Positions 1-64,000 of a stretch of 64,000 bases of DNA are shown here, one piece after another. Both the position numbers and the translations under genes were made by a program. The notes under the pieces were generated by a model that searched no databases, was not told the DNA's origin, and saw only the letters and a list, made by a program, of their open reading frames with translations. The stretch lies in NCBI GenBank assembly GCA_964472415.1, contig CAYYLC010000004.1, positions 33,110-97,109 of the forward strand, in the 5' to 3' direction. Positions within the stretch are counted from its first letter, which is position 1, and the number at the start of each line of letters is the position of its first letter. Origin of the DNA: an uncultured Gammaproteobacteria bacterium. GTDB lineage: Bacteria > Patescibacteriota > Microgenomatia > Levybacterales > GWA1-39-11.

Positions 1-206
1 CGATCTCAGAATTGATAAAAAAATCTATGAAAATCGAAAAGGGTTCTCAAAAACCTGGAAGAGAATCAGCGGGAAAAATTACGCTCCAGCAAGCAAAAGA
101 TATTGCGGAGATAAAACTCGATGATTTAAATACAAAGGACGTTGATCAAGCGGCAAAAATAGTGCTCGGAGTTGCGCGAAGCATGGGAATCCAATCAGAA
201 AACTAA
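1..206 (+). CDS. rplK: 50S ribosomal protein L11, C-terminal part (gene starts upstream of the window)
   Basis: The translation '...GKITLQQAKDIAEIKLDDLNTKDVDQAAKIVLGVARSMGIQSEN' matches the conserved L11 C-terminal domain. It lies directly upstream of rplA, as in the canonical rplK-rplA operon. Confidence 0.8.
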   Translation, partial: ISELIKKSMKIEKGSQKPGRESAGKITLQQAKDIAEIKLDDLNTKDVDQAAKIVLGVARSMGIQSEN

Positions 207-213
207 AAATACT

Positions 214-1083
214 ATGGGAAAAGTTAGAGTAAAAACATTTGACGAAACAGAAAATGCTGAAGCTTTAGCAAAGAAAAAAGCAAAGCGTGAGGCAAAAAAA
301 AATCAGAAAGAAGCCTTAAAAGCTGAAAAAAAGCCAACAGTGCAAGACGAAACAGAAACAGTTTCTACTCCTGAGGAGAAAATTAAAACTTCTAACGAGG
401 AAATTACTACGCCTGAAGAAAACATAACTACTGTGGAGACTCCTACAGAAAAAGAGGCTAAGAAAAGAAAGAAAAAGGAAAAATTCCAAACAAAAAAAAC
501 AGATTCTGACCGTGTTTCTGCAAATAAAAGAATGGTCTCATCTACGGAAAAATATCCGCTTGAAAAAGCAGTAAAGCTCCTCGCTCAGTTCAAAAAAAGT
601 AGCTTTGATGAAAGCGTGGAATTGCATGTGAATGTAAAAGAAAAGGGAATTTCAGGAACCCTCAAACTTCCTCATGGAACAGGAAAAACACTCAAGATTG
701 AAGTTGCTGATGACGCGATAATTGAATCAATCTCAAATGGCAAAATTGACTTTGATGTACTCATTGCAACTCCTGATATGATGCCAAAACTTGCAAAAAT
801 TGCTCGGATTCTCGGACCACGAGGCCTCATGCCAAACCCTAAAAATGGAACAGTAACAACAAATCCAGATGAGGCTATTAAAAAACTCTCAGGTGGTGAA
901 ATGAGATTTAAAACTGAGGCAAAGGCAGCGGTTATTCACCTTCTCATTGGAAAGCTTTCATTTGGCGAAGACAAACTAAAAGAAAATGCCACTACTGCAC
1001 TCGAAGCAATTGGAGAAGGCAAGATTAAATCTGCAACACTCACCTCAACCATGTCCCCAGGCATAAAGCTTGCGATACACTAA
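214..1083 (+). CDS. rplA: 50S ribosomal protein L1, with an unusual ~100-aa Lys/Glu-rich N-terminal extension (alternative internal start at 532)
   Basis: The C-terminal ~180 aa align to L1 (LPHGTGK..., GPRGLMPNPKNGTVT). The N-terminal part is a low-complexity K/E/T-rich sequence. The 172 start in the ORF table overlaps rplK, so the ATG at 214 after the rplK stop is more plausible. Confidence 0.8.
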   Translation: MGKVRVKTFDETENAEALAKKKAKREAKKNQKEALKAEKKPTVQDETETVSTPEEKIKTSNEEITTPEENITTVETPTEKEAKKRKKKEKFQTKKTDSDRVSANKRMVSSTEKYPLEKAVKLLAQFKKSSFDESVELHVNVKEKGISGTLKLPHGTGKTLKIEVADDAIIESISNGKIDFDVLIATPDMMPKLAKIARILGPRGLMPNPKNGTVTTNPDEAIKKLSGGEMRFKTEAKAAVIHLLIGKLSFGEDKLKENATTALEAIGEGKIKSATLTSTMSPGIKLAIH

Positions 1084-1105
1084 TCACTTCTCTACAATAA
1101 ATCCT

Positions 1106-1768
1106 ATGAAGCCGATTGTTGCTATCTTTGCGCATCCTGATGATGAAACATTTGGGCCTGGCGGATTTCTTGCACTTCAAGCACAAAAACGTGACGTATA
1201 TTTGATTTGTGTTACTGATGGAGCAGCAGGAAAAAATAGCTCACAAACAAATGAAAATAACCTCTCCCTGCTCCGCAAAAAAGAACTTACCAATGCATCA
1301 CGAATCTTAGGAATAAAAAAAGTCTTCTTTTTCAGTTATTCTGATGGCACACTCTCAAACAATTTATACCATGAAATAGCAAAGAATATTAAAGACACCA
1401 TCAGAAAAATTGAGCCTGAAATACTCGTTACATTCGAACCTCATGGGATCTCAGGACACATAGACCATATCGCAATTAGCCTTATTACAACATTTGTATT
1501 TGAAAAAATAGACTCAATCAAAAAACTCTTATATTTTTGTATGAGCAAAGCCGAAAGCAAGGAAATTGGGAAGAATTATTTTATCCATTTTCCTGAAGGA
1601 TACAGCAAGAATGAGATAGACTTGGTAGTAGATGTGTCATCTGTATGGGAAAAAAGAATCAATGCACTCCTTGCTCATGAATCACAAAAACACGACTCTA
1701 AAAAGCTCATACACTATCTCTCAAAAAAACCAAAAAATGAGTTTTTTCTCGTAAAGGAAAGGAAATGA
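1106..1768 (+). CDS. PIG-L/LmbE-family N-acetylglucosaminyl deacetylase
   Basis: N-terminal 'IFAHPDDETFGPGG...ICVTDG' with a later 'HGISGHIDH' is the LmbE/PIG-L metal-binding signature. Confidence 0.6.
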   Translation: MKPIVAIFAHPDDETFGPGGFLALQAQKRDVYLICVTDGAAGKNSSQTNENNLSLLRKKELTNASRILGIKKVFFFSYSDGTLSNNLYHEIAKNIKDTIRKIEPEILVTFEPHGISGHIDHIAISLITTFVFEKIDSIKKLLYFCMSKAESKEIGKNYFIHFPEGYSKNEIDLVVDVSSVWEKRINALLAHESQKHDSKKLIHYLSKKPKNEFFLVKERK

Positions 1769-1775
1769 TCTGCAA

Positions 1776-2951
1776 TCATTGAAGTGCTTCTATCCCTGGA
1801 AGTGTCCCTTTCTCAATAAACTCCAACATTGCGCCACCACCGGTTGAAATATGGGTAATCTTATCCAAATATTCTTTCTTCGATATTGCAGCTATAGTGT
1901 CTCCTCCGCCTACTACAGAAGTTGCTGATTCATTTTCTGCAATTACATAATACAAAAAGTCTGTCCCGCGTCGAAACTGATCATTTTCAATATACCCAAC
2001 AGGCCCATTCCATACAATGGTTTTCGCATTCATGATAACTTTTGCATATCCTGCCATCGTTTCAGGCCCAATGTCTAATATGACGTCATTCACTCGCACA
2101 TCCTCCACCTTCCTAATATCATCTCCAATATCTTCATTATCCTTATCCCCCACTGCAACGTCGTCGGGCAAAATTATTGCTGTCCCATGCTTTTTTGCAG
2201 TTTTTTCAAGCTCCGTAAGCTCTTTCTCCATTCCTTTTTCATATAAACTTTTCCCGACTGGAAAACCTTTTGCAGCTAAAAATGTATTTGCAATTCCTCC
2301 GCCCAGAATCAAATAGTCTGCGATTTTTGTAAGACGGGTGAGAAGGTTAAATTTTGTCGAAACTTTTGCACCGCCAATAATCGCTACCAATGGGTGTTTA
2401 GGTTTTTTAATAAGCCCTCCAATAACTTCAATTTCGCGCTGAAGCAGCAATCCCCCATATGCAGGCAAAAACTTCGTAACACCTACTACAGAAGCACTCG
2501 CTCTGTGAGAAACGCCAAATCCATCATTTACAAATACGTCTGCGATATGAGCTAGTTTCTCAGAAAATTCTGAATCATTTCTCTTTTCACCTTCATAAAA
2601 TCTGATATTTTCTAATACAATTATCTCACCAACTCCCTGACGTTCAAGCTTTTTTGCTCCTTCTTCAGATAAAAAATCGTCTACTAATGTTATTTTCCCA
2701 TCCGGCAAATACCTCTTCAATCTGTTTTTCACAATTTCCAAAGAATATTTCTTATCACGCCCTTTCGGCCTACCCAGATGAGATACAATAATAAGTTTAT
2801 TTTTTTTATACAATTTTTCTATAGTAGGGAGTGTCTGACGAATGCGCTCGTCATCTCCTATGGTAAACTTTGGGGTAAGCGTTACGTTAAAATCAACCCG
2901 TAATAAAATTCTCTTATCCTTTATTTCTGCCTTATCAATAAAGTGAATCAT
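1776..2951 (-). CDS. pgk: phosphoglycerate kinase
   Basis: Full-length PGK similarity (RVDFNV, the hinge region, the C-terminal GGGDT.A motif). Confidence 0.9.
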   Translation of the reverse strand: MIHFIDKAEIKDKRILLRVDFNVTLTPKFTIGDDERIRQTLPTIEKLYKKNKLIIVSHLGRPKGRDKKYSLEIVKNRLKRYLPDGKITLVDDFLSEEGAKKLERQGVGEIIVLENIRFYEGEKRNDSEFSEKLAHIADVFVNDGFGVSHRASASVVGVTKFLPAYGGLLLQREIEVIGGLIKKPKHPLVAIIGGAKVSTKFNLLTRLTKIADYLILGGGIANTFLAAKGFPVGKSLYEKGMEKELTELEKTAKKHGTAIILPDDVAVGDKDNEDIGDDIRKVEDVRVNDVILDIGPETMAGYAKVIMNAKTIVWNGPVGYIENDQFRRGTDFLYYVIAENESATSVVGGGDTIAAISKKEYLDKITHISTGGGAMLEFIEKGTLPGIEALQ

Positions 2952-2952
2952 C

Positions 2953-4290
2953 TTAAAACTCTACGTATTTTCGCACTGTATGAGAAGTTCCTGCGATATT
3001 AAAGGCATCAAATAAAAATCCCACTTCTTCACTTAAAGCTTTTTTTATCTTTTCTTTAAATTCCTCCGGTAATGTCCAGCAGTCCTTCTTAAACTTTCCT
3101 ACAGATTTTTTTCGTAGTTTATAAATAAACTGTGTATCATTCCATCCTTCTTCTCGTTGAGATTCTAAATTTTCAAGCGTCCATGCATGCATTTTTTCTC
3201 GCAGATCTTCTGGAATATTTTCCATTATAATATTCTGAAACTCTGTAGATAGATGAACTTCAACCGTATCGTGTTCAGGGAATTTAGAAAACTCTTCCCT
3301 CGGCAAAGTAGAAGCTCCATGTTGAACAGTGCCCGCAATCTTGTATTTATCACGAGAAACACAGCTTATATCTTTAAGAACTGAAAAATCAATCTCTGCT
3401 CTCTTTACATTTCCATCTTTATCTGGAATCCCGCCATGAGATGTTCCAGTCTGCACACTCACCTTCACAAGCCCTTCTCTGTCTCCGATACTATCTAAAT
3501 ACCCTTCCATAAACGCCGTAAAATCGTCGGAGGTGCTGTTTTTCCCACCAATATGGCCTATCTCTCCACCAATCGAAACTCTCACCCCTGGTGGCTGTAA
3601 ATTCCTGATATATTTTGTGATTTCTGCAGTCATGTCGTAATTGTCTCTTTGCTGTTCAGATAAATCTTCTTTTTCTAAGTCTACAAGCGTAGAGGCATCA
3701 ATATCTATGTTATAGATATGCGCCATAAGACTATCTTTTATGAGGAGCTCAATATTATCAATCTCCTCTTGGGGATTTTTCTCAAATATCTTTTTTGTAA
3801 ACTGATAATGATCTCCTTGAATAAACACTGGACCTTCAAATCTTGCTTTTATTGCGCCTGCAAGAACTGATGCGCTAAATTCTTCGGGACGCTGATCTGT
3901 ATAGTCCATTTCGTGTCGCGCAAGCTCAAGGATAAATGCACCAGCTTCTCGCTTTTTTGCCTCTTCAAAAATAACTTGAGAAAAATCATAATTCATCATA
4001 CGAATATTCATTGCTGGCACACTAAATCCGGTAACTTCTCCACGCCCAATTGCCTTATATAGCTCAAGGATTGAGGCAGATTTTACACCAACTAACGGCG
4101 CAATCTTACGAATTAGAACTTGTGCAGCAAATTTAACCGATGAATCCTCAGAAAGCGCTGATGTATACGCAAGCGTATCAATTCCCTCAGCATAGAGTTT
4201 TTCAATGTTAGTAATTTCTAAAACATCGTCTCCTCTTACAAACGTAGAAACATATGAAGAAAACTCTTCACTATTATTTATAACCATCAT
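2953..4290 (-). CDS. class II fructose-bisphosphate aldolase family protein (long form)
   Basis: 'VPAMNIRMMNYDFSQVIFEEAKK...' matches the class II aldolase N-terminal barrel. A 'GDH' zinc-ligand region is present, as are C-terminal 'GGEIGHIGG' and 'VQHGAS' motifs. It sits adjacent to pgk. Confidence 0.55.
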   Translation of the reverse strand: MMVINNSEEFSSYVSTFVRGDDVLEITNIEKLYAEGIDTLAYTSALSEDSSVKFAAQVLIRKIAPLVGVKSASILELYKAIGRGEVTGFSVPAMNIRMMNYDFSQVIFEEAKKREAGAFILELARHEMDYTDQRPEEFSASVLAGAIKARFEGPVFIQGDHYQFTKKIFEKNPQEEIDNIELLIKDSLMAHIYNIDIDASTLVDLEKEDLSEQQRDNYDMTAEITKYIRNLQPPGVRVSIGGEIGHIGGKNSTSDDFTAFMEGYLDSIGDREGLVKVSVQTGTSHGGIPDKDGNVKRAEIDFSVLKDISCVSRDKYKIAGTVQHGASTLPREEFSKFPEHDTVEVHLSTEFQNIIMENIPEDLREKMHAWTLENLESQREEGWNDTQFIYKLRKKSVGKFKKDCWTLPEEFKEKIKKALSEEVGFLFDAFNIAGTSHTVRKYVEF

Positions 4291-4355
4291 ATCTACGATA
4301 ATGCATTTTTCACCATAATGTCAACATGAATTAAAATATTTGATATCATAAATAC

Positions 4356-4703
4356 ATGAAAAAAAATAATCGATTTGGTGGGATCATATGGACGGATCAT
4401 GCACTCTCTCGTATGAATGAACGCGGAATTCCCCAAGATTATGCTATACAGACATTCAAAAACCCGGATAAATCATATCCAAATAATAACGGGTTTAAAT
4501 ATATAAAACATATTGAGAACAAAAAAATTACACTCCTCATTATAAAAAACGACCAATACGAATGGGTCGCAATTTCCATCTGGATGGATCCACCCATGGA
4601 AGGAACAAATGACTATAAAAAACAAAGGCGTTATCAAGAATACAAAAAAGCATCATTCGGAAAGAAGATCTGGATGAGCATCCTCAAGCAGCTCGGAATA
4701 TAA
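4356..4703 (+). CDS. hypothetical protein
   Basis: 115-aa ORF in an intergenic gap. No recognisable domain. Confidence 0.3.
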   Translation: MKKNNRFGGIIWTDHALSRMNERGIPQDYAIQTFKNPDKSYPNNNGFKYIKHIENKKITLLIIKNDQYEWVAISIWMDPPMEGTNDYKKQRRYQEYKKASFGKKIWMSILKQLGI

Positions 4704-4844
4704 TATCAAAAATATCTCTTGTGGAACCTCTCGCAGTCTCGCTTCTTCTTACACTACCGGCATGGAATACGTGAGATATACAAATGAGCACACAAAAAGA
4801 AAATAGGGAATAAGGAGCAATTTTACAATTCTTAGGAGAGGAAA

Positions 4845-5582
4845 TTAATATTCTATAAATTTCACAATATTTGCATCAGTTCGGAGCTTTTCCATCATAG
4901 AAGCATACTGAGTCTGAAGTTTCTGCTGCTTTAATTGTTCACGGATTTGATCTCGAGTTTGCTCCACATTCTCAGCATTCTCTACTAAATCCGGATTTGT
5001 TTCAAGAAATTGATCCAATTCCTCATCACTCACCGCAACTTCATCTCCAAGCATCTTTTCTGCAGCAATTTGGATCTTTAGCTCCTCATTGAACTCATCT
5101 ATCGTAAGGCCTTGGGCTGTGAGAATCTGTTCAAAATTCTCCTGATTTCCTCCACTCACCTGATCCATAACCTCCTTACGACGAGCATCGACTTCTTCGG
5201 TGGTCGCAGTGATACCCTTCCGCTCTGCCTCCTGAAGAATAAGTGCTTTATCAATAAGTCTACTTAATATAGTTGCTCCATACTGGTTTTCTAATTCTGA
5301 AACAATTGCGAGCCGGGAGATTGGCTGATTGTTTACGGTAGCAGCAACAAAAAGCCCCCGATTAATATAAGCAATGATCCCGATGAGAATAAGCAGTATC
5401 GCTCCCAATATAATAAGTTTATTTCGCTTTGAAAGCTTATCTAAACTGAATGGATTCAGATTTAATCTTGACTTATCAGATTCGACACTCACGTTGCTTT
5501 GTACTTCTTTTTTTACAACTGGCTTCTTTGCAGGTGTTTTACGAGAAGGAGATTTTGCTTGAGCCTTTTTTGCTGTTGCCAT
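4845..5582 (-). CDS. membrane-anchored SurA N-terminal-domain-like chaperone protein
   Basis: K-rich N-terminus, one TM helix, then a region resembling the SurA/PpiD N-terminal chaperone domain (VNNQPISRLAIVSELE...LIDKALILQEAERKGI). Confidence 0.4.
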   Translation of the reverse strand: MATAKKAQAKSPSRKTPAKKPVVKKEVQSNVSVESDKSRLNLNPFSLDKLSKRNKLIILGAILLILIGIIAYINRGLFVAATVNNQPISRLAIVSELENQYGATILSRLIDKALILQEAERKGITATTEEVDARRKEVMDQVSGGNQENFEQILTAQGLTIDEFNEELKIQIAAEKMLGDEVAVSDEELDQFLETNPDLVENAENVEQTRDQIREQLKQQKLQTQYASMMEKLRTDANIVKFIEY

Positions 5583-5659
5583 AAAGCCTAGTATAAAGAA
5601 TATTTTCTAAAAAAACAATAATCTATTTTTTTCACTTTTCCTATAATAACAAGATCTTT

Positions 5660-6331
5660 TTATTCACAGGATTCTACGATTGTTTCTCCCAGAAATATAA
5701 TTTCTTTCTCAGTTTTTTCTATCGCAATTATTTGATATGGATTTGTAAGTGCCAAAGGAACAACACAATTTTTTCCAGGAGCTTTTTCTTTCACCATAAA
5801 CTCTATTTTTTCATCAGTAACTTTTATTTGCTGTAAATTTATTGCATATCCGCCAGATGGTTTTTGCCCCATGACGACTGCGATAGCGGTCTGATTCTCA
5901 AAATCTACAGAAGGCTCTACTGCAGCATCTGAAAAGATCGTATCCCACTCAGACTGAGAATTTATTATATAATTCCCCCGTTCGAGCTGTAATGGTAACT
6001 CATGTACCCCTTTTTGTATCTGAATTATTTTAGGTGGTATAGATTGAAGTGTTTCATAGTATGTTTTTCCATTTAGCGTACATTCCCGTGGAGTCACATA
6101 GGCAACTACATGCCCTGAAGTAACGCACTCCTCAAAACTCATCCCTAGGCCCTCTTTCAGGTTTGTGAATCCGATATAAAGAACAAATAATCCTACAAGA
6201 AAAATTCCTAAGATAACACCATAACTCAAATGCTTTTTCTGTGAAGTTTTAATTCTCTTTGCGATTTTAGAAGACTTTTTCTTAGGCATTATATCCAGTG
6301 TAGCACAAGAGTTAAAAAATGAAAATTTCAA
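5660..6331 (-). CDS. hypothetical membrane-anchored protein
   Basis: 223-aa ORF with a basic N-terminus and one TM helix. Confidence 0.35.
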   Translation of the reverse strand: MKFSFFNSCATLDIMPKKKSSKIAKRIKTSQKKHLSYGVILGIFLVGLFVLYIGFTNLKEGLGMSFEECVTSGHVVAYVTPRECTLNGKTYYETLQSIPPKIIQIQKGVHELPLQLERGNYIINSQSEWDTIFSDAAVEPSVDFENQTAIAVVMGQKPSGGYAINLQQIKVTDEKIEFMVKEKAPGKNCVVPLALTNPYQIIAIEKTEKEIIFLGETIVESCE

Positions 6332-6376
6332 TAAAATTGTAATTTTAGGTTAATTATTGTATTGTTTTAATTTAAT

Positions 6377-7027
6377 ATGGAACTTATTGTAATTACTGCT
6401 GCATTCGCAATTACCCATCTCATTTTTATCATGTACTACATTTGTCAGGCTGGACTAATTTTTAACCTAAGCATTCTAAAATGGTTTAAAAATAAAGCCA
6501 AAAAGAATGAAAAAATTTCATTGATTGATCTCTTCCTTATTCCTCTTTCCGTCGTCATTTGCTACTTGACCACTGGAACATTCAACTATGGCGGCTTTGG
6601 GTTCGGCAATCCATATAATGAATTAACTATTAACACATATGCTATCTTTCATTTTTTTGGAGATCTAAGAAGTCAACTTCTATTGTTTATTATAATTTTT
6701 ATGTCAATCTCTCTCCCACTACACTTATCACAACGATTATCGAAAAGGGGCTCGATAATAGTATTACTTGCAAACATTGGAGTTACAATTCTAATATTTC
6801 ATGGAGCAACTACCTGCACTGCTGGGCTAGAATGTCTTGGGTATTATTTCCTAATAATACCCAATATTATTGCCAACATACTACTTGTTATAAACATTAT
6901 TACATCAAACATGGTGATTACCAGAATAGTTCTACTTCTTGTAAGCCTTATTCATATAGGAACGCTACTTTATATCGCCTATGGATTAAACATGGGCAGC
7001 GTGTATGGAATTGAAATAATAAAATAG
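6377..7027 (+). CDS. hypothetical polytopic membrane protein
   Basis: 216-aa ORF with several hydrophobic segments. Confidence 0.35.
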   Translation: MELIVITAAFAITHLIFIMYYICQAGLIFNLSILKWFKNKAKKNEKISLIDLFLIPLSVVICYLTTGTFNYGGFGFGNPYNELTINTYAIFHFFGDLRSQLLLFIIIFMSISLPLHLSQRLSKRGSIIVLLANIGVTILIFHGATTCTAGLECLGYYFLIIPNIIANILLVINIITSNMVITRIVLLLVSLIHIGTLLYIAYGLNMGSVYGIEIIK

Positions 7028-7043
7028 CTACGCTTGTGAGCAG

Positions 7044-7883
7044 CTATTCCTCCTCCACGGTTAATGCTAAATATATTTTTCGACCGGTTGCAATCTCTAA
7101 CTCTCGCCGGGCCATCATACCGATTTCTTTAATACGACTCCCATTCTGTCCAATAATCATTTTTTTATATCGTTTTGGTGCGATGATTCGCGCCTTGATA
7201 AACGCAATATCTTTCTTTTTTCGATTCTCTATTTCATCTACCACCACGCGTATCATATACGGCAATTCTCGCCGCAGCCGTAAAAATGCCTTCTCCCGAA
7301 TAAGCTCTTCAAGAAACAATCTAGAATTTAAATTCAGCGCTTTATTTGGCAATGCTGCAGATTCAAATAATTCTTCACCTTCGGGAAGATGTTCAAATAT
7401 CCAATCAAGAATATGATTTATATTTTCTCCTTTCAGTGCAGATACTCGGACCACTTCTTCAAATTCATCTTCTAAAAATCGATACTGCTCATAATATGTC
7501 GTCCCTCGCTTATCAATTTTATTTATTACGAGAAGCTTCGGAATTTTTGTTTTCCTGAGTGCCCCAAGGACTCTATTCTCCTCAAGTCCACGCTTCCGCG
7601 TATGATCAATCAAATACACTATTGCATCTACATCTTCTGATAAGATATGTTCGGCCTCATTATTTATCTCTTTGAGTTTCGGGTTTTTCGTTTTTGCAAA
7701 AATTCCTGGCGTATCGATAAATAAAATCTGGCCTCGTGAATCTTCATATGCTGCCTCAATCGCAAATTGCGTAGTCTGAGGCTTTGGAGAAGTTATCGCT
7801 ACTTTTTGCCCAATGATTCGATTTATAAGCGTAGATTTACCGGCATTCGGCCTTCCGATTAACGCTACTGTTCCTGATTTCAT
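7044..7883 (-). CDS. era: GTPase Era
   Basis: G1 'GRPNAGKST' and 'DTPG', plus a C-terminal KH domain. Confidence 0.9.
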   Translation of the reverse strand: MKSGTVALIGRPNAGKSTLINRIIGQKVAITSPKPQTTQFAIEAAYEDSRGQILFIDTPGIFAKTKNPKLKEINNEAEHILSEDVDAIVYLIDHTRKRGLEENRVLGALRKTKIPKLLVINKIDKRGTTYYEQYRFLEDEFEEVVRVSALKGENINHILDWIFEHLPEGEELFESAALPNKALNLNSRLFLEELIREKAFLRLRRELPYMIRVVVDEIENRKKKDIAFIKARIIAPKRYKKMIIGQNGSRIKEIGMMARRELEIATGRKIYLALTVEEE

Positions 7884-7930
7884 AAAGATTATTATACCAG
7901 AACCTTTGAGGGAAAAATAGTATTATAGGA

Positions 7931-8692
7931 TTATTTAGTAGCTATTGCTAACCGTCCACCAAATCGCCGCTCACGGCGGGTAAAGTCGATAATCGCATCA
8001 ACAATATCTTTTGAACCGGAATTTGGAAGTAATTTTTCGATAAAGTAGAGCTCGGAATTAGTAGAAAGCCAACCCAAGTCAGAGGTTCGCTTTTCCCCAC
8101 TTGTTCGAATCACAAGATCTGCAGGTGGAACAATTCCATCTCCATCCCGATACTTAACTAATAATTCAGGAGTAATTCGCTTCACATTATCCGCAAGCAT
8201 TCGCTTAAAAATACGTAATTCCTGATCAGCTCCCGCATAATCAACTGCCAAAGAGAACACTGTCCCTGTATTATTCTTCGTAAGGCTTTCTGCCTCCTCA
8301 AATTTTTTCCTCAAATACTGGGGAATTCTATCCTTGCGACCAATATGAATAATCCGCGAATTTTTCTCCATCGCATCAGGGATCATTTCAGAAAGTGTAC
8401 TATTGATTACTTTCATGATCCCATCTGCCTCTTCTTTTGTTCGCGACCAATTATCAGCTGAAAATCCCCAGATCGTCACAAATTTTATAGGAAGCTGCCA
8501 CAGATCACCATAGATTGCTTTCACTACTTCAGCACCTGCTCTGTGACCATCAGTAATATTTTTTCTCGCAAGCTTCGCCCATCGTCCATTCCCATCAGGA
8601 ATCAAAAGGACATGGTTTGGAAATTTCTCGTGGGGTATTTTTTTGAGCTCTGGAAACTTCTCCCAGACAGTTTTTTTAGATTTTCTGAACAT
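7931..8692 (-). CDS. uppS: undecaprenyl-diphosphate synthase (isoprenyl transferase)
   Basis: 'HVLLIPDGNGRWA', 'FS.DNW.R' and a C-terminal 'ERRFGG' are UppS signatures. Confidence 0.85.
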   Translation of the reverse strand: MFRKSKKTVWEKFPELKKIPHEKFPNHVLLIPDGNGRWAKLARKNITDGHRAGAEVVKAIYGDLWQLPIKFVTIWGFSADNWSRTKEEADGIMKVINSTLSEMIPDAMEKNSRIIHIGRKDRIPQYLRKKFEEAESLTKNNTGTVFSLAVDYAGADQELRIFKRMLADNVKRITPELLVKYRDGDGIVPPADLVIRTSGEKRTSDLGWLSTNSELYFIEKLLPNSGSKDIVDAIIDFTRRERRFGGRLAIATK

Positions 8693-8740
8693 AAATAATT
8701 CGATTGGTATATTTTACTAAAAGGGCCTTCAAACTACAAA

Positions 8741-9358
8741 TCACAGGTACTTTCTGATAAATTTAGTCCTATGATGAGCCGTCGCCCCGAAATATCCTAA
8801 TGCATTTCTATGATCTGCCGTTCCATATCCTTTATTCTTATCCCATCCATATTGTGAGTATTCTCGTGCAAGATGTTTCATGTGTCTATCCCGTGTAACC
8901 TTCGCAAGAATCGAAGCAGCTGCAATACTAACACTTACTCTGTCTCCCTTAACAATTGGCGTCTGTAAGGCATTACCTGGAATTGAAAACGCATCAATAA
9001 GCATATGCAAGTTCTGGAAATCCTCTGCAGCCTTTTCATAAACTCTTTGCATACCAAGCGTAGTTGCTCTTCCAATACCCATTGTATTTATACTAGAAAG
9101 ATCAATAAGCTCTACATGAGAGAAGAGTGCATGAGTAGTAATTTCCTGAAAAAGTAATTCTCGTTTTTTTTCAGAGAGTAACTTCGAATCATTAATCTCG
9201 AACGCCAATAATTTTTCAGCATGAATCTTATCAAATAAAACTCCTGCGACCGCAAGAGGCCCTGCAAATGCCCCACGCCCTGCCTCATCTATTCCTAAAA
9301 CCTGCAAACCTGCCTTCCATAATGGTATTTCGAATTTAAAATCAGAAAGAATATGCAT
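8741..9358 (-). CDS. rnhB: ribonuclease HII
   Basis: N-terminal 'GIDEAGRGAFAGPLAVA' motif and RNase HII length. Confidence 0.85.
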   Translation of the reverse strand: MHILSDFKFEIPLWKAGLQVLGIDEAGRGAFAGPLAVAGVLFDKIHAEKLLAFEINDSKLLSEKKRELLFQEITTHALFSHVELIDLSSINTMGIGRATTLGMQRVYEKAAEDFQNLHMLIDAFSIPGNALQTPIVKGDRVSVSIAAASILAKVTRDRHMKHLAREYSQYGWDKNKGYGTADHRNALGYFGATAHHRTKFIRKYL

Positions 9359-9435
9359 ACCTTTTTATAGCAGGAAAAAATAATTGCTTCAAATTATCTT
9401 GCTCGAAAAAATATCATCTGGTACAATTCAGCGTT

Positions 9436-10188
9436 ATGAGCGCAGAACTTTTTCTTGAATCAAATACTTCCCAAAATAAAGAACTCTTAGAATTATCGAA
9501 TGAAGCACGAAGAAATTATGAAACACGCTCTCCCATAATCTTTCTTACTGAAACACTGATCGATAAAGCACATCAGGGCATGCGCAGCTACTCACAAAAC
9601 TATGAGCGAGAGGATGATAAATTGGTTGACCTTGCACGAGGATACGTTTTCCGAGATGAAGCCCGGATTGAATATGCAGCAAGTGTGTTTGGAAATATTA
9701 TCCTCGAACTAGATAATATCATGGATAAAGGAATTTTTGATTTGGAATCCTTTATTGAGCGAACAAACCAAAGTCTTGTTGGAACTGCTATTCCAAATCT
9801 TCCTGCAGCAGATAGCACTAGAGAAAAAAAGTATTCTCTTTCTGAAAAAGAGCTACAAACATTTTACGAAACGTATAGAAATGATCCAAGCTATGCTTCA
9901 TTCTTTAATAGGCGTAACAGTAAATTTCCTGCCAATTTTCAAAAATATGCTCACGCAGATGAGCACCTACTTGGTCTTACCGGATATACCCTTCCTCTAG
10001 TAGCACGAGAATGGAAAAGTATGGCAAAACATTTTCTCTATTATTATGATTCTCTTTATGAAAGAAATCTTGGGGATCTCGAGCAAATATATGATATGAA
10101 ACGTCAAGGATTTACGAATGACCAACTCAATTATTATACGAATCTATCAACAAGAGATATTCCTTCTATACACGAACAGGAGCAATAG
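9436..10188 (+). CDS. hypothetical protein (paralog of 11435..12151)
   Basis: 250-aa ORF. Its N-terminal 'NEARRNYETRSP' parallels 'NEQERKRNFESP' of the paralog. Confidence 0.4.
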   Translation: MSAELFLESNTSQNKELLELSNEARRNYETRSPIIFLTETLIDKAHQGMRSYSQNYEREDDKLVDLARGYVFRDEARIEYAASVFGNIILELDNIMDKGIFDLESFIERTNQSLVGTAIPNLPAADSTREKKYSLSEKELQTFYETYRNDPSYASFFNRRNSKFPANFQKYAHADEHLLGLTGYTLPLVAREWKSMAKHFLYYYDSLYERNLGDLEQIYDMKRQGFTNDQLNYYTNLSTRDIPSIHEQEQ

Positions 10189-11191
10189 CTTTTCGTGACC
10201 GTTTCCAAACATACAAAAGCGCCAAAATGCTCCCAATAGAAAAAATAGTAAATGCAGGGGAGAGATACACATCTCGTATTGCGCTTACCCCTTCTGAGCT
10301 AATAAGTGAACTTGCAATATTGTTGAAATAAAATAACGTGAGCGGATGGAGTGCAAATAATACAAGAGAATACTTCCCAATTACTTCTAGTGCGTAATTC
10401 TTCTGAATTATCTTACTCATTGCAATAACTGCAAAAATCCCGCTCAAAGAAGCTCCATAAAACAATATATAATTATTCAAATTATTCATCCGCATATCAA
10501 TCTGCTTTCCATACAGCGCGAAGTGAACACTCCCGAGAATCACACAGAGCAGCAGTGATCCGATAAAAAATCGTACCCTTCTGCTATCTATCAGAGAGTC
10601 AAGAACTGCCGGAAACTTTGTAGTAATCACAGATCCAGCCCCAAAAAACACTACAGCAGAAAGCGCAGTCTCAACACCAAATGGAAGCATAAGATCTGGA
10701 AACATGAGTGATACCCCAAACCCCAAAACTGAAACCACAATAAGCGCAATAATAAGCAGAGAAGTTTTTCTCACATATCGCGTAAATGCGGCAAATCCTA
10801 CCTTCGTGATAAATAAACATGGCAAAAACCACAGCACGATATTAAAAAATATACTACTACTATTCCCATACAAAATTCCTGTCATGTGTTGAACTACTAG
10901 GGGAGGATTAAGATAAGTAATATTGTTATTTACGATCCACAGAACATATGTCAGAATTGCAAAACCGAAATAGGGCACCAAAATCGCTTTAATAGACTTT
11001 TGGATGACTCTCCCTACGTTGTCATTTTTTACATAGTTAAATACGAGTCCCGAAATAAAGAAAAAAAGCGGCATATGAAATGCATAAATAAGATGCCGAT
11101 AACTATCAGCGGATAGTGAATGTCCATGAATGACTAAAATAATCCCAATTCCACGCGCGATATCAATCCACGAAATTCTCTGGGACAACAT
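10166..11191 (-). CDS. acyltransferase family 3 (membrane O-acyltransferase)
   Basis: 'WIDIARGIGIILVIHGHS' N-terminus and ~10 TM segments are typical of Acyl_transf_3. Confidence 0.65.
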   Translation of the reverse strand: MLSQRISWIDIARGIGIILVIHGHSLSADSYRHLIYAFHMPLFFFISGLVFNYVKNDNVGRVIQKSIKAILVPYFGFAILTYVLWIVNNNITYLNPPLVVQHMTGILYGNSSSIFFNIVLWFLPCLFITKVGFAAFTRYVRKTSLLIIALIVVSVLGFGVSLMFPDLMLPFGVETALSAVVFFGAGSVITTKFPAVLDSLIDSRRVRFFIGSLLLCVILGSVHFALYGKQIDMRMNNLNNYILFYGASLSGIFAVIAMSKIIQKNYALEVIGKYSLVLFALHPLTLFYFNNIASSLISSEGVSAIRDVYLSPAFTIFSIGSILALLYVWKRSRKAIAPVRV

Positions 11192-11434
11192 TTTTGCAGT
11201 ATCACAAATTTAATAGATTTTGTCAAAATAAGAATATGATAATTAAAAAAACTAAAAAAAATATAATAAAAATAAAAAAGTATGCGATTCCTCTTACCTT
11301 ATTAAATCATTATTATGTAACGATATTGAGGATATCTTATAAACGATAGTTATCCACACTATTTAAAAAATCTGTGAAAATTAACTCCGTGAAAAGTCGT
11401 ATACAATCAGCGAGAATCCATCATAACCCTACCC

Positions 11435-12151
11435 TTGATGAAGGTGAGTTTTCATATTATAATACTTCTTATGAGCATCGAGAATTTTTACAATAACTAT
11501 CCCCCTCATGAGGACCTATATAGTCAAGTAGCAAACGAGCAGGAACGAAAGCGCAATTTTGAATCCCCTACTAAATTTCTTGCAGAAAGAATGACCCATT
11601 ATGCTTCTGAAGAAGTACGGAGAATTAATGATGAACTCATCCAAAAATTCGGCATGCCCACATCAAGAGAAAACGCACAGTCTTTTCGGCGAAAATTAAC
11701 CCATGAGGCCTCACGCGAAATGAACACCATTGCTATCGGGAACTCCATAATGAGTCTTGAAGAAACTTTGCAAGATAAACAATTCGACCTCAATACGCTC
11801 GTAGCACGCATGAATAACTCAGTCGAAGGAACACTCCTAGAAAAAACCCAACTCGATAACGAAATTAATCCAATTGAAATTCTCGATACGCAAACTTACA
11901 AACAGATGGAAACAACTGCAAATAATGATCAAACATATACTGCGTTCTTTAAAAAACAGGGCTCCTATATGCCAAAACTCATGCGAGGATACCTGAATCA
12001 TATCAAGGTTTTCAAAAGTCCTGATTTAGATGGAATATTATATTATTGGGAAAATCGCGCACAATATTTGCATAAAAAAATCGACAGCACCCCAACACTC
12101 AATGACCTTGCAATGAGTGAGATTGATGAAATACTTAAAAAATTCTCTTAG
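11435..12151 (+). CDS. hypothetical protein (paralog of 9436..10188)
   Basis: 238-aa ORF with a similar N-terminal motif and central aromatic-rich region to the 9436 ORF. Confidence 0.4.
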   Translation: MMKVSFHIIILLMSIENFYNNYPPHEDLYSQVANEQERKRNFESPTKFLAERMTHYASEEVRRINDELIQKFGMPTSRENAQSFRRKLTHEASREMNTIAIGNSIMSLEETLQDKQFDLNTLVARMNNSVEGTLLEKTQLDNEINPIEILDTQTYKQMETTANNDQTYTAFFKKQGSYMPKLMRGYLNHIKVFKSPDLDGILYYWENRAQYLHKKIDSTPTLNDLAMSEIDEILKKFS

Positions 12152-12193
12152 AATTTTTCGCTATAGAGAAAGGAGTCGAGCTAATTTTATATG

Positions 12194-12264
12194 CAGGGGC
12201 AGAAGGAATCGAACCCTCAATAGAGGTTTTGGAGACCTCCGTTATACCGTTTAACTATACCCCT
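12194..12264 (-). tRNA. tRNA-Trp (anticodon CCA)
   Basis: Cloverleaf folded by hand on the minus strand. Acceptor AGGGGUA/UGCCCCU, D stem GTTA/TAAC, anticodon stem GAGGT/ACCTC with loop CTCCAAA, T arm GAGGG-TTCGATT-CCTTC. No encoded CCA. Confidence 0.7.
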
Positions 12265-12315
12265 ATAGAGCTCCCATTATATGCTATAATTGGGCTCAAG
12301 TAAACCATAATCTCA

Positions 12316-12849
12316 ATGAAGGAATCGTACGTCTCCCACAACTTTAACCATCCCGAAAACGTGCCATTTAAAATGCTTACTCCCAGAGAGCAAGACGTTC
12401 TGCAATATGTAGCAGATGGATTTACCCATGAAGAACAGGCAGACGCATTAGGGATTTCTGAAAAAACTGTCGAGCATCATATTAGGGGAGTTGCAAAAAT
12501 CGGGATGGATAAAACGAGCGATCCCCAAATCTCATCTTCAGTAGTTTTGACTGCTCTTATTTATGATGGAATAATGAACAACTACATTAACCATGAATTA
12601 GATACTGAACTACAAACCCCCTTAACACTCACTGCGCGTCAAGATGAATACATGAAAGGGCTCCTTCAGGGAAAAAGAGTAAAAGGAATTGCAGACTCCC
12701 TACAAATTAGCACAAAAACTGTTGAGATACACAGTAGGAATGTTAGTAAAAGACTTGGCGCAAAATCCTTTTATCACAAAATCGCACGGTATGCATATCT
12801 TCAAAAACATGGACTTATTCAGGTCAAAAATCGAAAAGAAAACGCATAA
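12316..12849 (+). CDS. transcriptional regulator with two tandem LuxR/GerE-type HTH domains
   Basis: Two copies of the LuxR HTH: 'LTPREQDVLQYVADGFTHEEQADALGISEKTVEHHIRGV' and 'LTARQDEYMKGLLQGKRVKGIADSLQISTKTVEIHSRNV'. No receiver or ligand domain. Confidence 0.55.
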   Translation: MKESYVSHNFNHPENVPFKMLTPREQDVLQYVADGFTHEEQADALGISEKTVEHHIRGVAKIGMDKTSDPQISSSVVLTALIYDGIMNNYINHELDTELQTPLTLTARQDEYMKGLLQGKRVKGIADSLQISTKTVEIHSRNVSKRLGAKSFYHKIARYAYLQKHGLIQVKNRKENA

Positions 12850-12891
12850 TCACTCTCTTTGCCTCTATTTTAGATTCTGCTATGATAAATA

Positions 12892-13560
12892 GTGGACAAT
12901 TTTCTGAAACGATTCACGCAAAAACAAATCACTATTGATAAAAACTGGAAATGGTACCTAGCTGCTTCTATTTTTCTCTTTATGCTCTTCACTCTCTTCA
13001 CGTATCTTGTAAATAAAAATGTTTTTATTCCATTTGATTTCGATATCACGGTAAAGCTTCAAGACAGGATCCCGATACGACTAGATGGATTTTTCTCAGC
13101 ATTATCTGTTCTCGGACGGTTCGAATACACTATTGCAGCTCTCGTAGGAATCCTTATCTGGAGACGGCGAATTTTTGGAATTATCCCATTTCTTCTCTTT
13201 GCCCTCGCACATATTATAGAAATTATTTTTAAAACTATGATAGAGCACGCTGGCCCACCGCGAATGTTCCTGCGATCTCAATTCAGCGACTTCCCAGGGC
13301 TCCACGTATTTACCGAAGGATCCTACCCATCCGGGCATTCATTACGTGCAGTATTTCTCTCTATCATCATTACGTTTCTGGTGTTTAAGGTCCAGAAACT
13401 TCCCAGGATTTTTAAGGTGTTAATTTTTCTGGGAACGTGTGTGCTTTTATTTATTGTACTATTATCCCGTGTATCACTCGGTGAACACTGGACTACAGAT
13501 GTAATTGGCGGAAGCTTATTAGGAGCATCGTTCGCATTTTTTGCGCTGATATTTATCTAG
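12892..13560 (+). CDS. PAP2-family phosphatase (possible undecaprenyl/lipid phosphate phosphatase)
   Basis: PAP2 motifs 'PSGHS' and 'SRVSLGEHWTTDVIGG', in a multi-TM protein. Confidence 0.6.
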   Translation: MDNFLKRFTQKQITIDKNWKWYLAASIFLFMLFTLFTYLVNKNVFIPFDFDITVKLQDRIPIRLDGFFSALSVLGRFEYTIAALVGILIWRRRIFGIIPFLLFALAHIIEIIFKTMIEHAGPPRMFLRSQFSDFPGLHVFTEGSYPSGHSLRAVFLSIIITFLVFKVQKLPRIFKVLIFLGTCVLLFIVLLSRVSLGEHWTTDVIGGSLLGASFAFFALIFI

Positions 13561-13567
13561 GAGGATT

Positions 13568-13741
13568 TTACTTGAGCTTTTCTACTTCTTTGTGCTCAGT
13601 TTTTTTCTTGCAATTTGGACAGTATTTTACCAACGCCAATTTTTCAGGTGTATTTATCTTGTTTCTGCTCGTTATATAATTTCGTCTTTTACAGGTCTTA
13701 CAATCAAGCCCAATTTTAATCCGCGTACCTTTCTTTGCCAT
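13568..13741 (-). CDS. rpmG: 50S ribosomal protein L33
   Basis: The minus-strand translation 'MAKKGTRIKIGLDCKTCKRRNYITSRNKINTPEKLALVKYCPNCKKKTEHKEVEKLK' is L33 with its C4 zinc ribbon. At 57 aa it falls below the ORF-track cutoff. Confidence 0.85.
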   Translation of the reverse strand: MAKKGTRIKIGLDCKTCKRRNYITSRNKINTPEKLALVKYCPNCKKKTEHKEVEKLK

Positions 13742-13948
13742 GGAAGCAATTATAAATTAAAAATAGACAATTAGCAAGGTTATTTGAGGGTGTTCTCCAA
13801 CTTCCTTTTTCTGTATATTTCCAATCTCAAAATTAACCCTCTATCAGGAATAAAAAAAACTCCTTACCCACAACCTCTCCAAAAAAATATTACTTTTGAA
13901 AAGCAATCTCGAACCCATAAAATCTCTCAGATTTTGGGTAGAAACCTG

Positions 13949-14020
13949 AGCCGACAGTGGGAATCGAACCCACGACCTTGTTCTTACCAAGAACACGCTC
14001 TACCACTGAGCCATGTCGGC
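13949..14020 (-). tRNA. tRNA-Thr (anticodon GGU)
   Basis: Minus-strand cloverleaf. Acceptor GCCGACA/TGTCGGC, D arm GCTC-AGTGGTA-GAGC, anticodon loop TTGGTAA, T arm GTGGG-TTCGATT-CCCAC. Confidence 0.85.
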
Positions 14021-14137
14021 TAGAGTAAGCTATTTTAGCAAGAAGAAAATTGAAAAACCACCCTCACCCATTGATCTATTACTAGAATACATTTTTTTTC
14101 AATTCATTGAGCTTGAAAATTAACTCCTGTTTATGCT

Positions 14138-17100
14138 ATGCTTGAACTCGTGAGCAGAATTTATCGTTATAAAAAGAAATTATTTTTCGTGCTCCTTACG
14201 ACACTTCTAATAAATACACTTGCTCCTCTTATGCTCCCTCTTTCTATTAAGGCTGCTTCAAATCCAACCTCTCGTATTGGGTGGGTTTCTGATGAAATAT
14301 CAACTGATGCACCCAATAATCGTAGAATGGTTCGCACATCCGATGGGACATTGCATCTTTTTGGAGCCACGCTCACAGGAGCCATGAATGTGTGTGATGG
14401 CATTCTAACTGCTGGACCATCTTGGTTTATGTCTACTGATAACGGAAATACATGGACCTGTCAGGACATAATTGACACGAATAATAGCCGATATTATTAT
14501 GCTGCCGCTGTAACAGATAATAATGACAATATCTATCTTATCTATTCAGGAGAAAATATTGCCTATAGGAAATTTACAAAAGGATCTGGATCTACATGGG
14601 AAATGGAAAATGCACAAGTCATCGTAGAAGGAAATGGCTCTAATACACATTCTTACGCCGTTGTAGAAATCGAAGATGAAACTCGATTATGGTTTGCGTA
14701 TCGACACTTTGGAGAGAATAAATCTGTACGAGCATATTATTCAGACAATCTCAGTTCTTCACCAACATGGAATCTGAGTGCTGAGCTTGACACGCCAGAC
14801 GCAAGTAGTCTCACGCACCGCCCAGCAATCGTGCGCTATGGGCCCCATATCGGAGTTTTGTATACTGCATATGACGGTCAAAATAGCATTCAGTGGAGAC
14901 ATCGATCCGATGGTGATGATCTTAATTCTTGGAGTCCTGCCGAAACTATTACAACCACTACTTCTACAAGCTCTTCATTTGCCGTAACAGTAGATAATAA
15001 CGAACACATCCATCTCGTTTATGGCGCTGCTGGAACAAGCAACAATACGATTGTGACATACCGAAACTTTGATGGCTCTACATGGTCATCACCTCTCACG
15101 ATAAGTGGGGCCGGCCATGCAGGGGGACACTCCCCAAGCATCACCACAGATGGCACTAATATATGGATATTCTATCAAGGAAGACACAGAGCAGGTGTTG
15201 GTATTTCAACAGTAATTGGGAGGGTCGTATATAGAAAAGGAACCCCACCCTTTGAGTCGGCAGACTTCGAAAACGAAGTTGTACTCAATACCTCAGATCG
15301 CGCTTATAATAAAGTTTTTACTCATGCCAATGGTATATATACTGATGTGTCCGCTCTATCTAATGGCCCCGGAGGCGTACCCCTGGTAAGCGAAATAGAT
15401 GATGCCGTGTATTTCGGACTTACAGAAAAATATCGGTCTATCTCTGGTATCGTTAACTCGAGAGGTACTGAAGGAACTCTCACTTACGAATACTGGGACG
15501 GATCTGAATGGACTACCTTAACTACATTCAGCACATATAATCCAAACTTTGCTAATTTTGCACTAGATTATGAGATAAATTTTGCACCACCAACTGACTG
15601 GGCAGAAACAGAGCTCGACAACACAAATGCACCAGGAACATACTACTATACTCGTGCCAGAGTCACTACACCATACGCCACAACCCCAAATGCCGATGAC
15701 TTCTGGGCATACCCACGGACCGGACCCATCCAACTTCTCAAAAAATCTATCGGTGGCATTCTTCCCATCGCGTGGTATGAAACATCTCCGTTTACAGTAG
15801 GCGCTGGGCTCATCCAATTCAACTCATTTTCTATTAACAATAGTCCCCTTACCCCCTCCTCTTTAGAAGGTCAAATAAATGGAGATTACACGAATGACAA
15901 CTCGCCTACCTTCACCTTTACGCTCTCAGATCCTGATGAATCTGATACTGTTGGATATCGCATTCAAGTTGATGATTCATCCGACTTCTCTTCGCCCATT
16001 ACTGACTACACTTCAGCGTTAGAAAATCAAGGCGTGAACTCATTTACAGTGGGACAAATTGCCGGATCGGGAAATTATTCTACTGGATCTCAAGGCCAAA
16101 AACTTTCTGATGGAAGCTACTATTGGCGTGTTAAAACAATCGACAGCTCTTCTTCCGAATCAAGTTACACAACGGCAAATTCTGGCAATGTAGCTTTTAT
16201 CATTGATACAACTACCCCATCAATTCCCGGCACTCCCACTACCGCATCTCCAACAAATAACACGGCCCCAAAATGGACGTGGAATGCATCTACAGATACA
16301 GGGTCAGATCTTTCTGATATGCCGTATATACTTCAGTGGTCACAAGATCCTACATTTATAACTGATGTAAAGTCCGCTACGATAGAAGAAAACTCCTACA
16401 CCCACACAACTCCTCTACCTGGAGGAACTTGGAACTTAAGAGTAAAGGCAATTGATGCCGCAGGCAACGAATCTGCTTATTCTATGCATGGAACTGTGAT
16501 TATTAGCACCAGTGCACCAACTGGCTCTATTACAATAAATCTCGATGCTGTATATACAAATGATACATCTGCTACATTATCAATATTTGCATCAGACGAA
16601 TTTGATGATGATGCCGATCTCTCTATGATTTTATCTGAAAATAGTGATTTTAGTGGCGCAAATTATGAAGCATATACACCAAGCAAGATCTGGACGTTCT
16701 CGGATCTCTTAGATGGAATAAAAACAATCTATATTAAGTTCAGAAACTCACTGAATAATGAGTCACCCGTATATTCTGACTCTATTACGCTTGATCAGAC
16801 AGAACCTAATGCATTTAGCCTAGAAAACCCGCGAGATAATACGTATACTAATAATGAAAGGCCTACATTTCGCTGGAAAGTTGCCGACACGGAAGACAAA
16901 GCATCAAAACTCTCCAAATATAAGCTAAGAATTGATAACGGAGATAGCGGAGATTTCAGTATTGATAATATCCCCGTCTCTCGTACGACTGATCTTGAAA
17001 CTGACTCATACATTATTCGCTATGAGAACTTCTCCGATTCCGATACCTCTAATAACTATATCTCTGTTCATACCAAATCTTCTTCAAGCTGGAGTTCAGG

Positions 17101-17839
17101 AAAAAATAACGGGAAGCTAAAAGAAGGAAGAATAAACTGGTCAGTAAGCGCTATAGATAATGCAGGGAATATAAGGACTGAAACACATACAATATTTCTC
17201 GACCGAAAAGGGCCAGAAATCACACTTACACAGGTTGATAATTCACTTCAATCTCCCCCGCTCAGAACCACCTCAATAAGTCCTAGGATTTTTGGGACTA
17301 TTACTGACTCGCTGACCGGAGATATTGAAGAAAAAATGGTTGTATCCGGACCTTCACATGTTGAAGTAATCATCGAAAAAGAAAATGCTTCTGGCATCTA
17401 TATCCCCCATAGCACCCGAACCCTTATCATCAATGAAAATTATTGGGAGAATACACACGATAAAGCATCACGGGGTGAAAATTCTTCTGCAAAATGGTCT
17501 CCATTCTCTTTAGAGTTTCCTGAGCCGCTCGCAGCAGGAACCTACCGACTACAGCTTACCGGGAGAGATTTTGCAGGTAATACCGGACCCTATACAACAG
17601 CAACGCTCCTCGTTGCAAATACTTTCAATGAGACTACTACTCATACAAATCGTCATGAAAACGCAGAAATAACTCCAGTAAAATCTCTGATCTCACCGAC
17701 CCCCTCCCCAGCACAATCTTCAACACAACCGGGCCTTGCATTAGACAGAAAGCATGAAGAATCTTTTTCTCTTATCACGCAAGTCTTTAATGTATTCCGC
17801 TCAATTTGGGAAAGTATTCAAAATCTATTCTCCAGATAA
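14138..17839 (+). CDS. large secreted/cell-surface protein with Asp-box (BNR)-like motif and Ig/FN3-like repeats
   Basis: N-terminal TM/signal, 'STDNGNTW' Asp-box and S/T-rich beta-rich repeats. 1233 aa. Confidence 0.5.
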   Translation: MLELVSRIYRYKKKLFFVLLTTLLINTLAPLMLPLSIKAASNPTSRIGWVSDEISTDAPNNRRMVRTSDGTLHLFGATLTGAMNVCDGILTAGPSWFMSTDNGNTWTCQDIIDTNNSRYYYAAAVTDNNDNIYLIYSGENIAYRKFTKGSGSTWEMENAQVIVEGNGSNTHSYAVVEIEDETRLWFAYRHFGENKSVRAYYSDNLSSSPTWNLSAELDTPDASSLTHRPAIVRYGPHIGVLYTAYDGQNSIQWRHRSDGDDLNSWSPAETITTTTSTSSSFAVTVDNNEHIHLVYGAAGTSNNTIVTYRNFDGSTWSSPLTISGAGHAGGHSPSITTDGTNIWIFYQGRHRAGVGISTVIGRVVYRKGTPPFESADFENEVVLNTSDRAYNKVFTHANGIYTDVSALSNGPGGVPLVSEIDDAVYFGLTEKYRSISGIVNSRGTEGTLTYEYWDGSEWTTLTTFSTYNPNFANFALDYEINFAPPTDWAETELDNTNAPGTYYYTRARVTTPYATTPNADDFWAYPRTGPIQLLKKSIGGILPIAWYETSPFTVGAGLIQFNSFSINNSPLTPSSLEGQINGDYTNDNSPTFTFTLSDPDESDTVGYRIQVDDSSDFSSPITDYTSALENQGVNSFTVGQIAGSGNYSTGSQGQKLSDGSYYWRVKTIDSSSSESSYTTANSGNVAFIIDTTTPSIPGTPTTASPTNNTAPKWTWNASTDTGSDLSDMPYILQWSQDPTFITDVKSATIEENSYTHTTPLPGGTWNLRVKAIDAAGNESAYSMHGTVIISTSAPTGSITINLDAVYTNDTSATLSIFASDEFDDDADLSMILSENSDFSGANYEAYTPSKIWTFSDLLDGIKTIYIKFRNSLNNESPVYSDSITLDQTEPNAFSLENPRDNTYTNNERPTFRWKVADTEDKASKLSKYKLRIDNGDSGDFSIDNIPVSRTTDLETDSYIIRYENFSDSDTSNNYISVHTKSSSSWSSGKNNGKLKEGRINWSVSAIDNAGNIRTETHTIFLDRKGPEITLTQVDNSLQSPPLRTTSISPRIFGTITDSLTGDIEEKMVVSGPSHVEVIIEKENASGIYIPHSTRTLIINENYWENTHDKASRGENSSAKWSPFSLEFPEPLAAGTYRLQLTGRDFAGNTGPYTTATLLVANTFNETTTHTNRHENAEITPVKSLISPTPSPAQSSTQPGLALDRKHEESFSLITQVFNVFRSIWESIQNLFSR

Positions 17840-17849
17840 GAAACGAGAT

Positions 17850-18419
17850 CTACGAGGAGCTCTTCGCAAGATAAGTATTATAAAAATCCTGTATCTTTGC
17901 CTTATATTCTTTCAAGCTGGAATTATTTTCAATAATAACGTCTGCGCTCATACCAAAATCTGAAATGTGTGTTTCTGTAGGCTCATCATCCTCAGCTAAA
18001 AACCTTTCAAATGATATATTCTTTTCTCCAATTTTTTCTGAGCGTTTTTTAATCCGCTCATACCGGATTTTCTGATCTGCCACTATATATACTAGGTAAT
18101 TTTTCTTAAAGCTCCTCACAAATTCTACATCACTTTCCCATCGAACGCCTCCTAAAATCACTATATCCGCCTCTTTGCTCTCTATCCGCCTCTTTACTGC
18201 ATGAGTCAATACTCCTTCACCAAATTGCCTGCTCATTGTTATCGCTAAATATTGTAAATTATGGCGTGTTTGAGGTAGGTTCCATAAATCCAATGTCTCT
18301 TTCAATAAATCAGAAAAGCGCATTACGAGTATCTTTTTATCACCTGCAATTTCTGGCAAGTACTCAGAGAACAAATCTTTTCCACTTCCAATCCTACCTA
18401 AAATTCCTATTAGTATCAT
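17850..18419 (-). CDS. P-loop kinase, putative (deoxy)nucleotide kinase
   Basis: Walker A 'GILGRIGSGKD' at the N-terminus. At ~190 aa it resembles dNMP/CoaE-like kinases. Confidence 0.45.
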   Translation of the reverse strand: MILIGILGRIGSGKDLFSEYLPEIAGDKKILVMRFSDLLKETLDLWNLPQTRHNLQYLAITMSRQFGEGVLTHAVKRRIESKEADIVILGGVRWESDVEFVRSFKKNYLVYIVADQKIRYERIKKRSEKIGEKNISFERFLAEDDEPTETHISDFGMSADVIIENNSSLKEYKAKIQDFYNTYLAKSSS

Positions 18420-18483
18420 GTGCTCATTGTAGGATATTTCAAACCTTGAAGCAAAACCATATCTCCTGTAAAATAGAAGCCTT

Positions 18484-18568
18484 GCTGCGATGGCGGAGCG
18501 GTCAATCGCAACAGACTGTAAATCTGTCGCCCGTTTGGGCTACGTAGGTTCAAATCCTACTCGCAGCA
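18484..18568 (+). tRNA. tRNA-Tyr (anticodon GUA), long variable arm
   Basis: Acceptor GCTGCGA/TCGCAGC, anticodon stem ACAGA/TCTGT with loop CTGTAAA, long variable arm CGCCCGTTTGGGCTAC, T arm GTAGG-TTCAAAT-CCTAC. Confidence 0.85.
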
Positions 18569-18946
18569 CATCTCACCTCGCCAAAATACTACAGATTGCA
18601 AATCTCCATCCTTACTATACCTTCTAAAAAACATCACTCAATAATATAGTGACCTATAATAGAATGCCAAGCGTGAAAGAGAATTATCACCCTATTAACT
18701 ACAGGATACTAATAACTCGTGGATAAGTTTTATTATAAGATGGATATTAAATTATAGGCTATAGATAGCTTCTTAAACCTGATTTGACTCATTCTTACAC
18801 CCTTAAACTTGGATATCATCGTGTTTAAAATATCTTGTCATTTCTTGCGCTCTCAACAGAATGCGAAGGCATAATCCCCACTAACTCCTCAGAATTTCCT
18901 AAAAATGTGCAATACATTCTCCTTAGCCATTATGAATCTTATAGTG

Positions 18947-18975
18947 TTGACTTTATATGATAATCTCGGTACAAT
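18947..18975 (+). promoter_or_regulatory. sigma70-like promoter candidate (TTGACT-17 bp-TACAAT)
   Basis: A near-consensus -35/-10 with exact 17-bp spacing, ~150 bp upstream of the 19123 ORF. Confidence 0.3.
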
Positions 18976-19122
18976 CGCACCATCAGTTCCTTCAAAAAAT
19001 ATTCTTTTTGCATAAATATTTTTTGAAACGCTCTTTAATAATCGTATCGCACCAACTCAGATAGAAGACGAGAATCTCTCGGCTCAATCTACCAAAGAGA
19101 GACACCAGGACAAGAGGAAACT

Positions 19123-19410
19123 ATGATTGAAGCTACTCTTTTCATCGCAGCATGCATCTTTGGGTTTATCGGATCTATCATGGTCATTATTTGGCTTATT
19201 TCCTTGCTCATTCTTAATAGATTCGCATTCCCCAATTTTGCTATTTGTGCATTTTCGCTGTTAGGCATGGGGTTCATTCTGTATGGCAGCGTGTTATTCT
19301 CCGAAGGAATTCCCTGGGGCATCCAGTACATTTTCATGGGTGGTCTATTTATTCCCTTCTGCATCTACTGTAATTACCGGACTACTATAGAAGGAGAAGA
19401 TAAGGTCTAA
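19123..19410 (+). CDS. small hypothetical membrane protein
   Basis: 95 aa with three hydrophobic helices. Preceded by a promoter-like element. Confidence 0.35.
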   Translation: MIEATLFIAACIFGFIGSIMVIIWLISLLILNRFAFPNFAICAFSLLGMGFILYGSVLFSEGIPWGIQYIFMGGLFIPFCIYCNYRTTIEGEDKV

Positions 19411-19475
19411 AATCACTATCACTCTCCACCAATACACATTCTCAAAGCTCTTAATTCAGGCTCAAGGAGGCCATA

Positions 19476-19796
19476 ATGCAGAACCGAATCTCTCTCCAAA
19501 CATTTACGACGCTTGTCATCATGGCAAACAAAAAGGAGAAAAACGTCAAATTTATCAAGCAGCATGATGCAAAAGAACTCTCATATCCATCGAGAAGACA
19601 TAAAAATCATGCACTTATCGTTGCGTTTCAAAGCCATTGTTTCTGGAAAAAAGAAACAGAAGTTGACGGAATTAAGTACCTACTGAGCACACTCAAAGCA
19701 AAATACAGTACTAAATTTCCAAGGCCAGAACCACCTATTGTCATCCGTTGTCCAATTACGATATTGGAGGAGCTCAACACTTCATCTCCAAAATAG
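19476..19796 (+). CDS. hypothetical protein
   Basis: 106-aa ORF with an unusual composition. It may be non-coding. Confidence 0.2.
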   Translation: MQNRISLQTFTTLVIMANKKEKNVKFIKQHDAKELSYPSRRHKNHALIVAFQSHCFWKKETEVDGIKYLLSTLKAKYSTKFPRPEPPIVIRCPITILEELNTSSPK

Positions 19797-19899
19797 GCGA
19801 TACGATTAACCGAAAGGGTGGTAGATGTATCTACCACCCTTTTTCCCACCCAATACTGCAAATATCTCATTTTCATATTTTGTCTCATAGTCTTGAAGA

Positions 19900-20598
19900 T
19901 TGTTTCTATATTTGATAGAATCGAGTCCAGACTTAAGTTATAGGAGGTATCATAGCTCACAAAGCTATAGCGCAAACCAACTATTAAGACTAGGTCGTTC
20001 TTTTACAACCTGGTTCAGGTCACATAATTCAAATCTACTGGGGGAAAACGTGAACAAGAAAACAGAGGCTGAAACACTCGTAGAACTGCAAAAAATCTCA
20101 GCTGGAGAAAATGTTACAAGTGACTTCCGATTCTTCACATCCACTTCTAAAGATCTCTCTGAAAACAAAAGAATCCAATTCAAAGAGATAATCCAAATGC
20201 TTGCCATGGAGCAGGAACAAATGGATATAGATAAGGAAACAGAGGCTGAGACACTCGTTGTAGAACTGCAAGAAATCCCCATTTCGGAGAAGATCGCAGT
20301 CGACCTTAAGTTCTTTGTACCGATTGATTCGGATCTTTCCGAAAACGGAAGAATCCAGATAAAGGAGATGATCCGAATATTTGCGACAGAGCATATGGAA
20401 AAGATCTCACTAGATCAAAAGCCGTATTTTGTAGACTGGGATGAGAGGGGGGAAGACGAGGGATTCGTCCAAGCAGAAAGCATAAGTGCTTTGCTGAAAA
20501 AATACAACCTCACGAAGTACAATGTTACTGTGAAAATCCTTATTCGCAAGCTGGATTCCGCAGCCTTTCCAGTACTTACTGGTGAAGAGAATGGATAA
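19900..20598 (+). CDS. hypothetical protein with internal ~60-aa tandem duplication (true start likely near 20050)
   Basis: Two copies of 'KETEAETLV.ELQ.I...(F/K)FF....DLSEN.RIQ.KE.I..(L/F)A.E'. The first ~50 codons overlap an antisense ORF, so the GTG at ~20050 is a better start. Confidence 0.4.
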   Translation: MFLYLIESSPDLSYRRYHSSQSYSANQLLRLGRSFTTWFRSHNSNLLGENVNKKTEAETLVELQKISAGENVTSDFRFFTSTSKDLSENKRIQFKEIIQMLAMEQEQMDIDKETEAETLVVELQEIPISEKIAVDLKFFVPIDSDLSENGRIQIKEMIRIFATEHMEKISLDQKPYFVDWDERGEDEGFVQAESISALLKKYNLTKYNVTVKILIRKLDSAAFPVLTGEENG

Positions 20599-20773
20599 AC
20601 TTAATGATCCCAAAAAAGGGGGCCTTATATTCCTTGGATTCTTAGGGTTCTTTTTTGGGCAATCATTCCTTCTCACTGGATTACCTGATATAGACATGTT
20701 GATCATTCTAAGCGTAATCATTACGCTCGTAGGGATAGCATTCATAGGCTGCGCATCCCTACTCAAGGAGTAA
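20582..20773 (+). CDS. small hypothetical membrane protein
   Basis: 63 aa with two TM helices. Its start overlaps the stop of the preceding ORF. Confidence 0.25.
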   Translation: MKRMDKLNDPKKGGLIFLGFLGFFFGQSFLLTGLPDIDMLIILSVIITLVGIAFIGCASLLKE

Positions 20774-20982
20774 AACCTGTAATTTGATGAGTATCTACTC
20801 TACGCATCACAACAGAAAATCATTTTGTGATTCTTGTTGCATGAAGTAGAGAAATACTCAAGACCGAACCAGACCTGGAGGGAGTTTAAATATATGTGCC
20901 AAAAAGCACTCGTCGGTTTTCACGCCGTGCATTATTTATTCTCCCTCCTTATTCTCACTCATTGATATACTTGAAACAAAAA

Positions 20983-21708
20983 TCACTCAAGACTTTTCAC
21001 GAAATCATATCCGAGAATTATTACGATCCTACTCTCACTCGACTCTCCTTCTGGCAATTCAGAAACAATTTCCCCTCCAATAACTTCAGAAATTCGCTCT
21101 GCCTCATGCTCAAATTCTTTATCAGAAGTTACGATCATTGTCTTTTCATATGGTTTATCATTTGCATCCAACCTATCGTCCACTGTCACAAATTCCAGTT
21201 CTTCTAACTGTTCCGTCGCGTCCTGAGTAATTCCTACGGTATTTGTTCCGTTCAGGATCAGCACACCCACCTCCTGAAATTCTTCCGGCGTAGGTGTAAT
21301 ACGCGCACTTTCTCCAATACCCTCTGGGGAATAATGTCCAGCATGTACAACTTTTTTAATAGTAGGCCGATAGATTACGCCCAGTTGAGAGTTTCTATAA
21401 AGTAATATCCTATCCCCATTCTGTGCTTTGTGAAAAAAATTATCATCAGGAAGATTTTCACGATCATTAACTGTCGCGATTGTCGGCACTTCATCTGGCA
21501 AAAGGTATTTCTCCTCTACTTCCCGGAGAAGCACTTCAATATCCTCTGAAGAGCCGGCTTGTTGAATATTTTGAGATTTGAGATTGAATCGCTGAATAAT
21601 CTGAGGAGAAAAGAATACCACACCACCCAAGAAGAAAAAGAGAGGGATGGCAAGAACTATAAACATCAAGCGGACACTTATTTCAAACGTATGAGAGTTC
21701 TCTGTCAT
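20983..21708 (-). CDS. membrane-anchored LytR_C-domain-like protein
   Basis: N-terminal TM helix. C-terminal 'VGVLILNGTNTVGITQDATEQLEELEFV...TMIVTSDKEFEHEAERISEVIGGEIV' fits the LytR C-terminal domain pattern. Confidence 0.45.
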   Translation of the reverse strand: MTENSHTFEISVRLMFIVLAIPLFFFLGGVVFFSPQIIQRFNLKSQNIQQAGSSEDIEVLLREVEEKYLLPDEVPTIATVNDRENLPDDNFFHKAQNGDRILLYRNSQLGVIYRPTIKKVVHAGHYSPEGIGESARITPTPEEFQEVGVLILNGTNTVGITQDATEQLEELEFVTVDDRLDANDKPYEKTMIVTSDKEFEHEAERISEVIGGEIVSELPEGESSESRIVIILGYDFVKSLE

Positions 21709-22399
21709 TGATCCATATTATGGATTCTTAAAAATAAAGAGTCAAATTATCTGCTTATCATCTAAGCCGCCGCAGTCCATGAGAGGTAATCGAAATAAGA
21801 AGCAAGTTTTTTTATTCTGGGCAAGATTTTTTTAAAGGGGCTATGAAATCTTACTTCTCACGGACTGCACATGTAAAATCGGTTTAACCAACTACTTTGC
21901 GTAGCTTGCTAAAAAGAAATATACGAGTTGGCGGGCGTGTTTTTTTGCATTTTTTACAACAGCTGCCACTACACCTCACCCCCTTTCATAATTGCTTTAT
22001 AAGTAAATAGTTCCATAGCTATCTAATCAATCCTTTTAATTTCATTGTCAAATTTCGGCATAGATTCCAATCGATCATAGGAAAACTCCTCCATCATGAG
22101 ATCAAAGATTTCAATATTTTCTGAAACGACTACAATTTCAAACTTTTGCTTAATTTTCATCTCATTGAATCAGTGACTTGCTCAAGATATGCCACACTAG
22201 CCCCGTCGGCATGAACATGTGGTCCTTCTACAAGAAAAAATGATGCGAGAAGAAATGATGCGATAAAAAGAAATGCTATTCTTTTGGGATGTGTGAAAAA
22301 TTTTCTATTTTGCCTCAATGAGCCGATTATTACTTTCATAGTTTTCTAGAATATACCCATTCAATCAGGTTCAGTTGAAGGGGTCAAATATAGTTTTAT

Positions 22400-22439
22400 T
22401 TTGCATAATATTGTATATAATTGCATAATATTGTATAGT
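22400..22439. repeat. tandem 20-bp direct repeat (TTGCATAATATTGTATA-N3) x2, operator-like
   Basis: 'ttgcataatattgtatataa' is followed at once by 'ttgcataatattgtatagtt' (18/20 identical). It ends 8 bp before the HTH gene start. Confidence 0.6.
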
Positions 22440-22446
22440 TAAAATT

Positions 22447-22722
22447 ATGGATAATTTTTATAATGTAAATCAAGCAGCCTTTATCATGAAAGTCCACCCA
22501 CTTACAATTCGCCGATATATTCGCGAAGGTGTATTGAAGGCGGTACGTCTCGGTGGAAATGTTCGGATAAAAGAACAAGATCTTCAGCATTTCATGCGCG
22601 ACTTTGAACCACGAAGCAAAAAAGAGACCTCGCCATTCCGAAAAATCTCACAACAAAAAAAATTCACTACGGCTGACCCATTTTTGAGGTTAAAAGGACG
22701 AGCAGTAACCGTTGACATATAG
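22447..22722 (+). CDS. excisionase/MerR-type HTH DNA-binding protein (candidate antitoxin)
   Basis: 'AAFIMKVHPLTIRRYIREGVLKAVRLGGNVRIKEQDL' is the Xis-family HTH. It lies 5 bp upstream of the PIN-like ORF. Confidence 0.55.
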   Translation: MDNFYNVNQAAFIMKVHPLTIRRYIREGVLKAVRLGGNVRIKEQDLQHFMRDFEPRSKKETSPFRKISQQKKFTTADPFLRLKGRAVTVDI

Positions 22723-22727
22723 ACCAA

Positions 22728-23150
22728 ATGGCATTATCAAAAAAAGTTATTATAGCTCCGGATGCAATATATTCGTATATTGACAGAGCATCTGATAAAC
22801 ATCAGCAAGCTGTCGCATTTTTCCGCTATTTCTCAGAAGAACATTATCGCGTGTTTGTTGATATATTAAGTATTAATGATGTATACAATGATATATATAA
22901 ACGCATGAGCCAAGACCTAGCAAAAGACTTCCTCCGAATTGTCTCTCTCTCAGATATGAATCTTATATACCCTGATGAAGGGGAAATAAAAGCAGCAGTT
23001 AAAGCACTTATAAACTATCGCTCATTGGATCTTACTTTTTCTCAAGCAGCACTTTCAGTGGTAGCATCTCGAAGAAATATTAATCAAGTCGCAACTTTTC
23101 AAACACTTACTCCCCTTTTTGGACTCCAGACATTCTACCTTCCTATCTAA
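22728..23150 (+). CDS. PIN-domain-like protein (candidate VapC-type toxin)
   Basis: 140 aa. The N-terminal 'KVIIAPDAIYSYIDRASDKHQQA' beta-strand plus Asp, the conserved acidic positions and the size are all PIN-like. It is tightly coupled to the HTH gene. Confidence 0.4.
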   Translation: MALSKKVIIAPDAIYSYIDRASDKHQQAVAFFRYFSEEHYRVFVDILSINDVYNDIYKRMSQDLAKDFLRIVSLSDMNLIYPDEGEIKAAVKALINYRSLDLTFSQAALSVVASRRNINQVATFQTLTPLFGLQTFYLPI

Positions 23151-23256
23151 CTATAGTTAATTGTATAGCAATAATATTTAAAGTATAGCAATATATCTTA
23201 ATTTTATCCTCACGTTGGTTTGGAAAAGAGATTTTTTTTGCTATAATTACCCTATT

Positions 23257-23327
23257 GCCTCTGTAGCTCAACGGCAGAGCGGCGGTTTTGTAAACCGTTG
23301 ATACGGGTTCGATTCCTGTCAGGGGCT
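23257..23327 (+). tRNA. tRNA-Thr (anticodon UGU)
   Basis: Acceptor GCCTCTG/CAGGGGC, D arm GCTC-AACGGCA-GAGC, anticodon stem GCGGT/ACCGT with loop TTTGTAA, T arm ACGGG-TTCGATT-CCTGT. Confidence 0.85.
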
Positions 23328-23399
23328 CACATAATTCAAACTTTGAGATAGCCCCTTTGCTATTAACTCAATATTTTTACTTATATAAAAAGGGCACAT

Positions 23400-24038
23400 T
23401 TATTTCCCTGCTTTTAGCCAATTTGCGCCAGCATATACTATTGGAGAAGACATTACACCCCACATCATTTTAAAAATAAGATACGGAACAGTCATTTGAA
23501 TTATGAAAGCACCAGTAAACTCAGGGGTTAATTTATAAAATGCGAGGAACATGAACACAAATGAGTCAATAGTTAGCGAAAGAAGTGTTGAAGCGTTTGT
23601 TCGTAACCAAAGGAATTTTCCCTCGGTTTGTTTTTTCCAAAAATTAAACGACCATACATCATGAAACTGAGATATCAAAAATGCAACGATTGATGCGGCT
23701 ACTATTCTGGCAGATGTCCCAAATATCGCACTATACTCTGCATCCTGAGTAAATCGACTCGCAGGAGGGAGCCATACAAAAAATATAATGAATGCCAGAA
23801 ACACCGTAAGTGTTACAACTCCTGCAATAACTAACTCCTGAGCCTTTCTCTTACCATACACCTCTTCTACAATATCTGTCATAAGAAATGATAATGGTAC
23901 AATAAGAAACGCTACAGATACCGCAAACGGGCCGAAGGGGATAATTTTCGCACCCAATACATTCATCCCAATCATAAACCCGATAAAAAGCCCAAAGATA
24001 ATAGAAAATCGCATATCGCGTGAAAGAGATAATTTCAT
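23400..24038 (-). CDS. YhhQ/Vut-family (queuosine-precursor transporter-like) membrane protein
   Basis: 212 aa with 6 TM helices. 'GPFAVSVAFLIVPLSFLMTDIVEEVYG' resembles the conserved N-terminal region of YhhQ/DUF165. Confidence 0.5.
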   Translation of the reverse strand: MKLSLSRDMRFSIIFGLFIGFMIGMNVLGAKIIPFGPFAVSVAFLIVPLSFLMTDIVEEVYGKRKAQELVIAGVVTLTVFLAFIIFFVWLPPASRFTQDAEYSAIFGTSARIVAASIVAFLISQFHDVWSFNFWKKQTEGKFLWLRTNASTLLSLTIDSFVFMFLAFYKLTPEFTGAFIIQMTVPYLIFKMMWGVMSSPIVYAGANWLKAGK

Positions 24039-24099
24039 TGCTAGAATTCTAACAAATAGAAGTTAGCTCGACAAGAGAAGATATTTTCTAACTATATTC

Positions 24100-24142
24100 A
24101 AAGACAAAGAAAAAGCCCCGTGCGAAAATATATGCACGGGGC
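24100..24142 (-). terminator. rho-independent terminator (minus strand)
   Basis: A 9-bp GC stem (GCCCCGTGC...GCACGGGGC) with a 10-nt loop, followed on the minus strand by TTTTTCTTTGTCTTT. Confidence 0.55.
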
Positions 24143-24149
24143 TAAAAAT

Positions 24150-24500
24150 AAATTCTCCATGATAGAAATCCTTGATCCGACAGCAATTGTCGGAATAGTA
24201 TATTTCACACGGTTCGTTGGCAAAGAGCTACCTTCGCCTGATGAAGCCTTGCTTTCCCCCACAAGGCGTCGAGATAGCACGAATTGACGTGCTTCGCTCT
24301 GCTAACCTCACGCCTTTCCGGGCTGCGAAGCGATTTGCTTCGCGTTCCAGATATACAGCGCGCTGCTTTTCTGTCATCTGACTCGAGCTATCCTCGAGTC
24401 TCTGACTATACTCATCCCTGGGCGGCAACACACCCTCCTAGTGGTGTTTCTAGGCCAGAACTACTTCTGGCATTCTCAACGAACACAATAATTATATATA
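24150..24500 (-). ncRNA. GC-rich structured segment: candidate unidentified ncRNA or small basic-protein gene (67-aa GTG-start ORF 24228..24431)
   Basis: Local GC is ~52-55% against a ~35% background. There are several perfect hairpins (e.g. GCGAAGC-gattt-GCTTCGC). It is capped by the terminator at 24100..24142. The identity is not resolved. Confidence 0.25.
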
Positions 24501-24557
24501 ATATTATAGGTTTGTCAAGGGGTGAACTGCAGTATCAGAAGGGACACCTTAAGGGAT

Positions 24558-25154
24558 TTATTTATCAAACTCAAAAATACCATAAAAACTCCTTGCATCA
24601 TCAGATCCAGCATATGAATGCAACGGCTGAGGTCTTAGTGTTCGCGCTGGAAGAATGACCTCTTGTTCGGGCTCTATCATCTTCTCTCCAATAATTAACC
24701 CGTTCACTGTCTCGAGAAATTGCCAACTGCGCTCTGATGAGTCCTCATCTGGCAACGACAATCCTTGTTCATCTTTGACATCCAATATGCCATTTTCTTT
24801 CGTAGATATATCCACAAAATGATGCTCGCCATTTACCACCATCCCTATATAGAGCTCTTCGCCATACTTAGTCTTATTATAAGCTGCCTGCACCTCTCCC
24901 TCATCTTCGTTATTAAGCTGAAATTTAAATGTATTTTTATAAGAATTCTCATTTATCCATTCTCCACTTTCCTGAAGGGATTCTAAAAACGGAAGCGCAA
25001 GCGCATCATTCAATACTTTAGCTGCACGCCCTTGAATAGCTTCGCAACTCAATTGATGAGATTCCATGTTCGAATCTGGGGTTGTTTCTCTAGGAGACGA
25101 ATGATCCAAAGCATCGGGAGATACTCTGTATGATAAATCCTCAATTCTAGACAT
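24558..25154 (-). CDS. hypothetical protein (on GC-rich island)
   Basis: 198-aa acidic ORF with a codon composition unlike the surrounding genome. Confidence 0.35.
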   Translation of the reverse strand: MSRIEDLSYRVSPDALDHSSPRETTPDSNMESHQLSCEAIQGRAAKVLNDALALPFLESLQESGEWINENSYKNTFKFQLNNEDEGEVQAAYNKTKYGEELYIGMVVNGEHHFVDISTKENGILDVKDEQGLSLPDEDSSERSWQFLETVNGLIIGEKMIEPEQEVILPARTLRPQPLHSYAGSDDARSFYGIFEFDK

Positions 25155-25354
25155 CTACTTATAGAAAATCACACTCTTCTCCTCTCTGTCAAGAGCTTTT
25201 TCAAAAAAATTTAAACCGAAGACTCCGATTTTTAAGGGATTTAGGAAGAAATAGTGACGGGAAAGATATACAGAAAATTCTGCATAAAACGACTAACGTC
25301 GCACTCCTCCCGCCACTAAAAATGGCACCACCTCAATTCTTTTTGCTTATAGAC

Positions 25355-25789
25355 TCAGACTTTACAAGGTCTAAAACGAACACTCATCAGACAATTTCTA
25401 TCTGGCCGCAAATCACGACATTTAAAATGCCAGATATTTCGCCCTTCCTCTCGCTCACCATTCTGGAACTCACTATTCTGCAACTCAAGAATGGGCTGGA
25501 GAGAAACAGGAACTGGAAGACTATCACCCTCAAGGATGATTATGACTTCAGAAATATACCCCCTCTCATCGAAAACGTGAGGAGAGATCTGCACTGTGTA
25601 TGCTGCACAAGAAACTTGGAATCCTCTCTCAGAAGGCTTCTCATCAAGAAGATTGACAAGATCACCCCCATAAAAAACAGGGATGCTTAGAGACTCGATA
25701 AGAGCCATAGGCGGCTCCCATGGTTCTGTCTGAGGATGGTGCGATGATGATTGCATAGCCTCGGTTGAAATGACCTGCATCGAGTTCAT
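25355..25789 (-). CDS. hypothetical protein (on GC-rich island)
   Basis: 144-aa ORF. It is preferred over the overlapping plus-strand ORF because it is co-oriented with the rest of the island. Confidence 0.3.
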   Translation of the reverse strand: MNSMQVISTEAMQSSSHHPQTEPWEPPMALIESLSIPVFYGGDLVNLLDEKPSERGFQVSCAAYTVQISPHVFDERGYISEVIIILEGDSLPVPVSLQPILELQNSEFQNGEREEGRNIWHFKCRDLRPDRNCLMSVRFRPCKV

Positions 25790-25816
25790 TCTTCTATCCC
25801 TTCTCGCGACAATCGC

Positions 25817-26122
25817 TCATGTATGTCTTGAATCGTACTGATACGTACTAATTCGAAACCATACTCCATACTCTATCAAAGAATATGGTGGTTCAGAATC
25901 AGAGCGCAAGCTCAGCGCTAAATAGTGCTGGAATTGCAATCTTTCACTCTTCTTTATGAATTGTGGCGGGGTTGATTCCTGTTCTACACAGCAGAAAAAA
26001 GATCGTACTATTACCCGACCTCTTATCTTGATAAATTCCCTCCCAACATGTGATTCGTAAAGCAAAAAGTATTGCTCCACGAGAAAAAGACGAGAGATCC
26101 TCCTCCTCTTTTCATGGAGCAA
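25817..26122 (-). CDS. hypothetical protein (on GC-rich island)
   Basis: 101-aa ORF. Confidence 0.25.
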   Translation of the reverse strand: MLHEKRRRISRLFLVEQYFLLYESHVGREFIKIRGRVIVRSFFCCVEQESTPPQFIKKSERLQFQHYLALSLRSDSEPPYSLIEYGVWFRISTYQYDSRHT

Positions 26123-26420
26123 TTTGAAGTGATGTTAATGTACTCTTTCTGATTCGAAATTAATCTTGCAAATTAGAGATAATTTGAATCAAATCGAAAG
26201 TATATTATATACCTTCCTGCAAGATTTATTGCAAATAAGAAATGTGGTGGGAAATAAAAGATTATCTCCTACGAGAACAGCAGATAATAACTATCTCCCA
26301 CCACGAATTTTACCCTCTATGAGGGTACCGTATTTCCTCTGAAAATCGGTGTTATAATGCACCCTTATCTCTTTTTCTAAGAGATAATAAAATCCAGAGC
26401 AAGCTGAATTGTCGACATGT

Positions 26421-26819
26421 TCAGATAGATACGGCAAGGAAAAAGGAATAGCTCCTCCGAAAAAGTCCGGGGAACATTGCCATACCCTGGCTATCAAATC
26501 GTGTCACATATGGGTAGCCACGACCTGATTTTCTCACGAGAACTAACTGGACCTTCTCAAAGAAAAGGGCATGTTGTACCTGAAATTGACTCTGCACTAA
26601 CTGCAGACTGCAATGGATGTCAATCTCCCCTTTCTCCGTCTTGGTCGGCTGAATTGTAAAACTCAGCAGACACTGGGTGAAGGAATGGGATTGGTGAGAT
26701 TGATTTGTGTCTATGCGCAGGTCCCGCGCATAAACCTCTTGGACTATTTCCGAAACTTGCATCGCCTGAGTCTTGTACCGAATCACAACGCCTCCTCGGC
26801 AAACTTCCTTGCCAAACAT
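26421..26819 (-). CDS. hypothetical protein (on GC-rich island)
   Basis: 132-aa ORF. Confidence 0.25.
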   Translation of the reverse strand: MFGKEVCRGGVVIRYKTQAMQVSEIVQEVYARDLRIDTNQSHQSHSFTQCLLSFTIQPTKTEKGEIDIHCSLQLVQSQFQVQHALFFEKVQLVLVRKSGRGYPYVTRFDSQGMAMFPGLFRRSYSFFLAVSI

Positions 26820-27106
26820 TTTGAGACATGATCCCCACAGGCATTGCAGTACTCCTCCTGCATTTGTTGAAAATGATGTTCGTATTCTACGATTGCTCGT
26901 AGGTCACCTTGGACTTTTGTGCTCCATCCACAGGAGCACAAAATACTCCACTTGCCATCCTCAAGTTCTCTCACCTGCACCATTTCGTGTTGTGCAGGCA
27001 CTATGCGTCTTTGAGACACTGATCGACTCCTTTCATTGTAAATACGTGTGATTTCTGCCTCACGAGGAAAACGCATCTCTTGCGTCCTCTTCATGAGGCA
27101 GAACAT
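26783..27106 (-). CDS. hypothetical Cys-containing protein (on GC-rich island)
   Basis: 107 aa with 'CSCGWS' and 'CNACGDH', a possible zinc-binding pair. Confidence 0.3.
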   Translation of the reverse strand: MFCLMKRTQEMRFPREAEITRIYNERSRSVSQRRIVPAQHEMVQVRELEDGKWSILCSCGWSTKVQGDLRAIVEYEHHFQQMQEEYCNACGDHVSKCLARKFAEEAL

Positions 27107-27256
27107 AGAGGGCTGTTAAAGAGCAATTCCCCCAACTAATAACCCATGCAAAACGGATTTATATCGGGGAAATTCAGATGTAAAGTATATCAAATAATTA
27201 GTATTATGTCAATGACTATGGGATTATTTTTGAACGTAAGTCTATAAGATTTTATG

Positions 27257-27328
27257 AGCCGAAGGTGGGATTTGAACCCACGACTTACTCTTTACGAAAG
27301 AGTTACTCTACCTCTGAGTTACTTCGGC
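27257..27328 (-). tRNA. tRNA-Thr (anticodon CGU)
   Basis: Minus-strand cloverleaf. Acceptor GCCGAAG/CTTCGGC, anticodon stem ACTCT/AGAGT with loop TTCGTAA, T arm GTGGG-TTCAAAT-CCCAC. Confidence 0.85.
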
Positions 27329-27906
27329 ACAATAATTTTCAAATTATAACAAAAAATTATCCTTATCTCCTTCTCAAAGAATAATTATTTCTTCGCCTCA
27401 AATTATTGAAAAAGAGAGGAGGTACGTATATACATTCAGCCTCACGAATATATTATCAAATATAGTCAAATTACATCAATTTACAACCGATCTATATCAG
27501 AGACTTGAGGGAATTTTGTTATCAACTTAATTTGAGGTGAACAAAACAATACGAATCACATGTTGAGGAATAATATCTGGCTCCCAAGTCTTTATAACGC
27601 ATCGATTTCCCCTTATATCCAGGTGAGTAGGACTCATCCGCCAACCAAGGCTGACAGATATATGGCCCGTACACTCGAATAAACTGAGATTACTCGTATT
27701 GATTAGTCGTAGAGAAAAACAATTATGCGTTTTAAAGAGCTTTAGAGCCATAGCCAGAATACCCTAGAACCAGAATAAAGTCAAGCAAATATACTGAAAA
27801 TTTTATCTATCATTATTTATATAGAAATATAACTTACAGTATAGTAATAATTCATATTTTTCTATCACATTCTCACAAAAAATATCTATTTTTGCTAAAA
27901 TAACAT

Positions 27907-28686
27907 ATGGATCTTGTCTCTCTTACTATACTCTCGCTCATAGAGGGGGTCACTGAATTTCTCCCTATATCTTCAACTGGGCACCTTATCCTTGCTTCAA
28001 ATCTCTTGGCACTCCCAAATACTGACTTTCTCAAAACATTTCAAATCGTTATCCAGCTCGGCGCAGTACTTGCAGTAATACATCTATACTGGAAACAAAT
28101 ATATCAAAATCCTAGTCTCCTCAAAAAACTTGTCTTCGGCATGACTCCGACTATTATTGTAGGGACAACTCTCTATCCTATTCTCAAAAGTGTCTTATTA
28201 GAAAGCAGTCAAATTGTATCAATCAGCCTTATTATTGGAGGAATTCTCATTATTTTTATAGAACACAAGCTCAAAAAGTATGAAAGGGGCATACGAAAAT
28301 CTACACAAGAATTGCAAAATATCACTAACAGGCAGGCATTTATTACAGGTCTGACCCAAAGCATCGCAATAATTCCAGGAGTCAGTCGTTCTGGTGCCAG
28401 TATCTTTGGCGGAATGCTATTTGGGATGAATAGAAAAACTGCGACCGAATTCTCATTCCTTCTCGCACTTCCGACGATTGCTGCCGCGAGTGGATTTGAT
28501 CTTATTCAAACTGCGCCATCTTTCTCTCAGAAAGAAATACTATATCTGATAGCTGGAATCATGCTCTCGTTTATCGTAGCGCTATTCGCCATAAAATGGC
28601 TCCTCAAATATATAACCACGCATTCTTTTGTGGTATTTGGATGGTATCGAATTATTCTAGGGATAATCTTTCTTATAATCCTATAA
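27907..28686 (+). CDS. uppP: undecaprenyl-diphosphatase
   Basis: 'EGVTEFLPISSTGHLIL' N-terminus and overall UppP/BacA topology. Confidence 0.85.
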   Translation: MDLVSLTILSLIEGVTEFLPISSTGHLILASNLLALPNTDFLKTFQIVIQLGAVLAVIHLYWKQIYQNPSLLKKLVFGMTPTIIVGTTLYPILKSVLLESSQIVSISLIIGGILIIFIEHKLKKYERGIRKSTQELQNITNRQAFITGLTQSIAIIPGVSRSGASIFGGMLFGMNRKTATEFSFLLALPTIAAASGFDLIQTAPSFSQKEILYLIAGIMLSFIVALFAIKWLLKYITTHSFVVFGWYRIILGIIFLIIL

Positions 28687-28979
28687 TATTGACTTTAAGG
28701 TAAAATCTAGCATACTTGCGCCACATTATCGAGGCAAATATATTGCACTACTTACTCACGATGATCGCTTCCCCGTCTACTCGGCGAGATACAAATTCTT
28801 TAACAATTCTCTTACGCACTTGTCCCACGGAAAGATGGCACTCTTATATTATCGTCTGTTCGTGGAAAAAACAAAATCAAAGCCCTAAAAGAGGAAAGGG
28901 GCACCATGTGTAGAAGGAGAGAGCTTGTTTTTCCCTACACGCCAACCTATTTTATAGATTTCACCCATGCTAACGAGTA

Positions 28980-28988
28980 TGCTATAAT
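28980..28988 (+). promoter_or_regulatory. extended -10 element (TGcTATAAT) directly upstream of the transposase-like gene
   Basis: 'tatgctataat' lies 9-17 bp upstream of the ATG at 28997. No good -35 is present. Confidence 0.3.
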
Positions 28989-28996
28989 CCCCTCAA

Positions 28997-29641
28997 ATGC
29001 CATCAAAATACGTTTTACGAGACTTCAAGCAGGGTGAATACTACCACGTCGCAAATTATGGCGTAGACAAACGGAGTATATTTGAAGATGAAGAGGATTT
29101 TAGAACCTTTCTCTACTATCTAAAAGTATATCTACTTCCCAAAGAAACACTTGAAAAAATGCCCAATCTCCCCAAACGAATGCTCTCAAAAAATAGACAT
29201 TCAGAGGTAGAGCTTCTCTCATATAGCCTCATGCCAAACCATTTTCATTTATTACTGGGCGAAAAAGAGCTCGGCGGAATATCCTTAATCATGAAGCAAC
29301 TCTCAAATGCGTACACCAAGTATTTTAATGAGCGCCACAAACGCTCCGGTAGCTTATTTGAAGGCCCTTTTAAAGCCGCACATGTCAAAAGCGATGAAAT
29401 CATACAAGTCACCCGCTACATTCACCTAAACCCATTCCTTGCGGGACTCGTAGATGATCCTGATAAATACCGCTGGTCTGACTTTCCAACGTACACAAAT
29501 TCGCAAGAGGTGAATATCTCAAACACAAGCCCAGTACTTTCACAATTCAATACGCCAGCTGACTACAAACATTTTGTGCATAACTACATGGACTATGCTG
29601 AAAAAATAAAGGGACTCGACCACGTTTTAATAGATAATTAA
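28997..29641 (+). CDS. IS200/IS605-like Y1 (HUH) transposase family protein (PF01797-like, long form)
   Basis: HUH motif 'LMPNHFHLLL' and a downstream catalytic-Tyr region 'VTRYIHLNP...DPDKYRWSDF'. At 214 aa it is longer than canonical IS200 TnpA. Confidence 0.6.
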   Translation: MPSKYVLRDFKQGEYYHVANYGVDKRSIFEDEEDFRTFLYYLKVYLLPKETLEKMPNLPKRMLSKNRHSEVELLSYSLMPNHFHLLLGEKELGGISLIMKQLSNAYTKYFNERHKRSGSLFEGPFKAAHVKSDEIIQVTRYIHLNPFLAGLVDDPDKYRWSDFPTYTNSQEVNISNTSPVLSQFNTPADYKHFVHNYMDYAEKIKGLDHVLIDN

Positions 29642-29836
29642 AGCTATCTATATCAAACTTCTCTTTTCTTCTACCATCTCACTCAAACTACAGAAAAAAT
29701 TCTGTGAACATTTCATAAGAAAAAGCTCCACCGAAGCTCTCTCAACAAACAGATATCCAAATAAAATAAGAGGATATGCAACAATTCCGCTGCACATTTT
29801 AAAAAAAAGATTAGGAGGAAAGCAGCTTAGATGAAT

Positions 29837-30049
29837 TTACGAATCTGTTTTTTGCTGAATACCCAAAAGGTATAATACTGCTTCTTTTTTATACCGTCTA
29901 TCACCACGAGAATTGATACGAATCGCAGGGAGCTTGCCACGCTTACCCCATCGTTTAATTGTTAGTGGAGAGACTCGCAATAATTCGGCAACTTCACGGA
30001 CAGTGAGGAGATCTGGTAATTCTGCTATTGATATCTTTTGATTAGCCAT
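29837..30049 (-). CDS. excisionase/MerR-type HTH DNA-binding protein
   Basis: 'LLTVREVAELLRVSPLTIKRWGKRGKLPAIRINSRGDRRYKKEAV' is an Xis-family HTH, the same family as 22447..22722. Confidence 0.55.
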   Translation of the reverse strand: MANQKISIAELPDLLTVREVAELLRVSPLTIKRWGKRGKLPAIRINSRGDRRYKKEAVLYLLGIQQKTDS

Positions 30050-30470
30050 TTTCTAAATCTTAACTAAACCTACTGTATCTAATGTAGTAAAACAACCACA
30101 CATTGTCAAGGGCAAAAACAAAGTAAAAAGCAAAATGATATTATTTAATATATATTGATTCATATTGCTATATATTTGAGCGTAAGTACTATCAAACAAT
30201 ACTCTAATACTATATTTTATATCAATACACTACCAGGTCTCACCCATTTCCTCCATGAAAACTTGCTGCTTTTAAAACGTATTTACTTTTTACATCCACC
30301 AGAAAAAGACATTTTTTCAAAATAATATAATAAGAACAATAATCAGTATATTCAGAAATAAGCGAGGAGATCTCTCGATAAAACGAAACCTTCTCTATTA
30401 AAATATGAAAAAAGTATGACTTGAAAAACCATAATGTTCACTCTTCAATATATGTCTCTTTTTGAACTAA

Positions 30471-31232
30471 TTACTTTGAGGGAGAAAAACGCTCTTGAAG
30501 TACTTTGAATACAAACATCGGAAGTGCTTTTTGCCTTTTAAACCTCCACGGCTGAATAATAAGTCGAAACAGCCACTCAAGCCCAATACTCCTCATAATT
30601 TTTGGGGCACGCGGAACAGATCCACTTAAAAAATCAAATGCACCACCGACTCCCATCGCTGAGGTTACAGGAAGATTTGAGAGATTTTTCGCTATCCACT
30701 TCTCTTGCTTTGGCGATCCCAATGCCACAAACAACATGTCTATATGCTTCCCTTTCAGTTCTCTTATATCCCATTTATCATTTTCATATACAACTTTGAG
30801 ATTTGGATAGATTTTTTTTAAGCAGCTGGAAGTCTTCACTGCTACACCCGGGGCTGCACCAAAAAATCCCGTCGTTAAGCCCTGTTCTGCACATTTTGAT
30901 ACTAACTCTTGCATGAAATCTACTCCAGTAAGACGACTCTTGATGCCCAATCCGAGGAATCGTGCTGCCATGAGCACACCAATACCATCCGAAAGAGACC
31001 ATTGAGCCTGATTAAGGACAGATCTATACTCCTTATCCTTCAAAGCTATCATTATAAGTTCTGGGTTTGGGGTTACTATATAGAATTTATCCTTCCGATA
31101 CTTCAGTCCTTTAATGATTTCTAAAAGGATATAATCCTTTTTTTCCGTGGAAAGAGAAACTCCTAATAATGTAGTCACAGATAATCTCTTCATAATACTA
31201 AAAGACTTTATACATATCGCACAATTCACCAA
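30471..31232 (-). CDS. WecB/TagA/CpsF-family glycosyltransferase
   Basis: 'IVTPNPE', 'DG.G' and a C-terminal 'GLEWLFRL..QPWRFKRQ' are characteristic of Glyco_tran_WecB. Confidence 0.7.
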   Translation of the reverse strand: MVNCAICIKSFSIMKRLSVTTLLGVSLSTEKKDYILLEIIKGLKYRKDKFYIVTPNPELIMIALKDKEYRSVLNQAQWSLSDGIGVLMAARFLGLGIKSRLTGVDFMQELVSKCAEQGLTTGFFGAAPGVAVKTSSCLKKIYPNLKVVYENDKWDIRELKGKHIDMLFVALGSPKQEKWIAKNLSNLPVTSAMGVGGAFDFLSGSVPRAPKIMRSIGLEWLFRLIIQPWRFKRQKALPMFVFKVLQERFSPSK

Positions 31233-31485
31233 TTTTACTATAATTCGTTCACTTTTTATACTCTAGATTTATCTCAAAATATCAATATAATCTAAAATAG
31301 ACTGCAAATTTTAGATATTTTACATATATCAATATAATAATATCTATAAGTCATCTCAATTTGGAACAATTTAGGACCAGATTGTGAAAACTACCCTCTA
31401 TTTATTATGAAATGTACAAATTTTCCCAAAATATTCAAAATCAAATATAGATATAATATTTACTTATAAGATAAAATAGATTTTC

Positions 31486-32493
31486 CTACTTTTTATTGAT
31501 GCTTCTTTTATATAATTCTAAATTTTCTATAGCGACCCCTGTTCCACGCACCACACAATACAATGGGTCTTCAGCAACATATGCTGGAACTCCTGTTTCA
31601 CGAGTAATGTATTTATCTATATTTCTCAAAAGCATAGTGCCTCCGGTAAGAACTATCCCCTTCTCAATAATGTCAGATGACAACTCTGGAGGAGTCTTCT
31701 CAAAAACCTCACGTATAGCTGAGATAATTTTTTTCAGGATCGGCTCGATCCCTTCAAAGACTTGCCCTTCGGTAATCTCTTCTTGCCGCGGCAAACCAGA
31801 AACACTATCGCGGCCTCGAATCTCCATCTTTTTTTCAGAGCTTTCTGAAGGAATTGCATTTCCTAATTTTATTTTCATGTCCTCAGATGAACGCTCTCCA
31901 ATCAATATTCCGAATTTCTTCCTGACATAGTTCACCATTGCCTCCTGAAGTGCATCGCCACCAACGCGTACAGATGCGTGATTTACAATCCCACCCAAAG
32001 AAATCACCGCAACGTCTGTAGTTCCGCCTCCACTATCCAAAATCATATGCCCGCTCGCTTGAGCTATCGGAATTTTTGCACCAATTGCAGCTGCTAACGG
32101 CTCTTCTATTAAATACACCGCCCGAGCTCCCGCAGCATGAGTCGCATCAAGCACTGCCCGTTTTTCTACCTGAGTAATTCCTGAAGGAATACACACCATA
32201 ACTTCAGGTTTTATCAAACGAGATTTCCCTGACACTTTCTGGATAAAATACTCAAGCATCGATTGTGTCACCTGATAATCAGCGATCACTCCGTCTTTGA
32301 GCGGTCGAGATGCAACAATATTTCCTGGTGTTCTCCCAAGCATGTCTTTTGCCTCGAGCCCTACAGCAACAACTTGATTCGTGTCTGCGCGTACTGCAAC
32401 AACTGTCGGCTCATTCAACACAACACCCTGCCCACCGAGATACACGAGCATATTCGCCGTCCCTAAATCTATTCCTATTCGTTTACTAAACAT
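31486..32493 (-). CDS. mreB: rod shape-determining protein MreB
   Basis: 'IGIDLGTANMLVY' and actin-fold motifs throughout. 335 aa. Confidence 0.9.
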   Translation of the reverse strand: MFSKRIGIDLGTANMLVYLGGQGVVLNEPTVVAVRADTNQVVAVGLEAKDMLGRTPGNIVASRPLKDGVIADYQVTQSMLEYFIQKVSGKSRLIKPEVMVCIPSGITQVEKRAVLDATHAAGARAVYLIEEPLAAAIGAKIPIAQASGHMILDSGGGTTDVAVISLGGIVNHASVRVGGDALQEAMVNYVRKKFGILIGERSSEDMKIKLGNAIPSESSEKKMEIRGRDSVSGLPRQEEITEGQVFEGIEPILKKIISAIREVFEKTPPELSSDIIEKGIVLTGGTMLLRNIDKYITRETGVPAYVAEDPLYCVVRGTGVAIENLELYKRSINKK

Positions 32494-32721
32494 TGTGATA
32501 AAAATAATATGCGCGAAATGCTAAACGTAGAAATATATCTAAATACTACCTTTCTATATCATTCTTGCCTAGCTATTATTTACTATAACAGTACATAAAA
32601 TCCGTTGCAAGTATAGGTAATAAGAGTATATCCCAAAGAAAATATTTGATATGGTATAATACACTTTTATTACTCCCGAAGACTTGATTCCTGAAATTAT
32701 TTCCGAGATACTTATACAACT

Positions 32722-33936
32722 ATGGTAAAACACGTCAAAAGCCCGATGCTCAGGACTATTCTGATTGTTCTCGTAATATCTATTGTTGCGATTGGGGCAA
32801 TAGCATATGGAAAGGGCTACCGCATCACAAAAGACGAATCTGGGCGACAAATTGTTGCCGGAACTGGATTGCTCGTAATCACCTCTTCCCCTGATGGCGC
32901 CCGGACATTTATTGATGGCGAGCTTTCAACCGCAACAGATGACACAATAAATCTCAAACCTGGCAAATATACAGTAAAGATTGAAAAGGATGGATATTTT
33001 CCTTGGGAAAAAGAAATAGTAATAAAAAACGAACAGGTTACCGAAACAAATGCACTTCTTTTCCCAAAAGCTCCTCAACTTACCAATCTCACGACTACAG
33101 GAATCTCAAACCCCGTTTCAGATAGTAAGGGGCAAATACTTGCCTACACCGTAGCATCTGCTTCTGCAAATTTGAATGGCGTTTATATCATGAATCTTAA
33201 TCGAGGATTTCTGCCTATCGGAGATGCACACCGACAAATCAGTAGTAATCTCATTGATAACTTTTCAGAAGCGACACTCGAGTTTTCACCAGATAGCTCA
33301 GAGCTTCTCGCAACCATAACACCTACCGCAAGTGGTTCAGCAAGAAGCTACTTGTTGCGAACAAATGAATTCAATCCTTCACCACTACTCGTTACCGCAA
33401 GTGCAGATACTATTCGTGAAAACTGGAAACAAGATATGGAAGAAATTCTCGATGAACGACTTCGCTCGATGCCGAAAAATGCTAGAATTCTTGCAAAAGA
33501 GTATTTTGCAAATCCTCTCTTTTCACCAGAAGAAGACAATATTCTCTATACAGCATCAGCTTCCGGAACGCTCTCTATAGCAATCAACCCGCCCATCCCG
33601 AGCACAAACTCTACTCCTGAGGTACGAAACGTCGTAGAGGGAAATCTTTATGTTTACAATATTAAAGACGATAAAAATTATCTATTTCGTGAAAAAACTG
33701 AAGATACAGAATTTCCACAATTTATCTGGCATCCTGATAACAGACATCTCTACTATATAGAAAACAATAGGATTAACTCGGTAGAATATGACGGATTCAA
33801 TAAAACAACTGTGTACGCTGGACCATTTATCAATAATTTTCTTGTACCATGGCCGGATGGAGCTGGCATGGTCATTCTTACGAGTTTTAACGATTCATCC
33901 ATTCCCCCAAATCTTTATCGCATCATCTTTAAATAG
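32722..33936 (+). CDS. membrane-anchored PEGA-domain protein with beta-rich C-terminal region
   Basis: N-terminal TM helix. 'LLVITSSPDGARTFIDGELSTATDDTINLKPGKYTVKIEKDGYFPWEKEIVIK' is a PEGA domain. Confidence 0.45.
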   Translation: MVKHVKSPMLRTILIVLVISIVAIGAIAYGKGYRITKDESGRQIVAGTGLLVITSSPDGARTFIDGELSTATDDTINLKPGKYTVKIEKDGYFPWEKEIVIKNEQVTETNALLFPKAPQLTNLTTTGISNPVSDSKGQILAYTVASASANLNGVYIMNLNRGFLPIGDAHRQISSNLIDNFSEATLEFSPDSSELLATITPTASGSARSYLLRTNEFNPSPLLVTASADTIRENWKQDMEEILDERLRSMPKNARILAKEYFANPLFSPEEDNILYTASASGTLSIAINPPIPSTNSTPEVRNVVEGNLYVYNIKDDKNYLFREKTEDTEFPQFIWHPDNRHLYYIENNRINSVEYDGFNKTTVYAGPFINNFLVPWPDGAGMVILTSFNDSSIPPNLYRIIFK

Positions 33937-33981
33937 AAAATTCAACTTGCGACTTTCCCGAAAATACGAAATACTTATCGT

Positions 33982-34839
33982 ATGAGAAAAGCAGTATTTT
34001 TTTGTACGGTTCTACTATTCACTACTATCACGACTCCACTGCACGCCCAGACGATGACTTTTCCGGAAAAATCGCAATCAGGGAACACAACAGTAAACGC
34101 TACCGTAGGTGACAGATTTATAACAGTTACCGGCTATCAATCTCCCAATGCATCCGTAGTCATAGAAACGCTTCGGAGAATTTTTATGAGCTCAACTACT
34201 GCTGATGGGAATGGGCATTTTACAATCTCAGAACTCCTTATCACAGATGACTTTCCAGGATTCTGCTTTACCGCGATAGACTTTCGGAGAGTTGGAGAGT
34301 CCGAATCTTGTGTGGAAATAGAAAAAATTACCCGCGACGGCGAAACATACGAGGATATTTTCCTTCCACCGACTATTGGGCTTTCAAAAAAACTTATAAC
34401 AGTCGGAGAAAACGCGCAGATATTTGGATATTCTATGCCACATGCTCAAGTAAATATTCAGTTCAATAATGAAACAGTTACTATTCAATCAGATGAAACA
34501 GGATACTACGAATATATTTTCGAGAACCCTCCCGCCGGAACATATGCATTCTCATCTCGTGGAGTCCTTGGTGAAAAAACATCCCTAGATCCAGAAAATA
34601 AAGCTATCCTTGAGGTGATTACCCTTCCTGAAAAAATTCGTGATGATATAACCGGTTTTGCACAAGATATTGATGACCGATTCCCGGGAATTCTGTTTCT
34701 CGCACCACTTCTTCTGATTTTCATTGCACTGCTTATACTTCTCTTCTGGAAAACACAGCCGAAATTTCTTTTCATTATATTTGACAAATTCAAAAAGCGA
34801 CATCCAATGCACCACGATTACTTCCTATTCCAACACTAA
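33982..34839 (+). CDS. hypothetical surface protein (signal peptide plus C-terminal TM anchor)
   Basis: Signal peptide ending '...PLHA|QT', a beta-rich body and a C-terminal hydrophobic helix with a basic tail. Confidence 0.35.
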   Translation: MRKAVFFCTVLLFTTITTPLHAQTMTFPEKSQSGNTTVNATVGDRFITVTGYQSPNASVVIETLRRIFMSSTTADGNGHFTISELLITDDFPGFCFTAIDFRRVGESESCVEIEKITRDGETYEDIFLPPTIGLSKKLITVGENAQIFGYSMPHAQVNIQFNNETVTIQSDETGYYEYIFENPPAGTYAFSSRGVLGEKTSLDPENKAILEVITLPEKIRDDITGFAQDIDDRFPGILFLAPLLLIFIALLILLFWKTQPKFLFIIFDKFKKRHPMHHDYFLFQH

Positions 34840-35030
34840 TCTTGTATTCATTCTTTGGTGCAGATTTCTATAGACTCATATTTATATAAAAAATACGCGC
34901 TGCCAATACACTCTATGAAACTTTTCCAAAAAAAACCCAATTTATCCTAATATACTACGTGGGGTCATTTATCATGAATTTATATTTTTTCCTTGACAAG
35001 ACTATATAAATGTGTCTTAAATAATATTGT

Positions 35031-36542
35031 ATGATTTCTAGAATTTATCTTCTTCTGCCTTTGCTGGGCATAAGCATCGGTATTACAGGGCTCTTCCTTT
35101 TTGTTTTCACGAAAAATGCTCACGCAGCAACACTTATAAACGCAAGTAACACTATTACAACATCTCGCCCTTCAGCCGCTTCACCCTTTTCTTCAGATGT
35201 TTCTGGTACTGACACTACAGCAGCGATTCTGAATAATGGATCGTTCTATCTTGCATCAGATTCTGCACAAATCAGACAAGGGCAAAGTGGCGCACTTATT
35301 GATGCAGCAACAATTATCGCTTCACAATCTGCAGCACTCACTACTGTGTATTTTTCAGAGGCTGTCGGCGCTGGGGCTGGAGCTGACTCAGATGTTCTCA
35401 TTGTACCAATCACTGCTATGCATAGAATCCAATTTACTATACCTCAAACGATTCCTACCTCTGGAGACATTGTACTCACCTTCCCAATACTTGAGACTGG
35501 AGATGCAAATAATGAAGCTTCTCCTTCTGCCTCTACATTCCAGTTCAACGACCTCGATACGAACGCTGCCACACTCATTCACGTAGTAGATGATGGAACG
35601 GATATCACCGCAAATATTACTGCCGCTGCCACAAATCCTGCGAGCGCTGGGGACTCACCAGAGATCATCATTACCCTTAATAGTGGAAGCATTGTCTCAG
35701 GAAGCGTTGTAGATATATTTATCGGTTGCACAACTATTGCAGCTGGTGACTGCTCTGCCCAGACACCGACACTCATTAACCCGACAAAGACTGCATCAGC
35801 TGGGACTGCTGATGTCTGGAAAATAAATGCTCAGACTCGAGATGCATCTGATGTGAATCTCGATAACGCTACTATTGCTATCGGCACTATTGAATCTGTT
35901 ACCGTTCGGGCAACTGTAGATCCAACACTCTCCTTCACTATTTCTGGGATTGGAAATGGATCAGCAATTAATCTCGGAAACACGACCGGATGCTTGCAAA
36001 CGGAAACAACAAATGCTGGGATTGATTCTACTTCTACTGAGGTAAACCTTGGACTCCTCGCTAATACTCCATCAGGAACTGATGTAAAAGTAGGAAATAT
36101 TGCAGCACAAAGAATCAACATAACCACGAATGCTGCTGGAGGATATATTCTCGCTGCAACATCATCCGGACAACTCATCAACCCAGAAACCGGATTTTTC
36201 CTTAACTCCTCTACCACTCCGACTGCATTCCCTTCAAGTGGCGCTGACTGGTTCGGTATTCATCCGTGTGGACTTGATGTAACTACTGCCACGTGGAATT
36301 CTACTGCAAGTACTGCATGTAGCAGCTTTGTAAGTGGTTCAACAGATCCGATTTGTCTGTATGCGTGGCCTACACAGAGTGCACCACTTACTCTTGCATC
36401 AGATGCAGTAGGACCTATTGGTAACTCACTTGTTACTGGAAATGGAGTAATTTCTGTTGCGTACGCCGCGTCTGTAGATCCGGGAATCCCCCCAGGATCA
36501 TATAGAACAGTAATAACGTATGTGGCAACACCAGTATTCTAG
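35031..36542 (+). CDS. secreted S/T-rich surface protein with WxL-like C-terminal domain (CscB/C-like), paralog A
   Basis: Signal peptide (AHA|A) and a C-terminal ~180 aa with 'LSFTISGIGNGSAINLGN...' and a terminal 'YRTVITYVATPVF'. These parallel WxL domain features ('l.l.svP..inFG', a terminal 'Y.GTLTWTL...P'). Confidence 0.45.
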   Translation: MISRIYLLLPLLGISIGITGLFLFVFTKNAHAATLINASNTITTSRPSAASPFSSDVSGTDTTAAILNNGSFYLASDSAQIRQGQSGALIDAATIIASQSAALTTVYFSEAVGAGAGADSDVLIVPITAMHRIQFTIPQTIPTSGDIVLTFPILETGDANNEASPSASTFQFNDLDTNAATLIHVVDDGTDITANITAAATNPASAGDSPEIIITLNSGSIVSGSVVDIFIGCTTIAAGDCSAQTPTLINPTKTASAGTADVWKINAQTRDASDVNLDNATIAIGTIESVTVRATVDPTLSFTISGIGNGSAINLGNTTGCLQTETTNAGIDSTSTEVNLGLLANTPSGTDVKVGNIAAQRINITTNAAGGYILAATSSGQLINPETGFFLNSSTTPTAFPSSGADWFGIHPCGLDVTTATWNSTASTACSSFVSGSTDPICLYAWPTQSAPLTLASDAVGPIGNSLVTGNGVISVAYAASVDPGIPPGSYRTVITYVATPVF

Positions 36543-36579
36543 AGTTGAGATTATATAAAAATTAATAAATAATAAAAAT

Positions 36580-37563
36580 ATGAAACATCCTGCTCAAGCA
36601 AAATATTTTATAAAAATAACACTCCCCGCAATCCTTATTTCCTTCTTCTTCGTGGCTCTCGCTCAGATCGTATTCGCACAAGAAGCACCTCAAAGAAGCA
36701 TCACAATATCTCCGCCAACCATTGAGCATACTCTTATCCCAGGAGAACGTGCTGAAGGGGTTCTCAAAGTTACAAATGGAGGAAATACTGACCTCACATT
36801 CCAGGCAAATATTCATGACTTTATCGTAGAAGATAAGATTGGAACTCCAAATCTTCTTGCTGATGAAACCTTAACTGAAAAATATTCTGCTGCCACTTGG
36901 CTTGCAGTGACGCCAAATTCCTTCACTGTTCCAGCAGGAACTACGAAGGAGCTAAGCTATTTTCTTCAGGTGCCAGCTGATGCTGCACCAGGCGGAAGAT
37001 ACGCTGCAGTAGTCTATGAGCCAGTTAATATTCTAGATGTTGAAGGGACCGGTGCTGGAGTAAACACCCAATCACTTTCACTCTTTTACATAACTATTGA
37101 TGGACCAATCACAGAAGATGCTGAAGTTGTAAATTTTTCTATTCCAGGATTTTCTGAATATCCTCCTGTAACTGTTTCTACAGAAATTAAAAATAATGGT
37201 CCGCTTCATATTAAACCAAGCGGAAGTATTATTATCCGGAATATGTTTGGCAAAGAAATCGCACGACATGAATTCACTGGCGGAAACATCTTCCCAGAGG
37301 CAACACTCCTGTATGAAAATGAGTTTTTCTCAGATTCAAAGATTCGCGTTGGGCGCTATACGGCAGAACTTTCCACAGCATTTGGTCGCGATCTCAATAT
37401 CCCCCTTGAAGCAACCGCATCATTCATCATCTTCCCTTGGAAAATTGCAGCAGGAATCGCACTTCTTATCGCAATCCTCGTAGTCACAGTTGTGCTCATA
37501 AGAAATAAAAAAACACCTAAAAATCCTCGACCCGAAGCGACGCCTCAACCAACCATAAAATAG
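36580..37563 (+). CDS. DUF916/DUF3324-like cell-surface protein with C-terminal TM anchor (CscA-like)
   Basis: Signal peptide, 'ITISPPTIEHTLIPGERAEGVLKVTNGGNTDLTF' (DUF916-like pattern), a later 'IIIRNMFGKEIARHEF' (DUF3324-like), a C-terminal TM helix and a basic tail. Confidence 0.45.
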   Translation: MKHPAQAKYFIKITLPAILISFFFVALAQIVFAQEAPQRSITISPPTIEHTLIPGERAEGVLKVTNGGNTDLTFQANIHDFIVEDKIGTPNLLADETLTEKYSAATWLAVTPNSFTVPAGTTKELSYFLQVPADAAPGGRYAAVVYEPVNILDVEGTGAGVNTQSLSLFYITIDGPITEDAEVVNFSIPGFSEYPPVTVSTEIKNNGPLHIKPSGSIIIRNMFGKEIARHEFTGGNIFPEATLLYENEFFSDSKIRVGRYTAELSTAFGRDLNIPLEATASFIIFPWKIAAGIALLIAILVVTVVLIRNKKTPKNPRPEATPQPTIK

Positions 37564-37572
37564 GGAAATAGT

Positions 37573-39051
37573 TTGACAGAAGATTTTATTTCTGCGCACA
37601 ATAATACAATGAAGATAATTTTTGTACTTATGATATCCGCAATTCTCTTTTTTGTAAAAATCTCTCATGCGAATGCGGCAGACCTTATCAATACTCGTGA
37701 CACACTCTCAACTTCTCGCCCATCAGCAGCTTCTCCTTTTACCAGTAATGCAGCCTCTAATGACCGGACTATTACAATTTTGAATAACGGATCGTTCTAT
37801 CTTGCATCAGATTCTGCACAAATAATCCGACACTCAACAGGCACAATTCTCGCAACTGATATTCCTATATCTTCTCAATCTGCGGGGCTTTCTACTATCT
37901 ATCTCGGAGATGATATCGGTACGAATACAACTTCAGGAGATGATATATTGCTCGTTCCAATTACCTCAACTCATACCATACGATTTACTACTGCCTCAGA
38001 AATCCCCGCTGGTGGAGATATACTCCTTACATTTCCGGGAGCAGCGAATAACTCTGCTTCTCCTTCTGCAACTACGTTTGCCTTTAATGGGCTAAATAGC
38101 ACTGGTGGACTTCCAGGAGGAATTTCTAGTCATAACATTTCATGTAATACAAATTCCTTTGTTTTTTCTCCACAAATCATGTGTGAAACAACAGGCTCAG
38201 TTCCGGCTGGCACTACAATAACTATTCTTATTGGCTGCACTGCACAGTCCGGTGGAAATTGTACGACTCAATCTCCGACACTCATCAATCCAACAAAGAC
38301 TACAACCACTGGAACCGCAGATATCTGGAAAATATTTATCCAGACCCGAGATGCAACAGACATAGAACTCGACTCTGCAACCGTTGCAATCGGCACAATA
38401 GATTCTGTTACTGTTCGTGCGTCTATTGATCCCTCTCTTACCTTTGCAATTACAGGAATCGGAAATGGTTCAGCAGTTAACCTTGGAAACACGACCGGAT
38501 GCTTGCAAACGGAAATTACCAATTCGGGCCTCAATTCAACCGCAACTGAAATAAATCTTGGACTCCTTGCAGATACTCCATCAGGAATTGATGTAAGAGT
38601 AGGAAATATTGCAGCACAACGAATCAATATTAGCACCAATGCTGCGAATGGCTATACGCTATCAGCAACATCATCCGGTCAACTTATCAATCCTACCACT
38701 GGATTTTTCCTCGCATCTTCTACCACTCCAACCGCATTCCCTTCAAATAGTTCAGATTGGTTCGGTATCCATCCGTGTGGACTTGATGTAACTACTGCCA
38801 CGTGGAATTCTACTGCAAGTACTAGCTGCAATACGTATATTTCGGGTTCAACAGATCCGATTTGTCTGTATGCGTGGCCTACACAGAGTGCACCACTTAC
38901 TCTTGCATCAGATGCAGTAGGACCTATTGGTAACTCACTTGTTACTGGAAATGGAGTAATTTCTGTTGCGTACGCCGCGTCTACTGATGCAGGCGTTCCC
39001 CCAGGAAGTTATTCTACAGTTATCACCTATACTGCAACTCCAGTCTTCTAG
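37573..39051 (+). CDS. secreted S/T-rich surface protein with WxL-like C-terminal domain, paralog A'
   Basis: Same architecture as 35031..36542. The 3' region contains 138 identical nucleotides. Confidence 0.45.
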   Translation: MTEDFISAHNNTMKIIFVLMISAILFFVKISHANAADLINTRDTLSTSRPSAASPFTSNAASNDRTITILNNGSFYLASDSAQIIRHSTGTILATDIPISSQSAGLSTIYLGDDIGTNTTSGDDILLVPITSTHTIRFTTASEIPAGGDILLTFPGAANNSASPSATTFAFNGLNSTGGLPGGISSHNISCNTNSFVFSPQIMCETTGSVPAGTTITILIGCTAQSGGNCTTQSPTLINPTKTTTTGTADIWKIFIQTRDATDIELDSATVAIGTIDSVTVRASIDPSLTFAITGIGNGSAVNLGNTTGCLQTEITNSGLNSTATEINLGLLADTPSGIDVRVGNIAAQRINISTNAANGYTLSATSSGQLINPTTGFFLASSTTPTAFPSNSSDWFGIHPCGLDVTTATWNSTASTSCNTYISGSTDPICLYAWPTQSAPLTLASDAVGPIGNSLVTGNGVISVAYAASTDAGVPPGSYSTVITYTATPVF

Positions 39052-40757
39052 TTCAAATATATACCCTCGCGAGAAACAACGGGTTCTGATGAATTTTCTA
39101 CTCCTACAAGCGGAAGAGTAAATTCAATCGTTGTACCTTGTCCTTCTTGTGATTCCAAAGAGATAACCCCTCCATGCGCATCAACGACTGCTTTCGTAAT
39201 AAATAATCCAAGGCCTGTTCCGCTCCCGCGGTGCTGAATGCTCGTTTGATAAAACTTAGTAAACAGCTCCTTTTGAAGACTTTTTGGTATCCCTATACCA
39301 GTATCACTCACCACAATATGAATGTTCTTTTTATCGGTAAAGATGCGGATCAAAACTCTTCCATTTTCATGGTTATACTTAATCGCATTGGAAAGAAGAT
39401 TATTGAAAATTTGCTCGATTCTGAGCGGATCAAAATGAAAAATGGGTACATCCCCATCTTTTTCAAAATCTATCGTTATATGGCGCTTCTCGGCAAGAAT
39501 CTGAAACATTTTAACCCGATCCTCGATCAATTTTATGATGTCTGAAGGCTTTGGCTCTGTCTCAAATTTCCCTGACTGAATACGCGCAGCATCAAGCAGC
39601 TGATTGATATCATTGAGCATTCGCTCAGAAGAAGATTGGATTGTATCCATCATTTTTTTTCGATTCCCAGAAGACATCTCTCCAGAACTCAAAAGTTCTA
39701 TTCCGCCTTTTATGGATGTAAGCGGTGCACGAAGTTCGTGGACAATCATATTCGTAAAATTCTCCCGTAATCTCTCTGACTCATATTCCAACGTCACATC
39801 CTGCATAGTTATCGCAACACCAATTACTCGCAATGTCGCATTATCAAAAACAGGATTTATCGAAAGATTAAACTGCTTTCCAAATAACTCAATCCCCCGC
39901 AACACTTTCAGCTTTCTCTCTTTCATAACTGTTCTTACTTCTAACACAAAATTCCCTTCATACTGGAATTGAGAAAATACAATATCTGTATCAATTGGCC
40001 CGCTCAATCTCAAATAGCTTCGTGCAGCATTATTGATGGTTATCAGTTTGAGCTGTCCCTGCTCCATCATAAAAAGGATCGCACCAGAAGAAAGGCTATA
40101 AATAAGAGATTGAATCTTCCCCTTCTCAGTATCAATCACATTCTCAAGCCGACCTATCGCAAGCTGAGTCTGATTTACAATTTTATAGAGAAGACTCATA
40201 TCTTTATCCTGATAGATTCTTTTTTCCGGAGATGTGATAGAGATAATCCCCACAAATTTATTATTCAACACTAACGGAATATTAAAATATGAATTTGGAA
40301 CCACATCAAAAGATGTATCTTTATTTCGCAATGGTATTTTCTCACCTATCATTACTGCCGGATACTCAGATATTTTGAAATGCTCTAATGTATCATCAAG
40401 AGTAAAAAGCGCAGTCTGAATAATAGATTTTACCTCTTTCATGTACCCATCAGAAACGTGGTCTTTTATAAAACTCTCAAAGATAATTTCCCCATCAGAA
40501 ACAACTGCATACGAAGCGGTCTTAAGAGGAAAAAGACGCTCTGCAGTAACTGCAATAGTCCTTGCTATATCTTGCGTTTTGAGGCTGTATCCTATCTTAT
40601 CATTTACTTCATGTAAAATATTTAACTCATACAACTGCCTACCTAATTCTTTTTGGGTTTCAAAAAGTCTCTTTCGATTCTTTTCCCAGAGAAATGAAAA
40701 TACGACAGCAAGTGATCCGAACAATACTACCGAAGCAAACAAAAACGGAACAAGCAT
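39048..40757 (-). CDS. sensor histidine kinase (TM, GAF/PAS-like, HisKA, HATPase_c)
   Basis: H-box 'HELRAPLTSIKGG', N-box 'LLSNAIKYN', G1 'VSDTGIGI', G2 'GTGLGLFI'. Confidence 0.8.
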   Translation of the reverse strand: MLVPFLFASVVLFGSLAVVFSFLWEKNRKRLFETQKELGRQLYELNILHEVNDKIGYSLKTQDIARTIAVTAERLFPLKTASYAVVSDGEIIFESFIKDHVSDGYMKEVKSIIQTALFTLDDTLEHFKISEYPAVMIGEKIPLRNKDTSFDVVPNSYFNIPLVLNNKFVGIISITSPEKRIYQDKDMSLLYKIVNQTQLAIGRLENVIDTEKGKIQSLIYSLSSGAILFMMEQGQLKLITINNAARSYLRLSGPIDTDIVFSQFQYEGNFVLEVRTVMKERKLKVLRGIELFGKQFNLSINPVFDNATLRVIGVAITMQDVTLEYESERLRENFTNMIVHELRAPLTSIKGGIELLSSGEMSSGNRKKMMDTIQSSSERMLNDINQLLDAARIQSGKFETEPKPSDIIKLIEDRVKMFQILAEKRHITIDFEKDGDVPIFHFDPLRIEQIFNNLLSNAIKYNHENGRVLIRIFTDKKNIHIVVSDTGIGIPKSLQKELFTKFYQTSIQHRGSGTGLGLFITKAVVDAHGGVISLESQEGQGTTIEFTLPLVGVENSSEPVVSREGIYLN

Positions 40758-40949
40758 AAATTAAGAGTAGCACTCCGAGGAAATAAGAATCAAGATGATG
40801 GTGTCCCACCGCCTCAAAAGAAACGATGGGACGGGAATGTAGGCTATGATGGGATAGCGACGTTACTCCGCCTCCTCTCAAAGGAGAAACTTGCGCTCTT
40901 CGCCTAAAGATAAAATGGGCCGCTCTTTTGACTCCTTTTCGAGTTGAGC

Positions 40950-41276
40950 TTACACCTCCTGAAGAACTTCAGACATCCATCTCTGAATATAAACAGTAGC
41001 CTCAGGAAGAAGGCCCAGAAGCTCATCATGAAGAGACTCGAAATCCACCCCATCACGCTCAAACTCTTCTTGAACCTTCTGAAATTTTTCTCTTGCACTG
41101 TTGAGCGCGCTCTTTCCCTGCTCTATGGCATCCTTAATAATCTTGAATCTTTCTTGGACTGTCTTGAGCTCTACTTTTCGACAAACTACGTTCTCTGATA
41201 CTCCCTGGATTCTTCTAATCAATTTCCAATGAAGAATAGGAACTCTTGTTTTTTCTAGATCTTCAAGCTGCTCCAT
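40950..41276 (-). CDS. hypothetical protein
   Basis: 108-aa helical, charged ORF. Confidence 0.3.
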   Translation of the reverse strand: MEQLEDLEKTRVPILHWKLIRRIQGVSENVVCRKVELKTVQERFKIIKDAIEQGKSALNSAREKFQKVQEEFERDGVDFESLHDELLGLLPEATVYIQRWMSEVLQEV

Positions 41277-41289
41277 CCAGTCCTGGACG

Positions 41290-41650
41290 TACCAGATTGC
41301 TTCATACTTGAGCTATTTTAGTTGCAGATATTGTCTCGATAATTCCTAAAACTCCAGGATTCCTACTCGCCAAATACAAGACCGAACACGGGTAGCTCAA
41401 TCCAGCTGAACCAGGCGCTGACACGCCTAGTTTCGATTGAAGCACTTTGAGACGCCTTGCGGATATCCTCCGCGCAACACGAGCAACCATATGTGTCGCC
41501 TCTGGCCGTTCTGAGGCTCGTGAAAGCAAATCAAACCTCTCCTTCTTAATGGAACTCCTCATTGGCCATGAAGAACCCCTCCCTAACCTACATTGGTAAT
41601 GTGCGATTCCCAGAAAAACATCACACAGCATGTACGTAATGCTTCTGGAA
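41290..41650. other. GC-rich (~50%) segment without convincing coding potential; candidate structured RNA
   Basis: Composition shift. The only ORF (41302..41631, minus) is R/S-rich and of low complexity. The strand is not determined. Confidence 0.2.
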
Positions 41651-41702
41651 GTACAATGCGCAAATTATTTGAAATTAAAGAAGATTTGTCAAACTATAGA
41701 TT

Positions 41703-42047
41703 CTATTTCGTCAGATTTTCGAGCTTGTCTGCGGTTTTCTTACTGCCAATCACGATAATATACGTCCCGATCACAAAGCATGCACCCTTTATAAGAAAAA
41801 CTCCCACAGACGCGAGATCACTATACGTAATCTGCAGGTACGTATTCACGGCGTCGATAATAATCCCTAATGCAAGAAACAGTACGCCTGTTGCGATTGT
41901 CTTAAATCCATGTGCGAGAATCCCGCTCCCGAATTTTTTTGTAACCTGATACATAATCACTGCTGCAGCCATTGCAGCAAAGGCGGCGACAAATGAAACT
42001 CCCTGCACGAGGATGGTAAGAAATTGGAGGTTTTGCAATAAATCCAT
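41703..42047 (-). CDS. hypothetical small membrane protein
   Basis: 114 aa with 3-4 TM helices. Confidence 0.35.
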   Translation of the reverse strand: MDLLQNLQFLTILVQGVSFVAAFAAMAAAVIMYQVTKKFGSGILAHGFKTIATGVLFLALGIIIDAVNTYLQITYSDLASVGVFLIKGACFVIGTYIIVIGSKKTADKLENLTK

Positions 42048-42067
42048 GGCAGTTTTTTAATCTAATT

Positions 42068-42631
42068 TCATTGTGACACATCATTCGTTTTATTTTCAAG
42101 TCCTGGCGCTGGTGAGAAAGAAGAGCTTCCCAATTCTGACAATGCCTTATTAATACTCTCCATATCTTCTTTCGCAAGACCCACTGCAGGTGCAGTGGCC
42201 TCTATCGGAGCCTGCTCTGACTGTCTCGGATTTTGTGAAACTCCATCAGAAAAAGGATTCGCCCCCATAACAGGTGCTGGCAGAGGATTATTTTGAACCT
42301 GTTTTACAGGTTCAACCTGTGAAGGCCCTGTGGAAATATGAGGAGTCAAATTATTACTCGAGATAGTCATCACACCGGGATATGTTGTCAGAATAGACTC
42401 CATAGTCTTTTTCACAATTGTTCCGGAAAGCTCTACGAACTGATTTATAAGGAGTTGGAGAATCGCTTGCGCATCACCATTTATATTTGTCACTTCTCCA
42501 CTTGTATTTATTTCTATCCCTTGGACATTTTTTACCTTCGCAAGTGTTATATCAGGACCGAGTACGATCATCTGCTTTTTTATAAGTTCTGTGAAGATTT
42601 TTTTATAGTCTCCGTCTGTCTGTGGCTGCAT
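42068..42631 (-). CDS. hypothetical protein with Pro-rich C-terminal tail
   Basis: 187-aa ORF immediately downstream of the receiver gene (operon-like). Confidence 0.35.
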   Translation of the reverse strand: MQPQTDGDYKKIFTELIKKQMIVLGPDITLAKVKNVQGIEINTSGEVTNINGDAQAILQLLINQFVELSGTIVKKTMESILTTYPGVMTISSNNLTPHISTGPSQVEPVKQVQNNPLPAPVMGANPFSDGVSQNPRQSEQAPIEATAPAVGLAKEDMESINKALSELGSSSFSPAPGLENKTNDVSQ

Positions 42632-42673
42632 AATAAATGAAATTTTTACTTTCTAACGTATATCATTCTCATC

Positions 42674-43045
42674 TTATTCTCCTAAAATCGTCTTTACTTT
42701 CGCTACCAAATCATCTGCTGAAACTTGATATTTAAGAATATAATCTTGTGCGCCAAAATTCAGTGCCTCTTTTACCATATCGTCATGCCCAAAATTCGTA
42801 AGCATAGAAACATGGATTTGGGCACTTGCTGGATTCGCCTTAATAGCTTTCAACGCTTCATTACCACTCATATTCGGCATCATCTGATCAAGCAAAATCA
42901 AATCAAACTGTTGTGACGCAGAAAGATCTACTGCTTCTTTTCCATTCCCCGCAATCACAACTTCATACCCCGCAGCTTGTAACGCCACGTAGTATACATT
43001 TCGTATCTCCTCCTCATCATCCACGAGGAGGATCCTTTTTGCCAT
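42674..43045 (-). CDS. single-domain response regulator (CheY-like receiver)
   Basis: 'ILLVDDEEEIR', 'DLILLDQMMPNMSG' and a conserved K region in 'DYILKY'. No output domain. Confidence 0.8.
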   Translation of the reverse strand: MAKRILLVDDEEEIRNVYYVALQAAGYEVVIAGNGKEAVDLSASQQFDLILLDQMMPNMSGNEALKAIKANPASAQIHVSMLTNFGHDDMVKEALNFGAQDYILKYQVSADDLVAKVKTILGE

Positions 43046-43225
43046 ATCTTAACCGTAGCACTCTGAAAAATAAAAATCAAGGATTTGAAGAAATCACAAA
43101 ATATAAGTATAAACCACCCCTAGAGAAGATCTACTACCAATCCCTTTTTTTTCAGATCATCGATAGAACTACTCCCAAGACCTTACGAGAAACCTACAGA
43201 GAGTATCAAAAAATCAATCAGATGT

Positions 43226-44059
43226 TCACTGAACCACGTTAAACCCTTGACCATTACTGGTAATTACGATATCACCTTCAAAAGTTGTTTTATATTGTAA
43301 GTCAGCATTTTTCAACGCCTCTATAACCTCCTTATGCGGATGGTCAAAACGGTTGTCTTTTCCGGCGGAAATAATGGATAGTTCTGGACGAAAATTCTCA
43401 AAGGTTTTTTCATCAGTTCCCGTTCGTGATCCGTGATGCGAGAGCTTAAAAATATCGATATGATTTAAATCAGGTAATAGGATATTGAGATATTCTTTAT
43501 CAACATCACCTGGCAAAATAGCCTCAAAATCCTGATAGTCCAGAAGCATTACCAGCGAACTATTATTCCTATCATCATCTACGTCGGTAAATGCTTTCGG
43601 CGGCCAGAGAATGTCGAGCTGTAACTGCTCATTCACTTTTATACTCTCCCCCTGCTCAAGCCTACGAATGGGAACGTTGAGCTTTTCTAGCTTCTGAAGA
43701 AGCGCCTGATACCCCAAAACGTCACTATCCCCGTGACTCGTCGCAAAATGGGTGACCGTGTAGCTATCCAAAACATCCAGAAACCCTGCGTAATGATCAC
43801 TATCAGCATGCGTTACCACCATAAGCTCAATATTCCGGTCAAATAAACTCATATGACGATTTAAACACTCCACAATACTTCCATCAGGTCCGCCATCTAT
43901 CACTATATCTTCGGAAAATGCTCTCATATAAATCCCATCTCCCTGCCCTACGTTACAAAACACCATAAAAAATGGACTCTTTGAAGCGACATAGAACTGT
44001 GAAATTAAAATCCCCACTATGATAATAAATGAGGCTATTAAAAATCCTACAAGTTTCAT
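43226..44059 (-). CDS. comEC: ComEC/Rec2 C-terminal metallo-beta-lactamase domain protein (separate ORF)
   Basis: N-terminal TM helix, then an MBL fold ('VGQGDG', 'HADSDH'). Its start overlaps the stop of the upstream ORF (ATGA). Confidence 0.7.
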   Translation of the reverse strand: MKLVGFLIASFIIIVGILISQFYVASKSPFFMVFCNVGQGDGIYMRAFSEDIVIDGGPDGSIVECLNRHMSLFDRNIELMVVTHADSDHYAGFLDVLDSYTVTHFATSHGDSDVLGYQALLQKLEKLNVPIRRLEQGESIKVNEQLQLDILWPPKAFTDVDDDRNNSSLVMLLDYQDFEAILPGDVDKEYLNILLPDLNHIDIFKLSHHGSRTGTDEKTFENFRPELSIISAGKDNRFDHPHKEVIEALKNADLQYKTTFEGDIVITSNGQGFNVVQ

Positions 44060-45285
44060 TTAATTTTCTTTCTCCGCACTAAAAACCATACCAAAAGTAC
44101 ATAATAAACTACCGCCACAGGAAACGCTAGGCTTGTAATACTCAAGGGAATATAGAATTTTGAACCAAATCCTACCACAATCGTAAAATATTTAAGCAAT
44201 GGATACAAAAGAAGCAAGAATGGGGCTGCGAGTGCCGAATGAATAAGTCCCACTATGCCACTAATGAGTCCAAATACCATAATAATCGGGATCGTCCAAA
44301 GTAGCAACATATTCATAAAAATTGAAAGGAGATTTACTTCACCAAAGGCAAATAGTAAAAATGGCAAGGCCCCGATCTGTGCTGATATCGTCGTCGCAAA
44401 ATCCTCCTTGACAATTCGCGGTATGAAATACGAAACAGCGCGAATGATCTTTTGAAAAAGGACTATTCCCAACGTCGCACTAAATGAAAGCTGAAAAGAA
44501 ATTTCTGATAGGAGTTTTGGGCTCATCATAAGCATTAGCCACCCGGAAAGAATAAGAGATAAAAATGCAACGCGCTGTCTCCCTAAGACCATTCCAACAA
44601 ATGCAAATGACGCCATAATGCTTGCTCTCACAATTGGACTATTAAATCCTGTCAAAAGTGCGTAGAAGAATAAAAGCGTAATCGTTATAAAAACTGCATA
44701 CTTCTTTCGCATAATTCTTCCTAATACTAAAAACACCACACCAGAAACAAGTGCTATATTTGAACCTGACGCAACTACTACATGTAACATGCCGGAACGG
44801 ATCAATTCTTCACGAAACGTTTCACGAAGTCCATCCTCCACTCCCAAAACAATTCCAGCAATTAGTCCTGCTTCTTGCGAAGGTAGATGTAATTTATAGG
44901 CTAGTAAAACTTTTTGGCGGATAAATCCAATAATTGCTAATCTTCTATCAGGGGAATATTTGAGCTCAGGATCTTTCAGGATCAATTGCTCTGGCGCACG
45001 AAGATCATGACTGCTAGAACGACTTTCTATAATGCCCTCCATGAGTATATTCTCACCATAATTAAACTCGGGATACCGTGGCAAACTAACAAGAAGATTT
45101 TCCTTGTAAAAATATTGGTTAAATTCAGTTTTTTGCGGAAGTTCAAGAAATGTATGCTCTACTTTCACATGCTGCCCAGCCTGAAACTTACTCTCTGGAG
45201 AAAAAAACACCACTAAGCGAACACAGAGAGCAAAAATGAGTACAAGAACCACGAGAAAAAGCGTCTCATATTGCCTTAATTTCAT
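44056..45285 (-). CDS. comEC: ComEC/Rec2 competence channel domain protein (N-terminal part)
   Basis: Polytopic membrane protein with Competence-domain topology. Directly followed by the MBL ORF. Confidence 0.7.
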   Translation of the reverse strand: MKLRQYETLFLVVLVLIFALCVRLVVFFSPESKFQAGQHVKVEHTFLELPQKTEFNQYFYKENLLVSLPRYPEFNYGENILMEGIIESRSSSHDLRAPEQLILKDPELKYSPDRRLAIIGFIRQKVLLAYKLHLPSQEAGLIAGIVLGVEDGLRETFREELIRSGMLHVVVASGSNIALVSGVVFLVLGRIMRKKYAVFITITLLFFYALLTGFNSPIVRASIMASFAFVGMVLGRQRVAFLSLILSGWLMLMMSPKLLSEISFQLSFSATLGIVLFQKIIRAVSYFIPRIVKEDFATTISAQIGALPFLLFAFGEVNLLSIFMNMLLLWTIPIIMVFGLISGIVGLIHSALAAPFLLLLYPLLKYFTIVVGFGSKFYIPLSITSLAFPVAVVYYVLLVWFLVRRKKIK

Positions 45286-45287
45286 AG

Positions 45288-46025
45288 CTATGGGGCTACA
45301 ACTAAATCTTTTATCGCCTCAAAGACACTGACTCCCACGACTTTTCTCACAATCAAATCATTCACACTCTCATAAGGCCTACCAGAAATAATTTTCTCAG
45401 CAGTCACTGAGCCTATTCTTGGAAGTTCTTCGAGCTTACTTTTCGAGGCCGAATTGAGATTTATCAATCCATCTGAAGTTGAAACGTCCCCCAAAACTTC
45501 TGTAACTTCTTCGCCCTGAAATGGGATATATAGCTTCATTCCATCGACAAGAAGTTGTGCTTGATTAAGATTTTTACTGAGATATTCTTCATTCACATCA
45601 TCAATAAAATCTCCGGCAGATTGTATCGCATCACTAATTCGAGCACCTTGTGAAAATTCATATACACCAGGGTTATTTACCGCACCTGAGATATCGATAA
45701 AAATTGATTTCGCTTCATTTTCTACTTCATCAGATACAAATTCTATTCCCGAATTCTGCTGTTCTGAAAAAAACTGCAGCCCGCCCACAATAAGCATAAG
45801 CACCCCTCCAAGAACCAAGATAACAAGTAAAATATTTTTCTTAAAAAGACTAGCAGTACTATTTAGCGAGAATAATTCACTTTTCTCGTCCATGAAAATA
45901 GTATAGAGGATAGAAATGGCAAATGATATATGATGAACAGAGAAAAAACTGGGGCGGGAGTCGGATAGAACCGACCAACCCGCCCATATTGACAAACAGA
46001 CCCTATACAAGCAAAACCTCTTCAA
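45288..46025 (-). CDS. comEA: competence protein ComEA (TM, SLBB, helix-hairpin-helix)
   Basis: C-terminal 'LNSASKSKLEELPRIGSVTAEKIISGRP' HhH pair. An N-terminal TM helix. Confidence 0.7.
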   Translation of the reverse strand: MKRFCLYRVCLSIWAGWSVLSDSRPSFFSVHHISFAISILYTIFMDEKSELFSLNSTASLFKKNILLVILVLGGVLMLIVGGLQFFSEQQNSGIEFVSDEVENEAKSIFIDISGAVNNPGVYEFSQGARISDAIQSAGDFIDDVNEEYLSKNLNQAQLLVDGMKLYIPFQGEEVTEVLGDVSTSDGLINLNSASKSKLEELPRIGSVTAEKIISGRPYESVNDLIVRKVVGVSVFEAIKDLVVAP

Positions 46026-46537
46026 GAATGAAGCTGAACAGCCTTCCTAAATTTCTTAAGAACCCTGTCTGGCATAAGCTGCTTCGGGTACAACAAAACA
46101 GCAGACCTAGATCCATCATCTAAATAATGTCCGAAGACAATGAAGGCGATGGGAAGACTTCTAGTCAAAGCATTCTGGATTGTTAAATCCCATATATCTT
46201 TTTCTCCTTGAGAACCTGAACTGAAATCTGAAAGAATGAACTCCTCAAGAATCCTCCTTTGTTTTGCAAGATACTCCTCTCTAATCCTGAACTTATGGAT
46301 TTGCCCTCTAACTCTCTGGGGATCTGGCGAAGAGGAGCTTATCGAAATATAAATATATGATGGATCGATCGGAAGCAGCAGAGCAAATGCTTCCGGAAAA
46401 AACGGTGCGTCTCGGAATTCGTCTAATCCAACATTGGAGTATCCTGCATCTTGAATGTCACCAGTACGCCAAACGTTGATAAAGTTGTTGAACATCCGCT
46501 GAACCTGATGTGCTTGATCTTGGCTAATACTTGCCAT
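46022..46537 (-). CDS. hypothetical protein (co-operonic with comEA)
   Basis: 171-aa ORF with a 4-bp overlap with the comEA start. Confidence 0.35.
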   Translation of the reverse strand: MASISQDQAHQVQRMFNNFINVWRTGDIQDAGYSNVGLDEFRDAPFFPEAFALLLPIDPSYIYISISSSSPDPQRVRGQIHKFRIREEYLAKQRRILEEFILSDFSSGSQGEKDIWDLTIQNALTRSLPIAFIVFGHYLDDGSRSAVLLYPKQLMPDRVLKKFRKAVQLHS

Positions 46538-46728
46538 AATAAAGCCTTTTTTCCTTTCTGCTTATCCCGACTCTTCAGCCGGAATAGTGTCAATGTACGT
46601 ATGTCCCGATTAACGGAACTCGACGGAATCAAGCCTAAAAAAACACTGCTCCGCAAAACGGCTATGCTTTCGGCTGAAAACCTCAGCGCAATTATATACT
46701 TCCTTTTGGAAGAAATCAAACTATGGGT

Positions 46729-49341
46729 CTAGATTACGAAGTTGACTATTTTTCCACGGACATAAATTGTCTTTTTAATTTCTTTTCCCTCAAGATATTT
46801 ATTGGCAGTCTCTTTTGCCATCTTTTCAATTTCACTTTGATTTTCTCTCTTTTCCTTGTTCACTTCTAGCTCAAACTCTCCCCTTCTCTTGCCGTTAATT
46901 TGAACTACGATAGTTACACTTGAGCTCAAAATCTTATTTTCATCATACTGAGGCCATTCTGACGTGTGAATTGAATTTGAATTTCCCATCCTGCTCCATA
47001 ATTCTTCAGTCAAGTGAACTGCAAATGGAGATAAGAGCTTTAGATAGACCTCTTTTTCTTCTCTTGAGACGAATTCTGTCTTTGTAAGCTCGTTATGCCA
47101 TTCCATAAGTGACGCTATGGCTGTGTTATACTTCAAACTAGCTATATCCTCTGTCACCTTTTTTATCGTCTTATTCATCATAATAATCCTTTCATCATTT
47201 AAGTCACCATCCTCAGACAAGCTAAAAAGCCTCCAAACTCTTTTTAGATATCTAAATATGCCCTCTATTCCACTATCCTTAAAATCTCCACCATCACTAT
47301 ATGGACCTAGAAACATCAAATAAGTTCTTAAACTATCTGCTCCATATTTATTGATATATTCATCCGGCACAACAACATTTCCTTTGGATTTACTCATCTT
47401 CGCTCCGTCTTTAATAATAAGACCATGAGCGTAAAATCGTGAAAATGGCTCTTCAAAGCTCAAAAGCTTCAAATCGGATAGCACCATCGTGACAAAACGC
47501 GAATAGAGAAGGTGTAGCACACTATGCTCTGCACCGCCAATATACATATCGACAGGAAGCCATTTACTAACTCTATCTATATCGAAAGCTTCATTTTCTA
47601 TATCAGTATTTGGGTATCTCAAGAAATACCACGCGCTATCCAAAAATGTATCTGATACATCAGTTTCACGAGTAGCAGGACTGCCGCACTCGGGACACGT
47701 AGTCTCATAAAATTCCGGATGATTCGCGAGTGGCGCCTTACCAGTCCCCATAGGTTTCCAGTCTTCTACCTCAGGAAGCTTTACGGGCAATTCGTCATCG
47801 GAAACCGGATACCATCCAGCCATATTATCAAAAGTATGGGAACCTTCTCCTTCTTCTTGGCTTTTGATTTTTAGTGAAATCTCTTTCCTATCTGTAGTGG
47901 TAAACCAAGATTTTCCTCCATGGGCACATTTCTCACAATAAATCATCGGGATTGGTGGCCCCCAATATCTTTGCCGTGAGATGAGCCAATCCCTCAAATG
48001 AAACTGCACGTTCTTTGTACCTATTCCCCGCGACTCTAAGTCGGTAATTACTTTCTGCATATCGTGTGGTACGTGAAAACCGTCCCAATTATCTGAACCT
48101 ATAATAATTCCTTGACCGAGATAGGCATTTTCCATTTTCACGTTGTCTTCATTTTCAACTTTCCCTTGTATTACTGGGATTATCTCAAGATTATACTTCT
48201 TAGCAAACTCGAAGTCTCTCTGATCATGAGCTGGGACTGCCATAATCGCACCCGTCCCATAGGATCCTAAAACGTAATCTGCCACCCATATCGGGATCTG
48301 CTTCCCATTCACTGGGTTTATTGCATACAATCCGGTAAACACTCCTGTTTTTTCTTTCCCTTCTGCAGTTCGCTCTATTTCTGAGACGCTCTTCGCCTCA
48401 GCAATATATTTTTTTACCTCATCTGACTTAATTTGTGAAAGAATTCTGTGCTCTGGTGCCACAACCAAAAATGTCGCTCCATAAAGAGTATCCGGGCGTG
48501 TAGTAAAAACCTTAATAGTACTTTCCGATGAAAATTGAGCGTCGTCAGAACGAATATCCGCATCAATTACTTCAAACTCTACTTCCGCACCTTCGGACCT
48601 CCCAATCCAATTCCGCTGCGCTATTTTAACTCGTTCAGTCCAATCAAGGTCATCCAAATTATCCAGAAGCCTCTGAGCATACTTCGTTATACGGAAGAAC
48701 CATTGCTCCAGATCTTTCTTTTGGACCTTGCTACCACACCGCTCACATAATCCTGCTATCACCTGCTCATCAGAAAGGACTGTCATGCACGAAGGACACC
48801 AGTTCACTTCTGCTTTCTTACGATACGCAAGGCCATTTTTAAACATCTGGATAAATAACCACTGGGTCCACTGATAATAATCTGGATTATAGGTCTCAAC
48901 AGTCCGAGTAAAGTCAAAGCTATTTCCAATAGAGCGCAATTGTCGATAAAAATTTTTCTCAGAAATTTCAGCCTGAGCAGCCGGATGGCGACCCACCTTT
49001 AATGCATAGTTTTCACTATGAATCCCAAACCCATCAAGTCCAATCGGCTCAAACACCTCATTTCCTTGCATTCTCTTAAAACGCCCGTATATATCTGCAC
49101 CAGTAAACGCATACATATTACCTACATGAAGCCCTTCTGCTGATGGATACGGGAACATCATCAGATTATAAAAAGGCATAGATCTTTTTCCTACCGTAGA
49201 CGAAGTTGAAGCATCTTGACTCAGCACTTCTGATACGCTTTTGCTAACAGCCTCAATATCAGGAGAATAAACCCTGTCACTCTCCCATTTCTTCTGCCAT
49301 TTCGGTTCGATTTCGTTTGGTTTGTACTTATTATCTTTCAT
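46729..49341 (-). CDS. leuS: leucine--tRNA ligase
   Basis: HIGH-region 'PYPSAEGLHVGN', 'KMSKSKGN', editing domain. 870 aa. Confidence 0.9.
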   Translation of the reverse strand: MKDNKYKPNEIEPKWQKKWESDRVYSPDIEAVSKSVSEVLSQDASTSSTVGKRSMPFYNLMMFPYPSAEGLHVGNMYAFTGADIYGRFKRMQGNEVFEPIGLDGFGIHSENYALKVGRHPAAQAEISEKNFYRQLRSIGNSFDFTRTVETYNPDYYQWTQWLFIQMFKNGLAYRKKAEVNWCPSCMTVLSDEQVIAGLCERCGSKVQKKDLEQWFFRITKYAQRLLDNLDDLDWTERVKIAQRNWIGRSEGAEVEFEVIDADIRSDDAQFSSESTIKVFTTRPDTLYGATFLVVAPEHRILSQIKSDEVKKYIAEAKSVSEIERTAEGKEKTGVFTGLYAINPVNGKQIPIWVADYVLGSYGTGAIMAVPAHDQRDFEFAKKYNLEIIPVIQGKVENEDNVKMENAYLGQGIIIGSDNWDGFHVPHDMQKVITDLESRGIGTKNVQFHLRDWLISRQRYWGPPIPMIYCEKCAHGGKSWFTTTDRKEISLKIKSQEEGEGSHTFDNMAGWYPVSDDELPVKLPEVEDWKPMGTGKAPLANHPEFYETTCPECGSPATRETDVSDTFLDSAWYFLRYPNTDIENEAFDIDRVSKWLPVDMYIGGAEHSVLHLLYSRFVTMVLSDLKLLSFEEPFSRFYAHGLIIKDGAKMSKSKGNVVVPDEYINKYGADSLRTYLMFLGPYSDGGDFKDSGIEGIFRYLKRVWRLFSLSEDGDLNDERIIMMNKTIKKVTEDIASLKYNTAIASLMEWHNELTKTEFVSREEKEVYLKLLSPFAVHLTEELWSRMGNSNSIHTSEWPQYDENKILSSSVTIVVQINGKRRGEFELEVNKEKRENQSEIEKMAKETANKYLEGKEIKKTIYVRGKIVNFVI

Positions 49342-49526
49342 AGCAATACTGTCTTTAACCTGCTATAAGTATATTCCAGTATTAAAGACTATTTCGCCTC
49401 AATTCTAGAAATACTCACTCTCTATTTCCTATAGATCATTTTACCAAAAGAACCTATATATTTATAGCGTATTGAGAAAATAGTATGCAAACTGAAAGAA
49501 AAGGGCATTTTATACAAGAATTATAC

Positions 49527-49925
49527 TTATTTTCGCTTCTTTTTAGTGCCAAGCGTTATCGTAACATGATCTATGGTCGCCTCAAATCTTCCAAGAAATT
49601 GCGCCCACTGCGGATCTTTTTCAAGCCTACCAAAAAACATCTTGACCCCACTCCCTTTAGCTTTTAACTTTTCATTCATTCGCCACACGGTGGGCGTAGA
49701 TACATTGAGAACTTTCGCGATTGTCCGTTGATCATAACCTTTCAAAAGCATGAATGCTACAGTAAGCCGCTTTGAAATAATAGTTCGCTCCGTACTACTC
49801 AGAATATCTTGGAAAAAAAAGGCAGACTCTGTTTGCCCACTAAGCTCACTCACTCCTTTCAAGAATAAATCAGATACTCCTTCCTCAATACTCTTTTCAA
49901 GTTTCCGTTTAGAAGTTTGAGCCAT
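49527..49925 (-). CDS. TrpR/YerC/YecD-family HTH protein
   Basis: 'ERTIISKRLTVAFMLLKGYDQRTIAKVLNVSTPTVWR' matches the TrpR-like YerC/YecD family. Confidence 0.6.
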   Translation of the reverse strand: MAQTSKRKLEKSIEEGVSDLFLKGVSELSGQTESAFFFQDILSSTERTIISKRLTVAFMLLKGYDQRTIAKVLNVSTPTVWRMNEKLKAKGSGVKMFFGRLEKDPQWAQFLGRFEATIDHVTITLGTKKKRK

Positions 49926-50019
49926 AAATATAGATTACACGATTTAAGTCGATGTTGCAATACTTTTATTTTTTCACCCCCAACTCCAACTCTAAGATCT
50001 TTTATGATATTATTAGGAG

Positions 50020-50622
50020 ATGAGCTATCTCACCAAATATATAGCGGTTATTCTCTCCTTCCTTTTCACCGGGATCATAAAAAGTAGCCCACTCGAATCC
50101 CAAATGGGTTTTATCCTCGCTGCGCTCATTATCTTTGCCATCATATACATAATAAGCCAACGAAGAAATCCTACATTTAACAAACTCTTCTCTGGCAACC
50201 CCCCTGAAATATTTTTTATTAGTAGCATCGTAATTCTTATGATAGAAGTATCGGGAGGAGCGAACTCATCACTCTACTTTTTGAGCTATTTTCTCTTGTT
50301 TGGCCTCCCCTTAATTAGCACACCTTATATGTCTCTCGCAGTGACGCTCTGCTTTATAGCATTCTATATGCCAGATCTCCTCCGAAGCTTTAACACTGAT
50401 ATAATCCTCAAGATAGGCTCATTTCTCCTCCTCCTCCCTTTATCGTATTTTCTTTCAAATGAGCTCATGAAACGCTCTCGTGAAAATGAAGACCTCAAAG
50501 ATCTTGCAGAAAAAATTGAACTCGAGGCAACAGAGTTGGAAGCAAATGAAGCTGATATGCATGAGAGGGAAAAGCTCGACGAGATCATAGAATCCGCTGA
50601 AAAAATAAAGGATCAATCATGA
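50020..50622 (+). CDS. hypothetical membrane protein with acidic coiled-coil tail
   Basis: 4 TM helices and a C-terminal E/D-rich helix. Its stop overlaps the start of the next gene (ATGA). Confidence 0.4.
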   Translation: MSYLTKYIAVILSFLFTGIIKSSPLESQMGFILAALIIFAIIYIISQRRNPTFNKLFSGNPPEIFFISSIVILMIEVSGGANSSLYFLSYFLLFGLPLISTPYMSLAVTLCFIAFYMPDLLRSFNTDIILKIGSFLLLLPLSYFLSNELMKRSRENEDLKDLAEKIELEATELEANEADMHEREKLDEIIESAEKIKDQS

Positions 50623-51377
50623 ATAGCTTATCTCGCCTTCTTATAGCCTCAGGAATTACCATTAGCAGTCTCTCTATTCTTATGATAGGAACACAAGTTT
50701 ACGCCCAACAAGGTGGTGGCAGACTCTCTAATGATCAATACATCTTACATGAGGGGAACTTCAACTATACTTCTGGAAAAGGAGCAAATGATGAATTTGA
50801 CCTCACATTTACAGGTGGCGAGATCGCTCAAGGTCAATTTTCTGGAGATAATTATACGGTATATTCAGGTTTCCAATACTATTACACGATTATCCCTTTT
50901 GAGTTTTCTGTTTCGAGTCAATTCATAGATTTTGGCCCTCTAATTCCAGGAACTCCGGTAACACGCACAAATCGCCTTACACTGTCAAATGGATCAGCAT
51001 TTGGGTATGAAGTACTTGCATATGAGAATCATGCTCTGAGAATAGACTCTACAGGCGTAGATATACCCGACACCACTTGCGACTCAGGAACGTGCTCGGA
51101 AACCACAAGCGATGAATGGGTCACAAATACTACATATGGATTCGGGTATCGATGTGAGAACATTACCGGCTCTGAATGTAATGCAGCCTTTACTCCTAAT
51201 TCTTATAAGCAATTTTCAAATCTTGAGCAAAATGAAACACCTGAGGCTGTTATGAGCGGTGATGATGTCGGAGAAGGATTTGAGGTAGAAATGATTTACA
51301 AAGTCAATGTATCTTCCACACAGCCTGCAGGGCTCTATCAAAACCACATTACCTATATCGCAACGCCAAGCATATAA
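50619..51377 (+). CDS. secreted protein with WxL-like domain (short paralog of 35031/37573 C-terminal domain)
   Basis: Signal peptide (VYA|QQ), 'FEFSVSSQFIDFGPLIPG' and a terminal 'YQNHITYIATPSI', the same C-terminal signature as the 35-39 kb paralogs. Confidence 0.4.
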   Translation: MNSLSRLLIASGITISSLSILMIGTQVYAQQGGGRLSNDQYILHEGNFNYTSGKGANDEFDLTFTGGEIAQGQFSGDNYTVYSGFQYYYTIIPFEFSVSSQFIDFGPLIPGTPVTRTNRLTLSNGSAFGYEVLAYENHALRIDSTGVDIPDTTCDSGTCSETTSDEWVTNTTYGFGYRCENITGSECNAAFTPNSYKQFSNLEQNETPEAVMSGDDVGEGFEVEMIYKVNVSSTQPAGLYQNHITYIATPSI

Positions 51378-51692
51378 CATCCTCCATTTCACGGATAAAT
51401 CACCTACAATTGCATACTTTCATGAGTAAACAAGATTGTAAGAATTAAGTAAATTTAATTTATACTGATATATCAATCTAAAGTAAAATTGTGAATTGTT
51501 ATCATCATACTATGTATTCTGCTAAATTCTTATCATGTGGAAAATACCCATTATAAGAATCTGTTGATACTTTTTGATATATTAAATGAAATGTGAAATT
51601 TGAGCTCATGAAAATCGTGGATATATACCGAATTATTCCAATATGATGAAAATTACTAGAAACTTGAAGCTATTCTGGAATGAAAATATTTC

Positions 51693-52745
51693 GTGGAATA
51701 TCATAAACAATCCCACGTTTTTTTCTTTGAATTACCGTACGCAATATACGATAATATCTATATGCAAAAACATTTCCTGGTAGCATTGTTCTTATTGCTT
51801 GCTATAGCACCCACTGCAAATGCACAACAATTTCATGTTGGAATAGAGCCTACGAGTATCTATATTGACGCCACTCCACCCTCAAATGTACAAGCACCCT
51901 TCCTCCTTAAAAATCTTTCAGGGAGAAACGTCGAACTGAAGCCAAAGCTCATCCCTTTTGAACCAGACATGAATGGGAAGGTAAAACTTCTTATTAACGA
52001 AGGGCAAAACCTTGACTCAATTATCCGTGAAAGACTTACAATTATTGATGAAAATGAAGCTATTGGCTCGATACACCTTACCCCTGGAGAGACCAAACAA
52101 CTTCGCCTCTTTCTCGAACTGAAGCCGGGAGATCCTGTAGGTGACTATTATTTCAGCCTCGTTTTTATGGCTGAAGGAAATGAGCTCGACCAAACCAGCA
52201 CATCTTCAATTCCTGCTGGAATCACTACGAACGTAATGCTCTCCATTGGCCCAAAAGAGCCACCTTCAGCTTCAATACAAGAGTTTTCTACAAACTCATT
52301 CACAACCAAAGGTCCAGTCGCATTCAGCCTCAAAGTAGAAAATAATGGCAACCATCTCATCCAGCCAAAAGGCACCATTGCTATTAAAAATATGCTTGGA
52401 AAAGAAGTAGGGAGGCTCGAAATATTGCCCCAATATCTTCTTGCAAACTCAAGCCGACTCCTCATTGATTCAAATCAAGCCTCTCCTTCGGCTCAAATAG
52501 ACTCATTCATACAAGACCTAGAACTCACTCAACCTGCAGCTATATGGGGAGAGAAATTCCTTTTCGGATTCTATACTGCTGAGGCGAGACTCACATTTGA
52601 TAATAGCAATGAACCTATCTCACAAAAAACGCAGTTTCTCGCGATTCCCCTTCAAGTAATCTTTTTCCTATCGGGAGTTATTTTTATAACTTTAGGCATT
52701 CTCCTCCGCGTAAAGCTTCGAATAAGAAGAAAAAATACTCCATAA
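51693..52745 (+). CDS. DUF916/DUF3324-like cell-surface protein with C-terminal TM anchor (paralog of 36580..37563)
   Basis: 'IAIKNMLGKEVGRLEI' parallels 'IIIRNMFGKEIARHEF'. It has a signal peptide and a C-terminal TM helix plus an RIRRKNTP tail. The true start is probably the internal Met 'MQKHFLVALFLLL'. Confidence 0.4.
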   Translation: MEYHKQSHVFFFELPYAIYDNIYMQKHFLVALFLLLAIAPTANAQQFHVGIEPTSIYIDATPPSNVQAPFLLKNLSGRNVELKPKLIPFEPDMNGKVKLLINEGQNLDSIIRERLTIIDENEAIGSIHLTPGETKQLRLFLELKPGDPVGDYYFSLVFMAEGNELDQTSTSSIPAGITTNVMLSIGPKEPPSASIQEFSTNSFTTKGPVAFSLKVENNGNHLIQPKGTIAIKNMLGKEVGRLEILPQYLLANSSRLLIDSNQASPSAQIDSFIQDLELTQPAAIWGEKFLFGFYTAEARLTFDNSNEPISQKTQFLAIPLQVIFFLSGVIFITLGILLRVKLRIRRKNTP

Positions 52746-53451
52746 TATCTTAGAATAAAAATATATTCTCCCATATATTAAGAACTCTATTATAAAAATA
52801 AAGGACTATATTTTTTTTCTATATGCCACAATAAAATACGCAATAATTACCAATAGTACTCAAATACCATATCAAGAAAAGATAAATTAGTATATGATAT
52901 ATTTATCACTCTATATTCTCATTTGACAATCAATATCTTATATTATTAATTTCCCCATATTATTTCTAATTTTCATTTATAATTAGAACGTCATTATAAC
53001 TTCCAGAGTTTAAAACTGTGCGGTAATTACGTGAAAAAATTGCAAGAGGCTCAGCCGTTCCATGAAATTTCACAGCCTCTACTGTCTTTCCCCGCATAAT
53101 TGAGGCTAAAGACATGATACATGATTCTATTTGATATTGTTTGATATTATTTTTTTTCACATGCGGTAAATCGTTTGTTTACGTGCAAAGAGCGTGGAAG
53201 TCTCCTTATTTAATTTTTACGGAGTTTTCATCAGTCTCTTACCAAGTAAATGAATATATCAAAATAGATAAAACTATAAACTACAAAATAGGGTCCTGTT
53301 GACAGCTATCATGCACACATACTAACCTAGTATTAGTCCTATGTATAATCGATATAATCAGTATAATCTTCACCTCAAACAGCGGATATGCGGTAATCTT
53401 TTTGTTTTTTCAAAAAAAGATTTAATTTCCTAATTTCACACGAATTTATTT

Positions 53452-56400
53452 ATGGAATTTATTGCACTTTTCAAAGACTATCTTTCAAAGAAGAAAATAA
53501 CAAACAAGACGACTGTCAAAAACTATCTCTCTGATATTCGTCATTTTGTGAATTGGTATGAGAAATCATTTGGTATCGCCTTTTCTCCAACAGAATTTAC
53601 CGATGATATTATAAAGCTCTATGAAGGATCTTCTGGTGCTCCGATCCTGGGTGGAAATATTTCAACAGAGAACAAGCTCTCACACTCCTCCCTGAAGCGC
53701 CATCTTTCCTCATTGAGAAAGTTTGCACTATTTCTGACAGAAAATAAACAAGTAGAGAAGAATCCATTTCATCAAGGAAAGGTTAATGGACAGGACTCGA
53801 CACCTGTCGATATTTGGCATATTCAGGAATTCAAAGATTACCTGAAATTTAAGAAAGCATCCCCTCTAACAATAAAGAACTATCTCACAGATATACATTC
53901 TTTCCGGAGATGGTATGAGAACTCTCTCGGGGAGAATTCTGAAGATTTAAGCTTTCCTCGTATCAATAATACGATCGTTTCTGAATACAAAACCCGCCTC
54001 CACGAATATAAAGGTGCTGCACCACGCACAATTAACCGAAAGCTTTCTTCTCTAAGAAAATATGTTGAATTTGCCATCGGCGCATACTACATGAGTGAAA
54101 ACACACTCCATGAAACGACTGCCACAAAACCATTCCTCATCTCCGAAAATGAGGCCAAAGAAGAGAATAAGCTATCACTTACTGAGATAAAATCCCACAA
54201 AATCAATCTAAACTATTCCTCCTTTCCCCCTATCAGACTTATCCAAACTCTGATAATTCTGCCCTATCTCTTCCTTGAAGGATTTCTCGCAGCAAAAATT
54301 GCAGAACTTCTCGGAACAGTAGCACCCCTCACTCTTGCTGCACAGAAACTTACTCCAGCTCCAAAAATATCCTCAATTCCCACCAAACCTTCTGAACTTT
54401 TAAAGGTAAAAGGATATGAGAAAAAGTTCTACGCTCCCCAAGATATTTCCACGAGCAATCTCTCGTCTCCTGAAAAAATCTGGCATAAACTAAAACACAA
54501 TAGACCGAAATGGTATAAAAAATATCATAATACTCCAATAGTTCACTATATTCATTTTGCGATTCTTATCATTTTTGCTGCAGGGGTCGGAGTTGCGCTC
54601 TATAGAAACTTAGTAACTGATACAAAAAGCCCACTCTTTGCAGCCCCCACCTCTCCACCTCGAGTACTCTCCTTCCAAGGTCGGCTTACTGATAATTTGA
54701 ATAATCCCATAACCACTGCGACTGATATTCGCTTCGCGATATATGATGATATTGCAGCATCCGGGTCTGCACTGCTCTGGCAAGAAGTCCATCACGCAAC
54801 AAATCCTGACCAAGATGGAATTTTTTCTGTTTTACTCGGAACTCAAACTGCGATTCCTGATAGTGTATTTTTAGAAAATAATGACATCTATTTAGGAGTA
54901 ACGATCGAACAAACAGAAGAATTAGCACCTCGGAGAAGAATTGCATCAGTTCCCTATGCCGCAAATTCAGAAAGCCTCCAAGGAATGCGCCCCATCACTG
55001 ACACAAGCGCTGGAACCACAAACGTTGTTCTTGCACTCGATTCTTCTGGAGATCTCACAATAGGCGGAGCCGCAAATCCAACATTTTCCGCAACAGGAGG
55101 CCAATTCTCTCTTTCCGGCGATATTTTACTCCTGACAACCGAAACCGGCACAGATTCAAACATAGTACTCTCTCCTGATGGAATCGGTCAGATTGATTTG
55201 CAGAAAACGCTTGTAAATACTTCAACTAACGGAAATCTTGTCCCTGGGGGAGTAGAAGTTAATGATAAATTTGGTGTACTTGCTACAGAATCTGCAGTTG
55301 CCGCATTTATCGTGAATAATGACGGGCTTTCAGATATTTTCACTGCATCCGCATCAGGTGCAACCCGTTTTACTATAGAAAGTGATGGAACATTGATTGC
55401 TCCTAACTACAATACTGCCGGAGGAGTACTCTGGGCAAATGGAAGCGGAGAGATTAACCAATCAACAGGTGGCCTCTCTGGACAATGCCTCCAATCTACT
55501 GGGGGAACTGCTCCCACGTGGGGAGCATGTGACAGCTCGGCTGGTGGTATGTTCCAAGAGCTTGCTGGTGCGATCATACCAAACAATACAACACTTGATT
55601 TTCTCCTCGGTGGAACCGCTACCTCATCCGCCAAATTCTCGGTTCTTAACATGAATTCGGGAACACCAATCGCATCAATATCGGCAAATTTTGGTAACAA
55701 CGCAACCTACCTAACTGGAGATGGAACTCTTGCAACTACAAACCGTCGTGATCTTATCCTCGGAAACTCCTCCTCCTATAATACAACGGGGAATGTTCTT
55801 ATAAACACGAACGGAACAGGGAGAGTCGGGATTGGTACAGGAGCACCATCAACCAAACTTGATGTAAATGGATCAGGAGGCGTAGCGCTATTTGGAACTG
55901 CAAGTCTTGTTGATCAATATATCTCCCTAAGAAGTCCCTCAACGGGAGTATCATTTGGTATTGATGCAAATCTCAATGGAGGAAGCGGCGCGGGACTCAT
56001 ACAAGCAGGGACCAGCAAAGCCCTCGCGTTTGATGCAAACAATGGAACATTCGGCTCTGCCACCACGCCAGATTTATATATTGATACTACAGGGTATGTT
56101 GGGATTGGTGATGCATCACCTACTGCTCTTTTCACGGTAGGAAATGGTGACCTTTTCCAAGTTAACGCAAGCGGCGCAATTGCAGCCGCAACGGGAATAA
56201 CTTCATCTGGCACTATCACCCTTTCAAATCTTAATACAAATGGAGGAATACTATACGCAAACGGATCAGGAGTACTTACCCAAACCGGAGCTGGTACCTC
56301 TTCTCAATGTCTTCTCGGTGGCACTACTCCTACATGGGGAACATGCGCTGATGGAGCTGGCGCATTTACGATCGATGCAGCAAATGGACTAACTGTCCAG

Positions 56401-59400
56401 AATAACACAACCACAGACTTTCTGATCGGAGGGACAGCAACAAGTAGTGCGAAATTTGCATTAACAAATGTGGATTCTGGTCCTCCTACATTTACTGTAG
56501 GGAGTGGGGATCCGATATTGAAAGGGACGTATAATACGAGCGGAGGTGTTGAGGACATCTATGTATCTGGAAAATATGTGTATGTAGCGGATGGCAGCTC
56601 TGGCCTACAGATAATAGACGCATCGGATCCTTCATCTCCAACACTTGTTGGAACATACGATACAAGTGGGAATGCACTCGGGGTTCATGTATCGGGTAAA
56701 TATGCATACATCGCAGACGATACTGTAGGACTTCGAATCATCGACATCTCGGATCCTTCATCTCCAACACTTGTTGGAACATACAATACAAGTGGGAATG
56801 CTCGGAGCATTTATGTCTCAGGAAAATATGCGTATGTAGCAGACGGATTTTCTGGCCTACATATCATTGACATCTCGGATCCTTCGTCACCAACTCTTAC
56901 GGGAACATATGACACAAGTGGATACAGCTACGATGTCTATGTCTCAGGAAAATATGCGTATGTAGCAGATGATAGTGACTTGAAGATCATCGACATCTCG
57001 GATCCTTCATCTCCAACACTTGTTGGAACATACAATACAAGTGGGAATGCTCGGAGCATTTATGTCTCAGGAAAATATGCGTATGTAGGAGATCTAAGCT
57101 CTGGGATTCAGATTGTAAACATCTCGGATCCTTCGTCACCAACTCTTACAGCAGATGGTCCTGGAGGAGCTCATGATGTCTATGTCTCAGGAAAATATGC
57201 ATATGTGCCAAATGGAACGGGCGACTTTCAGCTTATTGACATCTCGGATCCTTCGTCACCAACTCTTACGGGAACATATGACACAAGTGGAGACGCTCGG
57301 AGCATTTATGTCTCAGGAAAATATGCGTATGTAGGAGATCTAAGCTCTGGTCTTCAAATTCTCGAACTCCCCGGCATAGACACTCCGACACTACATACAG
57401 GGAATATTGAAACAGGAAGTATTACCATAACTGAAAATGCAGATATAGGAAACAACCTATATGTACATAATGGACTGAATGTAGGAAATGGTGGTATTTA
57501 TTCACAGGGAGCACTCGGTATATTTTCAGGAACTTCTGGGACAAATCTTATCCAAGGAAATCCTACTGGAAAAGCACTTCTTACCTTGAATAATACCGGT
57601 GGATCTGATATCTTCACCGCCTCTGCTTCCGGTACTACTCTCTTTACCATAACGAATGCTGGAGGATTACGGCTTGGAACAGATGAAGGGACTTCTGGTG
57701 AGTGCCTGCTTTCAGGTGGTGTTGGAGCAGGTGCAAGCTGGGGATCGTGTGGCGCATCTTCCCAATGGACTACCACTGGATCTGATATTTACTACAATAC
57801 CGGGAATGTGGGAATCGGAACATCTGACATAACTGCAAAATTTGAAATATTATCCAACCTTGGCACTGGACATGCAGCATCAATTTCTGCTATAACTGCC
57901 AAATCATCACTTCTCGTCACCAATGATGGAACCGGAGATCTTATCACCGCATCTGCCTCTGGTAGCACAAAGTTCACTGTAGATAATGAGGGAAATATTT
58001 ACCTTTATGGGCAGATTATCGGTATGGGGGCTGACTTTGCTGAATATTATGAAAAAGAAGATTCTGATGAAGAATTTCTTGCAGGAAGTTTAGTATGTCT
58101 TGCAATAAACGGTACTGTTACAAATTGCAAAAATTCAGATACTACTCAGAAATTACTCGGCGTCGTATCAGACAATGCAATTATTGCAGGTAATGGAGAT
58201 AAAAAGGACGACAATAACTATGTCCTTGTAGGGCTTTTAGGACAGCTCCATGTACGGGTCACAGGAGATATACAAGCTGGAGATCCACTCACGATGTCTA
58301 ATCTTTCTGGCGTCGCAGAAAAAGCAACACAAGAAGGATTTATCATCGGATATGCCATGGAATCAAGTTCAAACACCAAAGATCGAATTATTACATCAAT
58401 TAAGTCGACGTACTACAATCCAAATCTCGCGCTCAATATCGCAGGTGACAATGCAGAAGAATTTGCTGCATCGCTCAATATAAAAAATACTGATGGAACA
58501 ATTGCTATTACTGATGTATCAGGAGCTATCATAAAACGTGCAGAGGCATTCTCACACGTCATCTCAGCAAATATAAATGCCGGAATTGTAAACGCACAAA
58601 AAGTTACGGGAAATGTTATAACAGGTACTACTGGTGCATTCCAAAGCCTTACTGCAACAACTGCAAACATCACCTCTGCCTCATTCAATTCGATTAGTAT
58701 TGGTTCAGAAAATGTTCTTATAGCAGGAACTTCTCTTCGCGACTATATCGCAGAGATCGTTGCAGAAAACATTGAAAATGTAAACTTTTCAAATGGTGAG
58801 GAAATCATTTCCCCGCTTGCCTCAATCGACCAGATAAATACGAATATTATCTCCCCACTTGCTGATGACAGTAGTGTGGAGATCGAACTGAAAAAAGATA
58901 GTATTGCGATACATAATACTGAAACTCAAGAAACCGTAGCTGAAATTGATCATGAGGGGAATGCTCGTTTTATCGGAGACATTGAAGCAAATGATGCAAC
59001 ATTTTCAGGGACACTATCAGCTGATAGAATAATCGCAGGAAATATCGATGGACTTGACGAGAAAATCTCTTCTATCGCAGGAAGCCTTGCACAGAACCAT
59101 CCTACTCCATCCTCACCTTCAGCAGATATCACTTCTACAGACGAATTTCAGGTGGGGAATCTCTATGCAGATCTTGGGATTTATTCGGAAGGATTAACGA
59201 TCCTGGGCACTACTACCACAAGTCAACTTACTGCAATGGATAGTATTGCAGTAGGGACTGGATTCGTGATAAACGAAAATTCAATCAATACATTGGGGAA
59301 AACACTTGAAATTCAACCGCTCCGTCAAGGAGCCATCAGCTTCATGGCTGGAAAAGTAATTATTGATACCGACGGAAACATGAATATCAATGGGAATCTT

Positions 59401-59934
59401 AATATTGCAGGAATTTTAAATGCTACAGAAGGAATCTTCTCAAGTATCCAAACGCATAGCCTCGCAACGAACATTATCTCTCCACTTCCAGACTCAGACT
59501 TGGTAATCCAGCTCGGAAATGATAGTAGCGCATCTACTTCGGGGAATGTACGATTCGCAAACACAAAAGGAGAAGAAGTCCTCAAAATTTCCGGTGAAGG
59601 GGACATCGTCTCATCAGGATCTGCGACATTTGAGAAGCTCAGCTTTAACTTAGTCGGTGAAGCAATTGCTAGCTCAGACACCACAGCTATCGCCACAAGC
59701 TCCGCCGGATTCGCAACTATCCAAAAAAATAGACCAGAGCTTACTATCTATAATGAAAAGATCACAAAAGATTCATTGATTTACATAACTCCGATAGGAA
59801 ACATTCAGGACAAATCCATACATCTTCTACGCCAAGTCCCTCATACAGAGGGAAGTGATGGCAGCTTTACCGTAGGAGCATCAGGAACCCCTGCAACTCA
59901 AGATATCCAATTCAACTGGCTGATTGTGAATTAA
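53452..59934 (+). CDS. giant (2160 aa) membrane protein: tandem tyrosine-recombinase core-binding-like (SAM-like) N-terminal domains, one TM helix, extracellular LVIVD-repeat beta-propeller and fibre-like C-terminal region
   Basis: Residues ~1-100 and ~120-230 each match the integrase N-terminal core-binding pattern (KNYLSDIRHFVNWY...; TIKNYLTDIHSFRRWY...TINRKLSSLRKYVEF). A TM helix 'IVHYIHFAILIIFAAGVGVALY' follows. There are at least 9 LVIVD repeats ('SGKYAYVAD...L.IIDISDPSSPTL.GTY.TSG'). Confidence 0.6.
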   Translation: MEFIALFKDYLSKKKITNKTTVKNYLSDIRHFVNWYEKSFGIAFSPTEFTDDIIKLYEGSSGAPILGGNISTENKLSHSSLKRHLSSLRKFALFLTENKQVEKNPFHQGKVNGQDSTPVDIWHIQEFKDYLKFKKASPLTIKNYLTDIHSFRRWYENSLGENSEDLSFPRINNTIVSEYKTRLHEYKGAAPRTINRKLSSLRKYVEFAIGAYYMSENTLHETTATKPFLISENEAKEENKLSLTEIKSHKINLNYSSFPPIRLIQTLIILPYLFLEGFLAAKIAELLGTVAPLTLAAQKLTPAPKISSIPTKPSELLKVKGYEKKFYAPQDISTSNLSSPEKIWHKLKHNRPKWYKKYHNTPIVHYIHFAILIIFAAGVGVALYRNLVTDTKSPLFAAPTSPPRVLSFQGRLTDNLNNPITTATDIRFAIYDDIAASGSALLWQEVHHATNPDQDGIFSVLLGTQTAIPDSVFLENNDIYLGVTIEQTEELAPRRRIASVPYAANSESLQGMRPITDTSAGTTNVVLALDSSGDLTIGGAANPTFSATGGQFSLSGDILLLTTETGTDSNIVLSPDGIGQIDLQKTLVNTSTNGNLVPGGVEVNDKFGVLATESAVAAFIVNNDGLSDIFTASASGATRFTIESDGTLIAPNYNTAGGVLWANGSGEINQSTGGLSGQCLQSTGGTAPTWGACDSSAGGMFQELAGAIIPNNTTLDFLLGGTATSSAKFSVLNMNSGTPIASISANFGNNATYLTGDGTLATTNRRDLILGNSSSYNTTGNVLINTNGTGRVGIGTGAPSTKLDVNGSGGVALFGTASLVDQYISLRSPSTGVSFGIDANLNGGSGAGLIQAGTSKALAFDANNGTFGSATTPDLYIDTTGYVGIGDASPTALFTVGNGDLFQVNASGAIAAATGITSSGTITLSNLNTNGGILYANGSGVLTQTGAGTSSQCLLGGTTPTWGTCADGAGAFTIDAANGLTVQNNTTTDFLIGGTATSSAKFALTNVDSGPPTFTVGSGDPILKGTYNTSGGVEDIYVSGKYVYVADGSSGLQIIDASDPSSPTLVGTYDTSGNALGVHVSGKYAYIADDTVGLRIIDISDPSSPTLVGTYNTSGNARSIYVSGKYAYVADGFSGLHIIDISDPSSPTLTGTYDTSGYSYDVYVSGKYAYVADDSDLKIIDISDPSSPTLVGTYNTSGNARSIYVSGKYAYVGDLSSGIQIVNISDPSSPTLTADGPGGAHDVYVSGKYAYVPNGTGDFQLIDISDPSSPTLTGTYDTSGDARSIYVSGKYAYVGDLSSGLQILELPGIDTPTLHTGNIETGSITITENADIGNNLYVHNGLNVGNGGIYSQGALGIFSGTSGTNLIQGNPTGKALLTLNNTGGSDIFTASASGTTLFTITNAGGLRLGTDEGTSGECLLSGGVGAGASWGSCGASSQWTTTGSDIYYNTGNVGIGTSDITAKFEILSNLGTGHAASISAITAKSSLLVTNDGTGDLITASASGSTKFTVDNEGNIYLYGQIIGMGADFAEYYEKEDSDEEFLAGSLVCLAINGTVTNCKNSDTTQKLLGVVSDNAIIAGNGDKKDDNNYVLVGLLGQLHVRVTGDIQAGDPLTMSNLSGVAEKATQEGFIIGYAMESSSNTKDRIITSIKSTYYNPNLALNIAGDNAEEFAASLNIKNTDGTIAITDVSGAIIKRAEAFSHVISANINAGIVNAQKVTGNVITGTTGAFQSLTATTANITSASFNSISIGSENVLIAGTSLRDYIAEIVAENIENVNFSNGEEIISPLASIDQINTNIISPLADDSSVEIELKKDSIAIHNTETQETVAEIDHEGNARFIGDIEANDATFSGTLSADRIIAGNIDGLDEKISSIAGSLAQNHPTPSSPSADITSTDEFQVGNLYADLGIYSEGLTILGTTTTSQLTAMDSIAVGTGFVINENSINTLGKTLEIQPLRQGAISFMAGKVIIDTDGNMNINGNLNIAGILNATEGIFSSIQTHSLATNIISPLPDSDLVIQLGNDSSASTSGNVRFANTKGEEVLKISGEGDIVSSGSATFEKLSFNLVGEAIASSDTTAIATSSAGFATIQKNRPELTIYNEKITKDSLIYITPIGNIQDKSIHLLRQVPHTEGSDGSFTVGASGTPATQDIQFNWLIVN

Positions 59935-60037
59935 AAATACACATATAATAAAGCTCTCTTCTAAAATAGATACTACCCATAATAAAATATTACAGATATG
60001 GAGAATTTGAGGCTAAGATAGAAAACACTCTGACAGA

Positions 60038-61042
60038 CTAATAATATGTTTCATCATCTTCAAACCCTATTGCTCGTCTTCCATATTTTTCAGGATTTTT
60101 ATCTTCTAACTCTTTCATCGCATCATACAGTTGCCCCACATTGAGAAATCGCTCTGGGTATTTTTCCAAATAAGCTTCTGTAACCCTCAGAGCATCCTGT
60201 AATTCCATAAGATTAATTCGTGTCTCAGCATCAAAAGTATTGAGCTGTTTGTTATGGAGATGCCGGATAAAATTATATACTCTCCCAACCTCACTAGGAA
60301 TCTCCATGCGAGCCCACGATACCTCATCAATCCGTGCACCAGTAGGATTGATATTTATTTGCTCATGGACTTTTTGGATCTGATCTTTTACTGTATCTGT
60401 CTGAATTCTCCCGAGCTCTTTTTCAAGATTAAACTTTTCCGTCAAACTCCCTGCTTGTTTTTCCTTCACAGATTCATCCCACTGCTTTGCATACCGTTCA
60501 TTCGTACGCTCTTCTTGCTCTAATTCTATTTTTTTACAAGCATCCATAAACTTCTCGCCCCTCTCACTCCCTTCCCATAATTGCGCTGCTGCGTAAATCA
60601 CTTTTTTATTAGGAACCCTCCGAATATTTCCAGATTCATGCTTCACCAACGTATGTGCGTACATAATGCTCAAAAAATCATACATACCATCGCGATCAGT
60701 TGTATAAATCTGAAGCCTTGAGCTCCCTTTATTCGATGCTTTTGCATCAAACAGCTCGTAATCCTCAAACTTCCTAATCAAATGCCGCATCAAAGATTCA
60801 GATCCTCTCTGAGATTCTGGGAGAACATTGAAATTACTATACAGATCATCCTCTAACTCTTTCACTGTAGGAATCATACAAACAACGTCTGGTGAAGCAT
60901 ATTGGAACTTTTCCTCAGCACCCTGTATAAAATCTCGAAAATTCTTATCTTGAACAGTATCAAATTCATTTGATCCCTGCTCTCCACCCTGCTGCAGCTC
61001 TGTTTGAAAATTTTTATCTTGAAATGATCGTTCGCGCTCCAT
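60038..61042 (-). CDS. hypothetical cytoplasmic protein
   Basis: 334-aa charged ORF with no recognised motif. Confidence 0.4.
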   Translation of the reverse strand: MERERSFQDKNFQTELQQGGEQGSNEFDTVQDKNFRDFIQGAEEKFQYASPDVVCMIPTVKELEDDLYSNFNVLPESQRGSESLMRHLIRKFEDYELFDAKASNKGSSRLQIYTTDRDGMYDFLSIMYAHTLVKHESGNIRRVPNKKVIYAAAQLWEGSERGEKFMDACKKIELEQEERTNERYAKQWDESVKEKQAGSLTEKFNLEKELGRIQTDTVKDQIQKVHEQININPTGARIDEVSWARMEIPSEVGRVYNFIRHLHNKQLNTFDAETRINLMELQDALRVTEAYLEKYPERFLNVGQLYDAMKELEDKNPEKYGRRAIGFEDDETYY

Positions 61043-61261
61043 AGGTACGTATTATACAAAATTAAAGCAGTATGGAAAAGTCACGACGTCACCCTCTATA
61101 TATCATCTCACAAATTTGTTATAATATAGGATAACTTTTGTGTGGGCAAGAATTTGCTTTTTTGCTATTCACGAGAGGAAACATTCGATCTAGTTCTTTA
61201 AAAAGGAGGAAAAACGATTTAAATCAAATCGGTCCGAATAAGGTTCAAAAGGAGAAGAGAG

Positions 61262-62572
61262 ATGGAGCAACTTAAATCCATCAAACAAGAACTTATCATT
61301 GTCGGAATCGGAATCTTAGGAATATTTGCCATAATTATTGGTACTATCCCTACAAACATCAGCGCACAAGGGGAAACGAATCTCCGGGTCCCGAAAGAAC
61401 TCGTGGTTACTCCAGGAGAACATGATACTGTCTATGTTTATGAGCTCTCATTCAGGTGGAATCTTTTCACCTGGTATGGGATTGACCAAACACCAGACGA
61501 GGCGCTTGCGACAAGCACAATGGAGAACGGGACAGATCCTGAATCTGTCATCACTGCTATCTATAGCTTTGATGCAGCAACACAAAGTTGGAAAGGGTAT
61601 TTTCCCCGGATGGATCACATCCCTGGGGCAAATGATCTCGAACTCCTCGAGAAGGGAAAAGGATACTTTATCGCTATTCATGAAGTATTCGATACAAAAA
61701 ACGATACAGATATCCTCTGGGGAGTTTGGTCAAATCCAATTGAGAAAACTCCTACACCCACAGAAACCATAGCGGAAACCCCGAGTGCAACAATCACAGA
61801 AACAGTTACTCAGGAGCCGACTTCAACACCAACACCGACACCGACAAGAACAGTTACGAATACACCAACCGTAACGCCAACAATGACAGCAACAATAACG
61901 GCAACCACAACACCGACACCAAGCCCTACAAACACCGTAACACCAACACCAACACCAACACCAACACCAACACCAACTCATACTCAGGAGCCGACTTCAA
62001 CACCAACACCAACACCGACAAGAACAGTTACGAATACACCAACCGTAACGCCAACAATGACAGCAACAATAACGGCAACCACAACACCGACACCAAGCCC
62101 TACAAACACCGTAACACCAACACCAACTAATACTCAGGAGCCGACTTCAACACCAACACCGAACTGTGAACGACTTGGGGGATCTACGTATACGGGTAAC
62201 TTCATCAATGAGCCACCGGATGCGCAAGATGTTTTCGTAACTCACCGACGCCCTTGCCAAGGGGATATAGTAACAGTGCGTGCGACGTTCAGCCCCGACT
62301 CACCAATTTCCGGTATGTATTTCAGATTTGCATTGGGAGATGAGTCTGAGGGACGATCAATGTCATGCATGGGAAAATATCCTATGCAAAACGTCGGGAA
62401 TAATGTATGGGAAGCAACGGTAGCCTATACGCAAACTGCACGCTATGCATTCGGCTATCAAATAGTAGCTGCAAATCCAGAGGGCAATATTGCCTTTACA
62501 GAACTTTCAACAGGAGGTAGCGGGGGATATTTCAATTACTCTAGCTGCAAGAATCCACCGGACGCACCATAA
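61262..62572 (+). CDS. membrane-anchored secreted protein with Thr/Pro-rich tandem repeats and Cys-containing C-terminal domain
   Basis: N-terminal TM helix, then a (TPTP)n linker carrying a perfect ~49-aa duplication. The C-terminal domain has 6 Cys. Confidence 0.45.
61806..62165. repeat. intragenic tandem repeat (~150-170 bp unit, ~2.2 copies) encoding the TP-rich linker
   Basis: 'actcaggagccgacttcaacaccaacacc...caaacaccgtaacaccaacaccaac' is repeated near-identically. A third partial copy starts at ~62133. Confidence 0.7.
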
Positions 62573-62805
62573 ATAATCGTGCCTAGATCGAAACCTTTTG
62601 TGCTGGATGGGAGTCTTCCTCCCCTCCAGCACACTACTCTACCAAAATCTCAATAAAAATATCCATTAAAACAAGACTCCAAATAGAATGTTAAAAATCT
62701 TAATCGAAAGGGGCGCTCTATATCTGAAATCCACATGAAGCATCCCCCATATATAGCCAGAAGATGCAAAAATATCACTACTTATACGGATAATTTCAAA
62801 AACTA

Positions 62806-64000
62806 CTACAAACCACTAATGCCCAATATAGTTAAGGAGTCTGAAAATATTGCTGCCACATACGCATAGCCACCTGAAACATGTACAACTTGAGGCCCAT
62901 TCATATTTGTACTGTCAGTATATGAGTCCTTAACTACTGGACTAGCAGGATTTGTAATATCTATAAGGATGAGGCTATCCGAACTGCTACTGGCTATGTA
63001 TGCATAATTTCCAGAGGTATATATTGAAGTTACACCGCCACCAGAGCCAAAATTTGAAGAAGGGATTTCAGATACTTTTACAGGACTTGTAGGGTTTGAG
63101 ATGTCTGCAATGATAAAGTCCCCAACAAGATATTCTCCTAAATACAAATAGTTCCCATCTATATGAAGATTTTGAAATCCAAGACCAATTGAAGGCATGG
63201 CATCTGCTGACACAATACTTGGTGATGCTGGATTTGAAATATCGATAATTGAAAGATTGCTACTATTCATGCTTATTACATACGCATAATTCCCTGAAAC
63301 AACTACATTGCTGGGTGCATTAAGATTTGTAGAGTCAATTACTGATCCAACAATGGTAGGATTTGCTGGGTTTGAGATGTCAATAACTACGAGAGAATCG
63401 CTGCCTTGAGCCGTCATATACGCATAATTCCCTGAAACATATACAGAATTAGCAAAATCCAAGCGTGTAGAATCGGCAACTGATCCAACAATGGTAGGAT
63501 TTGCTGGGTTTGAGATGTTAATAACTGAAAGAGAATCACTCGTTCTCCCCGCAACATACGCATAATTCCCTGAAACAGCTAAACCGTCAGGCCACAGCGT
63601 AGGGTCAGTCATTGATCCAACAATGGTAGGATTTGCTGGGTTTGAGATGTCAATAACTGAAAGAGACTGGCTATTTAAACTCGTAACATACGCATAACTC
63701 CCTGAGGCTACTACGTCATTGGCTCCATCAAGATTTGTAGAGTCGATTAATGATCCTGCAAGTACTATTTCAGCGCAGGAATTTGTAAGAGAATACGCAT
63801 TATCATCACAATCAAGCACTGGATTATTTACTATTCGAGAATAATAATTATAGTTCGTACTTATTGTATTCCGCCTTGCACCACCCTCAGGCTGTGCACC
63901 CACATACTGCTCACTGTTTGCAATATATCCATCACCGTCAGCATCAATAACCCAAATAGCGCCAGATCGCAAAGAACCTGCAGGAGACACCGTGATATAG
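62806..64000 (-). CDS. LVIVD-repeat surface protein, C-terminal part (N-terminus beyond window end)
   Basis: Repeats 'SGNYAYV...SDSL.VIDISNPANPTIVGS' (at least 7 copies). The ORF runs to the window edge. Confidence 0.5.
   Translation of the reverse strand, partial: YITVSPAGSLRSGAIWVIDADGDGYIANSEQYVGAQPEGGARRNTISTNYNYYSRIVNNPVLDCDDNAYSLTNSCAEIVLAGSLIDSTNLDGANDVVASGSYAYVTSLNSQSLSVIDISNPANPTIVGSMTDPTLWPDGLAVSGNYAYVAGRTSDSLSVINISNPANPTIVGSVADSTRLDFANSVYVSGNYAYMTAQGSDSLVVIDISNPANPTIVGSVIDSTNLNAPSNVVVSGNYAYVISMNSSNLSIIDISNPASPSIVSADAMPSIGLGFQNLHIDGNYLYLGEYLVGDFIIADISNPTSPVKVSEIPSSNFGSGGGVTSIYTSGNYAYIASSSSDSLILIDITNPASPVVKDSYTDSTNMNGPQVVHVSGGYAYVAAIFSDSLTILGISGL

What the first reader, a model, noticed from the sequence alone, without database searches (positions are those of the whole stretch)
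28700..30060. Stand-alone long-form IS200/IS605-like Y1 HUH transposase homolog beside an Xis-type HTH gene
The 214-aa ORF has the HUH motif (NHFHLLL) and the catalytic-Tyr region (VTRYIHLNP), but is ~70 aa longer than IS200 TnpA. No tnpB/OrfB partner is present.

A divergently oriented 70-aa Xis-family HTH gene lies 195 bp downstream. Imperfect hairpins ('GTGTAGAAGG...CCCTACAC') sit just upstream, where IS200 ends usually carry subterminal hairpins.

It could be a domesticated RAYT-like enzyme, a minimal mobile element, or part of an uncharacterised recombination module.
Basis: partly seen in the sequence, partly recalled or inferred. Interest (0 to 1): 0.5.

Follow-up and report, generated by a model that had tools for sequence, protein, structure and literature searches.

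The report
Chromosomally fixed RAYT-like HUH nuclease gene
The 214-aa ORF is a real, catalytically intact relative of the REP-associated tyrosine transposases (RAYTs), sitting as a single, slowly evolving chromosomal gene in a Patescibacteria genome. It has none of the flanking hairpins that bracket most of its relatives, so it is a domesticated-type gene, not a mobile element or a module with the neighbouring HTH gene.

Summary
The ORF 28997-29641 (+) is real. It hits Pfam Y1_Tnp above threshold, has HUH (H82, H84) and Tyr141 in an RYIHLNP motif, and its confident model is closest to E. coli TnpA-REP (4ER8).

It belongs to a large Patescibacteria family of 214-217 aa. The motifs match class 2 TnpA-Y1, subclass 2.1, and not IS200.

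In four orthologous loci (74-86% aa identity) it keeps one position, uppP-Y1-HTH-wecG-mreB. It is more conserved than uppP and wecG while synonymous sites are saturated. There is no tnpB, no second copy, no terminal repeats and no repeated palindrome in 64 + 7 kb.

The HTH gene is convergent, not divergent, and adjoins Y1 only in the orthologs.

Unexpectedly, 60 of 77 distant relatives are bracketed by one cognate GC-rich hairpin repeat on both sides (4 of 321 control ORFs). Some also carry dispersed inverted doublets and in-frame copies inside the gene. So the family is a REP/RAYT system, and this lineage has kept the enzyme without the repeats.

Verdict: a new member of a known kind, of modest interest.

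The parts
28997..29641 (+). Y1 HUH (RAYT-like, TnpA-Y1 class 2) gene, 214 aa
   Evidence: ORF. Pfam Y1_Tnp 40.6 bits. NCBIfam REP_Tyr_transpos 46.6 bits, below its cut-off of 80. AF2 model pLDDT 90.9. Best PDB fold match is 4er8_A TnpA-REP, E 4.4e-6. The start codon is fixed by the invariant M1-P2 of the family.
29237..29257 (+). HUH motif NHFHLLL (aa 81-87); H82 and H84 are the metal ligands
   Evidence: Read from the sequence. H82 and H84 are invariant in 40 homologs. They align with the HUH of ISDra2 TnpA.
29414..29434 (+). Catalytic-Tyr motif RYIHLNP (aa 140-146); Tyr141 = 29417-29419; N145 is the class 2 'Y---NP' residue
   Evidence: R140, Y141, H143 and L144 are invariant; I142, N145 and P146 are nearly invariant. 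Y141 aligns with the catalytic Tyr region of ISDra2 TnpA. The class 2 signature is from PMC6006769.
29135..29212 (+). Family-specific insertion of about 26 aa (aa 47-72) between helix alphaA and strand beta2
   Evidence: It is absent from the closest cultured relatives, the Legionella and Rhodospirillum plasmid 'transposases'. It is modelled as two short helices with pLDDT 87-97. In some relatives this segment carries an in-frame copy of the flanking hairpin.
28960..28988 (+). Own promoter TTCACC-17 nt-TGcTATAAT, ending 8 nt before the ATG with no Shine-Dalgarno; implies a leaderless or near-leaderless mRNA (inferred)
   Evidence: Best promoter-like site in the region, 10 of 12 matches plus TG. 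TGnTATAAT followed by an 8-nt gap is the only upstream element conserved in the orthologs L001, L003 and L100. DNA similarity to L100 begins at 28980.
28687..28979 (.). Non-conserved spacer between uppP and the Y1 promoter; not part of the element
   Evidence: No homology to the orthologous spacers or to any fetched locus, and no protein relic. The corresponding spacer is 38 nt in L100.
28908..28940 (+).
   Evidence: z = -0.34 against shuffles. Not conserved. Not repeated in the window.
29837..30049 (-). Neighbouring 70-aa MerR/excisionase-type HTH gene, convergent with Y1; a syntenic neighbour, not a partner
   Evidence: HTH_17 43.6 bits, MerR_1, TIGR01764 excise 37.5 bits. It has its own promoter at 30109-30081 and a terminator-like hairpin at 29797-29774. 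It is 90-94% identical in the orthologs. A homolog lies next to Y1 only in the orthologs.

Best explanation
The ORF is a vertically inherited, single-copy chromosomal gene for a RAYT-class Y1 HUH single-strand DNA nuclease/ligase. In the TnpA-Y1 classification it is class 2, with motifs like subclass 2.1. It belongs to a large Patescibacteria-specific family.

Shown here:
- The fold and active site are intact (H82/H84 HUH, Tyr141, N145).
- The gene holds the same position, uppP-Y1-HTH-wecG-mreB, in four lineages whose synonymous sites are saturated.
- It evolves more slowly than two of its housekeeping neighbours.
- What is conserved is exactly its own extended -10 promoter plus the ORF.
- It has no element ends, no tnpB and no second copy.
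- No repeated palindrome occurs within 71 kb.

Inferred from the solved relatives TnpA-REP, IS608 TnpA and ISDra2 TnpA:
- The protein binds a DNA hairpin exposed in single-stranded DNA.
- It cleaves next to the hairpin through a 5'-phosphotyrosyl link to Tyr141, with a divalent metal held by H82, H84 and N145, and it can rejoin the ends.

Inferred from relatives of the same family:
- The ancestor was the enzyme of a REP/RAYT system. Most relatives are bracketed by a cognate hairpin repeat.
- This lineage has lost the cis repeats but kept the enzyme. So here it is a domesticated-type host gene, not a transposable unit.
- The mRNA is probably leaderless.
- The adjacent HTH gene is an independent small regulator.
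For: Identity and active site:
- Pfam Y1_Tnp scores above its gathering threshold.
- A profile of the family hits ISDra2 TnpA (2.5e-5) and TnpA-REP 4er8 (4.6e-3).
- The AF2 model has pLDDT 90.9.
- By Foldseek, 4er8_A ranks first at E 4.4e-6, ahead of the IS608 and ISDra2 transposases.
- H82, H84, R140, Y141, W160 and S161 are invariant.
- The motifs NHFH, LFEG and YIHLNP, with WSD here (WSS in the family consensus), match the subclass 2.1 row of Table 1 in PMC6006769.

Fixed position:
- The same gene order is found in L001, L003 and L100.
- In L100 the spacers are only 38 and 32 nt.

Selection:
- Y1 aa identity is 86% and 74%, with pN 0.10-0.18 and pS 0.78-0.89.
- uppP is 64-68% identical, wecG 50-55% and mreB 88-89%.

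No ends or copies:
- Searches found none.

Family context:
- 60 of 77 relatives share a word of at least 12 nt between their two flanks, against 4 of 321 control ORFs, p = 2e-50.
- The hairpins lie a median of 50 nt upstream and 13 nt downstream.
- Hairpin classes co-vary with protein clades.
- Tandem paralogs, 35-44% identical, each have their own hairpin.
- Dispersed inverted doublets occur in L041.

Promoter:
-.
Against: - Only 64 kb plus a 7-kb extension, perhaps 7% of a genome of about 1 Mb, could be scanned. Cognate repeats elsewhere are not excluded.
- Two orthologous lineages (L001, L003) still carry small repeated palindromes near the gene. Loss of the repeats may therefore be recent or incomplete.
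- NCBIfam's REP_Tyr_transpos model scores 46.6 bits, below its cut-off of 80.
- No activity, substrate or transcript has been measured.
- dN/dS could not be given as a ratio because dS is saturated.
- Subclass assignment rests on published motifs, not on the authors' HMMs.
Confidence: 0.75

Rival explanations
1. The gene is still the working enzyme of a REP/REPIN population that lies elsewhere in this genome, outside the 71 kb examined. It would be an ordinary REP-RAYT system whose REPtron has lost only its local repeats.
For: - Most relatives are REP-bracketed.
- The orthologous lineages L003 and L001 have repeated palindromes, one copy close to Y1 and others 6-7 kb away.
- All catalytic residues are intact.
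Against: - No repeated GC-containing hairpin family occurs outside coding tandem repeats in 64 + 7 kb. L003 shows six copies in 16.6 kb.
- The ortholog L100 also has none in 18 kb.
- The flanks of Y1 match nothing else in the window.
Confidence: 0.17
2. It is a minimal, TnpA-only IS200/IS605-type insertion sequence. The upstream hairpin would be a subterminal end.
For: - It hits the Pfam family named 'Transposase IS200 like'.
- Databases call its relatives 'transposase'.
- Relatives are bracketed by hairpins, in direct orientation in 43 of 60 cases.
Against: - The motifs are class 2 (NHFH, Y---NP), not IS200's DH[VI]H and Y---Q.
- The claimed hairpin is at chance level and not conserved.
- There is no right-end structure or TIR.
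- The gene is single copy.
- It sits at the same chromosomal site in four diverged lineages.
- It is more conserved than its housekeeping neighbours.
Confidence: 0.03
3. Y1 and the Xis-type HTH protein form a two-gene site-specific recombination or excision module.
For: - Adjacency is conserved in four orthologous loci.
- The HTH protein is very conserved, at 90-94%.
- It carries an excisionase-type domain.
Against: - The genes are convergent, with separate promoters and a terminator between them.
- No HTH homolog lies next to Y1 in about 90 loci of more distant relatives. The only one found is 2.6 kb away, in L008.
- There is no integrase or att-like repeat.
- The whole uppP-to-mreB block is syntenic, so adjacency carries little information.
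Confidence: 0.04
4. It is an inactive relic of a dead element, drifting towards loss.
For: It has lost the flanking repeats that its relatives possess.
Against: - Intact ORFs of 214-215 aa are found in all orthologs, with every catalytic residue kept.
- pN is 0.10-0.18 at saturated pS, and the protein is more conserved than uppP and wecG.
- The promoter is conserved.
Confidence: 0.01

Closest known systems
TnpA-REP / RAYT (REP-associated tyrosine transposase; E. coli structure 4ER8; TnpA-Y1 class 2)
   Same: - Y1 HUH fold, and the best structural match.
- The class 2 'Y---NP' Tyr motif, followed by a conserved W-S-S segment.
- Low copy number, vertical inheritance and fixed synteny.
- Relatives of the same family are flanked by cognate hairpins, have dispersed inverted doublets, and have paralogs each with its own hairpin type.
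   Different: - Only about 14% identity to 4ER8.
- It fails the NCBIfam equivalog cut-off (46.6 against 80).
- It is 214 aa against 165 aa, with an insertion of about 26 aa between alphaA and beta2 and a C-terminal helical tail of about 50 aa.
- This copy has no flanking or nearby REPs.
- The relatives' hairpins were not checked here for the canonical 5' GT[AG]G foot; the examples listed show no uniform one.
TnpA-Y1 subclass 2.1 (Quentin et al. 2018, PMC6006769) = Bertels RAYT Group 1 / 'TIRYT'
   Same: - The motif set is NH[YF]H, F[EQ] in place of W[EQ], Y[IV]HLNP and the W-S-S proximal tail.
- The closest cultured homologs (up to 33% identity) are plasmid 'transposases' of Legionella and Rhodospirillum, of 235-287 aa. 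The Legionella one has sub-threshold DnaA_C- and HTH-like hits in its tail.
- Like subclass 2.1, this copy has no REPs.
   Different: - It lacks the distal C-terminal HTH domain.
- It carries the alphaA-beta2 insertion.
- It has no TIRs of the type GGGG[AT][CG]A[CG].
- Subclass 2.1 is reported to lack REPs, yet most Patescibacteria relatives of this gene are hairpin-bracketed.
- Candidate phyla are not mentioned in that paper.
IS200/IS605 TnpA (IS608, ISDra2; TnpA-Y1 subclass 1.1)
   Same: The same HUH/Y1 catalytic core, and presumably the same ssDNA hairpin-dependent chemistry.
   Different: - It has no Y---Q motif and no DH[VI]H.
- It is about 60 aa longer.
- It has no subterminal hairpins, no tnpB and no multiple identical copies.
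- It is chromosomally fixed.
TnpA-Y1 subclass 2.4 (REP copies inserted in frame inside tnpA-REP)
   Same: Several relatives of this gene carry in-frame copies of their own flanking hairpin inside the coding sequence.
   Different: - The positions differ. Here they are at aa 51-61 and aa 151-170. In subclass 2.4 they lie between the HUH and Tyr motifs.
- The motifs differ (YIxNNP and WQ in subclass 2.4).
- The window copy has no internal hairpin.

Membership tests
Y1 HUH superfamily (Pfam PF01797) | HMM match above the gathering score | tested here: met
   40.6 bits against a cut-off of 23, aa 64-143.
Y1 HUH superfamily (Pfam PF01797) | HUH motif and a single catalytic Tyr on the following helix; TnpA-like fold | tested here: met
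   H82/H84 and Y141 are invariant. The AF2 model has pLDDT 90.9. Foldseek finds 4er8, 2xma, 2a6m and related chains.
RAYT / TnpA-REP (TnpA-Y1 class 2) | Class 2 Tyr signature Y---NP | tested here: met
   The motif is Y141-IHL-N145-P146. The definition is from PMC6006769.
RAYT / TnpA-REP (TnpA-Y1 class 2) | Gene flanked by cognate REP hairpins (REPtron) | tested here: not met
   The window flanks have no significant hairpin and no shared repeat. The feature is met in 60 of 77 distant relatives.
RAYT / TnpA-REP (TnpA-Y1 class 2) | The same palindrome dispersed in many extragenic copies in the genome | tested here: not met
   None was found in 64 kb plus the 7-kb extension L096. The rest of the genome was not available.
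RAYT / TnpA-REP (TnpA-Y1 class 2) | Single or low copy number, vertical inheritance | tested here: met
   One copy in the window. The same synteny is found in L001, L003 and L100. Purifying selection is strong.
RAYT / TnpA-REP (TnpA-Y1 class 2) | NCBIfam equivalog NF047646 at or above its cut-off | tested here: not met
   46.6 bits against a cut-off of 80.
TnpA-Y1 subclass 2.1 / TIRYT | Motifs NH[YF]H, FQ or W[EQ], Y[IV]HLNP and the SS proximal tail | tested here: met
   The window has NHFH, LFEG, YIHLNP and WSD; the family consensus is WSS. The subclass HMMs were not available, so the comparison is at motif level only.
TnpA-Y1 subclass 2.1 / TIRYT | Distal C-terminal HTH domain (Bac_DnaA_C, HTH_23 or HTH_28) | tested here: not met
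   Pfam finds no second domain. The protein ends about 50 aa after WSS. The Legionella homolog shows only sub-threshold hits to these HTH domains.
TnpA-Y1 subclass 2.1 / TIRYT | Terminal inverted repeats GGGG[AT][CG]A[CG] | tested here: not met
   The motif is absent from all three flanking spacers, and there are no significant inverted repeats.
IS200/IS605 insertion sequence | Subclass 1.1 motifs DH[VI]H and Y[IV]ENQ | tested here: not met
   The window has NHFH and YIHLNP.
IS200/IS605 insertion sequence | Subterminal hairpins at both ends | tested here: not met
IS200/IS605 insertion sequence | Several near-identical copies; often a tnpB partner | tested here: not met
   Single copy in 64 kb. 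The neighbours are uppP, an HTH gene, wecG and mreB. Genome-wide copy number is not testable here.
Excisionase (Xis) - the neighbouring gene | Excisionase-type winged-helix domain | tested here: met
   TIGR01764 scores 37.5 bits against a cut-off of 28.8, and HTH_17 scores 43.6 bits.
Excisionase (Xis) - the neighbouring gene | Partner integrase and att sites in the same element | tested here: not met
   No integrase among the immediate neighbours, which are all housekeeping genes. No flanking repeats. The gene is syntenic with housekeeping genes in the orthologs.

The most novel reading that the evidence does not exclude
The Patescibacteria clade of subclass-2.1-like Y1 HUH proteins would form genuine REP/RAYT systems. 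That would be the first for the candidate phyla radiation, in a subclass reported to lack REPs.

The systems would have two unusual traits. Some repeats overlap the -35 box of the leaderless RAYT gene, and some genes hold in-frame copies of their own repeat.

The window lineage would then show the enzyme kept under strong purifying selection after its repeats disappeared. This would imply a cellular role for a RAYT that does not depend on REPs. It would run against the argument that RAYTs persist only through joint RAYT and REPIN benefit (bioRxiv 10.1101/2021.07.10.451892).
Probability: 0.3. Interest if true: 0.6.

Novelty: new member of a known kind. Interest (0 to 1): 0.35.

Why it matters
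For this window the result is mainly a correction. The gene is not a mobile element and not a recombination module. It should not be annotated as an active 'transposase' or used as a marker of a mobile region.

Two wider points follow:
- A very large Patescibacteria family that databases label 'transposase' behaves like RAYTs. Its members are bracketed by cognate hairpin repeats. The family has REPIN-like doublets, tandem paralogs each with its own hairpin, and repeat copies inside the gene. I found no description of this in the searchable literature.
- Orthologs with and without nearby repeats (L003 and L001 against the window and L100) encode an equally conserved enzyme. This natural contrast could show whether RAYTs have a host function apart from repeat propagation, a question the RAYT literature leaves open.

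Tried and rejected
- REP search in the window. I used seeded direct and inverted repeats, canonical 12-16-mer counts and the outgroup hairpin AGGGGTTNAACCCCT with up to 3 mismatches. I also enumerated all perfect hairpins with stems of at least 6-7 bp and clustered them, and ran blastn-short of the three spacers against the window plus L096. Only coding tandem repeats and chance 11-13-mers turned up.
- Ends enclosing Y1 alone or Y1 plus HTH. Only AT-rich low-complexity matches were found, and there is no TIRYT motif.
- The strongest hairpin in the window (19813-19842, 13-bp stem) looked REP-like. It is a single copy followed by a T run after an ORF, so it is an intrinsic terminator.
- A possible decayed counterpart of L001's downstream hairpin. 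The alignment is too weak to claim homology.
- The spacer 28687-28979 as a relic of the deacetylase gene found in L003, or of anything else. No hit was found.
- Rfam over 23-31 kb at E up to 1 found only tRNAs above threshold.
- Defence context. PADLOC finds nothing for Y1. The HTH protein matches mad1 (40.7 bits), but this is generic HTH_17 similarity and no other MADS gene is nearby.
- Organism name. Cluster look-up returned no names. Two attempts to extend the window through end-proximal proteins failed because no exact product was on record.
- A dN/dS ratio could not be computed because pS is saturated. I report pN, pS and relative conservation instead.
- Literature searches for REP or RAYT in Patescibacteria or the candidate phyla radiation found nothing relevant.
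Full report
**1. What is at the coordinates**

The ORF 28997-29641 (+) encodes 214 aa. NHFHLLL is at aa 81-87 (nt 29237-29257). VTRYIHLNP is at aa 138-146, with Tyr141 at nt 29417-29419.

Pfam Y1_Tnp (PF01797) matches at 40.6 bits against a gathering score of 23. NCBIfam's equivalog model for REP-associated tyrosine transposases matches at 46.6 bits, below its cut-off of 80.

The gene 195 nt downstream (29837-30049, minus strand, 70 aa) is an HTH_17/MerR/excisionase-type protein. TIGR01764 scores 37.5 bits against a cut-off of 28.8. Because Y1 is on the plus strand and the HTH gene on the minus strand, their 3' ends face each other.

The neighbours are uppP/BacA (27907-28686), a WecG/TagA-type glycosyltransferase (30471-31232) and mreB (31486-32493). 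There is no tnpB. tblastn finds no second copy in 64 kb.

**2. The upstream 'hairpin'**

The segment 28908-28940 (GTGTAG...CTACAC) folds as ssDNA at -5.2 kcal/mol. Dinucleotide shuffles give -4.57 +/- 1.83, so z = -0.34.

It lies in a 293-nt spacer (28687-28979) that has no counterpart in the orthologs and no homology to anything fetched.

The only conserved upstream element is TGnTATAAT, ending 8 nt before the ATG. In the window this is the best promoter-like site, TTCACC-17-TATAAT with TG at 28960-28988. There is no Shine-Dalgarno sequence. I infer a leaderless or near-leaderless mRNA.

Nucleotide similarity to the ortholog L100 begins at 28980 and ends at the stop codon. So the conserved unit is exactly the promoter plus the ORF.

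**3. The protein**

A search of the large protein collection returned 2642 relatives. The best 120 are nearly all 212-232 aa. Where named, they come from Microgenomates-type Patescibacteria (Curtissbacteria, Levybacteria, Daviesbacteria) and Saccharibacteria, and are labelled 'transposase'.

In an alignment of 40 members, H82, H84, R140, Y141, H143, L144 and S161 are invariant, together with M1 and P2. N145, P146 and W160 are nearly invariant.

A profile of this alignment hits ISDra2 TnpA (2.5e-5) and E. coli TnpA-REP 4ER8 (4.6e-3), with the Tyr regions aligned. The AlphaFold model is confident, at pLDDT 90.9 and pTM 0.89. Its best PDB match by Foldseek is 4er8_A (E 4.4e-6), followed by the ISDra2, IS608 and IS200 transposases.

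The motif set is NHFH, LFEG in place of the W[EQ] motif, YIHLNP, and a W-S-S/D segment. This corresponds to subclass 2.1 of the TnpA-Y1 classification of Quentin et al., equal to Bertels' RAYT Group 1 or TIRYT. It does not correspond to the IS200 subclass 1.1, which has DH[VI]H and Y[IV]ENQ (PMC6006769).

The closest cultured homologs are plasmid 'transposases' of Legionella (287 aa, with sub-threshold DnaA_C/HTH-like hits in its tail) and Rhodospirillum (235 aa), at up to 33% identity. Compared with them, the Patescibacteria family lacks the distal HTH. It carries an insertion of about 26 aa (aa 47-72) between helix alphaA and strand beta2.

**4. Fixed chromosomal gene under purifying selection**

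Four orthologous loci keep the order uppP-Y1-HTH-wecG-mreB: the window, L001 (86% aa identity), L100 (86%) and L003 (74%). In L100 the spacers on either side of Y1 are only 38 and 32 nt.

Between these lineages synonymous sites are saturated (pS 0.78-0.89), whereas pN for Y1 is 0.10-0.18. Y1 is 74-86% identical in protein. That is more conserved than uppP (64-68%) and wecG (50-55%), and close to mreB (88-89%).

A drifting relic or a recently arrived insertion sequence would not look like this.

**5. No ends, no repeats in this genome segment**

These searches found only coding tandem repeats and chance matches of 11-13 nt:
- seeded repeat searches;
- k-mer counts;
- hairpin enumeration and clustering over the window and the 7-kb extension L096;
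- blastn-short of the three spacers;
- a search for the hairpin type of the nearest outgroup;
- a search for the TIRYT terminal motif.

**6. The surprise: most relatives are hairpin-bracketed**

I examined the loci of more distant relatives (32-53% identity; L006-L095). The Y1 gene there is usually flanked on both sides by the same GC-rich hairpin.

One example is L018. GATTACACCCCAAGGGTGTAATC lies at -63 and at +15, with z = -5.5 and -4.5.

Overall, 60 of 77 Y1 genes share an exact word of at least 12 nt between their 150-nt flanks. Only 4 of 321 control ORFs in the same loci do so (Fisher p = 2e-50). The median shared word is 18.5 nt. It starts a median of 50 nt before the ATG and 13 nt after the stop. 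The orientation is direct in 43 cases and inverted in 17.

Other features of these relatives:
- Hairpin types co-vary with protein clades: CAAGG..CCTTG, [AC]CACC..GGTG[GT] and AGGGGT..ACCCCT.
- Tandem paralogs only 35-44% identical each have their own hairpin.
- L041 has four further inverted doublets, 71 nt apart, dispersed over 5 kb. These are REPIN-like by the published definition.
- L064, L072 and L032 also have dispersed copies.
- In about 15 loci, copies of the flanking hairpin lie in frame inside the gene, at nt 150-180 (aa 51-61, within the family-specific insertion) and nt 446-509 (aa 151-170).
- In many loci a TTGACA -35 box lies about 30-36 nt before the ATG, and in several (e.g. 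L039, L055, L086) it falls inside or at the centre of the upstream repeat. A -10 box then ends about 6-8 nt before the ATG.

These are the properties described for REPtrons. In-frame copies inside the gene are described for subclass 2.4 (PMC6006769). The motifs, however, are those of subclass 2.1, which is reported as REP-free. I found no paper on REP or RAYT in Patescibacteria.

**7. Where the window stands in that picture**

The nearest outgroup clade (P0020 and P0022, 51-53% identity) has AGGGGT..ACCCCT-type hairpins upstream and its own conserved synteny.

Among the orthologs, L003 still has a hairpin at -72 with a second copy 7 kb away. It also has TCCACGATCGTGGA four times, twice upstream of Y1. 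L001 has a hairpin at +109 with another copy 6.4 kb away.

The window and L100 have none. The simplest reading is that the cis repeats were lost in this lineage while the enzyme was retained. This is an inference.

**8. The HTH gene**

It has its own promoter (30109-30081) and a terminator-like hairpin (29797-29774). It is 90-94% identical among the orthologs. A homolog lies next to Y1 only in those orthologs. In about 90 other loci the only one found is 2.6 kb away, in L008.

The PADLOC match to mad1 is generic HTH_17 similarity, with no other system genes nearby. I treat the gene as an independent small DNA-binding regulator that is simply part of a syntenic block.

**9. Mechanism**

The fold, the HUH motif and the Tyr are shown here. 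By analogy with TnpA-REP, IS608 TnpA and ISDra2 TnpA, I infer the following. The enzyme recognises a hairpin in single-stranded DNA. It cleaves beside the hairpin through a 5'-phosphotyrosyl intermediate on Tyr141, with a metal bound by H82, H84 and N145. It can rejoin the strands.

Its substrate in this genome is unknown.

**10. Verdict**

The element is a new member of a known kind.

Interest is modest for the window itself. It is somewhat higher for the family-level pattern, and for the contrast between orthologs with and without repeats.

Noticed in passing
L006-L095 (e.g. L018 4938-4960 and 5666-5688; L036, L048, L050, L052, L058, L066): In most distant relatives the Y1 gene is bracketed by the same GC-rich hairpin. 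It lies about 50 nt upstream and about 13 nt downstream. 60 of 77 genes show this against 4 of 321 control ORFs. Hairpin classes co-vary with protein clades. This is a REPtron-like arrangement that I did not find described for Patescibacteria.
   Followed up: yes
L048 gene 5001-5672 (nt +173 and +452); also L043, L082, L064, L071, L072, L085, L042, L051, L052, L028, L084, L088: Copies of the flanking hairpin lie in frame inside the Y1 coding sequence, at two recurrent positions (aa 51-61 and aa 151-170). They do not change the protein length much. The first position falls in the family-specific insertion, which suggests the insertion may descend from a repeat.
   Followed up: partly
L041, 16/87, 2576/2647, 3510/3581 and 4748/4819 nt downstream of the Y1 stop: Four or more dispersed pairs of the hairpin CCACCTC[CG]GAGGTGG, mostly in inverted orientation, 71 nt apart. 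They are REPIN-like doublets in a Patescibacteria contig.
   Followed up: partly
Upstream 45 nt of Y1 genes in the window, L001, L003, L100 and many of L012-L094: In many loci a -10 box ends about 6-8 nt before the ATG, with no Shine-Dalgarno sequence, which points to leaderless mRNAs. In many relatives a TTGACA -35 box lies about 30-36 nt before the ATG, and in several it falls inside or at the centre of the upstream hairpin repeat (e.g. L039, L055, L086).
   Followed up: partly
L028, L053, L071, L079: Two Y1 paralogs lie within 5 kb of each other. In the three pairs compared (L028, L053, L071) they are only 35-44% identical, and each has its own cognate hairpin on both sides.
   Followed up: partly
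L003 7595, 7726, 11813, 14513; L003 7929 and 15618; L001 1586 and 8757: Orthologous lineages of the window gene carry small repeated palindromes: TCCACGATCGTGGA, TTCGCCAACTGGCGAA and ATCCTGAACTTGATTCAGGAT. Some lie near Y1, and one apparently lies inside a coding region. The window and L100 have none.
   Followed up: partly
L003 8660-8691 and 9232-9263, with a GC-rich segment at about 9000-9140: In this ortholog the HTH gene is flanked by a perfect 32-nt AT-rich direct repeat. A GC-rich, apparently structured insert of about 130 nt lies upstream of it. Neither is present in the window.
   Followed up: no
window 53452-59934 (+), tandem 126-nt repeats at 56485-57395: A 2160-aa ORF. The precomputed Pfam hits of its identical product (seen in L096) are an N-terminal phage-integrase SAM-like domain followed by LVIVD/beta-propeller repeats. 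This is an unusual combination. Related repeats occur in the gene at 62806-63990 (-).
   Followed up: no
window 61751-62162: Imperfect tandem repeats of 42-60 nt, rich in ACACCAACACCA, within the ORF 61262-62572. In that reading frame they would give a Thr/Pro-rich low-complexity stretch, perhaps a surface protein (reading not checked).
   Followed up: no
window 35031-36542 and 37573-39051: Two paralogous genes 2.5 kb apart share segments of 72-96% nucleotide identity. This looks like a recent tandem duplication around the gene at 36580-37563.
   Followed up: no
window 25800-27900 and 24100-24480: An ORF-poor stretch of about 2 kb around a tRNA (27257-27328) holds several stable hairpins (26311, 26712, 26915). 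A cluster of four hairpins lies at 24176-24471. No Rfam family reaches threshold.
   Followed up: partly
window 28687-28979: A lineage-specific 293-nt spacer lies between uppP and the Y1 promoter. It has no homology to the orthologous spacers (38-599 nt) or to any fetched locus. Its origin is unknown.
   Followed up: partly

What the first reader, a model, noticed from the sequence alone, without database searches (positions are those of the whole stretch)
35031..39051. Csc/WxL-type cell-surface complex locus (WxL-like, DUF916/3324-like, WxL-like) in a non-Firmicutes-looking genome
Three co-directional genes encode two secreted paralogs and, between them, a DUF916/DUF3324-like protein.
- The paralogs' C-terminal ~180 aa carry WxL-domain hallmarks: a beta-strand 'LSFTISGIGNGSAINLGN' and a terminal 'Y..(I)T(Y)(V)ATP', where the canonical form is 'Y.GTLTWTL..P'.
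- The middle protein has a signal peptide, a 'PGERAEGVLKVTNGGNTDLTF' block, a later 'IIIRNMFGKEIARHEF' block, and a C-terminal TM helix with a basic tail. This matches the DUF916/DUF3324 CscA-type anchor.

This is the gene-cluster grammar of csc/WxL loci, described so far as a low-GC Gram-positive (lactobacilli, enterococci, Listeria) speciality. It would be a probable envelope-display system in a CPR-like lineage. The second Trp of the WxL motif is replaced by Tyr, which suggests a divergent and possibly undescribed subfamily.
Basis: partly seen in the sequence, partly recalled or inferred. Interest (0 to 1): 0.75.

Follow-up and report, generated by a model that had tools for sequence, protein, structure and literature searches.

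The report
CPR donor-strand pilus locus, not WxL
The three genes are real, but they most likely encode two pilus subunits and a membrane-anchored assembly chaperone of the recently described 'Pam' pilus of CPR bacteria; only the chaperone is distantly related to the Gram-positive WxL system (its WxLIP/DUF916 partner protein).

Summary
**Observation confirmed.** Three co-directional genes encode two secreted paralogs (A and C, 63% identical). They flank a protein (B) with a signal peptide, two Ig-like domains and a C-terminal TM helix.

**Interpretation partly supported.**
- B is a genuine remote homolog of WxLIP/DUF916. The support is sub-threshold PF06030 hits in 32 of 59 family members, hhalign at 82–95% against authentic WxLIP (well above nulls), and solved E. 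faecium WxLIP as the best PDB fold match.
- A and C are not WxL proteins. There is no PF13731 hit in 53 members, hhalign against authentic WxL is 0.2–0.3% (inside the null distribution), and no WxL chain appears in the fold searches.

**Best explanation.** A 2026 preprint describes the CPR-specific 'Pam' pilus: two-domain pilins joined by donor-strand exchange, FimC/PapD-like chaperones with a TM anchor, a single-domain tip subunit and a two-Ig TM anchor. This window holds all of these parts. In 80 related loci the parts usually form a single seven-gene locus. The pilin family includes Roizmanbacteria proteins, the lineage where the preprint reports a distant PamA homolog.

**Novelty.** This is a new member of a very recently described kind. 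The chaperone–DUF916 link is not mentioned in that preprint.

The parts
35031..36542 (+). Pilin-like subunit A (503 aa). It has a signal peptide (aa 1-32, AHA|A), an N-terminal beta-sandwich region (aa ~33-286) and a conserved inter-domain linker that is the candidate donor strand (aa 287-299, ESVTVRATVDPTL, window 35889-35927). The C-terminal Ig-like domain (aa 300-503) ends in an invariant ...TYVATPxF-COOH.
   Evidence: ORF. AF2 model: pLDDT 85.4, with the only segment below 50 at aa 290-297. Conservation profile. In 52 of 53 family members the protein ends in Phe, and there are three conserved Cys pairs. No Pfam hit. Homologous to a Roizmanbacteria protein at E=9e-22.
36580..37563 (+). Membrane-anchored chaperone-like protein B (CHA, 327 aa). 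It has a signal peptide, a DUF916-like Ig domain (aa 41-173, window 36700-37098), a second Ig domain (aa 181-284, window 37120-37431), a TM helix (aa 287-310, window 37438-37509) and a basic/Pro tail.
   Evidence: AF2 pLDDT 87.8. Foldseek best matches are WxLIP 9i1y/9i25 (E=2e-12), then the CfaA, CsuC, Caf1M and FimC chaperones. PF06030 hits in 32 of 59 members. hhalign against authentic WxLIP 76-83%, above nulls.
37609..39051 (+). Pilin-like subunit C (480 aa from the ATG at 37609; the TTG ORF starts at 37573). It is a paralog of A with the same domain plan and the same C-terminus (YSTVITYTATPVF).
   Evidence: 63% identity to A; start calls in other assemblies; HMM E=2e-219.
33982..34839 (+). 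R: a secreted protein with two Ig-like domains and a C-terminal TM helix (285 aa). It is the candidate pilus terminator and membrane anchor (PamR-like). Its mature N-terminus, TTVNATVGDRFITVTGY, resembles the pilin linker.
   Evidence: CarboxypepD_reg and Big_6 sub-threshold hits. Conserved neighbour in at least 50 of 80 loci. N-terminal motif consensus V.A.VG.fYLn.sGy. Support from the linker mini-HMM is only weak.
50020..50622 (+). p200: a small polytopic membrane protein with an acidic C-terminal tail. It is the first gene of the conserved seven-gene locus, its role is unknown, and its stop overlaps the start of S by 4 nt.
   Evidence: Family of 21 members and consensus. First gene position in about 25 loci. 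No Pfam hit.
50619..51377 (+). S: a single-domain small subunit (252 aa) homologous to the C-terminal domain of A and C. It ends PAGLYQNHITYIATPSI and lacks the linker motif. It is the candidate tip or initiator subunit (PamT-like).
   Evidence: BLASTP of the C-terminal strand, E=8e-4. C-terminal-domain HMM E=4e-6. Family hhalign against the pilin C-terminal domain 97.6%, E=4e-12; against authentic WxL 0.2-0.9%. No V.A[TS][VI] motif in 24 members.
51693..52745 (+). CHA2: a second membrane-anchored chaperone-like protein (350-aa ORF; the likely true start is the Met at about 51762). It is a paralog of B and the clearest DUF916 homolog in the system.
   Evidence: BLASTP against B, E=7e-16. hhalign of CHA2 against CHA 99.7%; CHA2 against authentic WxLIP 95.2%, E=2.5e-8, over the whole PGBD domain. 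Ectodomain-only score 48.6 against a null maximum of 26.5.
53452..59934 (+). Giant 2160-aa protein with an N-terminal Phage_int_SAM-like domain, LVIVD beta-propeller repeats and a Peptidase_G2 tailspike-type domain. It is a conserved neighbour of the locus, described as 'tail fibre-like', and its role is unknown.
   Evidence: Pfam hits. Orthologs lie next to the locus in L006 and L076 and in about 35 of 80 survey loci.
32722..33936 (+). PEGA-domain membrane protein. It is conserved upstream only in the window-type (split) arrangement, and whether it belongs to the system is uncertain.
   Evidence: PF08308 at E=5e-12. PEGA>R>PIL>CHA order in L077-L089, L004 and L075.

Best explanation
This locus is the Microgenomatia version of the CPR 'Pam' pilus, a chaperone-assisted, usher-less, donor-strand-exchange pilus of a monoderm cell.

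**Proposed mechanism**
1. A, C and the small subunit S are exported by Sec.
2. Each carries a C-terminal Ig-like domain that is probably incomplete, with an open groove.
3. The membrane-anchored two-Ig-domain proteins B (CHA) and CHA2 bind newly exported subunits. They fill the groove with a strand of their own DUF916-like domain.
4. The conserved inter-domain linker of the next subunit (aa 287-299 in A, alternating V-V-A-V) then displaces the chaperone strand, and the fibre grows from the membrane outwards.
5. S lacks the linker and would sit at the tip.
6. R (two Ig domains, a TM helix and an N-terminal linker-like strand) would cap the base and anchor the fibre.

**Shown here:** gene content, homology relationships, predicted folds, conserved synteny and conservation patterns.

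**Inferred, by analogy with the published PamA/PamB cryo-EM structures and the WxLIP-WxL complex:** strand complementation, polymerisation, order of assembly, and the roles of S and R.
For: **1. The published system has the same parts list.** bioRxiv 10.64898/2026.03.03.709456 describes CPR-only Pam pili. The pilins have an N-terminal beta-sandwich, a linker donor strand and a truncated Ig C-terminal domain. The FimC/PapD-like chaperones PamC and PamD carry C-terminal TM helices. There is a single-domain PamT, and PamR has two Ig/FnIII domains plus a TM helix plus an extra N-terminal strand. A 'tail fibre-like' neighbour is conserved. Homologs occur in Saccharimonadia and Microgenomatia, including a structure-checked Roizmanbacteria homolog at about 21% identity.

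**2. The window holds all of these parts.**
- Pilin-like A and C.
- Two paralogous TM-anchored chaperone-like proteins.
- Single-domain S, homologous to the pilin C-terminal domain (97.6%).
- R, with two Ig domains and a TM helix.
- A Peptidase_G2 giant protein.

**3. The parts are linked by synteny.** In 80 metagenomic loci they usually form one locus, p200>S>CHA2>PIL>CHA>R<GIANT> (also L076, L157 and L158).

**4. B folds like strand-donating chaperones.** Its best matches are WxLIP, then the chaperone-usher chaperones CfaA, CsuC, Caf1M and FimC (E from 1e-12 to 1e-8).

**5. The pilin family spans Microgenomatia.** A2 against A3 is 100%, E=1e-55; A against Roizmanbacteria P0507 is E=9e-22.

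**6. The family has PamA-, PamB- and minimal-sized forms** of about 500, about 390 and about 225-250 aa. The minimal forms are signal peptide, then linker strand, then C-terminal domain, which is the classical chaperone-usher pilin layout.

**7. Conservation fits a donor-strand mechanism.**
- The linker is highly conserved yet is the only segment with pLDDT below 50 in the monomer model.
- The C-terminus is fixed in 52 of 53 members.
- There are three conserved Cys pairs; the preprint reports two to three pairs.
Against: - No direct sequence or structure comparison with M. amalyticus PamA-E, PamC/D, PamR or PamT was possible. Membership therefore rests on architecture, synteny, taxonomy and the preprint's own statement about Microgenomatia homologs.
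- The most conserved segment of A is the N-terminal TITTSRPSA stretch, not the linker. The identity of the donor strand is therefore not settled.
- No ATP-synthase genes lie in this window, although the preprint reports that association. An OSCP gene does lie near the locus in L075.
- The similarity between the R N-terminus and the linker is only weakly supported (E 0.4-2).
- The source is a preprint, not yet peer reviewed.
Confidence: 0.7

Rival explanations
1. One reading: a Csc/WxL-type cell-surface complex. A and C are divergent WxL-domain proteins (Trp replaced by Tyr) that bind peptidoglycan non-covalently. B is the WxLIP that holds them on the wall, and the complex is a non-filamentous display platform.
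For: - B and CHA2 are real remote DUF916/WxLIP homologs with the WxLIP architecture.
- In WxL clusters, WxLIP is predicted and crystallised bound to WxL by inserting a strand that completes the WxL sandwich (PMC10599100; PDB 9i25).
- The most common WxL cluster also has one WxLIP with a small and a large WxL. This parallels S plus A/C plus CHA.
Against: - No PF13731 hit in A, C, S, the isolated C-terminal domain or 53 family members, whereas controls score 1e-44 to 1e-65.
- hhalign is 0.2-0.9%, with scores inside the reversed and shuffled null distributions.
- An authentic-WxL HMM gives zero hits in the window and in 84 CPR loci.
- The conserved Asp(W-8)/Arg(W-6)/GTxAG context of WxL motif 1 is absent.
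- WxL tails are variable (4-15 aa), whereas this family has an invariant terminal Phe.
- The conserved NQIDKxxxYFDLK motif of WxLIP is absent from B and CHA2.
Confidence: 0.12
2. A and C are non-polymerising surface adhesins or cell-envelope (S-layer-like) proteins built of Ig-like domains. B is a dedicated membrane tether or folding factor, and there is no donor-strand exchange.
For: - No polymerisation evidence could be generated here.
- The AF2 monomer model of the C-terminal domain is confident without a partner.
Against: - This does not explain the conserved set of two chaperone-like paralogs plus a C-terminal-domain-only subunit plus a TM-anchored two-Ig protein in one locus.
- It does not explain the minimal 'signal peptide, linker, C-terminal domain' family members.
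- It does not explain the conserved but disordered linker or the invariant C-terminus.
- It conflicts with the experimental demonstration of filaments for the analogous Saccharimonadia system.
Confidence: 0.15

Closest known systems
Pam pilus of Candidatus Mycosynbacter amalyticus (CPR, Saccharimonadia): PamA/B/E pilins, PamC/D chaperones, PamT, PamR. bioRxiv 10.64898/2026.03.03.709456.
   Same: - CPR-restricted.
- Sec-exported pilins with an N-terminal beta-sandwich, a linker and a C-terminal Ig-like domain, plus paired cysteines.
- Long and short pilin forms.
- Two FimC/PapD-like chaperones that keep a C-terminal TM helix.
- A single-domain small subunit.
- A two-Ig TM-anchored protein with an extra N-terminal strand.
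- No usher.
- A tail-fibre-like neighbour.
- Homologs reported in Microgenomatia (Roizmanbacteria), the lineage of this family.
   Different: - Direct homology to the M. amalyticus proteins was not tested here.
- The preprint needed a language-model search to reach Microgenomatia (about 21% identity), so this is a deeply divergent branch.
- The locus order differs: p200-S-CHA2-PIL-CHA-R-GIANT, split into two clusters 11 kb apart in this window.
- A polytopic p200 protein and a PEGA protein are associated here.
- No ATP-synthase genes lie in this window.
WxLIP (DUF916/PF06030 + DUF3324/PF11797 + TM helix) of Firmicute WxL/Csc clusters. PMC10599100, PDB 9i1y and 9i25.
   Same: - B and CHA2 share the architecture of signal peptide, Ig, Ig and TM helix.
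- They are remote sequence homologs of the DUF916/PGBD domain (up to 95% hhalign).
- Solved WxLIP is their best fold match.
- WxLIP also binds its partner by donating a beta-strand that completes the partner's sandwich.
   Different: - The window protein does not reach the PF06030 gathering score.
- The NQIDKxxxYFDLK motif is absent.
- The DUF3324 domain is not detectable by sequence.
- The partner proteins are not WxL proteins.
- The phylum is different (CPR rather than Bacilli).
Chaperone-usher pilus chaperones and pilins of Gram-negative bacteria (PapD/FimC, CfaA, CsuC, Caf1M; PapA/FimA).
   Same: - The two-Ig-domain 'boomerang' chaperone fold matches (Foldseek E from 1e-10 to 1e-8).
- The subunit plan is a donor strand plus an Ig-like domain with a fixed C-terminus.
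   Different: - There is no outer membrane and no usher.
- The chaperone is membrane-anchored.
- The subunits carry an extra large N-terminal domain.
- No PapD_N signal appears among the 25 Pfam families hit by the most members.
WxL domain proteins (PF13731; CscB/CscC, Swp/Lwp, ElrA).
   Same: - Secreted proteins with a C-terminal beta-rich domain.
- Encoded as small and large forms next to a DUF916-type protein.
- Superficially parallel motif strings: G-aromatic-x-L and Y.T.hT-aromatic.
   Different: Every sequence and fold test for WxL was negative. The terminal tail behaves differently.

Membership tests
WxL domain (PF13731) | Match to the Pfam WxL HMM at or above the gathering score (25 bits). 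| tested here: not met
   No hit at E<=10 for A or C. No hit for the isolated C-terminal domain or for S. None of 53 family members hit at E<=1. Authentic short WxL controls score 151-220 bits.
WxL domain (PF13731) | Two Trp-x-Leu motifs in their conserved contexts: Asp at W1-8, Arg at W1-6, a GTxAG turn, and ...LTWxLxDxP (PMC9772566). | tested here: not met
   The sequence has GGYIL and ITYVA instead, and the Asp and Arg positions are Ile and Thr. The context in authentic WxL is shown.
WxL domain (PF13731) | Profile-profile homology to authentic WxL domains. | tested here: not met
   hhalign of the A/C C-terminal domain against 57 short WxL gives 0.2%, and against 13 long WxL 0.3%. S against WxL gives 0.2-0.9%. 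The positive control, short against long WxL, gives 99.3%. The real scores of 14.2 and 15.4 lie within the reversed and shuffled nulls of 11-23.
WxL domain (PF13731) | Fold similarity to a solved WxL domain (long WxL in PDB 9i25). | tested here: inconclusive
WxLIP (DUF916 + DUF3324 + TM helix) | PF06030 (WxLIP_PGBD/DUF916) match at the gathering score (27.3 bits). | tested here: not met
   The window protein scores 13 bits, E=0.11. However, PF06030 is the family hit by the most members, 32 of 59, with a best E of 4e-6.
WxLIP (DUF916 + DUF3324 + TM helix) | Homology of domain 1 to authentic DUF916/PGBD domains. | tested here: met
   hhalign against authentic WxLIP: CHA2 95.2% (E=2.5e-8, 124 columns covering the whole PGBD); B domain 1 82.8% (E=9e-6). 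Ectodomain-only scores are 48.6 and 43.6 against null maxima of 26.5 and 22.8.
WxLIP (DUF916 + DUF3324 + TM helix) | PF11797 (WxLIP_HBD/DUF3324) second domain. | tested here: inconclusive
   PF11797 is not among the 25 families hit by the most members. hhalign of domain 2 alone gives 3%, P=0.015. The Foldseek alignment to WxLIP does span both domains, 245-262 columns.
WxLIP (DUF916 + DUF3324 + TM helix) | Architecture of signal peptide, two Ig-like domains and a C-terminal TM helix, plus fold similarity to solved WxLIP. | tested here: met
   AF2 model. 9i1y_A, 9i1y_B and 9i25_C are the three best PDB matches (E from 2e-12 to 2e-11).
WxLIP (DUF916 + DUF3324 + TM helix) | Conserved N-terminal NQIDKxxxYFDLK motif (PMC10599100). 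| tested here: not met
   The motif is absent. In the hhalign alignment this region of WxLIP faces gaps, or 'PPI--QI' / 'PPT.E'.
WxL/Csc gene cluster | At least one WxLIP and at least two WxL proteins within a few genes of each other (definition in PMC10599100). | tested here: not met
   A WxLIP-like protein is present, but no WxL protein occurs in the window, in L004, L006, L075 or L076, or in the 80 survey loci.
Pam pilus system (CPR) | Pilins homologous to PamA/PamB/PamE of M. amalyticus. | not testable with these tools
Indirect support: the family includes Roizmanbacteria proteins, the lineage of the preprint's structure-checked distant PamA homolog.
Pam pilus system (CPR) | Pilin plan of N-terminal beta-sandwich, linker strand and C-terminal Ig-like domain, with paired cysteines. 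| tested here: met
   This is met by prediction only. The AF2 model has beta domains separated by a conserved linker at 287-299 with low pLDDT. There are three conserved Cys pairs. Minimal family members consist of a signal peptide, the linker and the C-terminal domain.
Pam pilus system (CPR) | Two FimC/PapD-like chaperones that retain a C-terminal TM helix. | tested here: met
   B and CHA2 are paralogs. Both have C-terminal TM helices and basic tails. B matches chaperone-usher chaperones by fold.
Pam pilus system (CPR) | A single-domain tip-like subunit lacking the linker (PamT), and a two-Ig TM anchor with an N-terminal donor-like strand (PamR). | tested here: inconclusive
   S is homologous to the C-terminal domain alone and lacks the linker motif. 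R has two Ig-like domains, a TM helix and a conserved N-terminal V.A.VG motif. Its match to a linker mini-HMM is weak: it gives the top three of 507 non-pilin hits, but at E 0.4-2.
Pam pilus system (CPR) | Filament assembly by donor-strand exchange. | not testable with these tools
   This needs multimer modelling or experiment.
Classical chaperone-usher pathway | An outer-membrane usher and a periplasmic, soluble PapD-family chaperone (PF00345/PF02753). | tested here: not met
   All seven conserved gene families of the locus are accounted for, and none is usher-like. The chaperone-like proteins are TM-anchored. PapD_N is not among the 25 Pfam families hit by the most members.

The most novel reading that the evidence does not exclude
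The membrane-anchored chaperones of CPR Pam-type pili and the WxLIP (DUF916) proteins of Firmicute WxL/Csc clusters descend from one ancestral monoderm 'strand-donating' chaperone. Under this reading the WxL surface complexes and the CPR pili are two branches of a single usher-less chaperone-subunit system. Small and large WxL proteins would be the counterparts of the small and large pilins, diverged beyond sequence recognition. This would give the poorly understood WxL clusters a mechanistic framework of donor-strand complementation, and possibly polymerisation. It would also place the origin of chaperone-usher-like assembly in monoderm bacteria. The chaperone-level homology is already well supported here; the subunit-level homology is not.
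Probability: 0.3. Interest if true: 0.7.

Novelty: new member of a known kind. Interest (0 to 1): 0.45.

Why it matters
CPR/Patescibacteria make up a large share of bacterial diversity, and most live attached to host cells. How they make contact is largely unknown. The Pam pilus was identified only in 2026, in one cultivated Saccharimonadia parasite.

This window gives a fully parsed Microgenomatia version of the system:
- all components, with coordinates;
- a conserved seven-gene locus, seen in dozens of metagenomic contigs;
- a family of more than 600 sequence clusters, with PamA-, PamB- and minimal-sized forms.

These proteins are currently annotated as 'hypothetical' everywhere. The result also corrects a tempting mis-annotation: A and C are not WxL proteins. 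It keeps the part of the idea that is true, that the chaperone is a remote DUF916 homolog. That connects a Gram-positive surface system of unclear mechanism with donor-strand pili.

Tried and rejected
- **Direct Pfam and NCBIfam scans of A, B and C** gave nothing above threshold.
- **PDB sequence searches with the family profiles** gave only spurious hits, to a Fab light chain and a flavin reductase.
- **WxL reading of A and C** is rejected. I fetched 68 authentic Firmicute WxLIP loci through the NQIDKxxxYFDLK motif, extracted 77 WxL and 62 WxLIP proteins and validated them by Pfam. All profile tests with nulls were negative for WxL.
- **Attempts to reach M. amalyticus Pam sequences all failed.** The preprint supplement holds no sequences. 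Cluster look-ups of window proteins and of distant hits returned no names or accessions. A search re-centred on distant members reached Roizmanbacteria, Shapirobacteria and Microgenomates but not Saccharimonadia within the 120 rows listed.
- **Promoter and terminator scan of the locus** found nothing above the shuffled expectation.
- **Linker mini-HMM against R proteins** showed only weak enrichment, so the R 'donor strand' remains a hypothesis.
- **p200 family** has no detectable relation to any other component.
- **Merged CHA+CHA2 profile** failed to build because of a sub-script error. Those two output lines merely repeat the CHA2 result and are disregarded.
- **rRNA or another known RNA as the explanation for the ORF-poor stretch at 23-28 kb** was not found.

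Full report
**1. Observation.**
The three ORFs exist as described. A is 35031-36542 (503 aa), B is 36580-37563 (327 aa) and C is 37573-39051. Other assemblies call C from the ATG at 37609 (480 aa). They are co-directional with gaps of 37 and 45 nt. A and C are 63% identical.

Both protein types belong to large conserved families. There are 198 and 480 homologs at E<=1e-3. The exhaustive search finds 623 clusters at 50% identity for the A/C family. Every named relative comes from Patescibacteria/CPR: Levyibacteriota, Microgenomates, Roizmanbacteria or Shapirobacteria. The observation, and the remark that this is a CPR-like genome, are confirmed.

**2.
On direct Pfam scanning, A and C match nothing at E<=10. 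B gives only a sub-threshold PF06030 (DUF916/WxLIP_PGBD) hit, E=0.11, 13 bits against a cut-off of 27.3. NCBIfam adds nothing.

Scanning every member of the family alignments is more informative. PF06030 is the family hit by the most B-type members, 32 of 59, with a best E of 4e-6. None of the 53 A/C-type members hits PF13731 (WxL), even at E<=1.

**3. Structures.**
- **B.** AF2 gives pLDDT 87.8. The model has a signal helix, two beta-sandwich domains (41-173 and 181-284) and a TM helix (287-310).
- **B against the PDB.** The three best Foldseek matches are WxLIP of Enterococcus faecium, released in January 2026: 9i1y_A, 9i1y_B and 9i25_C, the last being 'WxLIP bound to long WxL' (E from 2e-12 to 2e-11). 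The next matches are chaperone-usher chaperones: CfaA, CsuC, Caf1M, SafB and FimC (E from 1e-10 to 1e-8).
- **A.** AF2 gives pLDDT 85.4. The model has beta-rich domains separated by one segment with pLDDT below 50, at aa 290-297.

**4. Rigorous WxL and WxLIP tests with authentic references.**
I back-translated the conserved WxLIP motif NQIDKxxxYFDLK (PMC10599100). With it I pulled 68 Firmicute loci from reference genomes and extracted 62 WxLIP and 77 WxL candidates. Pfam confirmed them: WxL at 1e-44 to 1e-65, and WxLIP at 1e-36 to 1e-54 for both PF06030 and PF11797.

| Profile-profile comparison | Result |
|---|---|
| Short WxL vs long WxL (positive control) | 99.3%, E=2e-20 |
| A/C C-terminal domain vs short WxL | 0.2% |
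| A/C C-terminal domain vs long WxL | 0.3% |
| B ectodomain vs WxLIP | 76%, E=2e-5, 210 columns |
| B domain 1 vs WxLIP | 83% |
| B domain 2 vs WxLIP | 3% |
| CHA2 family vs WxLIP | 95.2%, E=2.5e-8, whole PGBD domain |

- With permissive or global alignment, the C-terminal domain scores 14.2 and 15.4 against WxL. These values lie inside the distribution from reversed and block-shuffled WxL profiles, 11-23.
- The WxLIP signal is well above its nulls and does not depend on signal peptides or TM helices. Ectodomain-only scores are 48.6 and 43.6 against null maxima of 26.5 and 22.8.
- An HMM built from authentic WxL finds nothing at E<=10 in the window or in related CPR loci. It also finds nothing at E<=1e-3 in the 80 survey loci.
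- WxL proteins have variable tails of 4-15 residues. In contrast, 52 of 53 A/C-family members end in exactly ...TY[VI]AT[PAT]xF, with a terminal Phe.

**5. What the locus is.**
A literature search found bioRxiv 10.64898/2026.03.03.709456 (Troman et al., 2026). It reports cryo-EM structures of filaments from the CPR parasite Ca. Mycosynbacter amalyticus and defines the 'Pam' pilus.
[quoted passage not shown] They polymerise by donor-strand exchange.
- **Chaperones (PamC, PamD).** Two FimC/PapD-like proteins that, unusually, keep a C-terminal TM helix.
- **Tip subunit (PamT).** A single-domain protein.
- **Anchor (PamR).** It has two FnIII/Ig domains, a TM helix and an extra N-terminal strand.
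- **Context and distribution.** There is no usher, the pilins carry paired cysteines, and a tail-fibre-like neighbour is conserved. The distribution is restricted to CPR, mainly Saccharimonadia and Microgenomatia. Microgenomatia homologs were found only by language-model search, for example a Roizmanbacteria protein at about 21% identity.

**6. The window contains the whole parts list.**
Besides A, B and C, the upstream gene R (33982-34839) encodes a secreted protein with two Ig-like domains and a C-terminal TM helix.

- **p200 (50020-50622).** A polytopic membrane protein.
- **S (50619-51377, 252 aa).** It ends PAGLYQNHITYIATPSI.
- **CHA2 (51693-52745).** It has a TM helix and a basic tail.
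- **A 2160-aa giant protein.** It carries Phage_int_SAM, LVIVD and Peptidase_G2 (tailspike-type) domains.

The relationships between these proteins are as follows.
- CHA2 is a paralog of B (BLASTP E=7e-16; family hhalign 99.7%).
- S is a single-domain homolog of the A/C C-terminal domain (97.6%, E=4e-12; HMM E=4e-6).

In 80 metagenomic loci the dominant arrangement is one contiguous locus, p200>S>CHA2>PIL>CHA>R<GIANT>. The window's close relatives have the split form, PEGA>R>PIL>CHA>(PIL). The PIL-CHA-PIL triad occurs in only about 9 loci (also L076, L157 and L158).

**7. Features that fit donor-strand assembly.**
- **Linker.** The inter-domain linker of A (aa 287-299, ESVTVRATVDPTL) has alternating small hydrophobic residues. 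It is highly conserved, yet it is the only disordered segment of the monomer model.
- **Size classes.** The family contains forms of about 500 aa, forms of about 390 aa that lack roughly 100 N-terminal-domain residues, and forms of about 225-250 aa. The smallest forms consist of a signal peptide, the linker strand and the C-terminal domain. That is the layout of a classical chaperone-usher pilin.
- **Cysteines and C-terminus.** Three Cys pairs are conserved, and the C-terminal residue is invariant.
- **R protein.** R proteins carry a conserved V.A.VG.fYLn.sGy motif at the mature N-terminus. It resembles the linker plus first strand, VRAtVDPtLTFTIaGi. A linker mini-HMM ranks R proteins as the top three of 507 non-pilin hits, but at E 0.4-2. 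This is suggestive only.

**8. Link to the published family.**
I could not obtain the M. amalyticus sequences or structures. The exhaustive profile search plus a re-centred search showed that the A/C family extends continuously to proteins named from Ca. Roizmanbacteria, Shapirobacteria and Microgenomates. A2 against A3 gives hhalign 100%, E=1e-55. A against Roizmanbacteria P0507 gives BLASTP E=9e-22 over the full length. This is the lineage in which the preprint reports its structure-checked distant PamA homolog. Membership in the Pam family is therefore strongly suggested by architecture, synteny and taxonomy, but it was not demonstrated by direct comparison.

**9. Verdict.**
- **Best explanation (confidence about 0.7).** This is a Microgenomatia Pam-type pilus locus. 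A and C are pilins and B is a membrane-anchored chaperone. R, S, CHA2, p200 and the giant protein are further components or associates.
Right about the middle protein at superfamily level, since it is a remote DUF916/WxLIP relative. Wrong about the paralogs.
- **Novelty.** A new member of a kind described only months ago, and so far only in a preprint.
- **Not covered by the preprint.** It does not mention WxL, DUF916 or DUF3324. The homology between these CPR chaperones and WxLIP hints at a shared ancestry. Firmicute WxL clusters and CPR pili may both be usher-less, strand-complementation systems of monoderm bacteria.

Noticed in passing
It holds the polytopic membrane protein p200, the small single-domain subunit S, the second TM-anchored chaperone-like protein CHA2, and a 2160-aa giant protein with Phage_int_SAM, LVIVD and Peptidase_G2 domains. 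In most related genomes these genes are contiguous with the pilin-chaperone pair.
   Followed up: yes
window 23400-27900: An ORF-poor stretch of about 4 kb with raised GC (0.42 against 0.36-0.39 in the flanks). It contains only short ORFs with odd-looking translations. Rfam finds only tRNAs, even at E<=1e-3, so it is not rRNA or any known large RNA. It could be an undescribed structured RNA, decayed genes or mobile-element debris.
   Followed up: partly
window 53452-59934 (orthologs in L006 10663-, L076 13450-): The giant proteins next to the locus start with a phage-integrase SAM-like (DNA-binding type) domain. Extracellular-type beta-propeller (LVIVD/FG-GAP) and tailspike Peptidase_G2 domains follow. 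This is an unusual domain combination, and the orthologs reach 3700-5800 aa.
   Followed up: partly
window 39048-40757 (-) and 42674-43045 (-): A GAF/HisKA/HATPase histidine kinase converges on gene C, with the two stops overlapping by 4 nt. A response regulator lies 2 kb further on. The kinase is also adjacent in L004 and L005, so it is a possible regulator of the pilus genes in this lineage.
   Followed up: no
L006 6631-7780: In one related genome the pilin-like gene is split into two overlapping ORFs (182 and 211 aa) that together cover the family profile. This is either a frameshifted pseudogene or an assembly error.
   Followed up: no
L012 202-1896 (Gottfriedia solisilvae), reference set: An authentic long WxL protein (an LRR/internalin-type with a C-terminal WxL) does not hit Pfam PF13731 at E<=1. 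Yet the long-WxL C-terminal set aligns with short WxL at 99.3% by hhalign. The Pfam model appears to under-detect the 'large WxL' form.
   Followed up: partly
window 14138-17839: A 1233-aa secreted or membrane protein with Big_13 and Ig_Rha78A-type Ig-like domains. It is another large surface protein in the same window, with no detected relation to the pilus families.
   Followed up: no
window 28997-29641; L001 2418-3062: A Y1 (IS200/IS605-type) transposase gene lies between bacA and the WecG-MreB-PEGA block, a few kb upstream of the locus. It may be connected with the split of the ancestral seven-gene locus in this lineage.
   Followed up: no

What the first reader, a model, noticed from the sequence alone, without database searches (positions are those of the whole stretch)
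36250..38982. Recent gene-conversion tracts between the two WxL-like paralogs
The two genes are otherwise moderately diverged, but three blocks are 100% identical at the DNA level:
- ~31 bp 'ggaaacacgaccggatgcttgcaaacggaaa' (~35978 vs ~38487).
- 36261..36313 vs 38770..38822.
- 36336..36473 vs 38845..38982 (138 bp).

The identical blocks are separated by a fully divergent 22-bp patch, so the pattern is mosaic. Mosaic identity is the signature of ongoing non-reciprocal recombination or homogenisation of the C-terminal wall-binding-like domain, while the N-terminal S/T-rich parts diversify.
Basis: seen in the sequence. Interest (0 to 1): 0.5.

Follow-up and report, generated by a model that had tools for sequence, protein, structure and literature searches.

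The report
Gene conversion between paired surface-protein genes
Two neighbouring genes for secreted cell-surface proteins of an uncultured Levybacteria-like (Patescibacteria) bacterium have recently copied short stretches of DNA into one another, which is a real but ordinary case of gene conversion, in a gene cluster that distantly resembles the WxL surface-protein clusters of lactic acid bacteria.

Summary
Gene 1 (35031-36542) and gene 2 (about 37609-39051) are 69% identical in DNA. They share exact runs of 138, 54, 35 and 31 bp in one fixed register (+2509).

In the 138-bp run, 45 of 45 conserved codons use the same codon, against 111 of 227 outside the blocks (permutation p<1e-5). Segment trees put gene 2 with the downstream-gene orthologues of other genomes in the N-terminal and middle part, and with gene 1 in the C-terminal part. 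Both genes return towards their own orthologues in the last 66 alignment columns.

Contigs from other assemblies, one from a second sample, pass through each copy, so collapse is very unlikely. Related genomes carry identical tracts elsewhere in the pair (619 bp in L002). A sister-genome comparison shows transfer in both directions. Gene conversion is therefore supported.

- Neither paralog has a W-x-L motif or a Pfam WxL hit.
- S/T content is uniform along both proteins.
- Homogenisation is not confined to the C-terminus across the family.

This is a known kind of event in a poorly described Patescibacteria locus. Interest is modest.

The parts
35031..36542 (+). Gene 1. Secreted all-beta surface protein of 503 aa, the upstream paralog.
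   Evidence: ORF. Signal-peptide-like N-terminus ending AHA|A. AF2 model pLDDT 87.9, with an N-terminal helix and then beta-sandwich domains. More than 480 homologues with no Pfam domain, and related loci in Levyibacteriota / Patescibacteria MAGs.
36580..37563 (+). WxLIP-like gene of 327 aa between the paralogs: signal peptide, two Ig-like domains and a C-terminal membrane helix.
37609..39051 (+). Gene 2, the downstream paralog. The ORF opens at TTG 37573. The likely start is ATG 37609 (480 aa) or 37630 (473 aa).
   Evidence: ORF. Database gene calls of 473 and 480 aa. 69% DNA identity to gene 1.
36336..36473 (+). 138-bp conversion tract, copy in gene 1. Identical to 38845-38982.
   Evidence: 45 of 45 conserved codons use the same codon. 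Gene 1 and gene 2 form a clade with 100% bootstrap in this segment.
38845..38982 (+). 138-bp conversion tract, copy in gene 2.
   Evidence: A contig from a second sample (L062) spans it with unique flanks on both sides and only 1 SNP in 3601 bp. Three other contigs end inside it.
36261..36314 (+). 54-bp conversion tract, copy in gene 1. Identical to 38770-38823.
38770..38823 (+). 54-bp conversion tract, copy in gene 2.
36315..36335 (+). 21-bp unconverted island in gene 1, encoding ACSSFVS between conserved cysteines C430 and C442. It matches the gene 2 counterpart (38824-38844) at only 7 of 21 positions.
   Evidence: The gene 1 peptide CSSFVS is unique among 101 family members, whereas gene 2 CNTYIS matches the common family form (consensus CNTYIT). 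One serine uses TCG in one gene and AGT in the other, which points to old divergence rather than recent mutation.
38824..38844 (+). 21-bp island in gene 2, the family-typical version.
35976..36260 (+). Older, partly decayed homogenised zone in gene 1 (counterpart 38485-38769). It contains the 31-bp and 22-bp exact runs.
   Evidence: 79.6% identity here, against 69% upstream and 68% downstream. Gene 1 and gene 2 form a clade with 100% bootstrap in alignment columns 1000-1296.
35238..35272 (+). 35-bp exact run (= 37789-37823) inside the strongly conserved NNGSFYLASDS motif. Not tested on its own and probably marginal.
   Evidence: The motif is conserved across the family.
32722..34839 (+). Upstream cluster partners: a PEGA-domain protein (32722-33936) and a 285-aa Ig-like protein with a C-terminal membrane segment (33982-34839).
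   Evidence: Pfam. The gene order is conserved in related loci.

Best explanation
**What the genes are.** Gene 1 and gene 2 are old paralogs. They encode secreted, multi-domain beta-sandwich surface proteins. They flank a gene for a membrane-anchored, WxLIP-like two-domain protein, in an uncultured Levybacteria-like (Patescibacteria) genome.

**What happened.** The two genes are direct repeats 2.5 kb apart. Homologous recombination has repeatedly copied short stretches from one into the other without reciprocal exchange, which is gene conversion.
- The most recent event or events replaced 54 bp and 138 bp of the C-terminal domain. They left a 21-bp highly mismatched island unconverted. No substitution has accumulated since.
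- Older events left the preceding ~285 bp at 80% identity.

**Shown.** The identity, its statistical excess at silent sites, the switch of tree topology along the gene, and recurrence and bidirectionality in relatives.

**Inferred.**
- The enzymology, presumably RecA-type strand invasion plus mismatch repair.
- That the process is mainly driven by homology and is near-neutral. It may also help keep both paralogs' C-terminal domains compatible with one shared partner.
For: **Silent-site identity.** 45 of 45 conserved codons use the same codon in the 138-bp tract, against 49% outside the blocks. The permutation p is below 1e-5. The GENECONV-like run is 84 polymorphic sites with p<1/2000, and the between-genome controls are not significant.

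**Tree incongruence.**
- Columns 170-1000: gene 2 groups with L3_2 and L4_2 at 100%. A gene 1 + gene 2 clade has 0% support.
- Columns 1000-1296 and 1296-1554: gene 1 + gene 2 at 100%.
- Last 66 columns: gene 1 groups with the upstream-gene orthologues at 71%.

**No DNA-level constraint in the tract.** Orthologues are only 59-73% identical to either copy there.

**Recurrence in other genomes.** L002 has tracts of 619, 147 and 47 bp. L001 has 74 and 58 bp. L039 has 749 bp. L049 has 54, 53 and 43 bp.

**Polarity.** In L002, compared with its sister genome L001, columns 240-400 derive from gene 1 and columns 420-830 from gene 2. Transfer therefore ran in both directions.

**Sequence confirmed by other assemblies.**
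- L057 is 100% identical to the window over 32031-38974, through the gene 1 blocks.
- L062, from another sample, spans the whole of gene 2 with 1 SNP.
Against: - No reads were available, so physical linkage across each block rests on contigs only.
- Three contigs end inside the gene 2 block. Assemblers therefore struggle there.
- No close strain was found. The nearest relatives are 72-77% identical in protein, so donor, recipient and date cannot be fixed for this genome.
- The unconverted 21-bp island needs an extra assumption. That could be two separate tracts, one discontinuous tract with patchy repair, or selection against converting that loop.
- The 31- and 35-bp runs may simply reflect conserved motifs.
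Confidence: 0.85

Rival explanations
1. Assembly artefact. The identical blocks arose from a collapsed or mis-resolved repeat, or from bubble popping that merged two nearly identical sequences in a metagenome assembly.
For: The source is a metagenome-assembled contig. Two MEGAHIT contigs and one Logan contig terminate inside the gene 2 copy, at 38974, 38884 and 38953. The region is therefore a branch point in assembly graphs.
Against: - Collapse breaks or merges contigs. It does not create two separated copies, each with unique flanks.
- L057 passes through the gene 1 blocks.
- L062, from a different sample (ERZ27247376, 1 SNP elsewhere), passes through all of gene 2. Both are identical to the window in the blocks.
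- The flanks after the tract match position-specific orthologues, so the joins are correct.
- Similar tracts occur in unrelated assemblies of other genomes.
- Bubble popping could at most hide one or two differences.
Confidence: 0.04
2. Selection rather than transfer. The blocks are identical because the DNA or RNA sequence itself is constrained in both genes, for example by an embedded regulatory element, an RNA structure or extreme codon preference.
For: The tract encodes the most conserved part of the protein, with many invariant residues at positions 442-503.
Against: - Orthologues encoding nearly the same peptide differ at most synonymous sites. They are 59-73% identical in DNA to the window copies across the tract.
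- Elsewhere in the same two genes, conserved residues use the same codon only about half the time.
- No ORF of 60 aa or more lies in another frame or on the other strand within 36261-36473.
Confidence: 0.02
3. Programmed or selected variation and co-adaptation. Conversion is not just a by-product. Selection maintains it to keep both paralogs' C-terminal domains matched to the single WxLIP-like partner or the cell wall, or to reshuffle surface-exposed parts.
For: - The paralog sits next to a WxLIP-like gene in about 50 loci.
- Conversion recurs in several lineages and runs in both directions.
- A loop between two conserved cysteines stays distinct while both of its flanks are homogenised.
Against: - Tract positions differ between genomes and cover N-terminal, middle or C-terminal parts. 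This fits homology-driven chance events.
- Most pairs surveyed (L003, L004, L008, L011, L014-L016, L022) show no long tracts.
- There are no silent cassettes, recombination signals or dedicated enzymes nearby.
- No expression or population data exist.
Confidence: 0.09

Closest known systems
Gene conversion and concerted evolution of bacterial paralogs (for example the tufA/tufB pair of Salmonella, and outer-surface gene families such as opa). Cited from general knowledge.
   Same: Non-reciprocal homologous recombination between full-length paralogs on one chromosome. It gives mosaic tracts of identity that include silent sites, and trees that group paralogs within a genome for the converted segment only.
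   Different: The tracts here are short (54-138 bp) and interrupted by an unconverted 21-bp island. The host is an uncultured Patescibacteria lineage with a small genome. A text search found no paper on gene conversion in Patescibacteria surface genes.
Cassette-based antigenic variation by segmental gene conversion (Neisseria pilE/pilS, Borrelia vlsE, Anaplasma msp2). Cited from general knowledge.
   Same: Segmental copying between related surface-protein sequences produces mosaics.
   Different: Those systems use one expression site plus silent, truncated donor cassettes, and transfer runs one way. Here both genes are complete, each has its own signal peptide, and transfer runs both ways. The net effect in this genome is homogenisation, not diversification.
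WxL surface-protein clusters of Lactobacillales and Listeria: two WxL proteins plus one WxLIP (DUF916-DUF3324-TM). Sources: PMC9772566, PMC10599100.
   Different: - The flanking proteins have no W-x-L motifs and no PF13731 hit.
- They are two similar ~490-aa paralogs, not one small and one large WxL protein.
- There is no PF11797 hit and no NQIDKxxxYFDLK motif.
- The phylum is Patescibacteria, whereas more than 91% of known WxL sequences are in Firmicutes (PMC9772566).

Membership tests
Gene conversion between paralogs | Tracts whose identity far exceeds the background of the pair, including at synonymous sites | tested here: met
   45 of 45 same codons in the 138-bp tract against 111 of 227 outside the blocks, p<1e-5. 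Run of 84 polymorphic sites, p<1/2000.
Gene conversion between paralogs | Phylogenetic incongruence: paralogs group by genome inside the tract and by orthology outside it | tested here: met
   Segment NJ bootstraps: a gene 1 + gene 2 clade has 0% support in columns 170-1000, 100% in columns 1000-1554 and 17% in the last 66 columns, where gene 1 joins the upstream-gene orthologues (71%).
Gene conversion between paralogs | An identifiable donor and recipient (polarity) | tested here: inconclusive
   No close outgroup exists for the window genome. The tract is slightly nearer to downstream-gene orthologues (0.69-0.73 against 0.59-0.71). Polarity is resolved only in relative L002 compared with L001, and there it runs in both directions.
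Gene conversion between paralogs | Both copies physically real (verified at read level) | not testable with these tools
   No reads are available. As a substitute, independent contigs L057 and L062 traverse the gene 1 and gene 2 copies respectively, with identical sequence.
WxL domain proteins (Pfam PF13731) | Two conserved Trp-x-Leu motifs in the C-terminal domain | tested here: not met
   Neither paralog contains a W-x-L tripeptide. The tryptophans sit in DVWKIN, DWFGI, TWNST and YAWPTQ.
WxL domain proteins (Pfam PF13731) | A match to the Pfam WxL model | tested here: not met
   No hit for the two paralogs at E<=0.1, for their C-terminal 208 aa at E<=10, or for any of 101 family members at E<=1.
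WxL domain proteins (Pfam PF13731) | Secreted protein with the conserved domain at the extreme C-terminus | tested here: met
   Both have signal-peptide-like N-termini. The best-conserved, high-confidence domain runs from about residue 300 to the terminal Phe. This feature is not specific to WxL proteins.
WxL domain proteins (Pfam PF13731) | Encoded in a cluster with a WxLIP (DUF916) protein, as one small plus one large WxL protein | tested here: inconclusive
   A WxLIP-like gene lies between the paralogs, and the pairing is conserved in about 50 loci. However, the two flanking proteins are the same size (~490 aa), and the WxLIP assignment is itself remote.
WxLIP (DUF916-DUF3324-TM helix) | Signal peptide, two Ig-like domains of about 148 and 112 aa, a C-terminal membrane helix, and 320-380 aa in total (PMC10599100) | tested here: met
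   AF2 model of the 327-aa protein: helix 4-30, beta domains 41-173 and 181-284, helix 287-310, pLDDT 91.7.
WxLIP (DUF916-DUF3324-TM helix) | A match to PF06030 (WxLIP_PGBD / DUF916) | tested here: inconclusive
   The window copy scores E=0.11 and 13 bits, against a cut-off of 27.3. Of 104 relatives, 58 hit at E<=1. It is the most frequent family, with a best E of 4e-6. In the five copies scanned individually, the four that hit do so over the same region (profile positions 23-112 of 121).
WxLIP (DUF916-DUF3324-TM helix) | A match to PF11797 (DUF3324 / HBD) and the conserved NQIDKxxxYFDLK motif | tested here: not met
   PF11797 is not among the 25 most frequent families listed, of 138 matched. 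No YFDL-type motif is visible in the sequence (translation).
WxLIP (DUF916-DUF3324-TM helix) | Fold similarity to a solved WxLIP structure | tested here: met

The most novel reading that the evidence does not exclude
The locus may be a previously unrecognised Patescibacteria counterpart of the Firmicutes WxL/WxLIP cell-surface complex. In this reading, the two flanking ~490-aa proteins dock through their C-terminal domains onto the single membrane-anchored WxLIP-like protein. Repeated two-way gene conversion would then keep, or reshuffle, those docking and surface-exposed parts. This would give an episymbiotic, small-genome bacterium a cheap way to co-adapt or vary its surface.
Probability: 0.2. 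Interest if true: 0.55.

Novelty: new member of a known kind. Interest (0 to 1): 0.33.

Why it matters
Gene conversion between paralogs is textbook biology, so the event adds little on its own.

Two things give it modest value:
- It documents active, two-way homologous recombination between surface-protein genes in several uncultured Levybacteria-like genomes. The evolution of the cell surface, and so of host or phage contact, is poorly known in this group.
- Following it up exposed a widely conserved Patescibacteria gene cluster: a PEGA protein, a 285-aa protein, the paralog and a WxLIP-like protein. None of its members has a significant Pfam assignment apart from the PEGA domain. The middle member links the cluster, remotely, to the WxL/WxLIP surface complexes of lactic acid bacteria.

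There is also a practical point. The 138-bp repeat breaks short-read assemblies at this locus.

Tried and rejected
- **Direct annotation of the paralogs.** Pfam and NCBIfam gave nothing. A PDB sequence-profile search gave only a chance hit.
- **Fold searches of the gene 1 model.** They returned generic Ig-like matches only: integrin legs, Gram-positive pilins, MSCRAMM adhesins, YcnI, BslA/YweA. No specific family can be named. The AFDB library was not available.
- **Closer strains.** An exact search for the block core in JGI metagenome contigs found nothing. The nearest homologues' contigs (L058, L059) are only about 70% identical in DNA. L058 shows no long tract, only a 33-bp run, so dating and polarity for this genome failed.
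- **A third donor copy in the window.** None was found.
- **Nucleotide-level constraint or an overlapping ORF as the cause.** Rejected.
- **Literature on Levybacteria surface proteins and on gene conversion in Patescibacteria.** Nothing relevant was found.
- **The L009 pair in the survey.** It gave an implausible 28% DNA identity, probably a problem in my own codon-alignment step, and was ignored.
Full report
**Anatomy.** The region holds a co-oriented gene row:
- a PEGA-domain protein (32722-33936);
- a 285-aa Ig-like protein with a C-terminal membrane segment (33982-34839);
- gene 1 (35031-36542, 503 aa);
- a 327-aa gene (36580-37563);
- gene 2, whose ORF opens at 37573 and whose likely start is ATG 37609 or 37630 (end 39051);
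- a convergent histidine kinase (39048-40757, minus strand).

Upstream lie MreB, a WecG/TagA-type glycosyltransferase, an IS200-like Y1 transposase homologue and BacA. Downstream lies ComEC. This is a cell-envelope neighbourhood. Related loci come almost entirely from Candidatus Levyibacteriota and other Patescibacteria MAGs.

**The observation.** In a fixed register of +2509, the two genes share exact runs of 138 bp (36336-36473 = 38845-38982), 54 bp (36261-36314 = 38770-38823), 35 bp, 31 bp and 22 bp. The background is 69% DNA identity and 61-66% protein identity. A 21-bp island with 7 of 21 matches (36315-36335) separates the two long runs. 'Fully divergent' slightly overstates the island.

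**Is it more than chance or protein conservation?** Yes.
- Outside the blocks, only 111 of 227 codons with a conserved amino acid are the same codon.
- In the 138-bp run, 45 of 45 are the same codon. The longest run is 46 conserved codons using the same codon; it was never reached in 100,000 shuffles.
- In a codon alignment with four syntenic pairs from other genomes, the window pair has 84 consecutive matching polymorphic sites (0 of 2,000 shuffles). With silent sites only, the run is 23 (p=0.001).
- Non-orthologous pairs from different genomes reach only 6-9 sites.
- Orthologues that encode nearly the same peptide are only 59-73% identical in DNA to either window copy across the tract. No DNA- or RNA-level constraint explains the identity.

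**Phylogenetic test.**
- N-terminal and middle part (columns 170-1000): gene 2 groups with the downstream genes of L003 and L004 (100% bootstrap), never with gene 1.
- Columns 1000-1296 and 1296-1554: gene 1 and gene 2 are sisters (100%).
- Last 66 columns: gene 1 returns to the upstream-gene orthologues (71%).

This switch of history along the gene is the signature of gene conversion. The zone before the exact blocks (35976-36260) is 79.6% identical, against 68-69% on either side. It shows the same sister grouping, so older conversions preceded the recent ones.

**Assembly artefact?** Reads were not available, but other assemblies help.
- A MEGAHIT contig from ENA ERZ27247346 (L057) is identical to window 32031-38974. 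It passes through the gene 1 blocks.
- A contig from a different sample, ERZ27247376 (L062), spans 36562-40162. That covers all of gene 2 with both unique flanks, and it differs from the window at a single intergenic base.
- Three contigs stop inside the gene 2 block, at 38974, 38884 and 38953. This is what a genuine repeat does to short-read graphs.
- The sequences after the tract match position-specific orthologues, so the joins are correct.

Collapse is therefore very unlikely. At most, a difference or two could have been smoothed away.

**Recurrence.** The pair is old and syntenic in many genomes. Identical tracts occur at other places in other pairs:
- 619, 147 and 47 bp in the N-terminal and middle part in L002;
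- 74 and 58 bp in L001;
- 749 bp in L039;
- 54, 53 and 43 bp in L049.

Most other pairs have none. L001 and L002 are sister genomes, so polarity can be read. The L002 tract is gene-1-like over columns 240-400 and gene-2-like over columns 420-830, so transfers went in both directions. Homogenisation is thus not specific to the C-terminal domain. The proteins are uniformly 24-30% Ser+Thr, so there is no special 'S/T-rich N-terminus'.

**The island.**
- Gene 1's peptide CSSFVS is unique among 101 family members. Gene 2's CNTYIS matches the common family form (consensus CNTYIT).
- The 14 differences include a TCG/AGT serine switch, so the island is old sequence that escaped conversion, not new mutation.
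- It lies between conserved cysteines C430 and C442.
- I cannot tell whether two separate short tracts flank it, whether one heteroduplex was repaired patchily, or whether selection keeps this loop distinct.

**What the genes are.**
- The paralogs have signal-peptide-like N-termini. A confident AF2 model (pLDDT 87.9) shows several beta-sandwich domains.
- Fold searches return only generic Ig-like surface proteins.
- Neither paralog has a W-x-L motif, and no family member hits Pfam WxL. 'WxL-like' fails every direct test.
- The 327-aa middle protein, however, has the WxLIP layout: signal peptide, two Ig-like domains, C-terminal membrane helix (PMC10599100).
- Its family gives PF06030 (DUF916 / WxLIP_PGBD) as the commonest Pfam hit: 58 of 104 members, best E 4e-6, window copy 0.11.
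- Against this, PapD-like chaperones score nearly as well. PF11797 and the NQIDK...YFDLK motif are absent. A family profile finds no WxLIP chain in the PDB by sequence.
- The paralog and the WxLIP-like gene are adjacent in about 50 loci.

I read the cluster as a remote analogue, and possibly a homologue, of WxL clusters. The paralogs are not shown to be WxL proteins.

**Mechanism and verdict.** The best explanation (confidence 0.85) is homology-driven, non-reciprocal recombination between two direct-repeat paralogs. It is recent enough that no substitution has accumulated in 192 bp. It is recurrent and bidirectional in the lineage. The enzymology and any adaptive value are inferred, not shown. 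This is a well-supported but ordinary phenomenon, a new member of a known kind. The modest extra interest lies in the host group and in the WxLIP-like cluster it sits in.

Noticed in passing
window 36580-37563, and about 50 related loci (L001-L059): The 327-aa gene between the paralogs is a remote WxLIP (DUF916)-like protein. It sits next to a paralog-family gene in nearly every related Patescibacteria locus. The arrangement is paralog-LIP-paralog in this clade and LIP-paralog-LIP in others. This suggests an undescribed surface-protein cluster.
   Followed up: partly
L002 2695-4182 and 5825-7300 (GCA_039738455.1), compared with L001: The same gene pair in a relative carries a 619-bp exact tract. 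Compared with the sister genome, that tract is a mosaic of gene-1-derived and gene-2-derived parts, so conversion ran in both directions.
   Followed up: yes
L039 5001-6356, 7559-8986 and 9049-10455: This locus has three family members. Two of them share a 749-bp exact tract and are 96% identical in protein. That could be a very recent duplication or a large conversion.
   Followed up: no
window 53452-59934 (+): A 2160-aa ORF combines LVIVD repeats, beta-propeller and Peptidase_G2-like regions with an N-terminal phage-integrase SAM-like domain. This is an unusual combination.
   Followed up: no
window 28997-29641 (+): An IS200-like Y1 transposase homologue sits between BacA and the WecG/MreB genes. 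L003 and L004 have one at the same relative position, which suggests a fixed rather than mobile copy.
   Followed up: no
window 38884-38982: Three independent short-read contigs end inside the 138-bp repeat in gene 2, at 38974, 38884 and 38953. The repeat is a practical break point for assemblies of this population.
   Followed up: yes
window 37573-37630: The start of gene 2 is ambiguous. The mechanical ORF opens at TTG 37573. Database gene calls use ATG 37609 (480 aa) or ATG 37630 (473 aa). 37609 gives the most signal-peptide-like N-terminus (MKIIFVLMISAILFF...).
   Followed up: partly
window 36522-36539 and 39031-39048 (C-termini of both paralogs): Every family member ends in a conserved ...TYxATPxF motif with an invariant terminal Phe. 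There is no LPXTG or membrane anchor, so how these proteins are held at the surface is unknown.
   Followed up: no
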